From Steroidobacteraceae bacterium (GTDB lineage: Bacteria > Pseudomonadota > Gammaproteobacteria > Steroidobacterales > Steroidobacteraceae): 64,000 bases of DNA. The stretch lies in the NCBI GenBank assembly GCA_035542375.1, contig DATKLO010000101.1, positions 1,209 to 65,208 on the forward strand. The letters are read 5' to 3'. This document shows positions 1 to 64,000 of the stretch, piece by piece (within the stretch, counting starts at the first letter, position 1; the number at the start of each line of letters is the position of its first letter). A model generated the notes under the pieces. It searched no databases. It worked only from the letters and a program-made list of their open reading frames with translations, and was not told where the DNA came from. Position numbers and translations under genes: made by a program.

Positions 1-2991
1 CATGGCCAGCGCGGTCATGATGACCGGACGGAAGCGTGTGAAGCCGGCATCGTGCGCGGCCTGCACGGCGCTGGCGCCCTCATTCATGCGGTCGCGCGCG
101 AAACTCACGACCAGGATGCTGTTCGCGGTGGCGACTCCCATGCACATGATGGCGCCGGTCAGCGCGGGCACGCTCAGGGTGGTGCCCGTGATCAGGAGAA
201 TCCAGGCGATGCCGGCGATGGCGGCCGGGAGAGCGGTGATGATGATGAAGGGGTCGAGCCACGACTGGAAGTTGATCACGATCAGCAGGTAGACCAGCAC
301 GATGGCGCCGATGAAACCGATGGCCAGTCCGCTGTAGGACGCGGCCATGGTCTGCACCTGGCCGCGCACCACGATGTGCGTGCCCTTGGGCAGCTTGCCC
401 TCCAGAGCCTTGATCTGGGTGTCGATGTCGCGATGGATGGCACCCAGATCGCGGTCCTGTGCGGCACCGAAGATGTCGATGATGAGCTGCGCGTCGTAAC
501 GTGACACGATGGCCGGTCCGAAGCCACGCGTGATGGTGGCGAGCCCGCCGAGAATCTGCGGCTGACCCGTGGTGCTCACCGGCAGGTTTTCCAGATCCTG
601 CAGCGTGGTCATGCGGTACTGCGGCGCCTGGGTGATCAGCGGATATTGCAGGCCCGTCTGCGGATTCAGCCAGAATGTCGGCGCGATCTGCCCGCTGCCC
701 GAAAGAGTCAGGAGCAGGTCGTTGGCGATGTCGTGCTGACTGATGCCGAGCTGCTGCGCGCGACTGCGGTCGGTGACGACGTGCAGCTCAGGCTGGTTCA
801 CCTGCTGCTGGATGCGCAGGTCCACCAGGCCCGGCACGTGCCGCAGCGAACCCAGGAGTTGATCGGCGATGTCCCGGTTGCGCGGACTCGGGCCCACGAT
901 CTGGATGTCGATCGGCGCGGGCACGCCAAAGTTCAGGATCTGACTGACGATGTCCGCCGGCAGGAAGCTGAAGGTCACGCCCGGAAACTGCAATGGCAGC
1001 TGTTCGCGCAGTGTCCGCACGAAACCGCCGGTGGCTGCGTGTTCCCCGGTCAACGACACGAGGATGTCCGCATCGCTGCTTCCCACGGTGCCGGAGTTGC
1101 CGTAAGTCAGATTGATGCTGGAGACCGGCAGGCCGACGTTGTCCACCATGCTGGCGATCTGACGCGGCGGAATGACTTCACGCATGGCCGCCTCGACATG
1201 ATCCACGAGCGCCGCGGTCTCCTCGACGCGCAATCCCGTGGGTCCGCGCACGTGCAGCTTGATCTGTCCCGCGTCCACTTCGGGGAAGAAGTTCCGGCCC
1301 AGGAACGGATACAGGAGCATCGAGCCGAAAGCCACCGCGAGAAACGCCGCCATGAAGGCGCCCCGGTGATGCAGCAGCGTGGTCAGGATCGCCTGATAGC
1401 GGTCGCGGATGATCTCGAAGCGTTTCTCGAACCGCAGCTGGAAGCGACGCAACGGACCGGCGCTGGCGGCCAGGGCGCGCTCCTGCTCGGCGGTGCGCAG
1501 CCAGTATTTGCACAGCGTCGGGACCAGCGTTCGCGACAGCACATAGGACGTCAGCATCGCGAACACGACAGCCTCGGCCAGGGGCACGAACAGATACCGC
1601 GCCACGCCCGACAGCAGGAACATGGGTATGAAAACGATACAGATGGAGAGCGTGGACACCAGCGCCGGAACGGTGATCTGGCGCGAGCCCTCCAGGATGG
1701 CGGGCTCGACGGCCTCACCTTCTTCCAGATGGCGATTGATGTTCTCGATGGTGACCGTGGCGTCGTCGACGAGGATACCGACCGCGAGCGCCAAGCCACC
1801 GAGAGTCATCAGGTTGATGGTCTCCCCCAGCGCATCGAGCATGATGATGGAGGCGAGGATGGAGAGCGGTATGGAGATGGTGATGATGAGTGTGCTGCGC
1901 CAGCTCCCCAGGAACAGGAGCACCATCAGTGCAGTCAGCGCGGCGGCGATGACCCCCTCCATGACGACACCCTTGACGGCGCCACGCACGAACACGGACT
2001 GGTCGCCCGTGGCAGCAACCGAGGCACCGTCGGGAAGCAGCTCACGCACCCGCGACAGGCGCGCCTTGATCTCATTGACGATGCTGAGAGTCGAAGCCGA
2101 GCCGGTCTTCTGGATGCTCATCAATACAGCGCGCTGCCCGTCCACCCGCACGATGTTGGTCTGGGGTGGATGTCCGTCGTGCACGAAGGCGACATCGCGC
2201 ACATAAGTCACGGCACCCGCGCCGTTCTGGCTGCGGATCGGCAGGTCGTTGATGTCCTCGACCCTGATCGGGCTGGCGTTGAGCTTGACGTTGTATTCGC
2301 GGTCGCCGATCTTCTGGGTGCCCGCCGGCACGATCAGGTTCTGGTTGGCGATCGCATTGTTGACATCACTGGCCGTCAGGCCCTGGGCGCGCAGCGCCTC
2401 GGGCTTGAGGTCGATCTGGATCTGGCGCGTCGCGCCACCGTACGGATAGGGGATGGAGGCCCCGGCGATGGTCGCCACCTGCGCGCGCACCACCTGGTTG
2501 GCGAAATCGAACAGCTGCGCCTCGGTGTGCCGGTTGCTCGAGAGGGCCAGCTGGATGATGGGCACGCTCGAGGCGTTGTACTTCAGGACCAGCGGGGGCT
2601 GCGCGCCCGGCGGCATGAACTTGAGGGACAGCTGCCCGAAGGCCGTGCACTGCGCCATGGCCAGGTTGATGTCCACGCCCGGCTGGAAGAACAGCTTGAT
2701 GACCGCGTAGCCGGGATAGGTCTGCGACTCGACGTGCTCGATGTCGTTGACCAGGGTCGTGGCATAGCGCTCGATCTGGCCCGTGATGCGCCCGGACATC
2801 TCATCCGGCGGCATGCCCGAATACTGGTACGTGATCGCGATGATCGGAATGCGGATGTCCGGAAAGATGTCGGTGGGCATCCCCTTCTGCAGGGGCGTGC
2901 CGAGGATGACCAGCAGTCCGATCAGGGGCAGCAGCAGCGCGAGAACGATGAAGGTATAGGGGCGCCGCAGCGCCACCTCGACGATCCACAT
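1..2991 (-). CDS. RND efflux transporter permease (AcrB/AcrD/AcrF family); 3' end lies beyond the left edge
   Basis: Absent from the ORF track because it has no stop in the window. My reverse-strand translation from the ATG (complement of 2989-2991) reads MWIVEVALRRPYTFIVLALLLPLIG...GGLALAVGILVDDATVTIENI...FRPVIMTALAM with no stop down to position 1. It has typical RND length, TM pattern and conserved motifs. Confidence 0.9.
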   Translation of the reverse strand, partial: MWIVEVALRRPYTFIVLALLLPLIGLLVILGTPLQKGMPTDIFPDIRIPIIAITYQYSGMPPDEMSGRITGQIERYATTLVNDIEHVESQTYPGYAVIKLFFQPGVDINLAMAQCTAFGQLSLKFMPPGAQPPLVLKYNASSVPIIQLALSSNRHTEAQLFDFANQVVRAQVATIAGASIPYPYGGATRQIQIDLKPEALRAQGLTASDVNNAIANQNLIVPAGTQKIGDREYNVKLNASPIRVEDINDLPIRSQNGAGAVTYVRDVAFVHDGHPPQTNIVRVDGQRAVLMSIQKTGSASTLSIVNEIKARLSRVRELLPDGASVAATGDQSVFVRGAVKGVVMEGVIAAALTALMVLLFLGSWRSTLIITISIPLSILASIIMLDALGETINLMTLGGLALAVGILVDDATVTIENINRHLEEGEAVEPAILEGSRQITVPALVSTLSICIVFIPMFLLSGVARYLFVPLAEAVVFAMLTSYVLSRTLVPTLCKYWLRTAEQERALAASAGPLRRFQLRFEKRFEIIRDRYQAILTTLLHHRGAFMAAFLAVAFGSMLLYPFLGRNFFPEVDAGQIKLHVRGPTGLRVEETAALVDHVEAAMREVIPPRQIASMVDNVGLPVSSINLTYGNSGTVGSSDADILVSLTGEHAATGGFVRTLREQLPLQFPGVTFSFLPADIVSQILNFGVPAPIDIQIVGPSPRNRDIADQLLGSLRHVPGLVDLRIQQQVNQPELHVVTDRSRAQQLGISQHDIANDLLLTLSGSGQIAPTFWLNPQTGLQYPLITQAPQYRMTTLQDLENLPVSTTGQPQILGGLATITRGFGPAIVSRYDAQLIIDIFGAAQDRDLGAIHRDIDTQIKALEGKLPKGTHIVVRGQVQTMAASYSGLAIGFIGAIVLVYLLIVINFQSWLDPFIIITALPAAIAGIAWILLITGTTLSVPALTGAIMCMGVATANSILVVSFARDRMNEGASAVQAAHDAGFTRFRPVIMTALAM

Positions 2992-3046
2992 GAGCGGAGG
3001 ATTCCCTGGAACCTGAGCTGGGAGCGGGACACGACCCGCAGCTCTC

Positions 3047-3060
3047 GATTATCGATAATC
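3047..3060. promoter_or_regulatory. Perfect 14-bp palindrome GATTATCGATAATC, about 55 nt upstream of the RND start
   Basis: The sequence equals its own reverse complement. It shares GATTA/TAATC half-sites with the palindrome at 3206-3222. Confidence 0.4.
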
Positions 3061-3205
3061 CATCGCTGCCCGCAACCTGTCAAAAGGGAGAGATCCCGGC
3101 GCCGCCAGCCAGGATCTGCGGCGGCGGCGCCCGCGGGCGCGCCACAACCCCCGGAAGTGCAAAGAAGAGTCCGCTGCCGGTTGAACCTGCTGGCTCTGTC
3201 GGGGT

Positions 3206-3222
3206 CGATTACAATGTAATCG
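3206..3222. promoter_or_regulatory. Perfect 8-1-8 palindrome CGATTACA-A-TGTAATCG, upstream of the BI-1-like gene
   Basis: Read directly. It has the same GATTA...TAATC half-sites as 3047-3060 and lies in the 326-nt divergent intergenic region. Confidence 0.4.
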
Positions 3223-3317
3223 GGAGGCTCGGCGGCAGCCGCTGCCTTCAGCCACGGCGGCCGCCGCCCACAGCTGGCACCGAAGCTTACAGTCCTAATG
3301 GAATCAAGGAGATAGAG

Positions 3318-4070
3318 ATGCCTCTGCCCGTCAGGTCCGGCAACCCCGGGTTGAACGACCGGACCTTCTCGAGCCAGCCGCGCGCCCTCGGTGCCGAAGC
3401 CATGACGCTTCAGGGTGCAGTGAACAAGTCGTTCCTGCTGCTCGTGGTGCTGCTGGCGGGCGCGCTCTGGCCGTGGTCCCAGTACATGTCCACGGGCGAT
3501 CCGGCCGTGGTGGGACCGTCGGTGCTGATCGGGCTGATCGGCGGACTCGCACTGGGCCTGGTCATCAGCTTCAAGGCCACTCTGGCGCCCTACCTGGCCG
3601 TGCCGTATGCGGCCCTGGAGGGACTGGCCATCGGGGGTATCTCCGCGGTGCTCGAGCGCCGCTATCCGGGCATCGCCATCCAGGCGGTCGGGCTGACCTT
3701 CGGCGTGCTCGCGGTGCTGCTCGTTGCCTACTCGACGCGCCTGATCCGCGCCACGGAACGGTTCCGCTCCATCGTCATCGGCGCGACGGGCGCCATCGCG
3801 CTCGTGTATCTCGTTTCGCTCGTGCTCGGCTTCTTCCATGTGTCGGTGCCGGTCCTGAACGATGCGACACCGCTGGGAATCATCGTCTCGCTGGCCGTGT
3901 GCGGCGTGGCGGCACTGAATCTCGTGCTGGACTTCGACCTGATCGAGTCGGGCGTGGCACAGGGCGCGCCGCGCTACATGGAGTGGTATGCCGCCTTCGG
4001 GCTGCTGGTCACCCTGGTGTGGCTGTACATGGAAATCCTGCGCCTGCTGAGCAAGATCCGGCGTCAGTAG
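3318..4070 (+). CDS. Bax inhibitor-1/YccA-like integral membrane protein
   Basis: 250 aa with an N-terminal SGNPGL motif followed by about 7 hydrophobic helices, typical of the BI-1-like family. Confidence 0.75.
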   Translation: MPLPVRSGNPGLNDRTFSSQPRALGAEAMTLQGAVNKSFLLLVVLLAGALWPWSQYMSTGDPAVVGPSVLIGLIGGLALGLVISFKATLAPYLAVPYAALEGLAIGGISAVLERRYPGIAIQAVGLTFGVLAVLLVAYSTRLIRATERFRSIVIGATGAIALVYLVSLVLGFFHVSVPVLNDATPLGIIVSLAVCGVAALNLVLDFDLIESGVAQGAPRYMEWYAAFGLLVTLVWLYMEILRLLSKIRRQ

Positions 4071-4540
4071 CCACGCAGCGGCCGGTCCATCAGCTCGAAT
4101 CCCGCGCGCTCGATATAGCCGCGGCGCCGGTAGAACTCGCGGGCGGCGGTGTTCTGCCGCCCGAGTTGCAACTGCAACCTCACGCAGCCCTCGTTCGCCA
4201 GTTCGCGTTCGGCCGCATCGAGCAGCGCCGCCCCTACTCCACGCGAGCGTGCTGACTCACGCACGAAGAACTCGTCGATCTCGGCCATCAACCCCTGATG
4301 CTCGAGACTGAACATGCGCACGGCGATCAGATAACCGAGCGCGACGCTCTGCTGGCTCGCCAGCCAGACTGCACCCAGGGGCGCCGGCTCTCCGGCCGGC
4401 GGCAGCAATCGAGCCAGAAGTAGCTGGATGCGCGCCGCATCGAAGCCCTCGATCCCCTCGAACGCCCAGTACTCACCGACGAGCGGCACGAGGTGCGCGA
4501 TGTCAAAGGAGTCAGCGCGGCGCACCAGCAGCGGATTCAC
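4064..4540 (-). CDS. GNAT family N-acetyltransferase
   Basis: The C-terminal 158 aa of track ORF 4064..4819 carry the acetyl-CoA motif (RSRGVGAALL...REFYRRRGY). The GTG start at 4540 overlaps the upstream peptidase stop (GTGA). The longer ATG-start version would overlap the peptidase gene. Confidence 0.75.
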   Translation of the reverse strand: MNPLLVRRADSFDIAHLVPLVGEYWAFEGIEGFDAARIQLLLARLLPPAGEPAPLGAVWLASQQSVALGYLIAVRMFSLEHQGLMAEIDEFFVRESARSRGVGAALLDAAERELANEGCVRLQLQLGRQNTAAREFYRRRGYIERAGFELMDRPLRGY

Positions 4541-6600
4541 TGGCCCGGCTGCCCCTGCACATGGCGGCCATACCAGCCGGCGATCCGCTCGGCACGATCC
4601 TTGAGGAAGCTGGGGCGCGTCAGCGTGTGATACTGGCCGGGGTAGACGATCAGCTGCGCCGGAACACCCAGGGTCTTCAGTGCCTGATACATCTGCTCGC
4701 CACCGCCGATCGGTACGTTGAAATCCTTGTCGCCGCCCATGAACAGGGTCGGCGTGCGGATCCGGTCCGCATGCAGGAACGGATACGCCAGCTTCAGATA
4801 CACCGCGCTGTTCTGCCACGGTGCACCCAACTCGTGCACGTACTGGATGCTGTATTCGTCGGTGCCGTAACTGGCGAGCGGGTTCGCCATGCCGGCACCG
4901 CTGACCGCCGCCTTGAAGCGCGGCGTGGTGGCGATCATGTAGTCGGTGAGGATCCCGCCGTAGCTCCAGCCGCCGATGCCCAGGCGCGCCGGATCCGCCA
5001 GGCCACGCGCGATCAGGTCATCCACTCCGGCGGTCAGGTCCTGCACTTCCTTGTGGCCCCAGTCCGCGAAGATGGCGCGCGAGAAGGCCTCGCCACGACC
5101 ACTGCTGCCGCGATAGTTGATGCCGAAGGCCACGACGCCCTGCGCCGCCAGCAGCTGGCGCTTGAACTGGTAGTCGTCGAAGGCGAAGGAGTGCTGATCC
5201 TGCAGGTCCGGTCCCCCGTGGATCCAGAGCACCGCCGGATATTGGCGGCCGGGTGTGTAGCCGGGCGGCTTGACCAGCAGGCCGTGGATCGCCGTGCCGT
5301 CACGACTTCGGAAGCGCATGTCCTGCACTTCCCCCAGCTGCAGTTCGGCCATCAGCGCATCGGTGTGGTGAGTCAGCTTGCGCAGCGATCCCCCCTCGAG
5401 CGCGAACAGCTCCACGGGCGAGCGGTCATCGGAGTAGAGAAGCGCCGTGTGCCCTCCTGCCTCGACCACATCCGAGACCACGAAGTCACCACCAGCCAGC
5501 TTCGTCACGGCGCCGTTGCGCAGTTCGACTCGCGCGGGATAGACGATTCCGTCGTCTTCGATCGTCGCTGTCAGCGAGCCATCCGTGGCGAATACACTTG
5601 AAGTGACTGCCCGATCGAGCGTCGGCGTTACCGGGCGGGGGGCGCCGCCGGCGACCCCCACGAGAACCAGCTTGTCTTGAATGTATTGGCTGTACTTGGG
5701 CTCAAGACCCTGTCGGAACAGGATCTGCTTGCCGTCAGCCGTCCACATGAGCTTCTGCTGGTTGGGAACATAGACGCGCAACACGCGGCTCGGTGCGGAG
5801 CCCGGCTGCGCATCGATGACTTCGATGTCCTGCATGCCATCGACATCGGTTCCGCGCTCACGGGTCCGGACGAAGGCGATGCGATGGCCGTCGGCAGACC
5901 AGGCCGGCAGATCGTCGTTGAAGGCCGCATCGCTCGTGAGAGACTCGAGCTTGCGGGTCTCGACATCGAAGAGAAACAGATGCCGCGCGCGCCCCACTCC
6001 CAGGTAGCCGTCCTTGTCTTCCTTGAAATGCATGGCCTCTATTACGATGGGTTTTGGACTGGCGTCCTTGCCTGAATCGGCGCCACCCCTGGCCGCATCG
6101 GCGCCGCCGGACTGTTTCGCGACGTCGGTCGGGGCCTGCTCCATCACGAGGACCAGCCGCTTGCCATCGGGCGACCACTCATAACTCTCGATGTCGCCGC
6201 TGACATGGGTCAGTGTCCGGGCCTCGCCGCCGCGGCGGTCCAGCAACAGGATCTGGTCCTTGTCGGCACCGGCGGGCAGCGACAGGAACGACAGATAGCG
6301 GCCATCGCCGCTCCAGCGCGGTGCCGCGGTATCGTGCGCGGGATTCGTCAGCGGGATCTGCTGCCGCCCGTCCCAGCTGACCATCCAGACGGCCGTGCGC
6401 GTTTCATCCGCATCGCGGTCGTTGGTCGTCACCAGGTAGGCAACCCACTGGCCATCGGGCGACACCTGGGGATCGCTTACCGTCTGCATCTGGTAGAAAT
6501 CATCGGGAGTCAGAGTGCGGCGGGCCGCCTCCGCGGCCGCGGCGCCCTGCGCCAGGCCATACATCCACAGACCAGCGAGGAAGCCGGCAGCTCTCTTCAT
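4537..6600 (-). CDS. S9 family peptidase (prolyl oligopeptidase/acylaminoacyl-peptidase type), secreted, with an N-terminal beta-propeller
   Basis: GGWSYGG nucleophile elbow with downstream D and H. TolB-like propeller repeats are present. I prefer the start at MKRAAGFLAGLWMYGLAQGAAA (signal peptide) over the track start at 6654. Confidence 0.9.
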   Translation of the reverse strand: MKRAAGFLAGLWMYGLAQGAAAAEAARRTLTPDDFYQMQTVSDPQVSPDGQWVAYLVTTNDRDADETRTAVWMVSWDGRQQIPLTNPAHDTAAPRWSGDGRYLSFLSLPAGADKDQILLLDRRGGEARTLTHVSGDIESYEWSPDGKRLVLVMEQAPTDVAKQSGGADAARGGADSGKDASPKPIVIEAMHFKEDKDGYLGVGRARHLFLFDVETRKLESLTSDAAFNDDLPAWSADGHRIAFVRTRERGTDVDGMQDIEVIDAQPGSAPSRVLRVYVPNQQKLMWTADGKQILFRQGLEPKYSQYIQDKLVLVGVAGGAPRPVTPTLDRAVTSSVFATDGSLTATIEDDGIVYPARVELRNGAVTKLAGGDFVVSDVVEAGGHTALLYSDDRSPVELFALEGGSLRKLTHHTDALMAELQLGEVQDMRFRSRDGTAIHGLLVKPPGYTPGRQYPAVLWIHGGPDLQDQHSFAFDDYQFKRQLLAAQGVVAFGINYRGSSGRGEAFSRAIFADWGHKEVQDLTAGVDDLIARGLADPARLGIGGWSYGGILTDYMIATTPRFKAAVSGAGMANPLASYGTDEYSIQYVHELGAPWQNSAVYLKLAYPFLHADRIRTPTLFMGGDKDFNVPIGGGEQMYQALKTLGVPAQLIVYPGQYHTLTRPSFLKDRAERIAGWYGRHVQGQPGQ

Positions 6601-6771
6601 GTCACGAATACCTTGAGTGAATGATGAATGGGACGAGGTAGGGCCCGAATCCACCCTGGCGGACGCGGCCGGACCTGCGGGATTGCGGTTTTTCGCGATC
6701 GTACACGCGGGTCACGCGCGCGTACACATCCGAGCGGGCGGCCCGCCCCGTGCCTCCGTTAAGATGCGCGC

Positions 6772-7767
6772 ATGATTCCTTTTTCCGTGCTCGACCTGTC
6801 ACCCGTCACGGCAGGTGGCAGCGTCGCGCAATCGTTGCGCAATACGCTGGACCTGGCGCGTCATGCCGAAGAGTGGGGCTACCGCCGTTACTGGCTGGCA
6901 GAGCATCACGGCATGCCCGGTATCGCCAGCGCCGCCACGGCGGTCGTGATCGGCCACGTCGCTGCCGGAACGACGCGTATCCGCGTGGGTGCCGGGGGCA
7001 TCATGCTGCCCAATCACTCACCACTGGTGGTCGCCGAGCAGTTCGGCACACTGGAAGCCCTGTTCCCGGGACGCATCGACCTCGGATTGGGTCGCGCGCC
7101 CGGTTCCGACCAGATCACGGCACGCGCGCTGCGACGCAATCTGGCCACCGACCCTGATGAATTCCCGCGCGATGTGCTGGAGCTGATGGGCTACCTTGCG
7201 CCCTCGCCACCTCCCAACCAGATCACGGCGATCCCGGGTGTGGGTTCGGACGTACCGTTGTGGATTCTCGGCTCCAGTCTGTTCGGTGCGCATGTGGCCG
7301 CCGCCCTGGGCCTGCCGTTCGCCTTCGCCTCACATTTCGCGCCGGCCATGTTGTCCGAGGCCATCGACGTGTATCGGCGCGGATTTCGACCCGGACGCCT
7401 GCCGCAGCCCTATTTGATGTTGGGATTCAACATCTTCGCGGCGGATAGCGACGACGAAGCACACCTGTTGGCGAGTTCCGCTCAGCAGGCTTTCGTCAAT
7501 CTGCGCAGTGGGCGTCCCGGGCAATTACCCCCGCCACTGAAGGATTACGAAAGCCAGCTTCATCCGCAGGCACGCGCGATGCTCGCGGATGTACTCGCCT
7601 GTTCGGCCATCGGGTCGGAAGCCACCGTGCGCGCGCGCGTCGCCGATTTCATCGCGCGCACGCGGCCGGATGAACTGATGATCACCTCGCAGATCTTCAG
7701 CCACGAGGCGCGGCTGAGCTCCTACCGGATCGCAGCCGCCGTACGGGACAGTCTTCAGTCCGCATGA
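6772..7767 (+). CDS. LLM-class (luciferase-like) flavin-dependent oxidoreductase
   Basis: [12 protein letters not shown]...[15 protein letters not shown]...[39 protein letters not shown] is the hallmark of the YhbW-like LLM family. Confidence 0.9.
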
Positions 7768-8906
7768 CCCCGAGGAACTCCATGATCTGCACAACGGACT
7801 CTCTGCGCCTGTTACGCACGCTGGCCCTGGTCGGTCTGCTCGCCGTAGAGGCAACCTCGGCGTGGGCAGACGATCATGAACCGATTCAGCACGAGTTCCT
7901 CATCCGCCAGTTCCATACGGAAAGCGGTGCGGTGCTGCCTGAGGCGCACATCATCTATGGAACCTATGGGCATCTGAATGCCGCGGGTGACAACGCTGTG
8001 CTGTTGCCGTCGCATTACATGGCTGACATGCACGGCTACGAATGGCTCATCGGTCCCGGCAAGGCACTGGATCCCCAGCAGCTGTTCCTGGTCACCAGCG
8101 AACTGTTCGGCAACGGCCGGTCCTCCTCGCCCAGCAATACCCCGGAGCCTTTCCACGGACCGCGCTTTCCCGTGATGACCATCCGCGACAATGTGGAAGC
8201 GGTGCACCGGCTGCTGACTGAGCAACTGCACGTGCGTCACCTGCGTGCCGTGATCGGCTTTTCGATGGGCGCGCAGCAAGCGTTCCAGTGGTCGGTGAGC
8301 TACCCGGACTTCATGGACCGGATCGTGGCGACGGCCGGGACCGCCAGGACCTACGGCCACGGTTATGTGCGGCTGGAAGGTCAGATCGCAGCTCTGACCG
8401 CGGATCCGACCTTCAACGGCGGTGACTACGACAAGCCGCCCGAGAAGGGTCTGCAGGCTTTTGGCATGGTGTGGGCAGGATGGCTGTTCTCGCAGGAGTG
8501 GTGGCGACGCGAGCTGTGGCGCGGCGGACCGTTCGGCGACAACTTCAACGCGGTGGTGGAGCATTTTCGCACCAGCTTCATTCCCGGTGCGGATGCCAAC
8601 AACCTGATCCTGCAGGTCCGTTCCTGGGAGAGCAACGACGTCGGCAACACCGGAGCGTTTCATGGCGACACCGAGGCTGCGCTGCGTTCGATCAAGGCGC
8701 GCGTGCTCTACATGCCGTCGGAAACGGATCTGTATTTTCCCGTGACCGATGCCCGCTACGAGGCGGCGTTCATTCCGCACTGTCAGCTCGCCATCATTCC
8801 TTCGATCTGGGGCCATCCGGCCGGTGCCGGCGCCTCGCCGGACGATGCCCGGTTCCTCAACGAGCACATCGCGGCTTTCATGCAGGACGGGACCAGGACC
8901 CACTGA
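7764..8906 (+). CDS. Alpha/beta hydrolase of the homoserine O-acetyltransferase (MetX-like) family, with a signal peptide
   Basis: [10 protein letters not shown] nucleophile elbow, MetX-like length and layout. ATGA overlap with the upstream gene. Confidence 0.75.
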
Positions 8907-8931
8907 GGCCGGGTCCCGAGGGAGACGGGTC

Positions 8932-9414
8932 ATGTGGAATCTGTCCTTGCCGTGGTGGGAATTCCTGCTGCGCGCGACGCTGGTATATGCCTTCCTGATC
9001 CTGATCCTGCGACTCACGGGAAAACGGCAGGTCGGCCAGCTGGCGCCTTTCGATCTGGTGCTGCTGCTCGTGCTGAGCAATGCGCTGCAGAACTCCATGA
9101 ACGGCGGCGACAACTCACTCCTCGGCGGCATGGTCTCGGCGCTGGCGCTGGTGCTGCTCAACTGGCTGGTGGGCTACCTGACGTTCCGCAGCAAGAAGCT
9201 GGCGCGGCTCGTGGAAGGCCGACCGCAGGTGCTGATCCACAACGGTCACGTCTATCGCGACGTGATGGAAAGGAATCAGCTCACCCAGTCCGAGCTGGAT
9301 GCCGCGCTGCGCCTGGCGGGTTGCGGCTGCGTCGCCGACGTCCACTTCGCGATACTCGAAAATAACGGGCAGATCAGCGTGCGCACGCACGCGCTTCCCC
9401 GGAACAGCTCGTGA
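8932..9414 (+). CDS. DUF421 (YetF/YdfR-like) membrane protein
   Basis: In frame within track ORF 8749..9414. MWNLSLPWWEFLLRATLVYAFLILILRLTGKRQVGQLAPFDLVLLL is the characteristic DUF421 N-terminus. Upstream of this ATG the frame overlaps the previous gene. Confidence 0.8.
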   Translation: MWNLSLPWWEFLLRATLVYAFLILILRLTGKRQVGQLAPFDLVLLLVLSNALQNSMNGGDNSLLGGMVSALALVLLNWLVGYLTFRSKKLARLVEGRPQVLIHNGHVYRDVMERNQLTQSELDAALRLAGCGCVADVHFAILENNGQISVRTHALPRNSS

Positions 9415-10574
9415 CCACCTCGCGCAACCTGCAGCTGTCCACGGTTGTCTGCTCGTTTCTCGGCGTCGGACTGGTCTTCGGTTTCCAGCCGCCGCTGATC
9501 GCGCTGGTCCTGACCCGGACCGGAGCCCCGAGTGTCGCAGTGGGCGCGGTCACCAGCGTGAGCACCATTGCCGTGATCATCTTCGGCACGGTGTATCCGC
9601 GGGTCATCGCCAGAATCGGTCTGAAGCGCTCGGTCCTGGCGGGCACGGCCATCGCAGTGATCATCCTTCTGCTCATGCCGGTTCTGGAGACGGTCCCGGC
9701 GTGGACGACGTTGCGATTCATCAACGGCTGCGCGCTCGGGCTGGCGTGGATCGCCAGCGAGGTCTGGCTCAACGCGCTCGCGACCGACGAATCACGCGGG
9801 CGCGTGATGGCTTTCTACGCTGTTGCGTTTGCCGCGGGAGTGATGGCTGGTCCGGCGCTGCTGCGATTCACAGGCACGGCCGGGTGGCTTCCGTTCGTGG
9901 TCGGTGCCGTAGCACTGGCCATCACCGCGGTGCCGCTGCTGTTCATCGGTGAGCCACCGGCGAGCGCGGACACGTATCACCGCGTGCGCCTGGTGCATCT
10001 CATCCGCACTGCTCCCATCATCATGCTGGCGGCCCTCATCGCCGGCCTGGTGGAATCGGCCGACGTGTCGTTGCTGCCTGTATACGGCCTGCACCAGGGA
10101 CTCGACGAGCGCGATGCCCTGCTGCTCGTAACCGTATTCCTGGCCGGCAATATCCTGTTGCAACTGCCTATCGGTTATCTGGCAGATCGACTTGGCCGCA
10201 GACTGGTACTGGGACTGTGTGCGGCGGTGAGTACGATTGGTCCCGTGTTACTGGCCGTCTCTCTGCGCACACCCTGGGCCCTGTGGCCGCTGCTGATAGT
10301 CTGGGGCGGCATGATGTATGCGTTCTATACTCAGGGCATCGCCATGCTCGGCGAGACGTTTCCTCCGCGCGAACTTGCTGACGCCAATGCGGCGTTCGTC
10401 ATGATCTATTGCGCTGGCGGTGTGATAGGGCCCACGGTGGGAGGCTTGGCGATGGACCTATGGAATCCCAACAGTCTGATCCTGTTCCTCAGTAGCGCGA
10501 CGTCCATACTTCTGGTCGCCCTGCTCCTGGAGTCTCGATTGACGGCACGCCTGCGCAGCTCGGAGAACGTATGA
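9411..10574 (+). CDS. MFS transporter
   Basis: 387 aa, about 12 TM helices, loop motif DRLGRR. GTGA overlap with the upstream gene. Confidence 0.85.
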   Translation: MTTSRNLQLSTVVCSFLGVGLVFGFQPPLIALVLTRTGAPSVAVGAVTSVSTIAVIIFGTVYPRVIARIGLKRSVLAGTAIAVIILLLMPVLETVPAWTTLRFINGCALGLAWIASEVWLNALATDESRGRVMAFYAVAFAAGVMAGPALLRFTGTAGWLPFVVGAVALAITAVPLLFIGEPPASADTYHRVRLVHLIRTAPIIMLAALIAGLVESADVSLLPVYGLHQGLDERDALLLVTVFLAGNILLQLPIGYLADRLGRRLVLGLCAAVSTIGPVLLAVSLRTPWALWPLLIVWGGMMYAFYTQGIAMLGETFPPRELADANAAFVMIYCAGGVIGPTVGGLAMDLWNPNSLILFLSSATSILLVALLLESRLTARLRSSENV

Positions 10575-11098
10575 CGGGTACCGTGACGATCAAGGATCTG
10601 GTTGCCGCAGAGGTGCGCCGGCACGCGGAGGATCTCGCGACCGTGCTGGTTGATTGTGTCGAAGGTGGCGCTTCGGTCTCCTTCATGTTGCCTTTCGACA
10701 TGGAGCAGGCGCGCAAGTACTGGCGCGGCCTGGAACAGGCGGTCGCCGACGGCCGCGCGCACGTGTACGCCGCCCTGCAGGGTGAAATTCTCGGCGGTAC
10801 CGTGCAGTTGTGGCTCGATACGCCGGACAACCAGCGCCATCGCGGCGACATCCGCAAGCTTCTCGTGCACCGTTCGGTCAGGCGGCTGGGACTTGCGACG
10901 CGCCTCATGCTGCATGCGGAAACGGAAGCGCGCCGGCTCGGCTTGTCGCTACTGACGCTGGACACGGTCACGGCGAGCCCGGCGGAGAAGCTCTACGAAA
11001 CCCTGGGCTGGCACAAGGTGGGCGTGATTCCGCGCTTCGCGCTCTGGCCCGATGGCCGCTTCTGCGACGCGACGTTCCTCTACAAGGAGATCGGCTGA
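10571..11098 (+). CDS. GNAT family N-acetyltransferase
   Basis: 175 aa with RRLGLATRLM...A.KLYETLGW acetyl-CoA binding motifs. ATGA overlap with the MFS gene. Confidence 0.85.
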   Translation: MTGTVTIKDLVAAEVRRHAEDLATVLVDCVEGGASVSFMLPFDMEQARKYWRGLEQAVADGRAHVYAALQGEILGGTVQLWLDTPDNQRHRGDIRKLLVHRSVRRLGLATRLMLHAETEARRLGLSLLTLDTVTASPAEKLYETLGWHKVGVIPRFALWPDGRFCDATFLYKEIG

Positions 11099-13608
11099 GG
11101 CAGGTCGTGCGCCTCACCCGACGCGGCCGAACAGTTTGCCGCCCCGGCCGGCAGCGGCGCGCCCTGCATCTGCGCCAGCGGGATCGGCCGGCACAGGTGG
11201 AATCCCTGGGCATAGTCCACGCCGATCAGGGCGAGCGCGGTGAGCGCGGCTTCGTTCTCGACGCACTCGGCCACTGTCTCGATTCCCATGACGCGGCCGA
11301 TGCGCTGGATCGCCTCGACCACCGCGAAATCCACGGCATCGCTGCTGATGTCGCGCACGAAAGAGCCGTCGATCTTGATGAAGTCCAGCGGCAGTGCCTT
11401 GAGGTAGGAGAAGGAGGACATGCCGCTGCCGAAATCATCCAGCGCGATGGGACAGCCCAGATCCCGCAGGCGCCGCATCAGTTGCGAGGCGCTCGCCAGG
11501 TTGCCGATGGCCGCCGTCTCGGTCAGCTCCACGCCGAGGTGCCGCCCCGGCAGCCGGTTCGCGCTCAGGCACGTGCCAATGAAGTCCACCAGGCTGGCAT
11601 CGCTGACCGAGGCGCCGGACAGATTGATCATGCAGGTGGGCAACGTGAGCCCACCGGCCCGCAGGGCGGCGAGTTCGCGACAGGCCCGATCGATGACCCA
11701 GCGGTCGATGCGCGGCATCAGCCCGTAACGTTCCGCAGCCGGGATGAATGCCATCGGGGCAATCAACTCGCCCTCCGGTCCGACCATCCGCAGCAAGACC
11801 TCGAAGCGCCTGGCGGTGGGCGCCGCCGCCGAGCCCGCGGGCGCCCCGATCGCGCGGATCTCCTGCGCGTACAGGACGAACCTGTCGCTCTCCAGCGCCG
11901 CGTTCAGCCGTTCGACCCAGCGCATCTCGCCGTGCCGGTTCTTGACCTCCTGGTCATCAGGCCGGTAGAGCTGCACCCGGTTGCGGCCATTGTCCTTGGC
12001 GAGATAACACGCCTGGTCGGCCGCGCTGAGCGTCTCGCTCACCGTCGGCAGGGCCTCACCCAGGGCCAGCACGCCAATGCTGGCGTTCACGACGAAAATG
12101 CGATCCTGCCAGCGGAAACGCAGGTCGGCGATCCGGCACCGGATGCGCTCGGCCAGAACCAGGGCATCCACCGCGGGACAATCGGGCAACAATGCACCGA
12201 ACTCATCGCCGCCGAGGCGCGCGAGCACATCGCTGGCACGCAGTTGCGCCCCTACCAGCCAGGCGACCTGACGGATCAGCTCATCGCCCGCCGCATGGCC
12301 GCACGTGTCGTTGATGACCTTGAACTGGTCGAGATCGAAATACAGCAGCGAGTACTCCCTGCCGGTGGCGCGCTGGTCCTCGATGGCGACAGCCAGGCGC
12401 GACTCGAATTCGCGGCGGTTGGTCAGTCCGGTGAGCGAGTCGTGCGTGGCCTGATGCTGCAGGCGCGCGGCCAGTGCCCGCTCGTGTGTGATATCGCGCA
12501 AGACGAGCACGATGCCGAAGGACTCGCCGTTGCGATCGCGCAGTGGGGCGGCTCGCTCGTGCACAGGGATCTCCAGCCCGTGGCGCGTCCTCAACAGCAC
12601 GCCATTGGCCGCACCGGAGACCGACTCGCCGACGATGACCCGCTCGAGCTGGGCGATGATGCTGGGCTCGTCCGATTGGGGAGCGATCCGCAGCAGCTCG
12701 GTCAACGTGCGACCAAGTGCCTCCGCGTGTGACCAACCCGTCAAACGCTCGGCGGCGGCATTCATGTAGGTCACGCGGCGATCGCGGTTGGCGGTGATGA
12801 CTGCGTCCGAAATCGACCCCAGCGTGACGTGCGCGCGCTTCTGCTCGATGTAGATCCGCTCTTCGCTCGCGCGCAGGTCGCTCGCAAGCTTCTCACCCCG
12901 AACCAGATTGCGCCTCGAGATCGCCGCACCCACCGCTACCAGCGCGGCGCTGCACAGGCACAGCAATACGAGCAGCAGGTTGGTCACCGCGCGGGACAGG
13001 TTTCCCAGGTACACCGTGAAGGCATCTTCCAGCGGGGCGACCCGCTGATGGGTCTCATCGGCCTGCGCCACCAGTGCGGCCACTCGCCGCGCATCGGGAT
13101 GTCCGCTGGTCATCTCCTCGTGCAGGTTGGCGGCGATCGTAGACAGCTGCGCCATCAGCGCATCGCCGCGAGCCCAGAAGCCGATGGCGCTGGCCATCAT
13201 GGAGTTGTGCTGGAACAGCCCGAACAGGCGGATCATCCAGGGCACGTCGTGCGGATCGTTGCGACCCCGGAGAAAACCGCGCGCAGCGACCGTCGTATCC
13301 GGGTGCGCGCTCTGCAACTCCTGCCGCGCCAGCCGGTCACCGAGCGGGACGGCCAGCTCCTCTTGAAAATGACGGTAATCGGTCTGGCTACCGCTCGCAG
13401 CGTACTTGTGGAGCTCCGCCACGGCCTGTCGTTCGGCCTTGGACCACATGCCTTCGCCGTTGACGTAGGCACGCAGTCCGGAGAGCACCACGATACTGGC
13501 CACGCTGAGCAGCAGCATCAGCGACATGATCAGCACCAGGGGCCAGGTCACTGATACCAGCTTGCGGTCGGCGCCAGCGGCGGAGGTCGGAACCGGACTC
13601 AAGGACAT
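11080..13608 (-). CDS. Membrane sensor PAS-GGDEF-EAL protein (c-di-GMP cyclase/phosphodiesterase)
   Basis: Two TM helices flank a periplasmic domain, followed by PAS, RLGGDEFGALL (GGDEF) and an EVLLR...DDFGSG EAL domain. Confidence 0.9.
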   Translation of the reverse strand: MSLSPVPTSAAGADRKLVSVTWPLVLIMSLMLLLSVASIVVLSGLRAYVNGEGMWSKAERQAVAELHKYAASGSQTDYRHFQEELAVPLGDRLARQELQSAHPDTTVAARGFLRGRNDPHDVPWMIRLFGLFQHNSMMASAIGFWARGDALMAQLSTIAANLHEEMTSGHPDARRVAALVAQADETHQRVAPLEDAFTVYLGNLSRAVTNLLLVLLCLCSAALVAVGAAISRRNLVRGEKLASDLRASEERIYIEQKRAHVTLGSISDAVITANRDRRVTYMNAAAERLTGWSHAEALGRTLTELLRIAPQSDEPSIIAQLERVIVGESVSGAANGVLLRTRHGLEIPVHERAAPLRDRNGESFGIVLVLRDITHERALAARLQHQATHDSLTGLTNRREFESRLAVAIEDQRATGREYSLLYFDLDQFKVINDTCGHAAGDELIRQVAWLVGAQLRASDVLARLGGDEFGALLPDCPAVDALVLAERIRCRIADLRFRWQDRIFVVNASIGVLALGEALPTVSETLSAADQACYLAKDNGRNRVQLYRPDDQEVKNRHGEMRWVERLNAALESDRFVLYAQEIRAIGAPAGSAAAPTARRFEVLLRMVGPEGELIAPMAFIPAAERYGLMPRIDRWVIDRACRELAALRAGGLTLPTCMINLSGASVSDASLVDFIGTCLSANRLPGRHLGVELTETAAIGNLASASQLMRRLRDLGCPIALDDFGSGMSSFSYLKALPLDFIKIDGSFVRDISSDAVDFAVVEAIQRIGRVMGIETVAECVENEAALTALALIGVDYAQGFHLCRPIPLAQMQGAPLPAGAANCSAASGEAHDLPQPISL

Positions 13609-13817
13609 GATGCTGCGTCTGCGAAGCCGATGATCGGTGTGGTTTCCAATAGTCTCATGCAGTTGCGGAGGTTGGCAGAAACCGCAGCGAGTGGCGCGGA
13701 GAACTGTGAACCGATCCGCGCTGCGGTGCGACGTGGTTCACAGGGCTCGGCACTCGGGGTATCGCAGAGCTGAAAGCGGCGCGCATTGCGCGCGCAACAT
13801 TCGGCGCCGGAAGGAAC

Positions 13818-15797
13818 TCAGACAGACTGCAGCGGCCTCAACTCGACCAGGGATATCAACACTGTGAGCAGCGTCGCCGGATCGGCGCGCTCGCCGAGTA
13901 TCAGCAGCGACGGCTCGCGCTGGCCGCGCAGCGCCGCACACCCAGCCGCCAGCGCCGCGACCGGACAACGCCAGGGGCCTGCGTGGCCTGGCACTTCGAT
14001 GAGACCGAAGTCCCTGCCCGGTGCGTTGGTTGATCGATCGGCCGCGGGCATGGACTGCAACTGCGTGAGCAGCGAGTGCGCCTGGCCCGCCAGTCCCAGA
14101 GGCAGCCAGCCCCGCGGTGTCGGTTGTTCGTCGGCACAGAGCCGCAGCGTGCCCGAATTCGTCGCAGCGTCCGATGTCGGGCTACCATCCGACTGCACCG
14201 GCAAACACTCACCGGCGATGCGAACATTGACTCCGGCCGCGGCAGCCGCGACCGCTGCAATCCACAAGAGCGGTTGTCCCGCGGGACACACTTCCAGCCA
14301 CATTCCAGCGGACACGTCCTGTGCCGCAAGCCAGGAGGCCAGTCTGCCTGCGAACTCGGCGACATCCCGCCCACTCAGTGCACCCGCCGCGGCGGTATCG
14401 ATCAGGGGCCCATCGGAGCCACTCGCCAACACGAAACAGTCTTGCGCCAGGGACTCGCTCTGGCGTGCGTACTGGCTGGCATGCACACGCTGGAGCAAGT
14501 GAGCGTTGGCGCTCACACACGCGGGAAACAACAACTCCATCCGGCAGAGCGAGTGCAATGTCCGACTCATGATGGCCGGATCACACGCAGCCGACAGTAT
14601 CGACTCATGCGGGAGGCCCGCCGCTGCCAGATGCAGCGCCAGGATACCTGTCTCATCCAGCACGACCGGCCCCTCCGGAAGACGAGCCGTGTACGCCGGA
14701 TGTCGCAGCAGATAGTGACCCACGGTACCGTCATACCCTGCTCGCGACAGTTGCACGCACCGCCTTGCCAGGTTTAGGCGGAACATCGGATTGACGATGT
14801 ACCGAGGCTCCCCCGTATCTTGCTGCGTGCCGCAGGCCGCCGACGTGGCCGGCTGGGCGGGCTGGGTGGTCTCGGTGGGCTGGGTCGGCTGGGTCGGCTG
14901 GGGCAGGATCGCGATCAATCCGTTGTAGTGCGCGGTGTCGGAGTCATCCCTGAGCAATGCGGGCGTCGGACCGTCGAACAGGGCCGCCTCGCTGAACACG
15001 AATCCGCGTCGCGACGTGCCGGCGGTGAGACCGTCCAGCCAGCGACGATAATCGCGACCGTGAACCTTGGTACCACCGCGCTCGAAGTAGGGATCGGGCT
15101 CGCTGTTGGCCAGATGCACGTGCGCAAAGACCACGGCACCGCTGCCGCGATTCACACGCAGGCATTCCGCGGCAAACCGCTCCACGCCAAAGCGGTGCAG
15201 CGCATCGTGCGCGTGCACGAAATCGAAGACTTCATCCGCAAAGGGCAGCGGCCGGCCCGGATGATGGAACAGGATTTCGAGATTGCCAGGGCGTTGCCCG
15301 CTGCCCAGGAGACGTCGAAATCCACGATAACCCAGCACGCTGCTGTCTCCTTCCCACAGACTCACGATGAGCTGTTCGGGAAACAGTCCCGCGAGCCACT
15401 CGCCGCTCCATCCCGTCCGGCACCAGGTATCCAGGATCGCGCCGCCGCGGCGAACCGCCGGGCGAATGTGGGGCAGCAGGGTTTCGAGCGCGCGCTCGGA
15501 CTCGTTGAAAGGCTGAAACGCCGCGTAGGCTTCGATGAGATTGCGCGACTGCTTCTCGCGAAGATAGTCCTCGTACTGGCGCGCCGTGCCAAACAGTCTC
15601 GCGGCCAGGACCTCCAGTGCACCCGGCTCGGACAGTTCGCAGGCGGGTCGCGCCTCGGTGAAGAACGCAAACCCGTCGAGCACGGGAATCGCATCCCGGC
15701 AACCGCACAGCAGATAGCCATGCAGCCGGTCCCCCTGCTCCCGGTAACTTCCCCGGCAATCCGGACAACGCAGCAGGTTGAGCAGGCCCGGGCGCAT
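13818..15797 (-). CDS. Chimeric protein of unknown function: Trm112-like zinc ribbon, degenerate class I methyltransferase-like domain, PTQ-repeat linker, and a C-terminal region resembling the N-terminal lobe of an adenylate-forming enzyme
   Basis: LLNLLRCPDCRGS...LLCGCRDAIPVLDGFAFF (Trm112 type). ILDTWCRTGWSG stands in place of the GxGxG motif. Linker PQPTQPTQPTETTQPAQP. C-terminal part LSGRDVAEFAGRLASWLAAQDVSAGMWLEVCPAGQPLLWIAAVAAAAAGVNV. Last gene of the operon. Confidence 0.7.
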   Translation of the reverse strand: MRPGLLNLLRCPDCRGSYREQGDRLHGYLLCGCRDAIPVLDGFAFFTEARPACELSEPGALEVLAARLFGTARQYEDYLREKQSRNLIEAYAAFQPFNESERALETLLPHIRPAVRRGGAILDTWCRTGWSGEWLAGLFPEQLIVSLWEGDSSVLGYRGFRRLLGSGQRPGNLEILFHHPGRPLPFADEVFDFVHAHDALHRFGVERFAAECLRVNRGSGAVVFAHVHLANSEPDPYFERGGTKVHGRDYRRWLDGLTAGTSRRGFVFSEAALFDGPTPALLRDDSDTAHYNGLIAILPQPTQPTQPTETTQPAQPATSAACGTQQDTGEPRYIVNPMFRLNLARRCVQLSRAGYDGTVGHYLLRHPAYTARLPEGPVVLDETGILALHLAAAGLPHESILSAACDPAIMSRTLHSLCRMELLFPACVSANAHLLQRVHASQYARQSESLAQDCFVLASGSDGPLIDTAAAGALSGRDVAEFAGRLASWLAAQDVSAGMWLEVCPAGQPLLWIAAVAAAAAGVNVRIAGECLPVQSDGSPTSDAATNSGTLRLCADEQPTPRGWLPLGLAGQAHSLLTQLQSMPAADRSTNAPGRDFGLIEVPGHAGPWRCPVAALAAGCAALRGQREPSLLILGERADPATLLTVLISLVELRPLQSV

Positions 15798-15803
15798 CAG
15801 GAC

Positions 15804-15941
15804 TTACCGGTGCAGGTAGTAGAACTCGATCGCATCGCGATCGAAGAAGTAATAGACCAGCACGAGCAGGGCCGCGTACCACAGCGCGTACAACGTGTGG
15901 ACCAACGGTCGGGGCAGGTGGCGGAGGAGCAATTGATACAT
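15804..15941 (-). CDS. 45-aa single-pass microprotein, candidate DltX-like acyl-shuttle protein
   Basis: Not a separate track entry (under 60 aa). Self-translated: MYQLLLRHLPRPLVHTLYALWYAALLVLVYYFFDRDAIEFYYLHR*. It has one TM helix, a basic N-terminus and an aromatic C-terminal hexapeptide FYYLHR. It lies 20 nt after the MBOAT stop and 6 nt before the next start. No strong SD seen. Confidence 0.5.
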   Translation of the reverse strand: MYQLLLRHLPRPLVHTLYALWYAALLVLVYYFFDRDAIEFYYLHR

Positions 15942-15961
15942 GTCGGTACGGCCCGGGAGAT

Positions 15962-17098
15962 TCAGCCCGCACCCGGGATCAGGACGCGCTCGACGGCGCG
16001 GGTCACCCAGAAGCTGAACAGGACGAAATGCAGCGTAATGACACAGGCGAATACCCGCCACAGCGCGGCCGGCAGCGGCGGCAGCGCGGCAATCGACTCT
16101 CCCGCACGCGCGTCGAACCAGCGAAACCCGGCGATTCCGGCACCGTGATAGGCTCCCCAGAGCAGATAGTGGAGCGACAGGTCGTGCCAGATGCCCAGCA
16201 CGATCATGGATGCCATCACGGCGAGAAAGGGCCGGCGCGTGACCGACACCACCGGCGCGTAGACATATTCGCGGCACCAGCCGGCCAGTGTGATGTGCCA
16301 GCGCTGCCAGAAATCGGCGATGTTGCGCGCCACGATGGGCCAGTTGAAATTCTCGCGGATCCGTAATCCCATCAGCGCGCCGAACCCCACCGCGATGTCG
16401 CTGTAGCCGCTGAACAGCACGTACAGCCTCGCCCAGAACAGCAGCACGCTCAGGTACTGATGCAACAGCGGATGGCCGCTGGCACCGGCCAGCAATGGAG
16501 TCAGCTCCTCGCCGATGAGGTAATTGCCCAGCACGACCAGCTTCACCAGGCCGTACAGGATGCGCTGACCACCGTAGGAGAATCGGTCGGAATCCCAGCG
16601 CTTGCGCCGCAGATCACGCAGGTAATCATCGAAGCGATGGATCGGGCCCGCGGGCAGCGTCGCGGGCAGGAAGTGATAGCTAAGATATTCCCCCAGCGTG
16701 TGCGGTCGCAGATGGCCCTTGTACGCCTCCAACAGGTAATGGATCAGGCGGAGCGCATAGAACGCCATGCCCAACGGAAGGACCACGCGCAGGGTGAGCG
16801 ATGTGCTGCTGTGCTCGCTGCGCGCGAGCAGAAGAAGATAGGCGCCAGCAATGATCGTGACGCTGACCAGCAGCACGTATCTCGTCAGCAGTCCGCGCCG
16901 TTGTAAGACGAACGTGACCACGCTGGCCACGGCAAGCAACGCCAGTGAAGTCGGCGACGCCATCGCCAGCAGACCGGCGCCACAGAGCGCAATCAACCAG
17001 GGTTGCAGGGCGCGCCACGGCAGCCAGGCCATGATGACGGCGGCACTCGAACTCGCCAGGACGAGTTGCAGGACGTCCTGCTCAGCCATGGTTCGCAC
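15962..17098 (-). CDS. MBOAT family membrane-bound O-acyltransferase (DltB/AlgI-like)
   Basis: 378 aa, polytopic, with NIADFWQRWHITL and GIWHD conserved-His motifs. Confidence 0.9.
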   Translation of the reverse strand: MRTMAEQDVLQLVLASSSAAVIMAWLPWRALQPWLIALCGAGLLAMASPTSLALLAVASVVTFVLQRRGLLTRYVLLVSVTIIAGAYLLLLARSEHSSTSLTLRVVLPLGMAFYALRLIHYLLEAYKGHLRPHTLGEYLSYHFLPATLPAGPIHRFDDYLRDLRRKRWDSDRFSYGGQRILYGLVKLVVLGNYLIGEELTPLLAGASGHPLLHQYLSVLLFWARLYVLFSGYSDIAVGFGALMGLRIRENFNWPIVARNIADFWQRWHITLAGWCREYVYAPVVSVTRRPFLAVMASMIVLGIWHDLSLHYLLWGAYHGAGIAGFRWFDARAGESIAALPPLPAALWRVFACVITLHFVLFSFWVTRAVERVLIPGAG

Positions 17099-17990
17099 GC
17101 GCCGCCATCAACTTGCCGGCGAGCCATTGGCTGAAGAGTTCGCGACCCGCCGCGGACATGTGCCCCTCGTCGCAGAAAGCCGAGTCCGGCAGTGGCGCCG
17201 CTGACCAGAGCTGGAAACCGTTGTCGCGCGCCAGCTGCGGGAGAATGACGGAGTCGATGCGCGCCAGCGATGAGGGGACCAGCGCCTCGGCCCAGGCAGC
17301 GCGCGGCAGACGGACCAGGATGATCCGCGTCCCCGCCTTCTGCAGAGCGCCCAACATATCCAGGTAGCGCTGGCGACTCAGGGACGAGCTCGGGCGGGTC
17401 GTCTTGAGGTGCGCGGCGTAGATCAACTGCTGGGTTTGAGTCTGGCGGATGCGACATTCCCGTGCGTCGGGAAACTGCTCTGCTCCGCGGTTCTCGCCGA
17501 AGTTGGGATCCACGCCGCTGTCCCCCACCAGCACCTGATGCAACGCCCGCTCCAGCGGCAGCAGGTTCTGGCGGATCGGAAAATGCGCGCCGCGATCCAG
17601 CAGCAGCAGGTCGCTCTCCAGCAGCAGGATGTCGGGCGGATGAGCGGCGAGCGCGCGCAGGGCCGGTTGCACGTCCCAGAAGTTCGCCCCTTCCCAGGTG
17701 ATCCGCTCGAAGTCCACTGCCTGCGAGCCACCGAGACGGGCAGCGAAGTTCGCGTCGAAGTCGACTGCATACAGTGTTTTCGACGAGCCCAGAGCGACGA
17801 TGCGCACAGCAGACGGCGGTGCTGGAACCGTCAGGCGCTCGAGATTGAGATTGGCGTCCGACGCAGCCGTTATATGATGCGCCAGCGCCGGTATCCGGTC
17901 CTCATTGGCCAGGAAGACCAGCAGTACCGCGATGATGCCGGCCGTGCCGTACCAAACGCTCAGCGGTGGAAATTGCCTCGAGGGGCTCAA
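17082..17990 (-). CDS. Membrane-anchored SGNH/DltD-like putative acyltransferase
   Basis: N-terminal TM helix. ALGSSKT resembles SGNH block I (Ser nucleophile) and CDEGHMS resembles block V (DxxH). It sits between the carrier-ligase and MBOAT genes. Confidence 0.6.
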   Translation of the reverse strand: MSPSRQFPPLSVWYGTAGIIAVLLVFLANEDRIPALAHHITAASDANLNLERLTVPAPPSAVRIVALGSSKTLYAVDFDANFAARLGGSQAVDFERITWEGANFWDVQPALRALAAHPPDILLLESDLLLLDRGAHFPIRQNLLPLERALHQVLVGDSGVDPNFGENRGAEQFPDARECRIRQTQTQQLIYAAHLKTTRPSSSLSRQRYLDMLGALQKAGTRIILVRLPRAAWAEALVPSSLARIDSVILPQLARDNGFQLWSAAPLPDSAFCDEGHMSAAGRELFSQWLAGKLMAARANHG

Positions 17991-19813
17991 GCGGACTCGA
18001 GAAACTCGAGAGCCCGGTCCAGACGATCGAGTGACATGATCTGGCGCGGGCTGAAACGCACGCCAAACTCGCGTTCCAGTCCGGCAACGAGTTCCAGATG
18101 CGCCAGCGAGTCCCAGCCCACCACGTCATCCGGGGTGCTCGCGAGACTCAGCATAGCCGCCTCGGTCCTGAAACACTTCGCGGCAACTTCGAGCAGGCGT
18201 CTGGCCCGGTCGGCGGCATCCGTCGCGCCCCCTTGCGCGCGGGCGCGCCGGTCCTGCAGCAGTTCACGCACTGCCTCCATCCGCACCTTGCCGGACAGGC
18301 CGCGCGGCAGCCTCTCCACCCGCTCGAACCGGCTTGGCACCTTGCGCGGCTCGAGTTGCCGGCCGCAGTGAGCCAGCAGTTCCTCGTTGGAAACGCTGTC
18401 CTCGGCGCTGACCACACAGCAGACGGTCTCACCCCAGATCTCGTCCGGCATGCCGATGGTCACCGCCTCGCGTACCGCGGGATGGCGCTGCAATACCTCC
18501 GTGATCTCCTCCGGGTGGATGTTGTAGCCACCGCGGATGATCAGATTCTTGTAGCGACCGCAGATCCAGTAGAAGCCGTCCGCGTCGCGGCGAGCGGCAT
18601 CGCCGGTCCGGAACCAGCCATCGCGCAGCACCTCGGCAGTCAGCTGCGGAGCGTTGAAATAACCCGACATCAGCAGATCACCGCTCATCCACAGTTCGCC
18701 CACTTCATTCACCAGCGCCTCCGTGCCATCCGGCCGCACGATACGCAGCTGGCAGTCCACCGGGACACCGATGCTGCCCGGCCTGCGACTGGCCGCATCC
18801 GGTCCGCAGAACACGCCGCCGACTACCGTTTCGGTGAGTCCGTACACGTTGACGATCGGCACGCGGAAGGTGCTCTCGAAGCTCTCGCACAGGGCGGCTT
18901 CGAGCTGGGCGCCGCACGAGATGAGCAAGCGGAAGTCGCCTCCCTGGAATGCATCGCGATGTTCCAGCCCGAGCCGCTGGATGAGTGCCATCATGGTCGG
19001 CACGGCCACGAGATGCGTGATCCGCAGTTGATACACGGCATCGAGCAGACGGTCGATGGCCGTCACTTCGAAGCGCAGGGGACGGAACACCGCGATCGCG
19101 TTGAAGAATGCGATGACCGGCCCCTGGATCATGCCATCGGCGTGCGCCAGCATCAGAATGTTCAGGATCCGGCTCTGCGGCGTGTAGCCGAAGCGGCGCG
19201 TGAGCGTACGCAAGTGCGCAAACAGGGCGCGATGGCTGATCGCCACACCCTTGGGCTGCTCCGTCGTGCCCGAGGTGAACATCACGTAGGCCAGGGTCTC
19301 CGGGTCGATCGTGCGCGGTGGCGGCCGTGAACCCGCGGCTTCGAGCAGCCCGTGCAGATCATCCCCATCGGCCGCGCGGCGCAGTTTGCCGAACAATCCT
19401 TTGGCAGCCGCGCGGTCGATCATACGAACTGGCGCATCGCCTGCCGGAAGCTCCCAACGGACCGACAGCTCGCGGTCCATCAGAAGCAGGCGCGGTGCGG
19501 CGGCGGCGACCAGCGTGCGTGCGCGCTCCGGACCCATCTCGGGATCCAGGTTGACGACCGTGATGCCCCAACACATCGAAGCGACGAACAACAGGGCGGA
19601 TTCGACCTCGTCAGCCGTGGCGATGATGACTCGGTCGCCCGCCTGCACACCCTGGGAGGCAAACACCGGACCCAGTGCTTCGATCCGTTCGCGCAACTGG
19701 CCAAAGGTGACCGTGCGCCCGGCAGCCACCAGCCAGGGTTTGCGTGCGAGCTGTGGAGCGCAGATCCGCTCGTAGCATTCGAAGGCGTCGGCACTCGCTG
19801 CGCGCTCAAGCAT
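17987..19813 (-). CDS. Adenylate-forming enzyme (AMP-binding) fused to a C-terminal acyl/peptidyl carrier domain
   Basis: MFTSGTTEQPKGV, YGLTET, GWFRTGD, GRYKNLIIRGGYNIHPEEI, LSGKV, then a roughly 80-aa tail with the phosphopantetheine motif GWDSLAHLELV. Confidence 0.9.
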   Translation of the reverse strand: MLERAASADAFECYERICAPQLARKPWLVAAGRTVTFGQLRERIEALGPVFASQGVQAGDRVIIATADEVESALLFVASMCWGITVVNLDPEMGPERARTLVAAAAPRLLLMDRELSVRWELPAGDAPVRMIDRAAAKGLFGKLRRAADGDDLHGLLEAAGSRPPPRTIDPETLAYVMFTSGTTEQPKGVAISHRALFAHLRTLTRRFGYTPQSRILNILMLAHADGMIQGPVIAFFNAIAVFRPLRFEVTAIDRLLDAVYQLRITHLVAVPTMMALIQRLGLEHRDAFQGGDFRLLISCGAQLEAALCESFESTFRVPIVNVYGLTETVVGGVFCGPDAASRRPGSIGVPVDCQLRIVRPDGTEALVNEVGELWMSGDLLMSGYFNAPQLTAEVLRDGWFRTGDAARRDADGFYWICGRYKNLIIRGGYNIHPEEITEVLQRHPAVREAVTIGMPDEIWGETVCCVVSAEDSVSNEELLAHCGRQLEPRKVPSRFERVERLPRGLSGKVRMEAVRELLQDRRARAQGGATDAADRARRLLEVAAKCFRTEAAMLSLASTPDDVVGWDSLAHLELVAGLEREFGVRFSPRQIMSLDRLDRALEFLESA

Positions 19814-21383
19814 TGAACAGCTCTCTCAGTGTGTGTCGAAGTATCTTGCCGCTGGTGTTGCGCGGAATCTGCGTGACGCAACGGAACACAGCCGGTGCCC
19901 GCTCGCGACCGAGGCGATCCGAGACGAAATTGGCGATGGCCTTGAGTTCGGGTCCGGTAGGCTGCCACCCCGCGCGCGGCACCAGTACCGCGGCGATGCT
20001 CTCGCCGCCGGCGGGCTGCGGCAGGCCGCAGACGGCCGCCTCGGCAATGTTGGCGTGTTGTTCGAGCACCGTCTCGATCTCCAGCGGATGGACGCGCTCG
20101 GTGCCCTGCGTCTTGATGAAATTCGAGCGCCGGCCCACGAGTGTGATCCGGCCATCCTGATGCTGTCGGACGATGTCGCCCGTGCGCAGCCAGCCGCCCG
20201 TGAAGCACTGCGCGGTGGCTTCCGGGTCGCCTAGATAGCCGCTCATGGGCCACTCCTGCCGGATCCGCAATTCTCCTGCAGTTCCGGCGGATACCGGCAG
20301 ACCTTCGGCATCCACGATACGGATCTCGCAGCCGGCCGGCCACCCCAGACTGGTGTCGGAGTGACTCCAGCCGGCGAGGCGCTGGCTCAGGCACAGGCCC
20401 ACCGACTCGGTCAGTCCGTAGTAGTTGATCACCGGGATGTGGAAGCGTTCGAAGAAGGCGCTGACCTCCGGGACGCTCAGATCCGTGCCCGTGCAGTACA
20501 TGGCGCGTGTTTCGGCCAGCAGCCCGGATGGAACGCGCTCACCGAGCAGATTGATCTGTCGCAGCAGCAGTGGCGCCGCGACGATTCGCTGCGGCCGCGC
20601 CTGCTGCAACAGCTCGAGTAGCGCGAAGATGTCGGTGCGCCGCGAACGCGGCGCGCACACCCAGTGCATCCCCGCCAGTGGCGCCGCCAGGAAAGCGTTA
20701 CGCAGACCACTCATGCTCTGTGGGTCGGGGAGGTTCAGGAGCCGCTCCCCGGCTGACCATTCGAAGGTACGCACTGCGAGAACGGCGCTGCGCACGAGTG
20801 CTCCGCGGCTCAGTACCACCGCCTTGGGCTCCGCAGTGGTCCCCGAGGTAAACAGACATGCCGCAGGGATGCCCGAGTCGAATTCCCGCGGCAAGGCAGC
20901 CCCGGTTTCAGACGCCGCCGCGGCGGTGCCGGCCGCGAGCGAGTCCATCTCGAATTGCAAGGTCGGCAGCGCCCCATCCAGCGCGTGCCAGCGAGCGCGC
21001 TCGCTCGCGTCGCCGACCACGAGCGCGCGCGGTCCGATCTTGCGAAGAGCGAGCCGACGCAGCGTCTCGGCCCACGAGGGATCGACAGGCACAAAGGCGG
21101 CACCCAGACGCACGCAAGCCCAGAAAGCGATGAATGCCGCGGGGCCTTGCTCGCCACAATGCATTACACGGTCGCCCGCGCACACGCCGCGGGCAACGAG
21201 CTGGCTGGCAGCCCGGTCGATGCTTTCGAGCAATCTGGCTCCGGCCAGTGTTGCGGATTCGCCTGCCGTGGACAGCACGAACTCCGGGCCCGCCGAGCCT
21301 CCCGCGAATAGGGGACCGAGCATGATGCGGCTTCGAGCTCCTTGAGCGCACCGTTGTGATTCTTGTGGGGGCGATAGTAGCAA
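19806..21383 (-). CDS. Adenylate-forming enzyme (AMP-binding), stand-alone
   Basis: FTSGTTAEPKAV, YGLTES, GWLRTGD, GRRSNFIKTQGTERVHPLEIE, PRNTSGKILR. The start may instead be the internal ATG at 21323 (MLGPLF...). Confidence 0.85.
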   Translation of the reverse strand: MLLSPPQESQRCAQGARSRIMLGPLFAGGSAGPEFVLSTAGESATLAGARLLESIDRAASQLVARGVCAGDRVMHCGEQGPAAFIAFWACVRLGAAFVPVDPSWAETLRRLALRKIGPRALVVGDASERARWHALDGALPTLQFEMDSLAAGTAAAASETGAALPREFDSGIPAACLFTSGTTAEPKAVVLSRGALVRSAVLAVRTFEWSAGERLLNLPDPQSMSGLRNAFLAAPLAGMHWVCAPRSRRTDIFALLELLQQARPQRIVAAPLLLRQINLLGERVPSGLLAETRAMYCTGTDLSVPEVSAFFERFHIPVINYYGLTESVGLCLSQRLAGWSHSDTSLGWPAGCEIRIVDAEGLPVSAGTAGELRIRQEWPMSGYLGDPEATAQCFTGGWLRTGDIVRQHQDGRITLVGRRSNFIKTQGTERVHPLEIETVLEQHANIAEAAVCGLPQPAGGESIAAVLVPRAGWQPTGPELKAIANFVSDRLGRERAPAVFRCVTQIPRNTSGKILRHTLRELFNA

Positions 21384-21552
21384 CGCATCACCGGCCAGAT
21401 GCGTTTTGTTACCAAAATGCCTGCGGGCCGACAGCTTGCGTCAGGTCATGGGCTGCGGCCACCGCACCCGCCCCTCCTTCAGATATCTTTTCATTATCAA
21501 TTAGTTACCCGCGGAAAGCCGTTCTCCACGGGTCCGCGCCGCGCAGTCAGCT

Positions 21553-23856
21553 TCAGGTACCCGCCGCCTGCTCCCGGATGGGCAGGCGGCGGATGCGGCG
21601 GCCCGTCGCCGCAAAGATCGCATTGCAGATTGCCGGGGCGACCGGCGGTATACCCGGCTCGCCGACACCACCGAGGGGAACACTCCAGTCCGTGGCGGGA
21701 ACCAGATGCACACGGATATCGCGCGGCGCCGTATCCATGCGCGTCACACGGTACTGGTGGAAGTTGTCCTGTTGCGAGCGCCCCTTCTTGAACGTGATCT
21801 CGCCAAGCGTGGCCAGGCTCACTCCCATGACGACCGCCCCCTCGAGTTGCGAGCGCACCCGATCCGGGTTCACGCGCGGCCCACAGTCGAAGGCGACGTC
21901 GACGCGTGGAATCTGTAGATAGCCCTTGTCATTGACGGACACCTCCGCCACCACGGCCACGTAACTGAGGAAGCTGTAGTGGGCGGCGAGCCCGAGGCCG
22001 CTGCCCTTGGGCATGCCGCGGCCCCACTCGGCTTCGCGGCAGACCGTCTCGATCACGTTGCGCAACCTCCCGGTGTTGACCGGATAACGCTGCGGCGACT
22101 CGCCGTGGTTCCAGCCGTCGTGCTGGGAGGTTGGATCGATCATGCGCGGCGCGCCGATGAGATCGAGCAGGAAATCGCGGTGATCGCGACCCGCCGCGGC
22201 GGCCAGTTCGGCGACGAAGGACTGCACGGCGAACGCATGTGGCACGTTGGACACCGAACGGAACCAGCCGATGCGCGTATGCGCGATGGCCTCCGGGTTT
22301 TCGATCCGCAGGTTGGGGATGTCGTAGGGGAGATTGACCAGGCCCATCCCGAGCTCGAATGGCGCCTCGTGGCGCGGGTCGGGGGCGAAGATCGAGATGA
22401 TCGTGGGCGCGACACTGCGATGCAGCCACGCAGAGACTTTGCCCGAGGCGTCCAGGCCTGCCTGCAATCGCTCCACGGAAACCGTGTGGAAGAAATCGTG
22501 GTGCAGGTCATCGTCGCGAGTCCACGTCACTTTGACGGGTCGCCCGCCCATCTTCTGGGAAAGCAAAGCCGCTTCCGTGGCGAAGTCAGGTTTGGACTTG
22601 CGGCCAAATCCACCACCCAGCAGCGTGACGTGAACGGTGACCTGCTCGAACTTCAATCCGAGGTGCTTAGCGACATCTTCCCGTGTCACTTGCGGCGCCT
22701 GTGTTGGCGCCCAGACTTCGCAACGTCCGTCGACGATGCGCGCCACGGCTGCCGGGGGCTCCATCGTGGCATGGGCTATGTGCGGCAGGTAATACTCGGC
22801 CTCGACCTTGCGCACCGCCTTGCCGATGGCGCCGTCGAAATCACCGGCCTCCCGCACGACCTGACCGGGGTTGCGCGCCGCCCGTTCGAGCTCCGCGCGA
22901 TAGGTCTCGGAGTCGTACACCCCATGCTCGCCGTCATCCCAGCTGATCCTCAGGGCGTTGCGTCCCTTCATGGCCGCCCACGTGTCGCTGGCAATCACTG
23001 CGACACCCGCCAGCGGGTGAAACTGCGCTGCGGCCACCGGCGCCGGCATCTCCATGACCTCGACCACTCCGGGCACCTTGCGTGCCTCGGCCGCATCGAA
23101 ATGATTCACACGCCCCCCCAGCACGGGGGAGCGCGCGATGACGGCATACAACATGCCCTCGAACCAGGGATCGATGCCGTATTGCGCCTTGCCCGTGGCG
23201 ATATCGAGGCCATCGAGCAAACGGATGTTGTCGCGGCCGATGATCCGGAACTGTGCCGGCGACTTCAGCCGGACCGATTCCCGCGGCGGCACACGCAGTT
23301 TCGCCGCACGGCGCGCCAGAGCGCCAAATCCCAGTTTGCGGCCGCTCCTTTCATGTACCACTTCGTGGTTCACGGCCTTCACCTCACCCACCGCCACACC
23401 CCAGCTCGCAGCGGCAGCCTGCTCGAGCATGGTGCGCGCGGCGGCACCACAGCGCCTCATGGGATCGACGAAATGCCGGGTGCTGCGCGAGCCGTCCGTA
23501 TCCTGGTTGCCGTATTTCTCCTCGTCGGCCGGCGCCTGCTGGACGCGCACGCGACCCCAGTCAGCCTCCATCTCATCGGCCACGATCATCGGCATCCCGG
23601 TCCGCACGCCCTGCCCCATCTCCGAGCGATGCACGAGAATCGTCACCGTCCCGTCATCGGCTATGGCAATGAAGGCCAGCGGATCGTCGCGCCAGCCATG
23701 CGGCATGCCATCGGCTCCGTATTTCGGGGAGTCTTCTGCCTTTAGAACAGCGGGCACGGTAGCCACCAACACGAGCGCGCCCAGGCTGCGCAGGTGGGCC
23801 AGGAACTCACGCCGCGAGGGATCTGCCGGAAGCTGCGGTTCGATTCGTGCGTTCAT
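21553..23856 (-). CDS. Molybdopterin-binding large subunit of an aldehyde oxidase/xanthine dehydrogenase-family hydroxylase (IorB-like), Tat-exported
   Basis: I prefer the start [30 protein letters not shown] (twin-arginine-like), which gives an ATGA overlap with the 2Fe-2S subunit. The body is typical of the isoquinoline oxidoreductase beta / membrane aldehyde dehydrogenase family. Confidence 0.85.
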
Positions 23857-24350
23857 GCCGGCGTCCCCTGACGGGCCGCCTGCTTGACGGCGGCGCGTAT
23901 GCGTGGATAGGTGCCGCAACGGCAGATGTTTCCCGACATCGCGGCGTCTATGTCCGCATCGGTCGGCGCAGGTGTTGCCGCGAGCAGCGCCGCGGCCGAC
24001 ATGATCTGTCCCGCCTGGCAGTAGCCGCACTGGGGCACATTGAGAGCTTGCCAGGCCTCCTGCAGCGCTTTGCCCTGCGCGCTCTCGCCCACACCTTCAA
24101 TCGTGGTGATCTTCTTTCCGGCCACGGACGAGACCGTGAGGACACAGGAGCGGACCGCCTGTCCGTCAACATGCACCGTGCAGGCGCCACACAGCGCCAT
24201 ACCGCATCCGTATTTCGTTCCCGTCATCCCAAGGTGATCGCGCAACACCCACAACAAAGGCGTGTCGTCCGTGGCGGTAACCGTCACGCTACGACCATTG
24301 ATGGAGAGTTCCACGGTGCCTTGCTCCCCGCGGCGCAGAAGCGCCGCCAC
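23853..24350 (-). CDS. (2Fe-2S)-binding small subunit of the Mo-hydroxylase (IorA-like)
   Basis: [16 protein letters not shown] and [10 protein letters not shown]...CRCGTYPRI cluster motifs. Confidence 0.9.
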
Positions 24351-24447
24351 AGTGTTCAGTCGGTATCGGTCCAGGGGTCGGTCGGTCGACCGTAAGAATG
24401 CTCGCCGTATACACTAGCCGTCAATTTCTTGCGCCGGATACCTCCTG

Positions 24448-26616
24448 ATGAATGCCATCCGTCCGTTCGTAGCGAGCGCGCTGTTAGCGTTTTCGCTCAC
24501 CCTGCACGCGGCATCGCCCACTTCGTTCACACTGGCGCAGATGCTCCAGTACACCTACCCCGACCAACTGGCTGCGGCCGAGAAAGCCGATGCGATGGCG
24601 TGGGTCGTCAATTCCAGGGGTGTGCGCAACGTCTGGGTCGCACGCGGACCGGATTTCGTGGCACGGCAGATCACGAAGTTCACGGACGATGATGGGCAGG
24701 AGATTACCCAGCTGACGTTCTCAGCCGACGGCGCACACCTGCTCTTCGTGCGCGGAGGCGACCACGGGGAGAACTGGCCCGCGGAAGGCAACCTGGAGCC
24801 GGATCCAGACTCCTCGCCTGCGCAGCCCTCCACGGCGATCTGGAGGGCGTCGTTCTCGGGCGATGCTCCCGTGAGGCTCGCCGAAGGCGATGCTCCGGCC
24901 ATTTCGTCGGCGGGTCAACTTGCGTATCTCAAGGACGGGCGGGTGTGGACAGTGCCGCTCGATGGTCAGGGCAACGCGGAGCAGCTCTTCTTCGACCGCG
25001 GCAAGGCTACCGATTTGAGGTGGTCGCCGGATGGCAAACATCTCGCGTTCGTTTCCCAACGCGGCGACCACGCCTTCATCGGCATCTTCAGCGCCACCGA
25101 CCAGCCGATCCGCTACCTGGCGCCATCCACCGGCATCGACAGCTCACCACGGTGGTCGGACGACGGAACCCGAATCGCCTTCGTGCGACGCCCGGGCGAG
25201 GGTGGACCTCCAGAATCCCTCCTGCAACAGATTCCGCATCCGTGGTCAATCTGGGTCGGCCAGGTCAGTGATGCCTCGGGCAAGCGCGTATGGCAGTCGC
25301 CGCAGACCCTGGCCGGGTCCTACCCTGACGTGGAAGGACAGGCCAATCTCCACTGGGGAGCGGGTGACCGTCTCGTATTCCTCGCGTACCTGGATGAGTG
25401 GCCCCATCTGTATTCGATACCTGCGACGGGTGGTTCACCTACGTTGCTGACGCCCGGCCCCTTCATGGTCGAGCACGTCACGCAGAGCCGCGACCGACGC
25501 TACATGATCTACGATGCCAACACCGGCACCTCCGCCGGAGATCACGACCGGCGGCACCTGTTTCGGGTTGCGGTGGATTCACCAGGTCCCGTGGCGATCA
25601 CATCCGGAGACACGCTCGAGTGGACTCCGGTGACGGCAGCCAGCGATCGGATTGCATTCATTTCCGCAGGAGCGCAGCAGCCACCGGTGGTCGCGACGAT
25701 TCACCTGGATGGCACGCAGCGCAAACCGGCCGATGCCCACGAGCGTGGCGGCGATTTTCCCAGCAGTCAGCTCATCGTGCCTCAGCCGGTGACGTTCCAG
25801 GCCACCGACGGCGTCCAGGTACATGGGCAGCTGTTCCAGCGAACCGACCCGAAATCGCTCAAGAGGGGTGTCAGGCAGCCGGCAGTGATTTTCGTGCACG
25901 GCGGCCCGCCACGGCAGATGCTCCTTGGCTGGCATTACATGGGCTACTACAGCAACGCCTATGCGGTGAACCAATACCTCGCCAACCATGGGTTCGTCGT
26001 GTTGTCCGTCAACTACCGGCTCGGCATCGGTTACGGACGCGCCTTCCATCAACCCGATCACGCCGGTCTGGCCGGAGCTGCCGAGTACCAGGACGTGCTG
26101 GCGGGGGCCCGCTACCTCCAATCGCTACCGGGAGTCGATCCTGCCCGGATCGGGATCTGGGGTGGTTCATACGGCGGCTACCTCACGGCACTGGCGCTCG
26201 CTCGCAACTCCGACGTTTTCAAGGCGGGAGCCGATCTGCATGGCGTGCACGACTGGTCGCAGCTGCTGGAGCTGTGGGCCGGCAAGCCTTCGTCCGGCTA
26301 CGAGAAAGGGGACCGCGAGGCCGCCGTCAGGATGGCCTGGAGCTCCTCACCCGTGGCGTCCATTGACAGCTGGAAGTCACCCGTGCTGCTCATTCATGGC
26401 GACGATGATCGCAATGTTCCCTTCCAGCAGACCGTGGATCTGACCCGACGACTGCAGGCTGCCGGAGTCCAGTACGCAGAACTGATCCTGCCCAACGAGA
26501 TCCACGACTTCCTGCGCCACGCCTCCTGGCTGCAGGTGGACGGCGCCGTCGTGGACTACTTTGTGGGTGCTTTCAGCGTGCCGCAGTCCGGCGCCCCCCA
26601 GTCGAGGACTCGCTAG
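24448..26616 (+). CDS. S9 family peptidase, secreted, with a beta-propeller N-domain
   Basis: Signal peptide MNAIRPFVASALLAFSLTLHA, GGSYGG nucleophile elbow, HGDDDRNVP region. Confidence 0.9.
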   Translation: MNAIRPFVASALLAFSLTLHAASPTSFTLAQMLQYTYPDQLAAAEKADAMAWVVNSRGVRNVWVARGPDFVARQITKFTDDDGQEITQLTFSADGAHLLFVRGGDHGENWPAEGNLEPDPDSSPAQPSTAIWRASFSGDAPVRLAEGDAPAISSAGQLAYLKDGRVWTVPLDGQGNAEQLFFDRGKATDLRWSPDGKHLAFVSQRGDHAFIGIFSATDQPIRYLAPSTGIDSSPRWSDDGTRIAFVRRPGEGGPPESLLQQIPHPWSIWVGQVSDASGKRVWQSPQTLAGSYPDVEGQANLHWGAGDRLVFLAYLDEWPHLYSIPATGGSPTLLTPGPFMVEHVTQSRDRRYMIYDANTGTSAGDHDRRHLFRVAVDSPGPVAITSGDTLEWTPVTAASDRIAFISAGAQQPPVVATIHLDGTQRKPADAHERGGDFPSSQLIVPQPVTFQATDGVQVHGQLFQRTDPKSLKRGVRQPAVIFVHGGPPRQMLLGWHYMGYYSNAYAVNQYLANHGFVVLSVNYRLGIGYGRAFHQPDHAGLAGAAEYQDVLAGARYLQSLPGVDPARIGIWGGSYGGYLTALALARNSDVFKAGADLHGVHDWSQLLELWAGKPSSGYEKGDREAAVRMAWSSSPVASIDSWKSPVLLIHGDDDRNVPFQQTVDLTRRLQAAGVQYAELILPNEIHDFLRHASWLQVDGAVVDYFVGAFSVPQSGAPQSRTR

Positions 26617-27248
26617 CCGCCCAGTGCTTCGATCAGAGCCTGCGTGCCGAGGGTCCAGCCGAAGAACGACTCGACGTTGAAGATGGTGGCCTCCTGCGCG
26701 GCGGGGGGCCCCGCCGGCATGGCGGCATCCGTGACCAGGATCGGCCAGTACTCATTGAAGTACGCATCGCGCAGCGTCGATTCGACGCAAACGTTGGTGG
26801 CGATGCCCGTAAAAAAGAGATACCGGATGCCGCGCACCCGCAGGACGGAGTCCAGCGTGGTACCCGCGAATCCGCTGTAACGGGTCTTGAGAACGACCAC
26901 GTCGGCCGGCTGTGGGCTCAGCTCCCGCACGATCTCGAAGTCCCACGTCCCCTCCACCAGCAGCTTGCCGCGCAGTTCGGGTCTTGCCCGCATCAGACAC
27001 AGCGCGGTCTCCTTGCGTGGGTTGGGCGACAGATCGCCGCCGCCGTTGCTGAGGTCCGGTTTGTAGCCCGTCTGCAGGTAGACCACCGGTACCCGCCGGG
27101 CGCGCGCCGCCGTCAGGACTGAACCGATGGCGCGGACCACCGCCTGAGCACCCGAGATGTCGACTCCCGCCAGGTCGAGCAGACCGCCTTTGCTGGCGAA
27201 GGCGTTCTGCATGTCCACCACGACGATCGCGGACTGCTCGAAGTTCAT
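26613..27248 (-). CDS. rutB: Isochorismatase-family cysteine hydrolase, closely RutB-like (ureidoacrylate amidohydrolase type)
   Basis: The 211 aa from MNFEQSAIVVVDMQNAFASKGGLLDLAGVDIS...FTGIATNVCVESTLRD...FNVESFFGW match E. coli RutB as I recall it, block for block. The N-terminal extension of the track ORF (to 27614) looks non-coding. No other rut genes are adjacent. Confidence 0.75.
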   Translation of the reverse strand: MNFEQSAIVVVDMQNAFASKGGLLDLAGVDISGAQAVVRAIGSVLTAARARRVPVVYLQTGYKPDLSNGGGDLSPNPRKETALCLMRARPELRGKLLVEGTWDFEIVRELSPQPADVVVLKTRYSGFAGTTLDSVLRVRGIRYLFFTGIATNVCVESTLRDAYFNEYWPILVTDAAMPAGPPAAQEATIFNVESFFGWTLGTQALIEALGG

Positions 27249-27649
27249 CCCGAGGGGTTCGGGTCGTGTAGGCAGCGTGAGATCAGACAACGTAGGAACC
27301 GCCCTTGCTGACGTCAATACCCAACTGGCGGTGCCAGCCTGCGTTGACGCCGCTGCATGATTGCACGCGGGTGACCGGCTTCGCCAGCGCACCGCAGCGT
27401 AACCCCCGCGCCGCCCTGCCCGGCTGATTTTGAATACATTCGAGCCTGCGCGGCACCTGCTGCTTGCGCGCGCCACCGCACGGTGCAACCATCGCGCCAC
27501 AGCGAAACTGTTACCCGCATCCGGCGCCAGGAGTGTCACGCCGCCTGCAGCAGCAGGCCGGCATCCCGCGCTACCGGCTGTCCGGGCGAACAATGAGCTG
27601 ATGCTTGCCTTCACTTCCGCAATACAACCAACTCGAAGGGGATAAGGTC

Positions 27650-28108
27650 ATGCGCTCAACTCTGAAACTCATCGCACTCTCGCTGGCACTGGCCCTGGGC
27701 TCCGGGGCCGCACTCGCCGATCTGACGCCCTACAAGGACTACACGATCAGCGATGCGGTCTGGTCGGTCACCACGATCAAGGTGCACTCCAACATGGAGG
27801 ATGCCTACCTGGAGGGTCTCAAGCAGACCTGGGTCGCCTCCAACGAGGTGGCGAAGAAGCTCGGCCAGATCGAGGACTACCACATCTATCGCAGCGACCT
27901 GCCCGACAGCGGCAGCTTCAACCTGCTGCTGGTCGTGCGCTTCAAGAACAATGAAATGCTGGCGCCCAACAAGGCGCGCTATGACGCGTTCATGAAGGAG
28001 TGGGGCGCCGAGCGCGACAAGAAGACCACCGAGACCGCGCAGAAGGAGTATCCGGCGATGCGCGACATCGTCGGCGAATACCAGGTCCGCGAAATCATCC
28101 TGAAGTAG
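27650..28108 (+). CDS. Secreted hypothetical protein (152 aa)
   Basis: The internal ATG is preceded by AAGGGGA. Signal peptide MRSTLKLIALSLALALGSGAALA. No family recognised. Confidence 0.6.
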   Translation: MRSTLKLIALSLALALGSGAALADLTPYKDYTISDAVWSVTTIKVHSNMEDAYLEGLKQTWVASNEVAKKLGQIEDYHIYRSDLPDSGSFNLLLVVRFKNNEMLAPNKARYDAFMKEWGAERDKKTTETAQKEYPAMRDIVGEYQVREIILK

Positions 28109-28169
28109 CCCTCAGGCCACCGGTGGGCGCGCCGTCACGACGGCGCGCCCCATTGGATTCCCTCCCAGC

Positions 28170-29201
28170 ATGCTGTTCGAACAGATCGCAGCCGGCGGCT
28201 GCCGCTCCTATCTCATCGGTTGCGCGGAAAGCTGCGCGGCCGCGGTGGTCGATCCTGAGTTGAGCCAGGTCGATCGTTATCTGGCGCTCGCGGCCCGCGA
28301 CGGGCTGCGCATCCACTACGCCATCGACACTCACACGCACGCGGACCACTTCTCCGCCACGCGCGAGGTAGCGCGTCGCCTGAATGTGCCGATCGCCATG
28401 CATCAGGCGAGTCCCGCCCCGTTCGTGAACATGCGCCTTGGGGACGGCGAGTCCATCGTGCTGGGCAAGCTGCGCATCCAGATCATGCACACGCCCGGAC
28501 ACACTCGTGACTCGATGTGCCTGCGCGTCGGCAACCGTCTTTTCACCGGCGACACGCTTCTCATCGGCGCCACTGGAAGAACGGACTTGCCGACGGGAGA
28601 TCCCGAGGCGTTGTACGACAGCCTGTTCAATCGCGTCCTCAAGCTCGATCCCGAGCTGGAGGTATACCCGGCTCACGAGTACAAGAACCGCGACCACACC
28701 ACGCTGGCCCAGGAGATCGCGACCAATCCACGACTGCAGAAACGTGACAGAAGCGAGTTCGTCGAGATGATGCGCAACCTGAACCTGTCCATGCCCACGC
28801 ATCTGACGGAGGCCCTGCGCACCAATCTGTCCGGCGGCAAGACCATCAACGAGCTGCTGGCCGAGGCCACGGCCATCGTGCCCTTCATGTCGCTCGGAGA
28901 ACTCAAGAGTCGCATCGATGCGCAAGACCAGGACCTGGTGGTGCTCGATGTCCGCGAGCGCGACGCCTTCGTAGCCGGGCACGTGCCCGGCGCGCGCCTT
29001 CTGCCACGGGGCCAGCTGGAACTTCGGGTCAACGAGGAACTGCCCGACCCGACCGTGCGGATCCTCACCGTCTGCGAGTTTGGACGAGTCTCCACACTGG
29101 CCGCCGCTACATTGCGTCAGATCGGCTTCCAGCGGGCCATTGCGCTGGACGGTGGCATGAAGGCGTGGCGAGAAGCCGGCTATCCGCTCGTGACCGGTTG
29201 A
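28170..29201 (+). CDS. MBL-fold persulfide dioxygenase (ETHE1-like) fused to a rhodanese domain
   Basis: DTHTHADH, TPGHTRDS, FTGDTLLIGATGRTDLPTGD, then a C-terminal rhodanese domain with the CEFGRVS active-site loop. Confidence 0.85.
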   Translation: MLFEQIAAGGCRSYLIGCAESCAAAVVDPELSQVDRYLALAARDGLRIHYAIDTHTHADHFSATREVARRLNVPIAMHQASPAPFVNMRLGDGESIVLGKLRIQIMHTPGHTRDSMCLRVGNRLFTGDTLLIGATGRTDLPTGDPEALYDSLFNRVLKLDPELEVYPAHEYKNRDHTTLAQEIATNPRLQKRDRSEFVEMMRNLNLSMPTHLTEALRTNLSGGKTINELLAEATAIVPFMSLGELKSRIDAQDQDLVVLDVRERDAFVAGHVPGARLLPRGQLELRVNEELPDPTVRILTVCEFGRVSTLAAATLRQIGFQRAIALDGGMKAWREAGYPLVTG

Positions 29202-29223
29202 CCGTGCCGATCGGGCTGACCGG

Positions 29224-30450
29224 CTAACCGTGCGGAAGTGTCTGACCGGGCTGGCCGGCCGGCGCGCCTTTCGCCGGCGCCTCGAAAGGCAGGCCCGCGT
29301 ACTGTTCCGCGAGGGCGATCTGCGCGTGCGGTGAGTTCCTGAGATATTCGAGTTCGTATTCCTGGGCGCGCTGATCGAAGTCACTGCTGCCGGGAAAGCG
29401 ATGCAGGAGCAGGGTCAGGTACCAGGAGATCCGCACCGAACTCCACACGCGGCGCAGCGCGGTGTCGCTGTAGGCATCAAGCAGCGCTGTCGTACCGCTG
29501 CCGTAGAAGGCGGCCAACGCCCGCGAAAGATAATAGACATCGGAGACTGCGAGATTGAGCCCCTTTGCACCGGTCGGCGGGACGATGTGAGCGGCATCCC
29601 CGGCAAGGAACAACCGTCCGTGTCGCATGGGCTCCGAGACGAAGCTGCGCAACGGGGCGATTGATTTCTCGATCGCCGGTCCCGCGACGATGGCGTCAGC
29701 CAGTTCCTTGGGGAAACGTGCGCGCAACTCATCCCAGAAACGATCGTCCGGCCACTCATCCAGTTTCGTGTCCAGCGGCACCTGAATGTAGTACCGGCTG
29801 AGCTGCAGACTCCGTGCCGATGCGAGGGCAAAGCCGCGCGGATGATTCGCGTAGATGATGTCCGGCAGGGGTGCAGTCCGCGCCAGAACTCCGAGCCAGC
29901 CGAAGGGATAGTCCTTGGTGAATTCGCGGCGAATGGCGGCTGGGATGGATGCGCGCGAGACACCATGAAAGCCGTCGCAGCCGGCAATGAAATCGCATTC
30001 GATGCACTGTTCACCGGTGGGGTCGCGCAGGCGCACGGTGGGGCGCTCCGATTGCACACCGCGCAGCTCTACCTGCTCGACATCCGTCAGAACCTGGGCA
30101 GCGCGCCTGTCAGCGGCCGCGAACAGATCCTCCTGCAAGCTGGTCTGACCATAGGTCATGAAGCGCTTGCCGACGCAAGTGGCCACATCGATGAAGAAGC
30201 CCTCCCGCCCGGCCCAGACGATCCTCATGCCATCGTGTGACTGGCCTTCCCGGTCCATGCGCTCCGACAGTCCATTGGCGCGCAGGACATCGACGGTGGT
30301 CTGTTCGAGAACGCCGGCGCGAATGCGAGCGAGCACATGCGCCCTGCTGTGTTTCTCCACGACAATACTGTGAATGCCGTGCCGGTGCAGGATATGCGCG
30401 AGCAACAGCCCCGCGGGCCCGGCACCAATGATGGCGACCTGCGTCTTCAA
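29224..30450 (-). CDS. pobA: 4-hydroxybenzoate 3-monooxygenase
   Basis: (L)KTQVAIIGAGPAGLLL...RIRAGVLE...YPFGWLG...YANHPRGFAL...LFLAGDAAHIVPPTGAKGLNLA is near-collinear with Pseudomonas PobA. TTG start chosen at 30450 by homology. It carries a short Pro/Gly-rich C-terminal extension. Confidence 0.9.
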   Translation of the reverse strand: MKTQVAIIGAGPAGLLLAHILHRHGIHSIVVEKHSRAHVLARIRAGVLEQTTVDVLRANGLSERMDREGQSHDGMRIVWAGREGFFIDVATCVGKRFMTYGQTSLQEDLFAAADRRAAQVLTDVEQVELRGVQSERPTVRLRDPTGEQCIECDFIAGCDGFHGVSRASIPAAIRREFTKDYPFGWLGVLARTAPLPDIIYANHPRGFALASARSLQLSRYYIQVPLDTKLDEWPDDRFWDELRARFPKELADAIVAGPAIEKSIAPLRSFVSEPMRHGRLFLAGDAAHIVPPTGAKGLNLAVSDVYYLSRALAAFYGSGTTALLDAYSDTALRRVWSSVRISWYLTLLLHRFPGSSDFDQRAQEYELEYLRNSPHAQIALAEQYAGLPFEAPAKGAPAGQPGQTLPHG

Positions 30451-30457
30451 GGGTGCA

Positions 30458-31321
30458 TCAGGCGGGCTTGCGGGCGCGCAGATGCGCCGTGCGCAACTCA
30501 CCTCGCTGCAGGACAAGCACCAGCTGCCGCCAGTTGTCCACGAAATGCCGTGCGCGCGCCGCGCCCAGGCGCTCGATCAGGAGGGGTTGCCATTCGCCGG
30601 CCAGCGAGGCCAGTTCGCGCTCGGCCAGCGCCGTGTACCAGGCGCTGCGATCCCGGACCTCGATGTCAACGAAACCGGCATTACGCAGAGCGCTGGCACT
30701 GTCCTCGGCCGACGCCAGGTTGTAGGTGAGACCCTCCAGGCGGAAGTATTCCAGCATGGCCTCGGAATACGCACCGGAGCCGCCCCGCAGCCAGTCACCG
30801 GCGATGAAGCGCCCACCCGGCACCAGAACCCGGTGGATGTCCGCGAACAGAGCCGGTTTATCCGGGATCTGCAACAGCGAGTCCTTTGAGAAGACGACAT
30901 CGAAGTGGGCCGCGGGAAACGCCAGCGGTCCCGGCGACACCTGGAGGAACTCGAGACGATCCGGGAGTCCGGCGCGCACCGCCCGCTGCCGTGCCTGGGC
31001 GAGCAGATCGGGCTCCAGATCGATGCCGATGACCTGCCGCGCCCCATGATCGCGGGCGAGGAGGACATCCACGGCACCCAGTCCGCAGCCTATATCGAGC
31101 ACGCGCGCGCCGCGGATGTCGAGGTGTTCGAGGATGCGTGCCACTTCTTCGGCGCCGCCTGGCGACAGGAACCCGTCACCCCAGACGATCTGCAGCAGCT
31201 GCTGCATGCCGTCGTCGTATTCCCCGATTTCCCCGGGCCGGTCGATCTTGATTTCCACCGTGGACCCCTGGCTCACCGGCCGGGCAAGCCGCTCAATGGG
31301 CGGGCTTTGCGCACGTCGCAC
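30458..31321 (-). CDS. Class I SAM-dependent methyltransferase
   Basis: VLDIGCGLGAVDVLLA motif I and VLVPGGRFIAGDW. Start uncertain: the 31321 start overlaps the upstream gene by 29 nt, and an internal GTG/ATG is possible. Confidence 0.8.
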   Translation of the reverse strand: MRRAQSPPIERLARPVSQGSTVEIKIDRPGEIGEYDDGMQQLLQIVWGDGFLSPGGAEEVARILEHLDIRGARVLDIGCGLGAVDVLLARDHGARQVIGIDLEPDLLAQARQRAVRAGLPDRLEFLQVSPGPLAFPAAHFDVVFSKDSLLQIPDKPALFADIHRVLVPGGRFIAGDWLRGGSGAYSEAMLEYFRLEGLTYNLASAEDSASALRNAGFVDIEVRDRSAWYTALAERELASLAGEWQPLLIERLGAARARHFVDNWRQLVLVLQRGELRTAHLRARKPA

Positions 31322-32513
31322 TGCGCACGGCCGCCAAGGCGCGATCGGCGAGTTCGGCGTCGAAGGGAATGTCCTTCTCGATGTCCCAACCGGTAAAGGT
31401 CACGATCAGCTGCTCGGCGGGAAACACCATCAGCCGCTGGCCGCCGAGCCCGATGGCGTGCCAGATGAAGTCCTGCGAATCGGCGCGTGGCTGGAGCCAC
31501 CATTTATATCCGTAGCGCAAGCCCTGCCAGCCCGTATCGATGGCCGGCCGCAGCGACTCCTGGATCCAGTCGTGTGATACCAACCGCTTGCCTTCCCACA
31601 CACCATCGTTGAGGTACAGGTAACCGATCTTCGCCAGATCCGCTCCGTTGAGGTAAAGGCCGCCTTCGGTATCGACGACGCCGAGGTAGGTCCGCTTCCA
31701 GTGGTGTTTGATGCCAAGGGGCGTGAACAGGTACGCCTCGGCGTACGCATCGATGTCCTGTCCGGTCTCCTTCCTGAAGATGTAAGCCAGCAGTTCCGTA
31801 GCGCCGCTGCTGTAGTTGAAGACCGTGCCCGGATCATGCGCCATGGGCTTGTCGATCACATACTGCACCCAGTCATCGGTTGCTTCCATCAGGCTCGAAT
31901 CGCTGCGCGGATCGTCGTAGGGCACGTCCTCCAGCCAATCGAGGCCGCTGGTCATGGTGAGCACGTCCCTCAGGGTCATCCGGCGCTTGCGCTCGTCGAC
32001 ATTCCTGACCCTCTTCGCATCGAAGTAGCTGAGCACGGGAGTGTCCACACTCGCCTTGAAATCGCCTCGGGTCCTGGCGATCCCGATGATCACGGAGGTC
32101 ACCGTCTTGCTGACGGACTGCATCGTGTGAAGATCCGTGCCGTGGTAGTACGGGTGCCAGGCGGGATCGTAGTAGTTGTAGGGACCGGTCAGGCGAGCAT
32201 TCAGGGGTCCCCGGGTCTTCGCCTGCTTGCCGTAGATCCTGCCGTAATCATGGTCGTAGGTTCGGCTGAACACCTGCGTGCCGCAGCGAAATACCTGGAC
32301 GCTGTCCACCAGGCTGTACTTGCCCTTCGCCAGATCCGAGTCGAGCTGCGCGAGCACCTGCTCGTCGAGGCCCACGCTGGCCGGAGTTCCCTGCCGCCAG
32401 CCGTGAGTCGGCCAGGGTGGCGACGTTTGCTGAGCGCCTGAAGCGGGACGACCGACTGACAGGACCGCGATCGACAGCAGCACGGTTGACAGGACCACGA
32501 CCAGCTGGCGCAT
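31293..32513 (-). CDS. Serine hydrolase of the beta-lactamase/transpeptidase-like family, secreted
   Basis: SVSKTVT (SxxK) motif. I prefer the start MRQLVVVLSTVLLSIAVLSV (signal peptide). Confidence 0.85.
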   Translation of the reverse strand: MRQLVVVLSTVLLSIAVLSVGRPASGAQQTSPPWPTHGWRQGTPASVGLDEQVLAQLDSDLAKGKYSLVDSVQVFRCGTQVFSRTYDHDYGRIYGKQAKTRGPLNARLTGPYNYYDPAWHPYYHGTDLHTMQSVSKTVTSVIIGIARTRGDFKASVDTPVLSYFDAKRVRNVDERKRRMTLRDVLTMTSGLDWLEDVPYDDPRSDSSLMEATDDWVQYVIDKPMAHDPGTVFNYSSGATELLAYIFRKETGQDIDAYAEAYLFTPLGIKHHWKRTYLGVVDTEGGLYLNGADLAKIGYLYLNDGVWEGKRLVSHDWIQESLRPAIDTGWQGLRYGYKWWLQPRADSQDFIWHAIGLGGQRLMVFPAEQLIVTFTGWDIEKDIPFDAELADRALAAVRSATCAKPAH

Positions 32514-32687
32514 GAGGGCACTCTCTCGGATCGTCGAAAAGCGGGGTGGTGCGGGTGGAATTCTAGCCACCCGTCCTGATCGCGACTACTTGCGGGCAGC
32601 TTCCACCAGGGCACGGATCGCCCACCGCCTGACCTTGCGGGCTTCCGCCTCATCGCGCCGCAGTACGTCCTTGAATACGACCAGGCG

Positions 32688-32774
32688 CCCCAGCCGCCGC
32701 CCGGCGAGCCCAGCGCTCCGGCGAGCCCAGCACCCCGGCGGCCCCAGCACCCCGGCGGCCCCAGCACCCCGGCG
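32688..32774. repeat. Tandem 17-nt repeat (consensus GCCCCAGCACCCCGGCG): four full units plus one degenerate unit, intergenic
   Basis: Units at 32707-32723, 32724-32740, 32741-32757 and 32758-32774, the last two identical. The period is not a multiple of 3. Confidence 0.75.
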
Positions 32775-32782
32775 GCCGCCAA

Positions 32783-32854
32783 TATGGGTAGCTCCCCCGA
32801 CCAAGTTGGGTAGCCGCTGCCGATTCCGCCGCGGCGGCCTTTCTCCAGCATGTA
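32783..32854 (+). promoter_or_regulatory. Conserved cis-element, copy A (promoter/operator and/or 5' leader) upstream of the DUF4242 operon
   Basis: Ungapped 72-nt alignment to 33659-33730 with four conserved blocks: TATGGGKAGC, CAAGYTGGGTAGC, GCCGATTC, TTTCTCCAGSATGWA. Confidence 0.5.
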
Positions 32855-32891
32855 GTCCACCGGACCCGCCGGTCCGAACTGGAGAAAACCG

Positions 32892-33164
32892 ATGCCACGC
32901 TACCTGATCGAACGAGAGTTTCCCGCCGGACTGGCGATTCCGGTGGACGACTCGGGCGTCGCCCTGTGCCGTAACGTCATCCAGAACAACGCCGAGGACG
33001 GGGTGACCTGGATTCATTCCTACGTGACGCCCGATCGCAGGCAGACCTTCTGCATCTACGACGGTCCGTCGCCGGAAGCGGTACGGCGGGCGGCCACCCG
33101 CAACAAGCTCCCCATCTCGAGCATCACCGAAGTGCGGGTGCTCAATCCTTACTTCTACAGCTGA
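32892..33164 (+). CDS. DUF4242 domain protein (SCO4226-like small ferredoxin-fold protein)
   Basis: MPRYLIEREFP...W..SYVT.D...FCIYDGPS.EAVR.AA..N.LP...I.EV is the typical DUF4242 pattern. Confidence 0.75.
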   Translation: MPRYLIEREFPAGLAIPVDDSGVALCRNVIQNNAEDGVTWIHSYVTPDRRQTFCIYDGPSPEAVRRAATRNKLPISSITEVRVLNPYFYS

Positions 33165-33181
33165 AACGCAGGAGATCTGAC

Positions 33182-33538
33182 ATGAAAACCCTGATCGCGC
33201 TGGCAGCACTGTTCGTCGCGGCACCCGCATTCGCCGACGACGCGGCCTCTCACTCTGCCCCGACGGCGGCCAAGCCGGCCGTCCACCGTTACCTGGTCGA
33301 ACGCACGTTCCCGCCGCAGGCCCTCAAAGGCCTGAACGCCGAAACCAAGAGCAAGGTGAACGCCAACAACAAGTCAGTCGGCGTGAAGTGGATCACCTCG
33401 TACGCGAACTCAGACGAGACCAAGACGTTCTGCGTCTACGAGGGTCCGAATGAAGCTGCCATCCGCAAGGCGGCTGAACTGAACAAGCTGCCGGTCGACA
33501 GCATCACCGAAATTCCCGTGACGCTGTCGCCGCGCTGA
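33182..33538 (+). CDS. DUF4242 domain protein with a signal peptide
   Basis: MKTLIALAALFVAAPAFA signal peptide, then HRYLVERTFP...WITSYAN.DETKTFCVYEGPNEAAIRKAAELNKLPVDSITEI. AGGAG RBS. Confidence 0.75.
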   Translation: MKTLIALAALFVAAPAFADDAASHSAPTAAKPAVHRYLVERTFPPQALKGLNAETKSKVNANNKSVGVKWITSYANSDETKTFCVYEGPNEAAIRKAAELNKLPVDSITEIPVTLSPR

Positions 33539-33658
33539 GACAGCCGGGCGCCGAGATGACAACTTCCGTGACCGTTCCTCGAAACCCCTCTTGCGCGGAA
33601 CGGTCACGGCGGGCTGCCGCTGCGTTGTTCATTCCCAACGCCCCGTTCGGCTCCTCGA

Positions 33659-33730
33659 TATGGGGAGCGCAGGTCCACAAGCTGGGTAGCTCGCGCCGAT
33701 TCGCACCAGAACCGGTTTCTCCAGGATGAA
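33659..33730 (+). promoter_or_regulatory. Conserved cis-element, copy B, upstream of the 42-aa ORF
   Basis: See copy A. Block order and spacing are identical at a constant offset of 876 nt. Confidence 0.5.
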
Positions 33731-33762
33731 CACTGACCGTGGGGTACCAACGGAGAGAGACG

Positions 33763-33891
33763 ATGAAAGGACTGATCACACTGACCGCAGCGCTGCTGCT
33801 GACCTTCATCCTGCTGGCGCCGTCCGCCGACGCGACGCCTCTGGCGCCGATGGCCGGTCCCAAGGCGCCCATGCACCTGGCCAGCGAATGA
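33763..33891 (+). CDS. 42-aa secreted peptide (hypothetical)
   Basis: Not in the track (under 60 aa). Self-translated: MKGLITLTAALLLTFILLAPSADATPLAPMAGPKAPMHLASE*. A GGAGAGAGA SD lies ahead of the ATG. The sequence is signal-peptide-like followed by an 18-aa Pro/Met/His-containing tail. It is preceded by cis-element copy B. Confidence 0.35.
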   Translation: MKGLITLTAALLLTFILLAPSADATPLAPMAGPKAPMHLASE

Positions 33892-33903
33892 AAACCGTTC
33901 CCG

Positions 33904-36498
33904 CTACGACTCGCTGGCGTCATCCTGACGGCGCGCCAGCTTCACGGCCGCCACTCGCGATGCGACTCCGAGCTTCGCCAGGATGGCCGATACGTGCCGG
34001 TCAACGGTCCGGGTGGAAAGAAACAGCCGTTTGGCAATCGCTCCATTGGTCAGACTCTCGGACATCAGCGCCAGAATCTGCGCTTCCCTGCGTGTCAGGC
34101 CCCGTGGATGACTCCTGGTGGAATCACGCTGTCCGCGCGGCACGTTGCGTATTCCGTCCTGACGCATTCGCCTCCTGAGCATCGCGATCGCGGGCCACGC
34201 TCCGAGTCGCTGCAACTGCTCGAGTGCCTCAAGCTGCTGAGGCTCTTCGCCGCAATCCGCAAGGACACGCGCGGTTTCATATGGGCAGCCGAGTTCCGAC
34301 CAGGCGTTGGCCGCAGCCTTCCAGTCACGCGAGAGTTCCAGGCGGTACGGCGCGGCAATGTCATCAGGCGTTGCCTCGAGTTCCCCCACGGCACGAAGCG
34401 CCGCGGTCAGCGCACCCTTCAGCCAGGGATCCCGCTGTCGGGCAGCCAGTTCATAGGCTGACCGGACGTACCCGGATACCTCTTCCCACTGATCCGTCAG
34501 CCGACCCAGATCGGCCAGGGCCACCGCCACCGGCCCGATCCTTTGCAGCTCCTGGGTGGTATCCGCCAGTGTCCGGGCTTCCTCCAGCACCGCGCGGGCA
34601 TCGGGATCGCCGCGCCGAACCCGCAGGTGCCCGATTACCGTGAGGGCCGGCAGGCGACTGACATTGATGGCACGTGGATGCCGCAGCACAGCTTCCGCAT
34701 CCTCGCTCGCCGCATCCCAGTCGCCGCGCTCGAAATTCAGGCGCGCCCGCCAGGCAAGCATGTAGAGCCGCCAAGAGTCCAGATCGTGCGCTTCACAATA
34801 GGCCAGCCCGGCTCCCAGGGCTTTCTGCGCCGCTTCATAGCGCCGCGCCGCGGTGGAACTGGAAGAGAGGTTCGTATACGCACGCGCCGCGTGTTCCTGC
34901 AGACCATGCTCCAGCGCCAGAGCCAGGCTCCGGTCGAGATCCGCCCAGCCGCCTTCATCGCCACCCATCGACCGCGATGTACCCCGGTTGTTGAGAGCGT
35001 GGCTCAGCGTATCGATATCCTCCAGTCGCTCCGCGAGTTCGATCGCGCGGTTGGCCCAGCTCACGGCCGCCACCGTGTCGTGAGCCAACATCCGCAGTTG
35101 CGATTGATTGCTGTAGGCCATTGCAAGTTCCCGGCCAGGTGCAAGCCCATCCAGTGTGGTGATCGCGGCGTTCGCGTAGCGATCCGCGTCCGCACCCCGT
35201 CCCGCGAACCAGCTCAGACGCGACATCCAGCGCAGCGTGTCGCCTTCCTCCCGTGTTCGACCCTGCGAGCGCCAGTGCGTGAGGGCCTCGAGACGCGCGG
35301 CGAGCGCCTGTTCGGTTTGACCGGTCAGGTAGTACTCGTACGACAGATGCTGTTGCAGCTGTGCCCGCTCGTCACCCGACAGGCGCGCTCCATACCTGAG
35401 GGCTGCCTCGAAATGTGCCGCAGCCTCCCGATGCGAACCCACCGATCCAGCCTGCGCAGCCGCAACAGGTGCCAGCCGCAACACGGCGTCCGCGTCCCTG
35501 GCCCCATCGGCATGGTGCACGAGTCGGGCCGCGGGTATATCAGACTGGGCCGCGAGCAACCTGAGCGCCTGGGCGTGCAGACTCTGCCGCAGCGTCGGGA
35601 GCAGGGATTCCTCCACGGCTCGGCGCACCAGCTCGTGGCGGAATCCCAGGGTGTCATCGTCGTGCAGCACCATGCCCACTTCGACACATCCCGCTATGGC
35701 TGCATCGTCTGCCTGCAACGCCTGACGGACCAGCGACAGTTCCGTCTTGCCGGGCACCACAGACACGAGCTCCGCGACCTGCCTGGCCGCGGGGGAAAGG
35801 CGCGCGGTCCGCGCGAGCACCGCGTCGCGAACCGTCGCCGGAACGGAGTCGATGCCCGACGCCAGCACTTCCGTGACGAACAGGGGATTGCCAGCGGTGA
35901 TGCGGTAGAGACCTTCCGGCGAACGCCCCGCGGCGCGGGCCAGTTCGGCAACCGCGGCCTCGGACAGCGGCGTGATCGAGACCCGCGCCATGTTCGCGCG
36001 CGGCAGATCGCCGATCACCCCGCGCAAGGGGTGCTTCGAGTTGACTTCATCGTCGCGGAAGGAGACCGCGATCATCGAGCGGGTGGTGTGAATGCGCCGT
36101 CCCAGGAACTTCAGCAGATCGAGTGTCGCCTCGTCCGCCCAGTGCATGTCCTCGAACACCACCAGTGTCGGTTCACGTTCCAGCTCATCGAGCGCCAGCG
36201 CAAAGAGGTCCTCGCGCCGGGCCCCGGAACCGAGTGCCGTCAGCAGCGCTCCGCCGGTCCGTCGGGCCACATCCCACAACGGCGCCAACGGGCGCGGCGC
36301 GAACAGATCGTCGCACCCTCCCCACAGCACCCGCACCGCGGTCTGCGCCGCGGCGAATTCGCGCAGCAACAGGGTCTTGCCCACGCCGGCTTCGCCACCA
36401 ACCAGCACCACGATGCCCGACTCGGTGCGCGCACCCTGCAGTCGTTGCGCGAGATCGGCAAGCAGACGCTCTCTTTCGAGCAACTTCACTCGGCTCAT
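33904..36498 (-). CDS. Large ATP-binding LuxR-family regulator (LAL/MalT-like STAND: AAA ATPase, TPR, LuxR HTH)
   Basis: GGEAGVGKT Walker [18 protein letters not shown] Walker B, TPR-like middle region, C-terminal LTRREAQILALM...[16 protein letters not shown] prefer the start MSRVKLLERERLL. Confidence 0.9.
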   Translation of the reverse strand: MSRVKLLERERLLADLAQRLQGARTESGIVVLVGGEAGVGKTLLLREFAAAQTAVRVLWGGCDDLFAPRPLAPLWDVARRTGGALLTALGSGARREDLFALALDELEREPTLVVFEDMHWADEATLDLLKFLGRRIHTTRSMIAVSFRDDEVNSKHPLRGVIGDLPRANMARVSITPLSEAAVAELARAAGRSPEGLYRITAGNPLFVTEVLASGIDSVPATVRDAVLARTARLSPAARQVAELVSVVPGKTELSLVRQALQADDAAIAGCVEVGMVLHDDDTLGFRHELVRRAVEESLLPTLRQSLHAQALRLLAAQSDIPAARLVHHADGARDADAVLRLAPVAAAQAGSVGSHREAAAHFEAALRYGARLSGDERAQLQQHLSYEYYLTGQTEQALAARLEALTHWRSQGRTREEGDTLRWMSRLSWFAGRGADADRYANAAITTLDGLAPGRELAMAYSNQSQLRMLAHDTVAAVSWANRAIELAERLEDIDTLSHALNNRGTSRSMGGDEGGWADLDRSLALALEHGLQEHAARAYTNLSSSSTAARRYEAAQKALGAGLAYCEAHDLDSWRLYMLAWRARLNFERGDWDAASEDAEAVLRHPRAINVSRLPALTVIGHLRVRRGDPDARAVLEEARTLADTTQELQRIGPVAVALADLGRLTDQWEEVSGYVRSAYELAARQRDPWLKGALTAALRAVGELEATPDDIAAPYRLELSRDWKAAANAWSELGCPYETARVLADCGEEPQQLEALEQLQRLGAWPAIAMLRRRMRQDGIRNVPRGQRDSTRSHPRGLTRREAQILALMSESLTNGAIAKRLFLSTRTVDRHVSAILAKLGVASRVAAVKLARRQDDASES

Positions 36499-36655
36499 GG
36501 GAAAAGGCGTCGACCGATGATCCTGACACGAACGGACCGGGCAACGCACGATGGTACTGCCGCTGGCGCACCGAAGTCACCTGCCGGAAGCGGCCGGACG
36601 GTTGCGCGTATCTATAACATGATATATAAATAGTTATGCAACTGAGATCGGGAAC

Positions 36656-37162
36656 GTGATGGACGTGGTCCGGGATCTGGGGCACTTGACCCTGGGGAGC
36701 CGCCTGAAGCGGCTGGGCGAGCGGCTACAGGCGCAGGCCCAGGACCTGATCGAGGAAGCCGGTGTCGAACTGCCCGCCTCGCACTATCCGCTGCTGGCCG
36801 CGCTCGACCGGCTCGGCCCGTCGGGTGTGGGAGAACTGGCCCAGGCCGTTGGCATCAGCCAGCCGGGAGTGACGCGGATGCTGGACAATCTGCAGTCGCG
36901 GGGCTGGGTGAGTTCGCAGCGCCAGAGCGCTGACCGGCGGGTACGGCCCATCGCGTTGACTCGGTCGGGTCGCCAGTTGATCAGCCGCTCGAAGCAGGCA
37001 ATCTGGCCCAGGATCGAAGCCGCGGTCGCCGACGCCTGCGCGGGCGGTTCAGGTTCATTGCTTGCGCAACTATCCGCGCTCGAGGACGCTCTCGCCGACG
37101 CGCCCTTGCAAGTCCGGGCGACGCGGCTTTCTGCACGAGGCCGTGGGCATGCCGCAGCTTGA
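36656..37162 (+). CDS. MarR family transcriptional regulator
   Basis: 168 aa winged-helix protein: LAALDRLGPSGVGELAQAVGISQPGVTRMLDNLQSRGWV...DRRVRPIALT. Confidence 0.85.
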   Translation: MMDVVRDLGHLTLGSRLKRLGERLQAQAQDLIEEAGVELPASHYPLLAALDRLGPSGVGELAQAVGISQPGVTRMLDNLQSRGWVSSQRQSADRRVRPIALTRSGRQLISRSKQAIWPRIEAAVADACAGGSGSLLAQLSALEDALADAPLQVRATRLSARGRGHAAA

Positions 37163-37823
37163 CCGACCCGTCTGGGAGAGTCTGCTCTCCTGGCACGCCC
37201 CTTTGTCCATCGGAAATGATCTGGCGCGACGGTTCGCGCCCGATGTGAATCTGTTCGCCTCGGCGCGCGATGACAGCCCCGCCGCGCTCACCGCACTGAC
37301 GAAGCTGGTGCAACCTGGCGGACGCCTCTTCATCCTCCAGGTTCCACCGATCGTCGTACCTCCCGGTGTCCGGGTCCTGAAGGTGGCCAGGGGAGTGCAG
37401 ATGATTGCGACCCGGAGCATCGATGCTCCACCCCTCGACGACATCGTGAAACTGACCGACGCCGACGCGCCGGAGATGCTGGCTTTGGCCACGCTCACGG
37501 AGCCGGGGCCCTTCCTCGAACGCACCCACAGGATGGGTACATTTTTGGGCATCCGCATCGACGGCCGGTTGGCCGCCATGGCGGGCGAGCGCTTCCGCTT
37601 CCCGGGCCATACCGAAGTCAGCGGTGTCTGCACGCACCCAGACTTTCGCGGACGGGGGCTGGCGCGCCGGCTGTCAGCAGCGGTCGCCGCCAGCATCCAG
37701 ACGCGCGGAGATCTGCCCTTCCTGCACGCGTGGGCCACCAACCACGCAGCCATATCGCTCTATGAGTCGCTCGGGTTCGCGCTGCGCGCCGAAGTTGATG
37801 TGAAAGTGATCGAGCGTATCTGA
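37149..37823 (+). CDS. GNAT family acetyltransferase (FR47-like C-terminal domain)
   Basis: VCTHPDFRGRGLARRLSAAV...AISLYESLGF. The start at MPQLDRPVW overlaps the marR end by 14 nt. Confidence 0.8.
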   Translation: MPQLDRPVWESLLSWHAPLSIGNDLARRFAPDVNLFASARDDSPAALTALTKLVQPGGRLFILQVPPIVVPPGVRVLKVARGVQMIATRSIDAPPLDDIVKLTDADAPEMLALATLTEPGPFLERTHRMGTFLGIRIDGRLAAMAGERFRFPGHTEVSGVCTHPDFRGRGLARRLSAAVAASIQTRGDLPFLHAWATNHAAISLYESLGFALRAEVDVKVIERI

Positions 37824-38023
37824 CACTCAACGGTTCGGGCTGCCGGGCAGCGCCGCTGCGCACCGCACGATTGCGGCTTCGAGAGCAATCCGGTGGCTGT
37901 TGAAGGCGTGATCCGTGTCCATCGTCATGCTGCTCGGATGCGAGACGGGGCATGGGCCTGCTGAGCGGATTGAACCAGGCCGCGCCCCTGGCAGAGCACC
38001 CACGCCGATGGCTCATTCCGTCA

Positions 38024-40615
38024 TCAGCGGCCACCCGATTCCGGGTCGCTGCTCGAACTGCCGATGACCGCGGCAGCCTCGGCGCGTGTCCTGACACCGA
38101 GCTTGGCCAGAATCGCCGAGACGTGGTGATCGACCGTCTTGGTGGACAGATAGAGCCGCTTGGCGATGGCGGAATTGCGCATGCCCCGCGCCACCAGGGC
38201 CAGAATCTCCGCCTCGCGCCGGGTGAGCCCGAAAGCATTGCGCCGAGTCGATTCCTTGACGCCGCGGGGTACGTTGCGGACACCCTGTGCGCGCATCTTC
38301 TTGCGCAGCAGACGCTCGGCAGGCGCTGCTCCCAATTCCTTGAAAAGGGTCAACGCCTCGCGCTGCTCGGCCTCACCGCCGTGACAACACAGCACACACG
38401 CATATTCATATGTGCATCCCAGGGACTTCCACACTGCGGCGGCGCCACGCCAGTCACCGGCGATCTCGAGGGCATAAGGGTCTGAAACATCGGACGGTGT
38501 TTCATCAAGCGCTCCGACCCGAATCAACCAGACCGCAAGTTCTCCCTTCATGCGAGGATCCCGGCGCGCGCGCACCAGTTCATACGCGGTGCGAGCCTCC
38601 CGGATGACACCTTCACGGTCCTCGGTCAACCAGGCGGCCTCGGCCCGAATTGCCGCGAGCGTGCCCACCCGCTGCAGCTCACGTGCGCTACCTGCAAGCT
38701 CCTCCGCCTCCCTGATGGGTGTGGCAGCGTCGGGATCACCGCGCCGCACGCGCATGTGCCCGACGATCCGGAGCGCCGGGATCCGGGTAACAGCTGTGGC
38801 TCGCGGGTGCCGAAGCACGATCTCCGCATCCGCACTGGCGCCGTCCCAATCGTCCCGCTCGAACTTCAGACGGGCGCTGTAGGCCATGAGGTACAGCCAC
38901 CACGAATCGAGATCATGGTCCTCGCAGTACCGCAGGCCATCCTGGAGAAAAGCCAGCGCGCGCGCGTACTCGCGCCGCGAGACCGCCATCGCACAGCAGT
39001 TGGTGTAGGCGCGAGCCAGTTCGATCTGCAGGCCCTGTTTCAAGGCAATCCCGAGGCAGCGCTCGAGATCCGCCCAGCCGGCTTCATCCGCAGCGATCAG
39101 CCGGGTCGTGCCGCGCGTGTTCAGTGCATCGGCGAGTATCTCAAGCTGTCGGTTGGGTTCCGCCCAGGCGATGGCACGCCCCGCCCATTCGATCGCGGAA
39201 TCGATCTCGTGCGCCTCCATGTCGAGCTGCGCCCGGTTGGCATACGCCATGGCGAGCTCCGCGCCGGGCGGATCGGAACCCAGAATCCCGACCGATTCCG
39301 CCGCGTACTGTTCCGCCTGGCGACGCCGCCCCACGAACCAATGAAGCCGCGACAGCCAGCGCAGGGTATCGGCTTGCTTGAGGCGATTGCCCGCAAGACG
39401 CCAGACCCGCAGGGCCGCCTCGCGCGCGACGATGGCGCGTTCATGCTGGCTGGTGAGGTAGCACTCGAAAGCGAGTAGTTCCTGAAGGCGGGTACGCTCC
39501 AGTGGGGAAACATCGTCCGAATAGCGCAACGCCATCTCGTAATGCGACACCGCCTCCCGGTGCGCACCCACCGTTGCGGCCTGATCGGCCGCGATGGCGG
39601 CGAGCCTGCGGACTGCGTCGCCATCGCGAGCACCGTCGGCGTGGTGGGCAAGCCTGGCTGCCGACACATCCGGGCGGCCAGTGAGCGCTTTAAGTGCCGC
39701 GGCATGCAGACTCTGCCGCTGTTGCGGAAACAGCGAGTCCTCGAGCGCTCGCCGCACGAGCTCATGCCGGAACCCGATCGAGCCATCCGCATGCAGCACC
39801 ATCCCCATGCTGACACAACCGGCGATCCCCGACTGGTCAACGCACAGCGCGCTCTCGAGCAACCAGGGTTCAGCCTTGCCCGGCACGACACAGACGAATT
39901 CCGCGATCGCACGGGCCGAGGGTGAGAGCCGCGCCGCGCGCGCGAGCACGGCATCACGCACGGTCGCCGGCACGGAATCAACACCCGAAGCGAGAACCTC
40001 CGTCACGAACAGAGGGTTGCCCCCGGTGATCTTGTAGAGATCACCGGCCGCATGCGCCGCCACGCCGGCGAGTTCCGCCACGGCCGATTCCGACAGGGGC
40101 ACGAGAGACACCCTTCGTGTGCTGGCGCTCGGCAAGTCACCGATGACCATCCGCAGAGGATGTTGCGTACCGAGCTCATCGTCCCGGAATGTCGCGGCAA
40201 TCATCGAACGCGTGGTGTGAATGCGCCGGCCGAGAAACTTCAGCAGGTCGAGTGTCGCTTCATCCGCCCAGTGCATGTCCTCGAGTACGAGCAGGATGGA
40301 TTCGCGCTCGAGTACGGTCAGAGCCAGTGAAAACACGTGTTCGCGCCGATCCTTGGAAGTCAGCGCCTCCAGTAGCTCGCCTCGTATCTGTCGGGCGATG
40401 TCCCAGACCGGTGCCAGCGGCCGGGGCGTCGACAGATCGTCACACCCGCCCCACAACACGCGGACGCCCGCCCGGGACGCGAACTCACGCAGCAGCGTTG
40501 TCTTGCCGACGCCAGCTTCGCCGCCGATGAGCATCACGCAGCCCGCTCGAGTGCGCGCGGCCTCGAGCCACATCGCGAGGTCGGTCAGCAACCGGTCTCT
40601 TTCCAGCAGTTTCAC
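38024..40615 (-). CDS. Large ATP-binding LuxR-family regulator (LAL/MalT-like), paralog of 33904..36498
   Basis: Same architecture as its paralog. The N-terminal about 150 aa are very similar ([39 protein letters not shown] identical run). LuxR HTH at the C-terminus. Confidence 0.9.
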
Positions 40616-40716
40616 GTATTTGGCAGGCGCTTCGGTCCGGGAACCGACAGTTTTAGCCGATCGGTGCCGTCACCGCAAAAGCGGCCCGCGATCCTCCGGG
40701 TGCGCGCGGTTCCCGC

Positions 40717-42069
40717 TCAGGACGGCGCGTAGTCGGGGGCCCGGGTATGGCGCGAACGAGCCGCGAATGCATAGGCAGGCAAGCACAGGGACAGGAACAG
40801 GACGGCGGTCAGTCCGGAGCGCCAGTCCTCGATGAGTGCCGCGACCAGAAAACTCAGCGAACCGGCCAGCACGATGCCCGTGGAGAACGGATACCCGAGA
40901 GCCCTGTAGGGACGCGGCAGGGCGGGATTGCGCCATCGCAGTGCAAATACGGACGCGAACGTGACCACGTAATTCAGCAGGATCAGCACGGCGAACAGCG
41001 CGATCAGTTGATTGAAACTGCCGGTCAGTATCATCGCGGTGCTTGTCACCGTCGTCGCGATCAGTGCCGCATGGGGGGTACCGCCAGTGTTCACGCCGGC
41101 CAGAGCAGCGGGTATCCAGCCCTCGCGAGCCATCGAGAAGAGGACGCGAGACCCGATGATGACATTGCCGTTGACCAGGTTCAGTGCGATCAGGATCGAG
41201 ATGGCAGTCATCAATGCGCCGCTGCCGTGTGGCAGAACGACATCCGCCGCCGTGGCGGCTGGCAGTGTCGAGGCAGCGAGTACCGGAATCGGCAGCACGC
41301 GCAGGAAGGCATAGTTGATGAGCAGGTACAGGCCCACCACCATCAAGGCCCCGCCAATGATGGCGCGTGGCAGGGTTCGGGAGCAGTCCAGACTCTCCTC
41401 CGCGGTGTAGACCGGCGCATACCAGCCATCGTAGGCAGTGAGGATGGCGCGAATGGCCGGTACGATCGCCAGCAAGGTTCCAGCCGCAGTGGTGCCCGCG
41501 GCATTGAGCACGGCCCCGTTCGCGGCGGTCGCCGGCGCAACCGGATGGGACATAAAGCACGCCCCGATCAGGACCATCAGAAGAATGCCGGTTGCGGCGC
41601 TGACGCCCGAAATGAGCGAACTGCCGAGGCGCACGCCCGCCAGGTGCATCACGGTGAACAGGATCAGTATTGCGCTCGCCGCGACGCTTTCGTATCGCGC
41701 CAGGACTGGCCACAGCGTGGCGAGAAACTGGATCGCCGCGACGGCGCCATAGGCCAGAGTGGCCACGGAGGCCAGCCAGTCAACCCAGCCGACCACGAAG
41801 CCGGCTCCTTCGCCGAAGGCATGACGGGCGAAGACCCGGAGCCCGCCAGCCTCAGGGTATGCAGCGGCCAGCTCCGAGACGGAGACCGCTCCCATGAGCG
41901 CGTACAGGCCTCCCAAACACCAGCAGATCATGATGAGGCCAGGACTGCCCATGGCCGCCGCCACCATGCCGGGCAAACGCAGGATGCCGATGCCCACCAT
42001 GGTCCCGAACACGAAAGCCAGGCCGAATCCCAACCCCAGTATCCGTCGCAGCCGCCGTGAAGAACTCAT
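40717..42069 (-). CDS. APC superfamily amino acid/polyamine permease
   Basis: 450 aa, about 12 TM helices, typical N-terminal LGLGFGLAFVFGTMVGIGIL motif. Confidence 0.9.
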   Translation of the reverse strand: MSSSRRLRRILGLGFGLAFVFGTMVGIGILRLPGMVAAAMGSPGLIMICWCLGGLYALMGAVSVSELAAAYPEAGGLRVFARHAFGEGAGFVVGWVDWLASVATLAYGAVAAIQFLATLWPVLARYESVAASAILILFTVMHLAGVRLGSSLISGVSAATGILLMVLIGACFMSHPVAPATAANGAVLNAAGTTAAGTLLAIVPAIRAILTAYDGWYAPVYTAEESLDCSRTLPRAIIGGALMVVGLYLLINYAFLRVLPIPVLAASTLPAATAADVVLPHGSGALMTAISILIALNLVNGNVIIGSRVLFSMAREGWIPAALAGVNTGGTPHAALIATTVTSTAMILTGSFNQLIALFAVLILLNYVVTFASVFALRWRNPALPRPYRALGYPFSTGIVLAGSLSFLVAALIEDWRSGLTAVLFLSLCLPAYAFAARSRHTRAPDYAPS

Positions 42070-42394
42070 GCGGCGGCTGCCGACAGGCGCCCGGTGCAGC
42101 GCGGATGGACTGTTTCAGTCATTGTGACCGCTGCCCGTTCGGGTGATGGCCCGGGGACCCCGGACCGAGGGTATGTCATATCCCTGTGCAATTCCAAGCA
42201 TTCGGCTGGGTCTGGTTGAGTTCCACGGTCGCGCGAGCGGCTGCGGTGCCCTCCGGGTCCACTCTGCGCCAAACCCGACAATATGCCTCCCAACCCATAC
42301 GCACTTACCCTCGCCTCCTAGGTAGACGCCACGCTGGTCAGCTTTGTACGACAGACTATCTTGATGGCACCTCTGGCATCCCGGGCGCGCACTC

Positions 42395-43825
42395 ATGCGA
42401 ATCGAAGGCCGTCGCTACTTTCAGTGCGCCATCGCATGCTCCGGACTGCTGGCGTTGCTGCTCGCCTTCCCCGTCCGCTCGGTTCCGAGCTTTGCACGGC
42501 AAACCGGGATGGCCTGCGAGGCCTGTCACACGGTTTACCCGGAACTGACCCACTTCGGCCGGGTCTTCAAAGCCAACGGTTACGTCCTGGACAACGTGAA
42601 ACAGGTCCGGGACGTGGACGCCCGCAGATCCGAACTGCTCGAGCTCGCGCAGATTCCGCCGCTGTCGATCATGGCTCAGGTCTCGTACACGCAGCTGAAG
42701 ACTCCGCTGCCGGACCTCGCTAACGTCTCGGTCCCGGGTGAAGCGCAAAACGGCACGGCCGCATTTCCGCAGCAGCTGAGCCTGTTCTATGCGGGCAAGA
42801 TCGCGCCGCATTTCGGCGCCTTCTTCCAGCTCACCTATGGCAACGATTCGGGCTCCATCGGCATCGACAATACCGACCTGCGCTTCGCCGACATGCGGAT
42901 TCTGGGCGAGGATCGCAGCCTGATCTACGGCGTCTCGGTCAACAACAATCCCACCGTGCAGGACTTGTGGAATTCGACGCCCGCATTCGGATTTCCCTAC
43001 GCGACGAGCAACGCCATGGTGTCGCCATTGGCCGCAACGATGATCGACGGCACGCTAGCCCAGGACGTCGCGGGAATCAGCGCCTACGCGTTCTGGAACG
43101 AGTCGGCCTACGCGGAATTCGGAGTCTATCGATCGGCGAAGCAGGCTGCGGCCAACCAGCTCACCGGTGCCGCCGGCCCCCTGGACGGAACGGTATCGAA
43201 CGTCATCCACGGTGTAGCGCCGTACTGGCGATTCGCGTACGAGCATAACTGGGGCCACCATTCCCTCGAGGCGGGTCTTTATGGACTGGAAGTCAGACTG
43301 CTTCCCGGCGGCAGTCCGGCGGCGCCGTCTGCGTTGCAGGGCCCGTACAATCGCTTCAACGACGTCGCCGAGGACGTCCAGTATCAGTTCATAGCGGACC
43401 AATTCCTCGTCACGGCAGCGGCCACGCGCATCCATGAAAGCATGTCACTGGCGGCGAGCCAGGCATCCGGCGCGGCGAGCAACCTGTCTGATTCCCTGAC
43501 CACGACTCGCGTCAGTTCCACCTGCTACTATCGCAGGCGCATCGGCGGCACGCTCGCGTACTTCGCGACGACCGGCAGCGCGGACTCTGATCTGTATCCG
43601 TCCCCTGCTGCGGGGAGTGCGGGTGTGATCACCAGCGCCAACAACCGCCCAGACACGCGGGGTTGGATGCTGGAGGCGAATTACCTGCCCTGGCTCAATA
43701 CCAAGCTGTCGGTGCAGTACACACGCTACCTGAAATTCAACGGGGGCAGCGCCAATTACGATGGGGTCGGGCGTTCAGCCTCGGCAAACGACACGTGGTA
43801 CTTCCTGCTCTGGTTCGCCTACTGA
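42395..43825 (+). CDS. Fused monohaem cytochrome c / outer-membrane beta-barrel protein (Cyc2-like)
   Basis: A signal peptide is followed within about 10 residues by SFARQTGMACEACHTVYPEL (CxxCH then PxL). About 430 aa follow with alternating beta-strand character. The sequence ends FLLWFAY, an aromatic OMP C-terminus. Confidence 0.65.
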   Translation: MRIEGRRYFQCAIACSGLLALLLAFPVRSVPSFARQTGMACEACHTVYPELTHFGRVFKANGYVLDNVKQVRDVDARRSELLELAQIPPLSIMAQVSYTQLKTPLPDLANVSVPGEAQNGTAAFPQQLSLFYAGKIAPHFGAFFQLTYGNDSGSIGIDNTDLRFADMRILGEDRSLIYGVSVNNNPTVQDLWNSTPAFGFPYATSNAMVSPLAATMIDGTLAQDVAGISAYAFWNESAYAEFGVYRSAKQAAANQLTGAAGPLDGTVSNVIHGVAPYWRFAYEHNWGHHSLEAGLYGLEVRLLPGGSPAAPSALQGPYNRFNDVAEDVQYQFIADQFLVTAAATRIHESMSLAASQASGAASNLSDSLTTTRVSSTCYYRRRIGGTLAYFATTGSADSDLYPSPAAGSAGVITSANNRPDTRGWMLEANYLPWLNTKLSVQYTRYLKFNGGSANYDGVGRSASANDTWYFLLWFAY

Positions 43826-43836
43826 GAGGGATGCCC

Positions 43837-44508
43837 ATGAACAGCCATGCGCGGCCAGTCCCCCTGTTCGAGTCACGTCACTCGTTTTTTCTTGCGATCC
43901 TGGCCACAGCCATGAGCTTCGTTGCGCCGGAAGCCAATGCGCAGACGGCAAGTGACGCCGGGCACCTCGCGACTCTCAACGCACGCAATCTCGCCGTCGG
44001 CGTCTGCGGCACCTGTCATGGCGCGCGTGGCAATAGCGTGCAGCCGAAATTTCCACGGCTGGCGGGCCAGGATGCCGGTTATCTCGCCGCGCAGTTGCGC
44101 AACTTCCGTTCGCAGACACGTGGGGATCCGGACGCGATCGGATACATGTGGGGCATGGCTGCGGAATTGTCAGACGAGACCATAGAGGCGCTGGCGAAGT
44201 ACTACGCAGGCCAAAAGCCAGTTGGCGCGAACGCACGGGAAGTCTCCGCGGGCTCCCACGGCCGGGAGATCTACGAACGCGGAATCGCAGCCGAAGGTGT
44301 GCCAGCCTGCGCCGCGTGTCACGGCGCGGACGCGCACGGCACGGCGACCTTCCCTCGCCTTGCCGGTCAGCATGCCCAATATGTCCTCAAGCAGCTTGGA
44401 TCGTTCCAGACGAACATGCGCAACGTGGCCGTCATGCATGGCGTTGCGCTGAATCTGCGTCTGTCGGAGATGGAAGAGGTCGCCGCTTATCTCGAGTCTC
44501 TGCCCTAG
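43837..44508 (+). CDS. Dihaem cytochrome c4-type, periplasmic
   Basis: Two CxxCH motifs (CGTCHG, CAACHG), each followed by a Met-containing distal-ligand region. Signal peptide present. GAGGG RBS. The start lies 12 nt after the upstream stop. Confidence 0.85.
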   Translation: MNSHARPVPLFESRHSFFLAILATAMSFVAPEANAQTASDAGHLATLNARNLAVGVCGTCHGARGNSVQPKFPRLAGQDAGYLAAQLRNFRSQTRGDPDAIGYMWGMAAELSDETIEALAKYYAGQKPVGANAREVSAGSHGREIYERGIAAEGVPACAACHGADAHGTATFPRLAGQHAQYVLKQLGSFQTNMRNVAVMHGVALNLRLSEMEEVAAYLESLP

Positions 44509-44513
44509 ACGCC

Positions 44514-44963
44514 TCACTCCACTTTGACGCGCGTACCCTTCAGTGTCGTGGCAAGAGGGGACCCCCGCTCATTGCCTTCGGAATCGTAGAACCTCGCCTG
44601 CGCATCCCCCGTGAACACGTCATCCCGGACGCTGAGTGAGAAAGTGATCTCCGTGCGGCCAGCGAACCTGTGGGTGTTCCGGTCGGCCGTGATCTCCACC
44701 CACTTCCCCCTGGTCCTTCCCGCCTGTGATACCCAGACACCCTTGCCGTCGCTGTCGCTCGTTCCGGCATCCCCGGCATCCGGATTGGCCTGCTGCATGG
44801 TGCCGTCGGCGTTGAAGACGTACATGTGATACGGAAAGGGCGCCGCACTGTCCTTCACGATCCACGTTCCGACGATCGCCCTTCCGCCCTCGCCCGCCGC
44901 GGTACACGCCCACAGCGCGCACGCCATGAGCACCAAACCCGGTGCCGGCAGTATCCGGCGCAT
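44514..44963 (-). CDS. Small lipoprotein (hypothetical)
   Basis: I prefer the start MRRILPAPGLVLMAC, which has a lipobox-like LMAC. The beta-rich body has no recognised family. Confidence 0.55.
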   Translation of the reverse strand: MRRILPAPGLVLMACALWACTAAGEGGRAIVGTWIVKDSAAPFPYHMYVFNADGTMQQANPDAGDAGTSDSDGKGVWVSQAGRTRGKWVEITADRNTHRFAGRTEITFSLSVRDDVFTGDAQARFYDSEGNERGSPLATTLKGTRVKVE

Positions 44964-44977
44964 CGTGTGAAAGCGGT

Positions 44978-45838
44978 TCACGTAACGGGCTTTGAGCCGC
45001 CAAAGTAAGGCGCGAGTTCGAAGGCCCGCAACGCCTCGCACAGATCCCGGTCCTCCTCGGCAAACGCGCACACGTCGAAATACGGCACGGCGACGCCATT
45101 CACCCGGTTCGAGCACAGGTAACCGTTCAGGTCGATGAACTGCGCGGCGTGGGTCGCACCCAGATGGATGAGATAGTTGCCGAAGTTGTCGTACACGATG
45201 AAATACCGGTAGCCCGCCTGCAAGAGCGCCTGGTAGCTGCCGATGCCGTCAGCCACTCCGTTGGGCTGCTCGAACGGGGCGTATTCGTAGTACAGGACGG
45301 GCTTGAGTTCGGCCAGCAGTTCGACCGATGTCATGATGATCTGGAAGTCGAAGCCGTCCGTGTCCGTCTTGATGAGCCGCGGCCGCGAGAAGCCGGCAGC
45401 CCCCGTCAGCAGTTCGCGCAGGCTCCTGACTCTGATGTCGCCGCCCCGGTTCGGGTCGGACACCAGCTTGGCCGTGCCGGCCTCGGTACTCTGCAGGGCA
45501 TAGACGTTGGCCGATGCAGCATCCCCGACGAAGGCCGCTTCGATGGCGATATGCGGGCCGATCCGCCGCGCGTTCTCCCGCAGAAACGGCAGAAACGCCT
45601 CGCCCCCCTCGATACAGAGAGTGGGTATGTCGTGGTAGGTATTGATGAGCGCAGCGGTGTCACCGACGTTCGCCCCGATATCAATCGCCGTCGAATCCGG
45701 ATATTTCTGCCAGACGAGCCGGGCGATCTCACCGAGCGCGCGGTCGTAGCGCTTCCAGCGGGCCTGGTACCGATCCAGGGCATGATCGGCAGGCAGCTGC
45801 AGACTGGTACGGCCGATGGTGTATTCCTTTACCTGCAT
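44978..45838 (-). CDS. FkbM family methyltransferase
   Basis: IDIGANVGDT SAM motif and LIKTDTDGFDFQII, typical of the FkbM family. Confidence 0.8.
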   Translation of the reverse strand: MQVKEYTIGRTSLQLPADHALDRYQARWKRYDRALGEIARLVWQKYPDSTAIDIGANVGDTAALINTYHDIPTLCIEGGEAFLPFLRENARRIGPHIAIEAAFVGDAASANVYALQSTEAGTAKLVSDPNRGGDIRVRSLRELLTGAAGFSRPRLIKTDTDGFDFQIIMTSVELLAELKPVLYYEYAPFEQPNGVADGIGSYQALLQAGYRYFIVYDNFGNYLIHLGATHAAQFIDLNGYLCSNRVNGVAVPYFDVCAFAEEDRDLCEALRAFELAPYFGGSKPVT

Positions 45839-45936
45839 CGCACGTCAGCCGGATTTTCGGCGGAGGCCACGGGAATTTCAGAAATTGACATAGCGCGCAT
45901 CTTAGCGCGCGCACCACCTCCCGGCCCAGACGCGGG

Positions 45937-47391
45937 TCAGCGCCCTGGCGGCTTCGCTGCCACCCCGTCCCCCAGGATCGCCCGACCCGGAAACGTATAC
46001 GCCACCAGGGCGCCGTTGTTGATGAGAAGCGTTCCGTTGACGATCACGTACCTCATGCCGACGCTTGGCTCCATCGGTGCTGCATAGGTAGAGCGGTCGC
46101 GGACCGTCTTCGGATCAAACGCGATCACATCGGCGTCCGCGCCTTCCTGCAGCCTGCCCTTGCGGCGGGCGGCAGCCGTACCCTTTTCGAGGCGCTGCGC
46201 GGGCATGAGACTCATCTTGCGGATGGCGTCCATGAGGGTAAGGCGTCCCTGCTCGCGCACGTAACGCGCGAGAACCCGGGAAAAAGTACCGGCGTTGCGC
46301 GGGTGACCCCGCTCGCCGTCGCTCGCGATCATGACGAGCGGCTCGGTGACCACCTTGTCCACCATTTCCTGCGTATTGATGAACAGAAGCACCGTGACCG
46401 GATCGTGGGAGGCATGCAGCTCCTCGAAGCGCGCCTGGGTGAGGCGTTCGCCCGTATCCGGCAAGGCGATGGCGTCGTAGTCAACACCGAATTTCTCGCG
46501 CCAGCCGGGATTGAACAGCGCTGAGTTGACGTAGGTCATGCCCGCATCGTACGGATAGGCTTCGGTGCTGACATCGATGCCCCGGGCCCGGGCACCGGCG
46601 ATGAGCGCAACGCACTCCAGCCCGTCCTTCAGACAGCTGCTGTTGACGTGCACGATCTGCAGTGACGCGCCCGAGATGGTGGCCGCAGCGATGACTTCAC
46701 TGACGGACTCGATGCTCGAGCCGGGCTCGAGTCTTCCCGCACTGCGTACGTGGGTGAACACCGGCACGTGTCGTTCAGCGGCCACCTGGAACATCCGGAT
46801 CACCTCGAACCGGGTCGCACCCGGGGTGTACTGGATCCCCATGCCGACACCCAGGGCGCCGGCATCGAGCTGGCTGCGCAACCGGTTCTGCATCTGCAGG
46901 ATCTGCTGATCGCTGGCCGGATCATCCGTGGCGTGACCCGCGCGCGGTATCAGCTCATCCCCACCCAGCGGTGCATCGAAGGCGAGCGCGCGCGCGGCAC
47001 CGTGACTCGCCGTGGCGCCATAGTTGATCAGCGACCTGCCCTCTTTCCTGGCCAGGAAGGTACCGATATCCGGCGCGCCGATCTCCATTTCGAGACCGGT
47101 CGTCACGCCGTCGAATGCCTTGACGCGACCGCTCTCGTTGTCCTGGCCATGCTGATGCAGATCGATGAACCCGGGAGCCACGACCAGTCCACGGGCGTCC
47201 AGCACCCGTTTGCCGGGTAAAGGATCCGCCGAGATGCGAGTAATCCTGCCGTCGCTGATGCCGACGTTCCGGGTGGCATCCAGTCCGCTCTCCGGGTCCA
47301 TGACACGCCCGCCCTTCAGCACGAGGTCGTACTGCTCGGCGAAAGCGCCGGTGCAGAACATCGAGACGAGCAGAACGAACAGTGTGCGCAT
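45937..47391 (-). CDS. N-acyl-D-amino-acid deacylase (D-aminoacylase) family amidohydrolase, secreted
   Basis: Signal peptide, PGFIDLHQHG metal motif, family-typical length and C-terminal beta-sandwich (YVIVNGTLLI). Confidence 0.85.
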   Translation of the reverse strand: MRTLFVLLVSMFCTGAFAEQYDLVLKGGRVMDPESGLDATRNVGISDGRITRISADPLPGKRVLDARGLVVAPGFIDLHQHGQDNESGRVKAFDGVTTGLEMEIGAPDIGTFLARKEGRSLINYGATASHGAARALAFDAPLGGDELIPRAGHATDDPASDQQILQMQNRLRSQLDAGALGVGMGIQYTPGATRFEVIRMFQVAAERHVPVFTHVRSAGRLEPGSSIESVSEVIAAATISGASLQIVHVNSSCLKDGLECVALIAGARARGIDVSTEAYPYDAGMTYVNSALFNPGWREKFGVDYDAIALPDTGERLTQARFEELHASHDPVTVLLFINTQEMVDKVVTEPLVMIASDGERGHPRNAGTFSRVLARYVREQGRLTLMDAIRKMSLMPAQRLEKGTAAARRKGRLQEGADADVIAFDPKTVRDRSTYAAPMEPSVGMRYVIVNGTLLINNGALVAYTFPGRAILGDGVAAKPPGR

Positions 47392-47588
47392 GACGGAGCG
47401 GCCCCCGGATGAAATCGCCGGCTAGAATGCGCTGTAAAGCGGAAGCGGCGCAATGACGAGCGGGAGAGGCGACCCGTGTCGCTTCAGCGCAGCGCGATGT
47501 CGCTCTTATGCAACAATTGTGACGGGGAGCGTTCATTGATTGGCCGCCGCGTTCGTGTAATTGACAACGTCACCGCTTGCGGTTTCTT

Positions 47589-49640
47589 ATGGCTGCACAC
47601 GAGGTCTCTGGGATCTTTAATGTGAGCTCTCCAGCGGAGCCATTGGGTACCCTTGAGGTGGCGCTCGCTCACGCAACGCGGATGCTGCGTGGCGATCCGA
47701 AGCTGGCTGCGCAACAGGCGCGCGAAATCCTCAGGGTCGCACCCAGCCACCCGGAGGCGCTGCTGTTACTGGGTGTGGCCTCGCGTATCGCAGGAGACAT
47801 CGACACCGCGCTGGCGACGCTGGAACGGCTTGTCAGGTCCCAGCCCAACTGGGCCATGGCGCACTACGAATGGGGCGTCACCCTCGGCGATGTGGGTCGG
47901 GTGGACGCCGCGGTGCTCGAACTGCAACGTGCGGTGGCACTGAAACCCGACCTGCCCGATGCGTGGCGCGACCTCGCCAGCCAGCTGACGGTACTGGGGG
48001 ACCGGGAAGGCGCGGACCGGGCCTATGCCCGGCACATCCGCCTCTCCAACCGCTCGCCGCATCTGATGGCCGCCGCCGCGGCGCTCAGCGAGAACCAGCT
48101 GCCGCGGGCCGAGCATCTGCTGCGCGAACACCTCAAGAGGGATCCGAATGATGCGGCCGCCATCCGCATGTTCGCTGAAGTGGCCGGCCGGCTGCGCCGC
48201 TATCACGATGCGGAGAACCTGCTGGTTCGCTGCCTGGAGCTGGCGCCAGAATTCAACGCCGCCCGTTACAACTATGCGATGGCGCTGTATCGCCTGAACA
48301 AGCCCGTGGCCGCGCTGCGCCAGATCGACATCCTGATGACAAGCGAGCCGCGCAATTCCGGCTACCGCAATCTGCGCGCCGTGGTGCTGGCGAACATCGG
48401 CTCCTACCAGGAGTCGCTGGAGATCTACGCGGATGTGCTGGCCAAGCATCCGGACCAGGCGCGCATCTGGCTGAGCTACGGACATGCCCTGGCCACCGCC
48501 GGCCGGACCGAGGAAGGGATTGCGGCCTATCGCCGTTCCATCGCGCTGGTGCCCTCTCTGGGGGAGGCTTACTACAGCCTGGCGAACCTCAAGACGTTTC
48601 GTTTCGATGCGCACGACGTGGAGGCCATGCGCACGCAGCTGCAGGGCTCCGCGATCAACGACGAGGACCGCATCCATTTCCACTTCTCCCTGGCGAAGGC
48701 CCTGGAGGACTCGGGCAGCTACGCCGAGTCGTTCGAGCATTACTCCAGGGGTAACGAGCTGCGCGCCGCCCGGGTCGGTTACGACCCGGCGTCCACCTCA
48801 GACCTGGTCCAGCGCGCCAAGCGGGTGTTCACCCCGGAATTCTTCGCCAGCCGCACCAGTCACGGCTCCCCGCGACCCGATCCCATCTTCATCGTGGGCC
48901 TGCCGCGCGCCGGGTCCACCCTGCTGGAGCAGATCCTCGCGAGCCACTCCCAGGTCGAGGGCACGATGGAACTGCCCGACATCATGGCGATGGCCTCAAG
49001 GCTCGGGGGCCAGGCCGAACGGCAGCAGGACTCGGCGTACCCGGAGGTGCTGGCCGGCCTGAGCGCGCAGGAATGCCGCGCCCTGGGCGAACAGTACCTC
49101 GAGCAGACCCGCATCCAGCGCAAGACGGACAAGCCGTTCTTCATCGACAAGATGCCCAACAATTTCCTGCACATCGGGCTCATCCGGCTGGTCCTGCCCC
49201 GTGCGCGGATCATCGATGCGCGACGCCACCCGATGGCCTGCTGCTTCTCGGGTTTCAAGCAGAACTTCGCACAGGGGCAGCGCTACACCTACCGGCTCGG
49301 GGACATCGGTCGCTATTACCGCGACTACGTCGAGCTGATGGCGCACTTCGACTCGGTGCTGCCCGGCGGCATCCACCGCGTCATCTACGAGCGGCTGATC
49401 GAGGATACGGAGGCGGAAGTGCGCCGGCTGCTCGAGTTCTGCGGGTTGCCGTTCGAGCCGGGCACGCTCAGTTTCTACAACAACGAGCGCGCGGTACGGA
49501 CCGTCAGCGCCCAGCAGGTGCGCAAACCGATTTTCCGTGACGGCATCGATCACTGGCGGCACTACGAAGAGTGGCTCGCGCCGCTGCGCGCAGCGCTGGG
49601 TCCGTTGGCCGATACCTATCCGGAGGTGCCCCGGTTCTGA
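47589..49640 (+). CDS. TPR-repeat protein fused to a sulfotransferase domain
   Basis: N-terminal half has TPR repeats. The C-terminal half has the PAPS 5'-phosphosulfate loop IFIVGLPRAGSTLLEQIL and RHP...SGFKQ. ATG at 47589 preferred over TTG at 47577. Confidence 0.8.
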   Translation: MAAHEVSGIFNVSSPAEPLGTLEVALAHATRMLRGDPKLAAQQAREILRVAPSHPEALLLLGVASRIAGDIDTALATLERLVRSQPNWAMAHYEWGVTLGDVGRVDAAVLELQRAVALKPDLPDAWRDLASQLTVLGDREGADRAYARHIRLSNRSPHLMAAAAALSENQLPRAEHLLREHLKRDPNDAAAIRMFAEVAGRLRRYHDAENLLVRCLELAPEFNAARYNYAMALYRLNKPVAALRQIDILMTSEPRNSGYRNLRAVVLANIGSYQESLEIYADVLAKHPDQARIWLSYGHALATAGRTEEGIAAYRRSIALVPSLGEAYYSLANLKTFRFDAHDVEAMRTQLQGSAINDEDRIHFHFSLAKALEDSGSYAESFEHYSRGNELRAARVGYDPASTSDLVQRAKRVFTPEFFASRTSHGSPRPDPIFIVGLPRAGSTLLEQILASHSQVEGTMELPDIMAMASRLGGQAERQQDSAYPEVLAGLSAQECRALGEQYLEQTRIQRKTDKPFFIDKMPNNFLHIGLIRLVLPRARIIDARRHPMACCFSGFKQNFAQGQRYTYRLGDIGRYYRDYVELMAHFDSVLPGGIHRVIYERLIEDTEAEVRRLLEFCGLPFEPGTLSFYNNERAVRTVSAQQVRKPIFRDGIDHWRHYEEWLAPLRAALGPLADTYPEVPRF

Positions 49641-49713
49641 TTCGATCGTAGATGTGGCATACGTGGGCCGACGAGGGGGCCGGCACACACAAACAACTTG
49701 AAGGGGTGGGTCC

Positions 49714-52221
49714 ATGACTCGTAGTCGAAAGAGAAAACTGGCGCGACTGCGCGGCAAGCTGCTCGGCATGCCGCTGGCATCGGCTGTACTGATGGGGAGC
49801 GGGATCGCGGCCGCCGCGGACGCTCCGGCGGAGGCGCCGGAGGAAGGCGCGCTCCAGGAAGTGGTGGTGACCGCACAGAAGCGCGCGGAAGACCTGCAGA
49901 AGGTCCCGATCAGCCTGCAGGTGCTCAACACCGAGAAGCTCGACCAGATGCAGGTGCATGACCTGGACGATTACACCAAGCTGCTGCCGAGCGTGACATA
50001 TCGGTCCAACGGACCGGGCCAGGCGGAACTGTTCTTCAGAGGCATATCCACCAGCTCCAGCGCAACGCCGCTGCACGCAGGCTTCCTCCCATCGAGCGGC
50101 CTGTATCTGGATGAGATACCCGTAACGACAGTCGCCGGCGCGCTCGATATCCACATCTACGACATCGCACGCGTCGAGGCCCTCGCAGGTCCACAGGGCA
50201 CCCTGTACGGCGCCAGCTCCCTGTCAGGCACGTTGCGCATCATCACGAACAAGCCCGACCCGTCAGCCTTCTCCGCCGGCTACGACTTCAAAGCCGACAA
50301 GTGGCTGCATGGTGACCCTGGCGGCAGCGTCGAAGGCTACGTGAACATTCCGCTGTCGGAGAATGCGGCGGTCCGCCTGGTCGGGTACTACGACCATGAG
50401 GGCGGTTACATCAACAATGTGTTCCGGCAGGATACGTTCCAGCGCTACTCGCCCTCCGGCACGCCCGTTGCGGGCGGACCCAACGGCGGACCGGACGGCT
50501 TCCCGAATTACGATCCCATCACGATCAACAACGCGGATGTCGTCAAGAAGCACTGGAACGATGTCAGCAGCTATGGCGGCCGCGCTGCCCTCAAGGTGGA
50601 TCTGAACGACTCCTGGACCATCACGCCGCAGCTGCTGGCCCAGAACCAGAAGACCCACGGCGACTTCGCCTTCGATCCGCATTTCGGCGACCTGAATGTC
50701 GGCGATTACTTCGAGGGTTACAACAAGGACACCTGGTACCAGTCCGAGCTGACCATAGAGGGCAAGATCAGCAACTGGGACATGGTCTACTCGGGCGGCT
50801 ACTTCACCCGTACGGTCGACAACCTGGTCGACTACTCGCAGTACTCGGTGGCGTACGACGCGCAGGCGATCGCGAACTCATACGCCTATACCCGCTTCAT
50901 CGACGCCAACGGCCAGTTGCTCGATCGTCCCGTCCAGTACACGAAGAACCGGGACAAGTACACCAAGATGAGCCATGAGTTGCGGATCTCCTCGCCGCAG
51001 GACTACCGCCTCAGGGCGACGGCCGGACTGTTCTACCAGCGCCAGACCGACAACATCCGTGCCGAGTTCGACGCGCCGAACCTGCCGGTTTACTACGAAG
51101 TGGCCGGACAGCAGGATGTGTACTACCTGTCGCAGATGGTGCGCGTCGATCGCGACTACGCCGTGTTCGGCGAGGCGAGCTTCGACATCACCAACCAGTT
51201 GAAGCTCAATGCCGGCATCCGCGAGTTCTGGGTCAACAACACGCTGGTAGGGTTTTTCGGGTTCAACGACAACGGCTATTCGACCCACAGCGGCGAGGCC
51301 CTGTGCTTCGCGGAAGGCAACCCGCTCCTGACCACGCCGGGTGTGTACACGGGCGGCCTCCTGCCCTGCGTCAATATCGACAGCAAGGTGGTCGAGAATG
51401 GCGAGACGCATCGGGTCAATCTTCAATATCAGGTCAATCCGGACCTGATGGTCTACGGAACCTACTCGACCGGCTTCCGGCCGGGTGGCAACAACCGCCT
51501 GCCGACCGCGGGGTCCTATCGCTCGGACACGCTCTCCAACTTCGAACTCGGCTGGAAGACCAGCTGGATGGATCGCCGGCTGCGCTGGAATGGCGCGCTG
51601 TTCTACGAAAAATGGAAGAACGTGCAGACCGCGGTCCAGGGACAATACGGCATCACGTCCATCGTGAATGCGGGCGACGCCAAGGTCGAGGGCATGGAGT
51701 CGGAGCTGGAGTGGGCCGCCACCGAGCACCTGACGGTATCGGCATCGGGCACGGGTCTGCTGAAACTCGAGACCACGACCGTTTTCTGCCGTCCCTCCAT
51801 TCTCGGAGTACCGCAGTCAACCTGTACGCCTGACTTCGTCGATGCACCGCCGGGTACCCAGCTGCCCGTGACTCCCAAGGTCAAGCTGAACGGAACCGCC
51901 CGGTACGCCTTCAACACGGGTCAGTACAAGACCTTCGCCCAGGTGTCGGCGTCCCACCAGAGTTCGACCACGTTCAGCCTGGAGTCAACCAGCATCTACG
52001 CTGGAAATACCCCGTCGTTCACGACAGTGGACTTCTCGGCTGGCACGGGCCTGAACAACTGGCACATCGAGGCTTACATCCAGAACGCGTTCGACAAGCG
52101 CGGTGAGCTGGGCAAGAACTCGGAGTGCAACGACCTCGTCGCGCACTACTGCCTGCTCAATGCGCACGTGTATCCGATCGCGCCGATGCAGTACGGCATC
52201 AAGTTCGGACAGAAGTTCTAG
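49714..52221 (+). CDS. TonB-dependent receptor
   Basis: Signal peptide, plug motif LQEVVVTAQKRAEDLQKVPISL, long beta-barrel, C-terminal ...YGIKFGQKF. Confidence 0.9.
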   Translation: MTRSRKRKLARLRGKLLGMPLASAVLMGSGIAAAADAPAEAPEEGALQEVVVTAQKRAEDLQKVPISLQVLNTEKLDQMQVHDLDDYTKLLPSVTYRSNGPGQAELFFRGISTSSSATPLHAGFLPSSGLYLDEIPVTTVAGALDIHIYDIARVEALAGPQGTLYGASSLSGTLRIITNKPDPSAFSAGYDFKADKWLHGDPGGSVEGYVNIPLSENAAVRLVGYYDHEGGYINNVFRQDTFQRYSPSGTPVAGGPNGGPDGFPNYDPITINNADVVKKHWNDVSSYGGRAALKVDLNDSWTITPQLLAQNQKTHGDFAFDPHFGDLNVGDYFEGYNKDTWYQSELTIEGKISNWDMVYSGGYFTRTVDNLVDYSQYSVAYDAQAIANSYAYTRFIDANGQLLDRPVQYTKNRDKYTKMSHELRISSPQDYRLRATAGLFYQRQTDNIRAEFDAPNLPVYYEVAGQQDVYYLSQMVRVDRDYAVFGEASFDITNQLKLNAGIREFWVNNTLVGFFGFNDNGYSTHSGEALCFAEGNPLLTTPGVYTGGLLPCVNIDSKVVENGETHRVNLQYQVNPDLMVYGTYSTGFRPGGNNRLPTAGSYRSDTLSNFELGWKTSWMDRRLRWNGALFYEKWKNVQTAVQGQYGITSIVNAGDAKVEGMESELEWAATEHLTVSASGTGLLKLETTTVFCRPSILGVPQSTCTPDFVDAPPGTQLPVTPKVKLNGTARYAFNTGQYKTFAQVSASHQSSTTFSLESTSIYAGNTPSFTTVDFSAGTGLNNWHIEAYIQNAFDKRGELGKNSECNDLVAHYCLLNAHVYPIAPMQYGIKFGQKF

Positions 52222-52238
52222 TCGGATCGGACCCACGA

Positions 52239-52268
52239 AGCCGGCGCCCGCGAGGGCGTCGGCTTTTT
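52239..52268 (+). terminator. Rho-independent terminator (possibly bidirectional)
   Basis: 11-bp GC-rich stem AGCCGGCGCCC/GGGCGTCGGCT (one G.U pair) with a GCGA tetraloop followed by TTTTT. It lies between the convergent TBDR and MFS genes. Confidence 0.65.
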
Positions 52269-53545
52269 CATTGTCGCTGCCGCCCGCAATCGACACTGAG
52301 CCACGCGACGGCGGCGATCAGCGCCAGCAGGGCACCGGTCTCGAATGCCGTATCCCAGTGGCCGCTGGCCGACATCGCGGCGACCAGCGGCTGACAGATC
52401 AGACCGCCCATGTTGCCACCCGTGTTGAGAACACCGGTGGCCGCACCGGAATCGGTACCCGCCGCGCGCATGGTGGCGGCCCAGTAGGGACCTTCATTGA
52501 TCTCAACCGCGGCAAAGGCAAGGGCCAGACCCAGCACCGCGCCATAGGGGTCATCGACGCGGATCGTGAATAGCAACAGTGCGCCAGCCAGAGGCAGGAA
52601 AAGCAGCGGCACGACCCGATAGCCGCGGCGCGGCCCCCAGCGCAGAACGCAACGGTCACAGATGAATCCACCGGCGGCCGCGCCCACGGCGGCTCCGATC
52701 CAGGGGATCATGCCGGCGACACCACTTTCGATGCCGGCGAAGTGGCGCACCTGGACCAGATACAGGAAGGACCAGTAGGTCAGAAGGTAGAACGCGTAGT
52801 TCATGCACAGATAGGAGAAGGTCAGCACCAGCACATCCCGGTTCCCCGCAATCTGGCCCAGGCGTCGCCAGGTCAACGGGGGTGCTGTCTCCGCACGGGA
52901 ATCGAGCTCCGCAAGTTCCTCAGCGGTCACCCGTGGGTGCTGGCGCGGCAGGTTCCGTCCATACAGACCCCAGCCGACCGTGACGAAAGCCATTGGAAGC
53001 GTGGCGAGCACGAGGGCCGTTCGCCATCCAAACGACTCCGTGAGCGCCACGACCACGAGCGGAGTCACGGCTCCGCCGATCACCATCCCGCTGCTCTGCA
53101 AGCCGTTGGCGACCGCCCACTGTCGTGTCGGGAACCACGCCTCGACCACTGAGGCGAACACGGGAAATATCGGTGCGAGCGCCACTCCGAGCACCAGTTG
53201 GGCAGCCAGGAGGGACACGAAAAGTGCCGTGCCCGTGAGTGTCATCGACAGAAATGGCAATGCCACCGTCGCCGCGAGGCTCACAATCCCGATGAACACG
53301 TAAGTTCGGCGGGCACCGAATATCTGGCCGAGAGCGCCACCGGGTATCTGCATGGCGGCATAGGTCACGAAGAATGCCGTGTTGAGCAGCCCCAGTTGCA
53401 CCTGACCGAGATGCAGGACGGGCATGAAGGTGTCCGCCGCAACCGCTACGCACGTGCGCTGTACGAAGGACATCAGCGCAAAGGCAAACATGAATATGAG
53501 GATCCACCAGCGGACTCGGATGTGCCGGAGGTTCGTTGCCGTCAT
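52268..53545 (-). CDS. MFS transporter (anion:cation symporter-like)
   Basis: 425 aa, 12 TM helices, N-terminal RVRWWILIFMFAFALMSFVQR typical of the ACS subfamily. Confidence 0.85.
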   Translation of the reverse strand: MTATNLRHIRVRWWILIFMFAFALMSFVQRTCVAVAADTFMPVLHLGQVQLGLLNTAFFVTYAAMQIPGGALGQIFGARRTYVFIGIVSLAATVALPFLSMTLTGTALFVSLLAAQLVLGVALAPIFPVFASVVEAWFPTRQWAVANGLQSSGMVIGGAVTPLVVVALTESFGWRTALVLATLPMAFVTVGWGLYGRNLPRQHPRVTAEELAELDSRAETAPPLTWRRLGQIAGNRDVLVLTFSYLCMNYAFYLLTYWSFLYLVQVRHFAGIESGVAGMIPWIGAAVGAAAGGFICDRCVLRWGPRRGYRVVPLLFLPLAGALLLFTIRVDDPYGAVLGLALAFAAVEINEGPYWAATMRAAGTDSGAATGVLNTGGNMGGLICQPLVAAMSASGHWDTAFETGALLALIAAVAWLSVDCGRQRQ

Positions 53546-54492
53546 GCCGCGCTCGCCACCCCTCTGAGCCAGGCGAGCAGCGGCTCGCGCACGATGTCCA
53601 TTTCCGAGTAGTGCCAGCGATCCTCGGTATAGCCCTCGAGCAGGTCCAGCATCGCCTTTGCGGCTGCGGGGTCTGTCCCGATTGAAGCGAGCGGATCGCT
53701 GTAGGTATGCAGGCTGAAGGCCACCGCCCGGGAATCGGACAGCCGGCTCAGGGTCTGCCGCTCCACGCGAATGAACAGAAGTTCCCCCATCCTCCCGGGC
53801 TCGCGCGCCAGGGCATCGCGGATCGCGTGCATGGCGTTCGCATTGGCCTGATGCGGGTCGTCATGGGGGAAAAACAGAGTCGCCATGGGTGTCACTTGCC
53901 AGTTGAAGCGCTCGCAGGGGGTGTCCTCGTGAACGCTCGAGAGCACCCGATCGATCCTGCCACCCAGCTTGTCGGTCAGCGTGGGCACTGGAATATGCGC
54001 CCAGTGCACCGTCTGGCCGACGGCGGAGACCAGGCGCCCCGAACTCGAATAAGCGTTGGACGTGGCGACGATGCGCATCGCCCCGTGCCTTTCCTGCAGC
54101 AACATGAAGTCTTCTTCGATGATGTCGCTGAGCTGGCGCAGCGGCTCGACCGCCGGGTCATCGAGCCGCCAGGTCAGGGATTCATGGTGTGACCTCAGCA
54201 AAGCCCCGCTCAGCGAATAGCGCTCCCCGTGGTCTGTCGCCAGGTGAGCCACCACGCGATCCCTGAGCTCGCGTTGTGCTTCGAGGGATTCGGGAAGCGC
54301 GCGGTAATAGCTGGCAGTGTGGTCGTGCAATCGCTTGCGCTTTTCGCGCATGTTGTCGGCGTGGCGGGGACTGAACTGGATCCATTCGCTCAGGCGGGTT
54401 GAGCGCAAGCCCAGTGTGAAATCCGCGCTCGCCCAGCGAAAGGGTTGGTAGGCGGGTACGGCGGCGGCCAGTTGGCCGGTTCCAGGGGGCAT
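53542..54492 (-). CDS. DUF3445 family protein (haem-dependent oxidative N-demethylase alpha-subunit-like)
   Basis: YQPFRW...FTLGL, EEDFMLLQ, FIRVERQTLSRL are patterns I associate with DUF3445. ATGA overlap with the MFS gene. Confidence 0.7.
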   Translation of the reverse strand: MPPGTGQLAAAVPAYQPFRWASADFTLGLRSTRLSEWIQFSPRHADNMREKRKRLHDHTASYYRALPESLEAQRELRDRVVAHLATDHGERYSLSGALLRSHHESLTWRLDDPAVEPLRQLSDIIEEDFMLLQERHGAMRIVATSNAYSSSGRLVSAVGQTVHWAHIPVPTLTDKLGGRIDRVLSSVHEDTPCERFNWQVTPMATLFFPHDDPHQANANAMHAIRDALAREPGRMGELLFIRVERQTLSRLSDSRAVAFSLHTYSDPLASIGTDPAAAKAMLDLLEGYTEDRWHYSEMDIVREPLLAWLRGVASAA

Positions 54493-54598
54493 ATGAGGCC
54501 GATTGTAGGGCGGATCACGGCCGGGCGGGGCGCGACCGTGGGGGTGCTAGGGGAGCCGGCGGCTGGGGTCGGGGTTGGGTTTGCGGTTGGAGTTGAGG

Positions 54599-55135
54599 TC
54601 ACTCCCCCGTGGCGGCCAGCTCCAGGAGGGATCCCATCCGTCCCAGGTGCAGCACGAGCGGGTGCAGTCCCGAGCGCTCATGCTGCTCGACATGTCCCAG
54701 CAGGATGGTGTGATCCCCTTCCTGGTGGCGCGAGTAGGTGCTGCATTCGAACGTCGCGGCACTGCCCCGGAGGCGGGGACATCCGCCCAGGCCGGCATCG
54801 AACTCCCTATCCCACCCGTTGAACTTGTCGGGCGCAGGGCGCGAGAAATGCACGGCAAGCTCGCGCTGCCCGGCCGCCAGCACGCTGATCGCGAAATACT
54901 TCGCGGATACGAAAGCATCGGCACTGCGCGCGTCGTCGCGGATACTCCACAGAACGAGTGGCGGATCGAGAGACACGGAGGCGAACGAGTTGATGGTCAT
55001 CCCCTCGCGCTTGCCGGAAGGCGTGACGGTAGTCACGAGACAGATTCCGGTGGGGAAGGTTCCGAGCGACTGGCGAAAGGCGCGCGCATCCGTCGTGGTC
55101 GGTGTATCGCCAGTCAGAAGCGTCCATGAATACAC
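54599..55135 (-). CDS. Flavin reductase (HpaC/RutF-like)
   Basis: FRQSLGTFPTGICLVTT...GMTINSFASVSLDPPLVLWSI is the canonical flavin-reductase domain. Confidence 0.85.
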   Translation of the reverse strand: MYSWTLLTGDTPTTTDARAFRQSLGTFPTGICLVTTVTPSGKREGMTINSFASVSLDPPLVLWSIRDDARSADAFVSAKYFAISVLAAGQRELAVHFSRPAPDKFNGWDREFDAGLGGCPRLRGSAATFECSTYSRHQEGDHTILLGHVEQHERSGLHPLVLHLGRMGSLLELAATGE

Positions 55136-55150
55136 GGAGTGTACTTCCGC

Positions 55151-56455
55151 TCAGTATTGACCTTTGGGCGTTATCCCCAGCAGATGCTGTCCCACCATGG
55201 ACGACACCGCGTCCCAGTTGAGAGTGATGTGACGCACGATCGCATTTGAATCACGCCACATGCGCTGGATGGGTTGGCTGAGCGCGAGTCCGCTGCCACC
55301 GACCGCCGAGAATACGGATTCGACGGCGTCCCGTGCGAGTCGTGCGGCAAACGCGTGATCGCGCCGGTTACGAATCCGTTGATCGACGCTCAAGGTCTGC
55401 CCACGCATCACGATGTGCTCAACCTCAGCGGTATCCCGTGTAATCAACATCCGCGCCGTGTCAGCCAACGCTGACGCTTCTGCAACTCGGGACTGTACCG
55501 GATAGAACTCGCTGAGCCGATTTCCGCCGCCGCCCACGGCTCCGCGCGTGACTCGTACGCCGCAGAGATTGACGAACTCCTCGACAGCACCCAGCGCGGC
55601 GCCGAGCAGCGGTGAAACCAGGCAGACCGGCAATGCCGAGAGCATCGGGATGCGAAACAGCGGATGCGTGTTGACTGCCGCTCCGGGCGACGATCCGGAT
55701 GCCACCGCCGCGACCATGAGTCGTCGGTGTGCCGGAACGAACACCGGCTCGTCGATCAGTACCGTCTTGGAGCCGGTACCCGCCTGCCCCGCCACGTGCC
55801 AGTTGTCTTCGATCCGCCATTGCGATCGCGGTACCAGCACGAAGCCCGGCTGCGGTGGCGCACCGCTCACGGATGCGGGGAACTGGGCGCCGAGAATCAC
55901 CCACTCCGAGTTGTCGACGTTGGAAACAAACTGCCAGCGACCCTCGACGAGGAAACCATCGTCCACCACCTGGGCACGTCCGGTGGGCGTGTAGGAGACG
56001 CAGGCGAAGGCATCCGGGTCTTGCTTCCAGACATCATCCTGCGCAGCTTCCGGGAAGCCCGCGATGAGCCATTGATGAATCGCGCCGATGGCGCAGTTCC
56101 AGGCCGAGGATGTGCAGCCTCGGCCCAGCTCGGAAATCACGTCGATGAAGGCCGTGAAACCGTACTCATAGCCGCCATAACGTGCCGGCTGCATGAGCTT
56201 GAAGAATCCCGCTTCGCGGAAGGACTGGATCGTCTCGGGCGAAACCCGTCGCGCCGCCTCCACACCCGCCGCGCCGGCCGACAGCATCGGCACCAGTTCG
56301 CGCGCCCGGGCAACGATGCTGGACAGCGGCGGTGCGCCCGGCACGGGCGAATTGCGGCCCGGAGCAGACATGTCCACGGGACTGACGTTGAGGAACAGCT
56401 GGGCGGCATTTGCTCCATCCTTCGCGTCTTCAACGGTCAGATTCGCCTGCAGCAT
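55151..56455 (-). CDS. Acyl-CoA dehydrogenase-fold flavin-dependent monooxygenase (oxygenase component of a two-component system)
   Basis: ACAD-like three-domain layout (FFKLMQPARYGGYE..., GRWQFVSN...). A flavin reductase gene lies 15 nt downstream. Confidence 0.75.
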   Translation of the reverse strand: MLQANLTVEDAKDGANAAQLFLNVSPVDMSAPGRNSPVPGAPPLSSIVARARELVPMLSAGAAGVEAARRVSPETIQSFREAGFFKLMQPARYGGYEYGFTAFIDVISELGRGCTSSAWNCAIGAIHQWLIAGFPEAAQDDVWKQDPDAFACVSYTPTGRAQVVDDGFLVEGRWQFVSNVDNSEWVILGAQFPASVSGAPPQPGFVLVPRSQWRIEDNWHVAGQAGTGSKTVLIDEPVFVPAHRRLMVAAVASGSSPGAAVNTHPLFRIPMLSALPVCLVSPLLGAALGAVEEFVNLCGVRVTRGAVGGGGNRLSEFYPVQSRVAEASALADTARMLITRDTAEVEHIVMRGQTLSVDQRIRNRRDHAFAARLARDAVESVFSAVGGSGLALSQPIQRMWRDSNAIVRHITLNWDAVSSMVGQHLLGITPKGQY

Positions 56456-56708
56456 GGGGCCCCCAACCTGTACTCAGCGCAGTATCGCCGCCGCTGCCGC
56501 CAGGGCAAATGAAGTTAGGGAATACCGCGCATGCTCCGGCTTCGGGCCCCAGCGCGTGCGTCGCGTCGTCAACGGGCCCGGGACTGGTCCGCCGTTACTG
56601 CCACACCTCGATCTTCAGGCCCGGGCACCTGGGCAAAGTGCTTGATATTGTGGGCAGCACGCGCGGGCAGCGGCGTGAGACCCGGCTTCCCCGTATATTC
56701 TATTTGTG

Positions 56709-56732
56709 GTATATGTCTTAAATGAAATATAC
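56709..56732. promoter_or_regulatory. Inverted repeat GTATAT-N12-ATATAC spanning the arsR-family start codon (candidate autoregulatory operator)
   Basis: Read directly. It lies in an AT-rich patch inside a GC-rich intergenic region, and the ATG at 56722 falls inside the spacer. Confidence 0.4.
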
Positions 56733-57057
56733 ATTTGCAGCCATCGCTGAACCCAACCGGCGCGCCATCCTGAACCTGCTCGCGTCCGCCGAGCGATCGG
56801 TGGGCGATCTCGAAGAACACTTGCGCCTGCCGCAACCCTCGGTCTCCAAGCACCTGCGGGTGCTGCGCGAGGCGGGGTTCGTGGCGGCGCGCGTCGACGC
56901 GCAGCGACGTCTCTACCGGCTCAGGCCCGAGCCGCTCATGGAACTTGACGCGTGGCTCGCCCCGTTCCGCCGGTTCTGGTCGGGCCATGTCGATGCGCTC
57001 GAGCGCCATCTCGATCGGCTGAACCCACTGCCCGTACGCAAGGGGAAGAAACGATGA
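56722..57057 (+). CDS. ArsR/SmtB family transcriptional regulator
   Basis: FAAIAEPNRRAILNLLASAERSVGDLEEHLRLPQPSVSKHLRVLREAGFV. Confidence 0.85.
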   Translation: MKYTFAAIAEPNRRAILNLLASAERSVGDLEEHLRLPQPSVSKHLRVLREAGFVAARVDAQRRLYRLRPEPLMELDAWLAPFRRFWSGHVDALERHLDRLNPLPVRKGKKR

Positions 57058-57617
57058 GCAGTCGCGACGGCTACAGACCGGGACCGGCGGCGGGAGCCGA
57101 GGTGCGCAAGGATGGTGACAAGTGGACGCTCATCCTCGTTCGGGAGCTGCGTCATTCACCCGAAAAGGTGTGGCAAGCGCTGACTGACCCCGTACAGCTG
57201 CGCGAATGGGCGCCATTCGATGCCGATCGCAACCTTGCAAGCGTCGGCAGCGTAAAGCTTTCCACAGTCGGAACACCCAGGCCGCAGGTGTCCGATTCGC
57301 AGGTGATCCGTGCGGAGGCCCCGAGGATCCTGGAGTACCGCTGGGGTGGAAACGACCTGCGCTGGCTGCTCGAGCCACTTGGCCAGGGCACGCGGCTCAC
57401 GTTGTGGCACAACATTGATCGGGGCTTCATCTCGATGGGCGCGGCCGGCTGGCACATCTGCCTCGATGTGCTGGATCACTTCGCAGGCGGCGATCCTCTG
57501 GGCCGCATTGTCGCCGGGGATGCCATGAAGTTCGACTGGCCACGCCTGAATGTCGAGTACGCCAGACAATTCGGGATCGAGGCGCCGAGCTGGCCATCCG
57601 GACTACCGAGGGGTTGA
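57054..57617 (+). CDS. SRPBCC (Aha1/START-like) family protein
   Basis: ATGA overlap with arsR. PEKVWQALTDPVQLREW... is typical of the SRPBCC partner commonly paired with ArsR regulators. Confidence 0.75.
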   Translation: MSSRDGYRPGPAAGAEVRKDGDKWTLILVRELRHSPEKVWQALTDPVQLREWAPFDADRNLASVGSVKLSTVGTPRPQVSDSQVIRAEAPRILEYRWGGNDLRWLLEPLGQGTRLTLWHNIDRGFISMGAAGWHICLDVLDHFAGGDPLGRIVAGDAMKFDWPRLNVEYARQFGIEAPSWPSGLPRG

Positions 57618-57629
57618 GACCTGTCGAAC

Positions 57630-57657
57630 CCGCCGCCATCCGCTCGGATGGCGGCGG
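57630..57657. terminator. Strong GC hairpin (12-bp stem CCGCCGCCATCC/GGATGGCGGCGG, loop GCTC) between convergent genes; no U-tract
   Basis: Read directly. The position fits a terminator, but the lack of a T-run lowers confidence. Confidence 0.4.
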
Positions 57658-57681
57658 ACGATGCGGTGAGCGGAACGCCGG

Positions 57682-59358
57682 TCAATCGCCCTGGCCCGGC
57701 AGTCCAAACAGGAACGAGGGGAACTGCTCCGGCGAGAAGAAGTCCGGGACTTGCTCGGATACCAGCGGCTGGGCCACGTACTTCCAGCCCTGGTTCTGTG
57801 CGGTGCCCGCCGTCCCGAGGCTGTCCAGATCACCCTGATCGAACGCGAAGACGAAGATCCTGCTGGGGTTGTCGTGGACATGCGCTTGCTGGTCGTCATC
57901 GAGCACGAAGCTGGCCAGGAAATCGTTGTCGCTCGACAGGTAGAGCGTGTGCTTGGTGACCCCGTTCAGGCTGATGTCCTGCCCGAAGGTGATGCCTTCC
58001 AGTTTCGCAGGAAGGTCAACGGCCGGATCAAGGCCGTGAGCCTTGATGACCGCGACCACGTCGAGGAAAGGCACCTTCTGCAGCGCGACGGCCGCGGGAC
58101 TGTTCGTCAGGAAGCTGGGGTTGTTGCTCACATCCGCGACACCCGCGGCCTGGATGTCTACCAGGTTGAGCATCTTGTACCCGGCGGAACCGCCGCCCTC
58201 GAATCCCTTGCCGTCGCGTTCATCCACCAGGAACTGATGGTTGTTGACGGCGAGAATCTCGCTGATGGTGGTGTACTTGCCGGGTTTGGTGGCGAACAGC
58301 GGATAGGCGTATTGGGCCTTGACCTTGCCGCTGGCGATATCGATGGCCACCATGCGCGTGAACGCGCCATTGGGACCGGTGCCGCCGTCCTGGATCAGAG
58401 CGCTCTGCAGCGCGACGAGCAGCGTCTTGCCATCTGGCGTGATGGCCAACCCCTCCGCGCCTTTGTTCGCCACCCTTCCCTGCAACCGTGTGCTGTTGCT
58501 GTTTTGCGTATCCGACCCGAAGCTGCCGGTCTCCGTGGTGGTGGTCGTGTTCGGGATGACGGCGAAGCTGTCAGGCAGCCTGAACGAGCGGATGCGCTGA
58601 CCCGTGGCGCGCAGGAACTGATAGACATACGGGCCATATTCGTCGGAGATGAAGACGAACAGGCCGTCGTTGGAGATCTTGATGCTCTCCGGGTCGAGTC
58701 GGGCGTTATCGGGATTGTTCGACAGGTTCGGATACGCCGCGGGCCTGGCCGAATTGAAGGCGAAGCCGTCGGAGCGGCCCGTAAAGTAGTACCTGTGGCT
58801 GAACTTGTTGAGGGCCGGTGCGCCGTCGCCGATGGCGTTGCCCTTGTCATCGGTGAAGGCGCCTGCCTTGCCATAGTTCAGCGGTGTCTGACTCCAGAGG
58901 AGCGTCGTCGCGCGCAGGGTCGGCGTCAGGATGAACGGCAAACCAGCGACATCGAAGGGAGGCGTCAGTCCACTGACCGGATTTGGTGTCGTATTGCTGT
59001 CCTGAACACCGGCATCCGAGGGTGAGACCGGCAGCAGCCGAAGATTGAACGTGTGGAAGCGGTTGATGTAGGACACCGTGCTGTCGATGCTGGAGGCGTA
59101 TTCCACGGCATTGGGGCCACGATCGGGCAGCATCAGGAAGGTGTCTCCGCCCGCGTAAGCGATCGAGGATCCGAAGCCGCCCAGGCGGTTGCCGGGCACG
59201 GCGTTCTCCAGCGGCGCGGCGGTCTGATTGCTCAGGTCTTCGTAGGTTGCGGGTACACTGGCGGCGGCCACCAGATCGGGGCTGGCGTATGCATTCAGCA
59301 TGGGAACGGTGGCGAACGCCGCGGCCATCAGGCTGCGATTCACGACTGTGCGGATCAT
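57682..59358 (-). CDS. Secreted protein of the esterase-like-activity-of-phytase (phytase-like beta-propeller) family
   Basis: Signal peptide MIRTVVNRSLMAAAFATVPMLNAYA. DPESIKISNDGLFVFISDEYGPYVYQF and KGAEGLAITPDGKTL resemble that family. Confidence 0.55.
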   Translation of the reverse strand: MIRTVVNRSLMAAAFATVPMLNAYASPDLVAAASVPATYEDLSNQTAAPLENAVPGNRLGGFGSSIAYAGGDTFLMLPDRGPNAVEYASSIDSTVSYINRFHTFNLRLLPVSPSDAGVQDSNTTPNPVSGLTPPFDVAGLPFILTPTLRATTLLWSQTPLNYGKAGAFTDDKGNAIGDGAPALNKFSHRYYFTGRSDGFAFNSARPAAYPNLSNNPDNARLDPESIKISNDGLFVFISDEYGPYVYQFLRATGQRIRSFRLPDSFAVIPNTTTTTETGSFGSDTQNSNSTRLQGRVANKGAEGLAITPDGKTLLVALQSALIQDGGTGPNGAFTRMVAIDIASGKVKAQYAYPLFATKPGKYTTISEILAVNNHQFLVDERDGKGFEGGGSAGYKMLNLVDIQAAGVADVSNNPSFLTNSPAAVALQKVPFLDVVAVIKAHGLDPAVDLPAKLEGITFGQDISLNGVTKHTLYLSSDNDFLASFVLDDDQQAHVHDNPSRIFVFAFDQGDLDSLGTAGTAQNQGWKYVAQPLVSEQVPDFFSPEQFPSFLFGLPGQGD

Positions 59359-59652
59359 CGGGTGCTCCTGCGGTTCTTTTCGGGTGAGTCACGCCGGGCC
59401 CGCCCCTGAATCGGGACGAACCGGCGCTGCGAAAGCTCGCGGAAAGCTAATTTGCCCGTATGACAGTCGTGTGATCGCGGAACGGCGGATCAGCAAAGAA
59501 TTGTCATGCGCCCCTGAGCGGATCTCGCTGGAGCGCTCACTGCCGCCGCGTCTTCCGCCGATGCGGACCGGTGGTGCCGAAGACGCTGACGAGGTTCCTT
59601 CTGCAGTTCCCTGGCATCACACGGGGCAGCGTAACCGGGAAGGCGCAACTTC

Positions 59653-60912
59653 CTACGGGATGGCAACATTGAGCCGCGTGAGTCCACGGAATCCGAATAC
59701 CGGACTCCAGGCGGGTGTCGGATCGAGCAGTCGCATTCTGGGGAAGCGTCGCAACGCCCTTTGCACCGCGATCTGCCCTTCAAGGCGCGCCAGCGTCGCG
59801 CCCAGGCACACGTGCGCATCGCCGCCAAACGCGATGTGCCGCAGGTGCTGCCGGTGAATGTCAAAGCGATCGGGGTTCTCGAAGCGGCGCGGATCCCTCT
59901 GGGCAGCGGCGGTCAACAGCAGCAGCGCCGAGCCCTTGCCGATTCGATGCCCGTCGTATTCGACGTCCTCAGTAGCGACGCGCACTGCGCCCTGGACTGG
60001 TGACTCATAGCGCAGCACTTCCTCGATTGCCGGCCGTATCGCCTCGTCGCTGGCGCGGACATCGGCGCACGCCTCGGGGTTGCGTAGCAGTGTCAGCATT
60101 GCGTTTCCGATGAGGCTGCGGGTCGTCTCATGGCCCGCGAACAGCAGCAGTACACATTGTGCCTGCAGTTCCTCCTCGCTCATCCCGCCATCCTCCCTGG
60201 AAATTCCGAGGAGCAGTTCCAGCAGATCGTCGCCGCCGCCGGAATTGCGCTCGCGCATGATCGTGCCGAACATCTCCGTGAGGGTCCGCGCAGCGGACTG
60301 CGCGGCGTGACCGCCCTCGACCGTCCTGTGTGGATCACCCCACCAGACCGCGATCGCGTCGGACAGATTGACGCACTGCTGCTCCAGTTCGCGCGGAACA
60401 CCCAGCAAGCGCGAAATCACGCGCACCGGCAGCGGGTACGCGAGATCCCGGACGAGGTCCGGTTGAGCCGCATCGGCCATGGCGTCCAGAAGTTCCTCGA
60501 CTGCGGTTTCTGTCGTGGCACGCAGCCGTTCGGTCGCCATCGGCGAGAATCCCGCGTTCATCAGCTTTCTCAGGCGGGTATGGTCGGGCGCGTCCCGGAA
60601 CAGCAGCCAGCGCCCCATATGCTCGTAGAGATACGGCAGATCGTTTCTGCCCTGCCCCGGCAGCATCTGCATCGCCTGGAGGCGTTTTGCCGCCGACAGC
60701 CGCGGATCCCTGAAGAGCCTCACGCAGGCGTCGTAAGTGAACGCGATGGCGTGCGGCGGCGGTTTGACCGGCGACTGGATCGGCGGTCCCTCGAGATGCA
60801 TCCGATAGGTCGGATAGGGATCCTGGACGAACTCGGGAGTGAACAGCGGCGCGGGCACCTGAGTGGCCTGTAGGCTCATGGATTTCCCCCGGTCGGGCAT
60901 GGCCAGCGCCAA
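59653..60912 (-). CDS. Cytochrome P450
   Basis: FGGDAHVCLGATLAR haem-thiolate loop, EEVLRYESP (ExxR), AGHETT I-helix. The start may be the internal MSLQATQ at 60879. Confidence 0.9.
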   Translation of the reverse strand: MALAMPDRGKSMSLQATQVPAPLFTPEFVQDPYPTYRMHLEGPPIQSPVKPPPHAIAFTYDACVRLFRDPRLSAAKRLQAMQMLPGQGRNDLPYLYEHMGRWLLFRDAPDHTRLRKLMNAGFSPMATERLRATTETAVEELLDAMADAAQPDLVRDLAYPLPVRVISRLLGVPRELEQQCVNLSDAIAVWWGDPHRTVEGGHAAQSAARTLTEMFGTIMRERNSGGGDDLLELLLGISREDGGMSEEELQAQCVLLLFAGHETTRSLIGNAMLTLLRNPEACADVRASDEAIRPAIEEVLRYESPVQGAVRVATEDVEYDGHRIGKGSALLLLTAAAQRDPRRFENPDRFDIHRQHLRHIAFGGDAHVCLGATLARLEGQIAVQRALRRFPRMRLLDPTPAWSPVFGFRGLTRLNVAIP

Positions 60913-61089
60913 GCCTGGTTGAATCCATCATGTCAGCTGTTGGATGTGGATGCCAGTACGGGACGCTGCGGCGCAGCGTATGCTGCGGCATTCTCCCGAA
61001 TAGGGCGCCATGCGACACTCACGTGCGACGAATCTGCGCTCCGGGTACCCTCTCCAGCAGCACAGGTACCGCGGAACTGGAGTCACCAG

Positions 61090-61554
61090 GTGATCCGGAC
61101 TTTCCTGCTGTCGATCCACTTGCTGGCCGTCATCGTCTGGTTGGGATTCGGCCTGTATGAGCTTCTGCTGGTCCGGGAGATCCACAAGGCGCGGGGCCTG
61201 CCCGAGGAAGTCCCGCTGATTCGCATCTATGGTCGCTACGCCGGAATCGTCGCCGTGGCTACGCTGGTGGTCGCCGCTGCCGGAGTGGCGATGGCCGTGA
61301 TTCTCGGTTGGGGTTTCTTCACCGTGCTGTGGCTGGGCGTCAAGCAGGCGATCATGGCCGCGATAATCCTTGGCATGGTCGTCCTCACCCCGCGATTCGC
61401 CCGCGCCTATGCGGCAATCGCCGCCCTCTCCGGCGACAGTGCGGGCAGCCTCGAAGCGGCTCGCGCCGCCATTCAACGAGTGGAGGCTCCCGTGCTGCTG
61501 ATGAGGATAGGCGGGCTCGTGGCGGTCGTTCTTGCCGTATGGCGTCCGACTTAG
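61090..61554 (+). CDS. Integral membrane protein (about 4 TM helices), hypothetical
   Basis: A GTG start preceded by GGAG 9 nt upstream yields VIRTFLLSIHLLAVIVWLGFGLYELLL... The N-terminal 57 aa of the track ORF look non-coding. Confidence 0.5.
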   Translation: MIRTFLLSIHLLAVIVWLGFGLYELLLVREIHKARGLPEEVPLIRIYGRYAGIVAVATLVVAAAGVAMAVILGWGFFTVLWLGVKQAIMAAIILGMVVLTPRFARAYAAIAALSGDSAGSLEAARAAIQRVEAPVLLMRIGGLVAVVLAVWRPT

Positions 61555-61632
61555 GACGGAATCTCGAGCCGTCCGCTCGAAACTCGGTTCGCCGGCGCCC
61601 GGCGCCCGGCACCCGGGAGTCAGTCAGCCCGA

Positions 61633-62505
61633 TCAGTCATACCAGGCGGGCGACTTACGCACGACGCGAAACAGCTCCATGCTGTGCCCGATCCAGAGGG
61701 TCGCCCCGGTTCGCTGCAACAGCTCTTCGACCTTCCTGCGCGACTGGACCGTGCCCGATGTCTTTTCCTCGTCGGGCATACGGTTGAGAGTGCGTTCTTC
61801 CTCATAGTGATAAAGGTCGCCCGATAGCACCACGGGCCCCGTATTCTTGAGGCGCACCAGCAACGAGCAATGCCCCTCCGTGTGCCCCGGCGTCGCAATC
61901 ACGGTGACCGAACCATCCCCGAAAACATCGTGGTCGCCCTTCAGCAGCATGGTCTTGCTGTGCTCCAGCTGGGAATACTGGCTGAACCAGGCGTAAGCGC
62001 GCGCCTCCTTGCTGAACATCCGGTCCCGATCGCCCTGGTATACCAGCCAGGTGGCACCGGCGAAGTCACTGGCATTGCCTACATGGTCCCAGTGGTAGTG
62101 GGACAGCACCAGGTAGTCGATATCCGCGGGCGCGACTCCGATGTCGGCCAACTGCCCGCTCAGGGTGTTGAACTTGATCTGGGCATAACCGTCCAGCACG
62201 TTCTCGTACAGCGGCCTGCCGACCAGCCGGTCGTTGAGTCCGGTGTCGTACAGCAGCATGCCCTTCGGATGGACGACCAGATAGCAGGTGACCCCCATGT
62301 TGGTGTCCTTGACCTCCTCGCGCTTCAGGTTGTAGTCCTCCGGCTTGTTGTAAACCAGAGTTCCACAGTCGAACACGTACAGGCGCGGGCTCGTCACCCT
62401 GGGCTTCGGAGTGAGTTCGGCGGCACCGGCTCGAGGCGCGGACAGTATGATCCCGAGCGCTGCAGCGGCTATCAGGCAGATGACCGTTCTACTTGCCAGG
62501 TACAT
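61633..62505 (-). CDS. MBL-fold hydrolase of the N-acyl homoserine lactonase-like family, with a signal peptide
   Basis: SHYHWDHVGN (HxHxDH) and PGHTEGH. Length and layout match AttM/AiiB-type lactonases. Confidence 0.75.
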   Translation of the reverse strand: MYLASRTVICLIAAAALGIILSAPRAGAAELTPKPRVTSPRLYVFDCGTLVYNKPEDYNLKREEVKDTNMGVTCYLVVHPKGMLLYDTGLNDRLVGRPLYENVLDGYAQIKFNTLSGQLADIGVAPADIDYLVLSHYHWDHVGNASDFAGATWLVYQGDRDRMFSKEARAYAWFSQYSQLEHSKTMLLKGDHDVFGDGSVTVIATPGHTEGHCSLLVRLKNTGPVVLSGDLYHYEEERTLNRMPDEEKTSGTVQSRRKVEELLQRTGATLWIGHSMELFRVVRKSPAWYD

Positions 62506-62644
62506 GGTGCATTCTCACAGGGTAGAGATGCGAAATCCGTCGTTGATGGGCTTGAGGGTCACTCATCTTACACGCACTGCGGAAGGTGGTCGCCTGCGCC
62601 GACGCGATGAAGGCCGTTGCCGCGCGTTTCCCGGACGATTTCGC

Positions 62645-63034
62645 ATGAACACGGTCAGGGACGTGCTGGGAGTTGCAGTACCGACCGTTCAGGCGCGAAT
62701 CGCAGTCGCCGAGGGGCGCTCCGACGAGGCGGTGGCGGCGCTTCGGCTGGCCATCGCCGCGGAGGATCGGCTTGCGTACAACGAGCCGAAGGACTGGTTT
62801 TTTCCCGCGCGTCACCTGTTGGGGGCGCAACTGATGCAAGCCGGCAAAGCACACGAAGCCGAGAGAGTCTACCGGGACGACCTGCAACGCAATCCCGCCA
62901 ATGGGTGGGCGCTCTATGGACTGAGCGCCGCACTGAAGGCGCAAGGCAGAACCGTCGAGGCGGCCGAGGCGGCCCGGCAATTCGAGATCGCATGGAGCGG
63001 CGCGGACACCCGATTGACGGCATCGGCCTTCTGA
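62645..63034 (+). pseudogene. Probable C-terminal remnant of a larger TPR-like protein
   Basis: 129 aa (…AEDRLAYNEPKDWFFPARHLLGAQLMQAGKAHEAERVYRDDLQRNPANGWALYGL…TASAF). This resembles the C-terminal end of much longer proteins as I recall them. Only about 140 nt separate it from the neighbouring gene, so there is no room for the N-terminal part. Confidence 0.4.
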
Positions 63035-63128
63035 GCCTGCCTGCAGCTTCGTAACTCCTCGCTTCATGCGATCGGAGATGTCGTCGCACGGCTCTCGCCA
63101 GGCGCGAGAGAAGTCCCCTCGGCCAGGT

Positions 63129-64000
63129 CTACTTTGGAGTCCCGTCTCTCAGTCGCGTCGTCCCCCAGAAGCCATCCGGCAACGCGGTCGGATCATCCGG
63201 CAGTCCCGCGCGACGGACGGCCAATTCCGATTCCCGTTCCGCTGTGTTGAGGACTCTTTCTTCGTCCACGGTCAACACATGGCGGTCCCGCATCAGGACT
63301 CGTCCATCGACAATGACCGTCGCGACGTCCCCGCCGCTGGCGTAGTAGACCATGCGATAGACGGGCATGTTCATCGGCACCAGGTGCGGCTTGAACCAGT
63401 CCACCAGGATGACGTCCGCCCTCTTGCCGGGTTCGAGCGAGCCGATTTCATTTTCCATGCCAAGCGCCTTCGCGGCATCGATGGTGGTCATCTCCAGCAC
63501 CTTGCCGGCGGGTAACACCCGGGCATCGTGGAAGTAGAAGCGGTGATAGCGCGTCGCCTGAAACATGTGCCGGAACATGTCGAAGCTGCGATCCGGCGCC
63601 ACGCCATCCGACCCCAGCATGACAATCGCCCCGGCATCGATCAGTTCCGTCACCGGGCAGCGGCCGTTCATCGAGAAGACCGAGCTGGGATTGTGCGAGA
63701 TGCGCGTCCCCGTCGATGCTACCAGCCGGATTTCCTCATCCGTCAGATTGGTCGCATGTGACAGGATGACGTCCGGGCCGAGCAGACCGAGCACGTCATT
63801 CGCATACTTGACCGTGCCGCGGGTGTGCCCGTCCTGAAGAAACAATACCTGGTACCGCTTCGACAGGTCGCGAGCGATGCGCGCTTCGCGCTTCACCTCG
63901 TCAAGCGCCTCTCCAGCGAGGTGCTCATCCGGGCTGATGGTGGGAAACACCACCGCCATGTGCACACGTCCATCGCCCAGGCCATTGCCCTTGCGGATCA
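63129..64000 (-). CDS. Amidohydrolase-superfamily deaminase/chlorohydrolase-like enzyme; 5' end beyond the right edge
   Basis: GSDGVAPD, HATNLTDEEI and KRADVILVD motifs. The reading frame stays open upstream of the track ATG (63965) to the window end (…IRKGNGLGDGRVHMAVV…). Confidence 0.8.
   Translation of the reverse strand, partial: IRKGNGLGDGRVHMAVVFPTISPDEHLAGEALDEVKREARIARDLSKRYQVLFLQDGHTRGTVKYANDVLGLLGPDVILSHATNLTDEEIRLVASTGTRISHNPSSVFSMNGRCPVTELIDAGAIVMLGSDGVAPDRSFDMFRHMFQATRYHRFYFHDARVLPAGKVLEMTTIDAAKALGMENEIGSLEPGKRADVILVDWFKPHLVPMNMPVYRMVYYASGGDVATVIVDGRVLMRDRHVLTVDEERVLNTAERESELAVRRAGLPDDPTALPDGFWGTTRLRDGTPK

Follow-up and report, generated by a model that had tools for sequence, protein, structure and literature searches.

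What does a homologue of Cyc2 do in an organism not known to oxidize iron? No genetic marker of microbial iron oxidation is used more widely than Cyc2, and its meaning in organisms without known iron oxidation is an acknowledged open problem. The question arises for the Steroidobacteraceae, a family of heterotrophs abundant in soils and fresh waters and described in the literature as "not associated with iron oxidation," from which Cyc2 homologues have already been reported, including in metagenome surveys. We analyzed a 64,000-nt stretch of DNA from a member of this family (the window), in which a cyc2-like gene precedes a gene for a c-type cytochrome (Table 1).

Table 1. Coordinates of the features of the cyc2-like locus, numbered from the first nucleotide of the window
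Feature	Position	Strand	Basis or remark
Candidate regulator-binding element, two FixJ-box-like sites 21 nt apart	42298..42334	+	Hexamer enrichment, site alignment, likeness to published FixJ sites
FixJ-box-like site 1, TACGCACTTACCCTCG	42298-42313	+	97 nt upstream of the cyc2 start codon
FixJ-box-like site 2, TAGGTAGACGCCACGC	42319-42334	+	76 nt upstream of the cyc2 start codon
cyc2-like gene, fused monohaem cytochrome c and outer-membrane porin, 476 aa	42395..43825	+	ORF, homologue alignment, profile match, AlphaFold2 (AF2), Foldseek, BLASTP
Predicted Sec signal peptide, aa 1-29, cleavage between VRS and VP	42395..42481	+	Judged by eye and from alignment A2
Cytochrome module, aa 31-51, PSFARQTGMACEACHTVYPEL: FARQT, CxxCH (nt 42515-42529), PxL	42485..42547	+	Motif definition of Keffer 2021, invariant columns
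16-strand beta-barrel porin domain, aa 90-475, aromatic C-terminal residue	42662..43819	+	AF2 secondary structure, Foldseek, C-terminal residue statistics
cyc1-like gene, periplasmic dihaem cytochrome c4, 225 aa	43831..44508	+	Pfam Cytochrom_C x2, best PDB match 1H1O

The cyc2-like open reading frame is real and includes its stop codon within the coordinates of Table 1. By eye and by alignment, the N terminus of its product displays a positively charged n-region, a hydrophobic core and a VRS-VP junction; cleavage is predicted between MRIEGRRYFQCAIACSGLLALLLAFPVRS and VPSF, where most homologues have AxA followed by VPSF. As the homologues place the cleavage there, the haem motif falls approximately 12 residues into the mature protein. 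An earlier note on this DNA had described a CxxCH (MACEACH) about 10 residues past the cleavage site with a PxL (YPEL) after it, and both were found: the CxxCH is single, at C41-H45, the remaining cysteines being residues 11, 15 and 377, and the PxL corresponds to P49-E50-L51. The note had also named a CxxCH not conserved in orthologues as grounds for refutation. In an alignment of 37 homologues with identities down to 33%, C41, C44 and H45 are invariant together with the flanking R35, Q36, L51, G55, R56 and F58, indicating that the motif is not there by chance. The region encompassing FARQT, CxxCH, PxL and FGR is the best-conserved part of the protein in that alignment, and the Cyc2-specific AxPxFAR[Q/K][T/Y] motif is present as SVPSFARQT, most homologues having A in the first position. 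Neither a Met nor a further His, either of which might act as distal haem ligand, is invariant among the 37 sequences. Scans of the protein against Pfam and NCBIfam yielded nothing significant, their sole listing, Spt46, being a chance match (E 0.21); a sequence search of the PDB similarly returned only a chance match to a ribosomal protein.

The remainder of the protein was modeled with AlphaFold2, which produced exactly 16 long strands in residues 90-475, the number that the earlier note had expected (pLDDT 82.3, pTM 0.80). Local confidence was lower elsewhere, with pLDDT values of 52-90 for the N-terminal segment and below 50 for linker residues 69-87, and the models contain no haem. Foldseek matched the barrel to 16-strand porins at E values of 1e-7 to 1e-9, including OmpF/OmpC-type porins, OprP (2o4v) and OprO (4rjw/4rjx), with a best TMq of 0.47 for the OprO structures. 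The C terminus, ...WYFLLWFAY, ends in an aromatic residue, as noted earlier for this barrel, and so do 34 of 37 family members.

Full-length comparisons supported the Cyc2-like reading proposed in the earlier note. BLASTP against A. ferrooxidans Cyc2 (AfCyc2), whose sequence was taken from the supplement of the Jiang et al. preprint, gave an E value of 9e-66 with 33% identity, residues 5-476 aligning with residues 7-483. A phmmer search matched an Acidithiobacillus orthologue, P0283, which is 81% identical to AfCyc2, at 2.3e-59, and hhalign aligned the protein with Mariprofundaceae Cyc2 homologues over 365 columns (Prob 99.7, E 1.1e-25). The criteria for Cyc2 set out by Keffer et al. 2021 are a signal peptide, a single CXXCH, AXPXFAR[Q/K][T/Y], PXL and a 16-strand OprO/OprP-like barrel; all the motifs were found in the window protein. 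It scores approximately 208 bits against AfCyc2 compared with approximately 45-55 bits against Zetaproteobacterial Cyc2, from which AfCyc2 itself is equally distant. Membership in the Cyc2 family, within the A. ferrooxidans branch and not Cluster 1, is thus supported, the branch being assigned by pairwise scores. The cluster number given to AfCyc2 differs between the text and a table of the source papers. The product is therefore a Sec-exported protein by prediction, in which an N-terminal segment of about 25 residues with one predicted c-type haem (CxxCH) is fused to a modeled 16-strand outer-membrane barrel. AfCyc2, Cyc2_PV-1 and Cyt572 have all three been reported to oxidize Fe(II) in vitro, and Keffer et al. 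point out that homologues far from the characterized proteins may function otherwise.

The earlier note had overlooked the gene that adjoins cyc2. It begins 6-12 nt after the cyc2 stop codon, depending on whether the start in Table 1 or an alternative start at 43837, for which a GAGGG Shine-Dalgarno sequence is better placed, is used. The product has two Pfam Cytochrom_C domains, with haem motifs CGTCH (nt 44005-44019) and CAACH (nt 44308-44322). Its best PDB match is Cyc1 of A. ferrooxidans (1H1O; E 7.6e-37, 41% identity over 167 aa). As an ordinary Pseudomonas-type c4, 1ETP, is also close (E 8.7e-32), the assignment to the Cyc1 type is made by position and best match, there being no unique signature; with this proviso, the sequence of the second product predicts a soluble dihaem c4 of Cyc1 type that resides in the periplasm.

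A genome scan with alignment A3, tighter than the diverse alignment A2, showed conservation across many genomes of soil heterotrophs. The association of the two genes was assessed in 81 related loci, nearly all of them from Steroidobacteraceae or gammaproteobacterial MAGs. A c4 gene lies directly 3' of cyc2 on the same strand in 80 of these loci, and the exception ends at a contig edge; no other conserved neighbour was found among them. Since the best solved relative of the c4 is A. ferrooxidans Cyc1, the pair reproduces the start of the rus operon, whose gene order is cyc2-cyc1-cup-coxBACD-rus. No cox, cup or rusticyanin gene is linked to the pair in the window or recurs in the 81 loci, and the gene that follows cyc1 is convergent, on the opposite strand. 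A comparable layout is on record in the literature as "stand-alone cyc2 and cyc1."

How might such an operon be controlled? The hexamer TA[ACG]G[TC]A occurs at positions -100 to -76 in 56 of the 81 loci (69%) compared with 3.9% of background windows. GTAMGTAG, with at most one mismatch, was found upstream of cyc2 in 41% of loci (background, 4.7%), and TAAGTA-N4-CCCTTA, with up to 3 of 12 mismatches, in 14.8% (background, 0.8%). The sites of the window itself are degenerate, differing from the fixK site at 4 of 12 positions. In two relatives, L020 and L015, a FixJ-like response regulator and a kinase with a FixL-like transmitter are encoded directly upstream of cyc2, the regulator gene of L020 spanning 5204-5830 of that locus; the regulator scored 242.8 bits against a cut-off of 255, and no PAS or haem sensor domain could be recognized in the kinases. 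FixJ-like response regulators adjoin the pair in approximately 10 of the 81 loci, where the other neighbours include hemN (21 loci), hsp20 (17), HiPIP (15) and BON (10). The window encodes no FixLJ, and HiPIP is absent from it (tblastn, E > 0.4). Together, the upstream element and the linkage to genes for FixJ/FixL-like proteins, HiPIP, hemN and hsp20 hint at low-oxygen control.

Other readings of the upstream region were discarded. The FNR/FixK box TTGAT-N4-ATCAA is present upstream of the operon in 2 of 81 loci, compared with 3.2% in shuffles. TGGCAC...GCAT, immediately upstream of the start and examined by eye as a sigma-54 promoter, has the wrong spacing and the wrong -12 element. Reading the palindrome TACCTA-N6-TAGGTA as NarL heptamers was superseded by the match to documented FixJ sites. 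Scans for sigma-70 consensus promoters and intrinsic terminators found nothing above chance, and the intergenic regions of the window hold no inverted repeats of note.

The host looks like an ordinary soil heterotroph. The window has no genes for carbon fixation or further lithotrophy, which bears out the remark in the earlier note that nothing else there points to such a lifestyle, and what surrounds the locus looks heterotrophic. It contains no second cyc2 copy, no other cytochromes and no multihaem open reading frame; the sole other CxxCH belongs to a 128-aa antisense open reading frame within a molybdopterin oxidoreductase gene. An Rfam scan of the whole window gave zero matches. Acquisition on a horizontal-transfer island is unsupported, as the GC content is uniform (62.8% for the locus and approximately 65% elsewhere) and no integrase is found nearby.

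By homology to A. ferrooxidans Cyc2/Cyc1 and to Cyc2_PV-1 of M. ferrooxydans, we infer an Fe(II)-oxidase role for the window protein. At the pore or inside it, its haem would accept electrons one at a time from Fe(II) dissolved outside the cell and pass them on to the periplasmic c4 cytochrome. The c4 would in turn supply a terminal oxidase whose genes lie elsewhere in the genome; the HiPIP encoded beside the operon in some relatives may be a further carrier. The outcome would be a supplementary (mixotrophic) gain of energy or the removal of Fe(II) outside the cell. A response regulator of the FixJ family may switch the operon on, as suggested by the FixJ-box-like element approximately 76-100 nt upstream and by the genes next to the pair in relatives. 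If so, expression would be expected at low oxygen, where Fe(II) persists. We favor this scheme, namely a cyc2-cyc1 operon that conducts electrons from Fe(II) inward through the porin-cytochrome and the c4 under FixJ-type low-oxygen control, as a fairly probable account. Its extension to the family, in which cyc2-cyc1, with or without hipip, would be a vertically inherited, FixJ-controlled and hypoxia-induced outer-membrane electron port of the Steroidobacteraceae, is put forward tentatively and with more doubt than conviction.

The simplest competing view takes the protein for an ordinary diffusion porin, with a vestigial or non-functional CxxCH and a cytochrome gene next to it by coincidence. 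The barrel does resemble general porins, and no Pfam or NCBIfam family is assigned to the protein. However, vestigial status does not fit with the invariance of CxxCH, FARQT, PxL and FGR in homologues as distant as 33% identity, nor coincidence with a c4 gene adjacent in 80 of 81 loci, and the homology to proven haem-containing Fe(II) oxidases spans the full length. This conservation pattern effectively refutes the porin reading, and we give it hardly any credence. It might also be that the same hardware serves as a general extracellular electron port rather than as a dedicated Fe(II) oxidase, oxidizing reduced humics, organically complexed metals or Mn(II), or running in reverse in hypoxia to deliver electrons to Fe(III) or humics. 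The A. ferrooxidans chain has been described as reversible, with electrodes Tenderia electrophaga makes use of a homologue of Cyc2, and Steroidobacteraceae are listed among lake taxa with EET genes. The host appears organotrophic, and the stress- or hypoxia-type neighbours in relatives (hemN, hsp20, BON and the FixJ-like regulator) would fit the disposal of electrons when O2 is scarce. Nevertheless, all biochemically tested Cyc2 proteins oxidize Fe(II), and a single haem could not span the membrane toward insoluble acceptors, unlike the decahaem wires of the MtrA type. The partners also argue for inward flow, since c4 and HiPIP are high-potential carriers that typically feed oxidases. A general port therefore seems unlikely to us, albeit worth keeping in mind.

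Oxidation of Fe(II) by the pair might alternatively serve detoxification or iron homeostasis instead of energy conservation. In a microoxic setting, oxidation of Fe(II) at the surface of the cell would curb both Fenton chemistry and the uncontrolled entry of Fe(II), the electrons being drained to oxygen. This would suit a host without evident lithoautotrophy genes in the window and an operon that stands alone, without a dedicated oxidase, and yet is conserved in many genomes of soil heterotrophs, with the stress genes hsp20 and BON adjoining it in a subset of loci. The molecular mechanism would nonetheless be the same as in our main explanation, so that sequence cannot separate detoxification from energy gain, and energy would in any case be conserved if the electrons went by way of c4 to an oxidase that pumps protons. 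We regard a purely protective function as improbable.

The locus reveals no new kind of system; what is new is the conserved FixJ-box-like element and the occasional linkage to genes for FixJ/FixL-like regulators, HiPIP, hemN and hsp20. It offers a clean case in which a homologue of the enzyme proven in A. ferrooxidans is firmly linked to a Cyc1-type partner, and hundreds of species-level genomes from a common lineage of soil bacteria have kept the pair. Among the relatives, some apparently are on megabase-scale assemblies and may be culturable; the pair is carried, for example, by a Steroidobacter genome, GCA_003427375.1 (locus L001). With a locus that is clean, widely conserved and perhaps within reach of cultivation, the question of whether, and when, heterotrophs use Cyc2 to oxidize iron becomes experimentally approachable, and the FixJ-like element offers a concrete condition to test, low oxygen. 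Should the family-wide reading be true, ordinary organotrophs at oxic-anoxic boundaries would commonly be able, facultatively, to oxidize Fe(II) or another extracellular reductant, and the trait would be no speciality of the classical iron bacteria; control of a cyc2 operon by an oxygen-sensing two-component system, if real, would be a new regulatory link.

Among the known systems are MtrAB, MtoAB and PioAB, in which an outer-membrane beta-barrel likewise lets haem-mediated electrons cross. Their 26-strand porin and the decahaem cytochrome that threads it are encoded by separate genes, whereas here a 16-strand porin carries one fused haem and multihaem genes are absent from the vicinity. Cyc2_PV-1 of Mariprofundus ferrooxydans and the other Cluster 1 proteins (Keffer et al. 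2021; McAllister et al. 2020) share the architecture and motifs of the window protein, that is, a signal peptide, FARQTG-x2-CxxCH, PxL, FGRxFK and a 16-strand OprO/OprP-like porin; the pattern and the CxxCH spacing are also found in an MS peptide of Cyc2_PV-1, QTGAACLSCHFQTFPALNAFGR. Their scores of 45-55 bits reflect pairwise similarity in the first ~130 residues only, and the PxL of the window protein is one residue nearer the haem His than that of Cyc2_PV-1. The second product has both CxxCH motifs, the two-domain c4 layout and the position right after cyc2 of A. ferrooxidans Cyc1 (CYC41, 1H1O), without a rusticyanin partner nearby. The closest counterpart is AfCyc2. Here, 67% of residues differ, the operon ends after cyc1, without cup, coxBACD and rus, it is preceded by a FixJ-box-like element not described for rus, and the host is a neutrophilic-looking heterotroph rather than an acidophilic lithoautotroph. 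Even so, the two proteins are full-length homologues of similar length (476 and 485 aa) that both contain [LV]PSFARQTGxxCxACHTxYPxLT with identical spacing (LPSFARQTGWSCAACHTSYPQL in AfCyc2), three residues separating FARQT from CxxCH and three separating the His from PxL (H-TSY-PQL in AfCyc2). They end in the same style of C-terminal beta-signal, ...LLWFAY in the window and ...LLAWISY in AfCyc2, and in both cases a Cyc1-type c4 gene comes directly next.

The open reading frame that the earlier note had read as a fused monohaem cytochrome-porin was present as described. Its product has a plausible Sec signal peptide (MRIEGRRYFQCAIACSGLLALLLAFPVRS|VPSF), the claimed lone CxxCH (residues 41 to 45, the only copy) and the claimed PxL (YPEL, with PEL at residues 49 to 51). 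It ends as reported in ...WYFLLWFAY, the last residue being aromatic in 34 of the 37 members of a family alignment extending down to 33% identity. Pfam and NCBIfam scans returned no model for the protein and a sequence search of the PDB no similar solved structure, which is why homologues with a name are nearly all called 'hypothetical protein'. More than 3,100 homologues were found by a word-indexed search, and an exhaustive search of 50%-identity representatives gave 2,992 at E ≤ 1e-3 and 423 at E ≤ 1e-30. Checking the CxxCH in orthologues, we found C41, C44 and H45 invariant in the 37-member alignment, whose invariant columns concentrate N-terminally (R35, Q36, C41, C44, H45, L51, G55, R56 and F58; consensus AVPSFARQTGxxCxACHTxFPELTPFGRxFK). 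This argues that the haem motif is under strong constraint and is no chance CxxCH.

Cyc2 is defined by a signal peptide, one CXXCH, the motif AXPXFAR[Q/K][T/Y], which is unique to Cyc2, PXL, and a 16-strand porin resembling OprO/OprP (Keffer et al. 2021). The window protein reads SVPSFARQT-GMA-CEACH-TVY-PEL. We modeled it with AlphaFold2 from the 37-sequence alignment (pLDDT 82.3, pTM 0.80) and obtained short helices around the haem motif (residues 32 to 60), a low-confidence linker (69 to 87) and exactly the 16 long strands expected (90 to 475). Foldseek matched the model in the PDB with the 16-strand porins OmpT, OmpF, OmpC and Omp38 at E 1e-7 to 1e-9, and with OprP (2o4v) and OprO (4rjw/4rjx), which Keffer et al. 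(2021) give as templates of Cyc2; OprO gave the top query-normalised TM-score, 0.47. No Cyc2 structure was apparent in this search of the PDB.

We also compared the protein with authentic Cyc2 sequences. Mass spectrometry peptides of purified Cyc2_PV-1, from Mariprofundus ferrooxydans, include QTGAACLSCHFQTFPALNAFGR (Keffer et al. 2021, Table S1), and these peptides, joined into one query, brought up homologues from Mariprofundaceae. Pairwise BLASTP against one of these gave E 2e-9 over 125 residues, and profile-profile comparison of the two families gave a probability of 99.7% (E 1.1e-25) over 365 columns spanning the cytochrome segment and nearly the whole barrel. Against AfCyc2, the Acidithiobacillus ferrooxidans protein printed in the supplement of Jiang et al. 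(bioRxiv 10.1101/2021.03.22.436458), BLASTP gave E 9e-66 and 33% identity (residues 5-476 versus 7-483). An Acidithiobacillus orthologue in our alignment (P0283; phmmer E 2.3e-59 to the window protein) is 81% identical to AfCyc2. The full-length AfCyc2 homology and all five defining features establish the domain architecture and Cyc2 family membership that the earlier note had proposed. The protein scored about 208 bits against AfCyc2 and 45 to 55 against Zetaproteobacterial proteins, with which AfCyc2 itself scored 44 to 56, arguing for membership of the AfCyc2 branch. The accepted Cyc2s of Ferrovum, Thiomonas and Dechloromonas are 27 to 30% identical to AfCyc2, so that the window protein is at least as close.

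The next gene begins six nucleotides past the cyc2 stop codon, with an alternative ATG at 43837 for which a GAGGG is better placed. Its product carries two CxxCH motifs behind a signal peptide, and its closest solved relative is 1H1O, Cyc1 of A. ferrooxidans (E 7.6e-37, 41% identity, 167 aa), with Pseudomonas c4 (1ETP) behind it. When one genome per GTDB species was scanned, at least 486 proved to encode a relative of the window protein; with few exceptions the best 80 bear the label Steroidobacteraceae, Steroidobacterales or unclassified Gamma-/Proteobacteria MAG, and many come from soil catalogues. In these 80 loci and one more (L001), a c4 gene directly follows cyc2 on the same strand in 80 of 81, the lone exception stopping at a contig edge: this type of Cyc2 is strictly paired with a Cyc1-type c4. 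When all flanking ORFs of the 81 loci were clustered, no further gene accompanied the pair throughout, oxidase, cupredoxin and rusticyanin genes were missing, and none of the window's remaining neighbours was conserved. The strict pairing and the lack of another conserved neighbour argue that cyc2-cyc1 is a free-standing two-gene operon. No mobility genes lie near it, and GC content is uniform. An ORF without a family match converges on the cyc1 end; it has an internal start (MRRILPAPGLVLMACALWAC...) resembling a signal or lipoprotein leader, its 5' end as listed overlaps an FkbM-type methyltransferase ORF, and no relative keeps it beside the operon.

Features of the window and of related loci
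Feature	Sequence	Positions	Strand	Remarks
AT-rich element	window	42298-42334		hexamers TACGCA at 42298, TAGGTA at 42319
cyc2-like ORF	window	42395-43825	+	476 aa
cyc1-like dihaem cytochrome c4 gene	window	43831-44508	+	225 aa, Pfam Cytochrom_C x2
Converging ORF	window	44514-45116	-
FkbM-type methyltransferase ORF	window	44978-45838
AAA+LuxR regulators	window	33904-36549; 38024-40615	-	~870 aa
ORF	window	646-3219	+	857 aa
ORF	window	13818-15797	-	659 aa
TPR-sulfotransferase fusion	window	47577-49640	+
TonB-dependent receptor	window	49714-52221	+
MFS transporter	window	52268-53545	-
N-demethylase alpha-subunit-like protein	window	53542-54492	-	PF11927
HiPIP gene	L018	5759-6103
HiPIP gene	L031	2745-3065
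HiPIP gene	L035	8059-8481
HiPIP gene	L039	8116-8466
Histidine kinase + FixJ-like regulator	L020	4318-5830		between hipip and cyc2
Histidine kinase + FixJ-like regulator	L015	3746-5138		between hipip and cyc2
BON-Hsp20-HemN-Pat block	L004	575-5759		about 20 similar loci, e.g. L014, L026, L028, L040, L044

Other neighbours were recurrent but non-universal: hemN (oxygen-independent coproporphyrinogen oxidase; 21/81 loci), a Pat-like acyl-CoA synthetase/GNAT protein (19), hsp20 (17), HiPIP (high-potential iron-sulfur protein, within 6 kb; 15), histidine kinases (14), a BON-domain protein (10) and response regulators with a GerE-type HTH (10). HiPIP genes, absent from the window, lie at most 120 nt downstream of cyc1 in L018, L031, L035 and L039, occur also at L019 and L049, and stand upstream of cyc2 in L020 (hipip-HK-RR-cyc2-cyc1) and L015 (hipip-HK-RR-BON-cyc2-cyc1). 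Judging from this adjacency, some relatives may have a third periplasmic carrier in their chain. The L020 regulator scored 242.8 bits on the NCBI FixJ model (cut-off 255). The short kinase of L020 and L015 consists of HisKA and HATPase only, its transmitter being most like that of FixL, and a domain search detected no PAS or other sensor domain. Upstream of cyc2-cyc1 in about a quarter of loci, the BON-domain protein, Hsp20, HemN and a divergent Pat-like acyl-CoA synthetase/GNAT acetyltransferase (~890 aa) form a block with the look of a gene neighbourhood for stress or low oxygen.

The hexamer TA[ACG]G[TC]A was found 76 to 100 nt upstream of the start codon in 56/81 loci (69%), compared with 3.9% of background 100-nt windows. 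Thirteen loci have at least two copies, spaced 21 to 22 nt apart in seven of them, the window included. Aligned sites read roughly TA(G/C)GTA-N4-CC(C)TTA; some loci have an upstream TACCTA arm, and some a TACCTA-N6-TAGGTA palindrome. Published FixJ sites are GTAMGTAG and GTAGTTTCCC from SELEX, TAAGTAATTTCCCTTA from Sinorhizobium meliloti fixK and GTACGTAG from R. palustris fixK. In the -150 to -40 regions, GTAMGTAG (≤1 mismatch) occurred in 41% versus 4.7% of background, GTAGTTTCCC (≤2 mismatches) in 20% versus 4.1%, and TAAGTA-N4-CCCTTA (≤3/12 mismatches) in 14.8% versus 0.8%; L001 and L002 have TAAGTAGTTTCC and TACGTAGTTTCC. In the window itself the sites are degenerate and FixLJ is not encoded. 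The element may be an operator for a FixJ-family regulator, which would imply low-oxygen induction. An FNR/FixK box was absent upstream of the operon.

Elsewhere the window has genes for S9 peptidases, acyl-CoA ligases and a dehydrogenase, monooxygenases, amino-acid and MFS transporters, a TonB-dependent receptor, a GGDEF/EAL protein, a subunit of a molybdopterin oxidoreductase and two large regulators of the AAA+LuxR kind. The repertoire is that of an organotroph. As the earlier note had remarked, nothing else in the 64 kb points to lithotrophy: carbon-fixation and other lithotrophy genes are absent, and neither a further c-type cytochrome nor a cyc2 paralogue is present. From its nearest homologues (74 to 91% identity), the window was inferred to come from Steroidobacteraceae. 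The two regulators are paralogues a few kb upstream of the operon, with an AAA_16 ATPase and a C-terminal GerE/LuxR HTH (MalT/LAL-like); an HTH of the GerE type puts them in one DNA-binding class with FixJ/NarL. Two further ORFs, 857 and 659 aa long, matched no Pfam family at E ≤ 1e-5 and may be either true genes without a known function or shadow ORFs of high-GC DNA. In an unusual pairing, the TonB-dependent receptor comes after a TPR-repeat protein with a fused sulfotransferase domain, and a haem-dependent oxidative N-demethylase alpha-subunit-like protein adjoins an MFS transporter.

By analogy with characterised homologues, the porin's single haem would accept an electron from extracellular Fe(II). 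The periplasmic c4 would receive it next, in some relatives perhaps together with HiPIP, and a terminal oxidase encoded elsewhere would take it up in the end. For a heterotroph, such a route would add supplementary energy or hold Fe(II) oxidation extracellular. Alternatively, the pair may have a broader or reversed role in extracellular electron exchange, or may serve mainly for detoxification. That the protein is a non-redox porin is effectively excluded, as the conservation pattern speaks against it.

Cyc2 is a known family, documented to have spread into organisms that are not known to oxidise iron, and at least three earlier reports include homologues from MAGs of Steroidobacteraceae. TLZ45134.1 ('Gammaproteobacteria bacterium'), one of the ten top BLAST homologues of AfCyc2 in the published alignment (Jiang et al., bioRxiv 10.1101/2021.03.22.436458), has an N-terminus (AVPSFARQTGMACEAC.., ..LTHFGRVFKANGYVL..) nearly identical to that of the window protein. 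New here are the placing of the protein in the AfCyc2 branch, the finding that cyc2-cyc1 synteny is near-universal in about 80 species-level genomes, the pair's occasional linkage to HiPIP and FixLJ-like genes, and the conserved FixJ-box-like element upstream. The interest would be greater only if the reading as an electron port under low-oxygen control held for this abundant lineage of soil bacteria. The operon resembles the 'stand-alone cyc2 and cyc1' that others have described, and it shares with the rus operon of A. ferrooxidans (cyc2-cyc1-cup-coxBACD-rus) the same cyc2-cyc1 start and a partner whose nearest solved relative is that operon's Cyc1.
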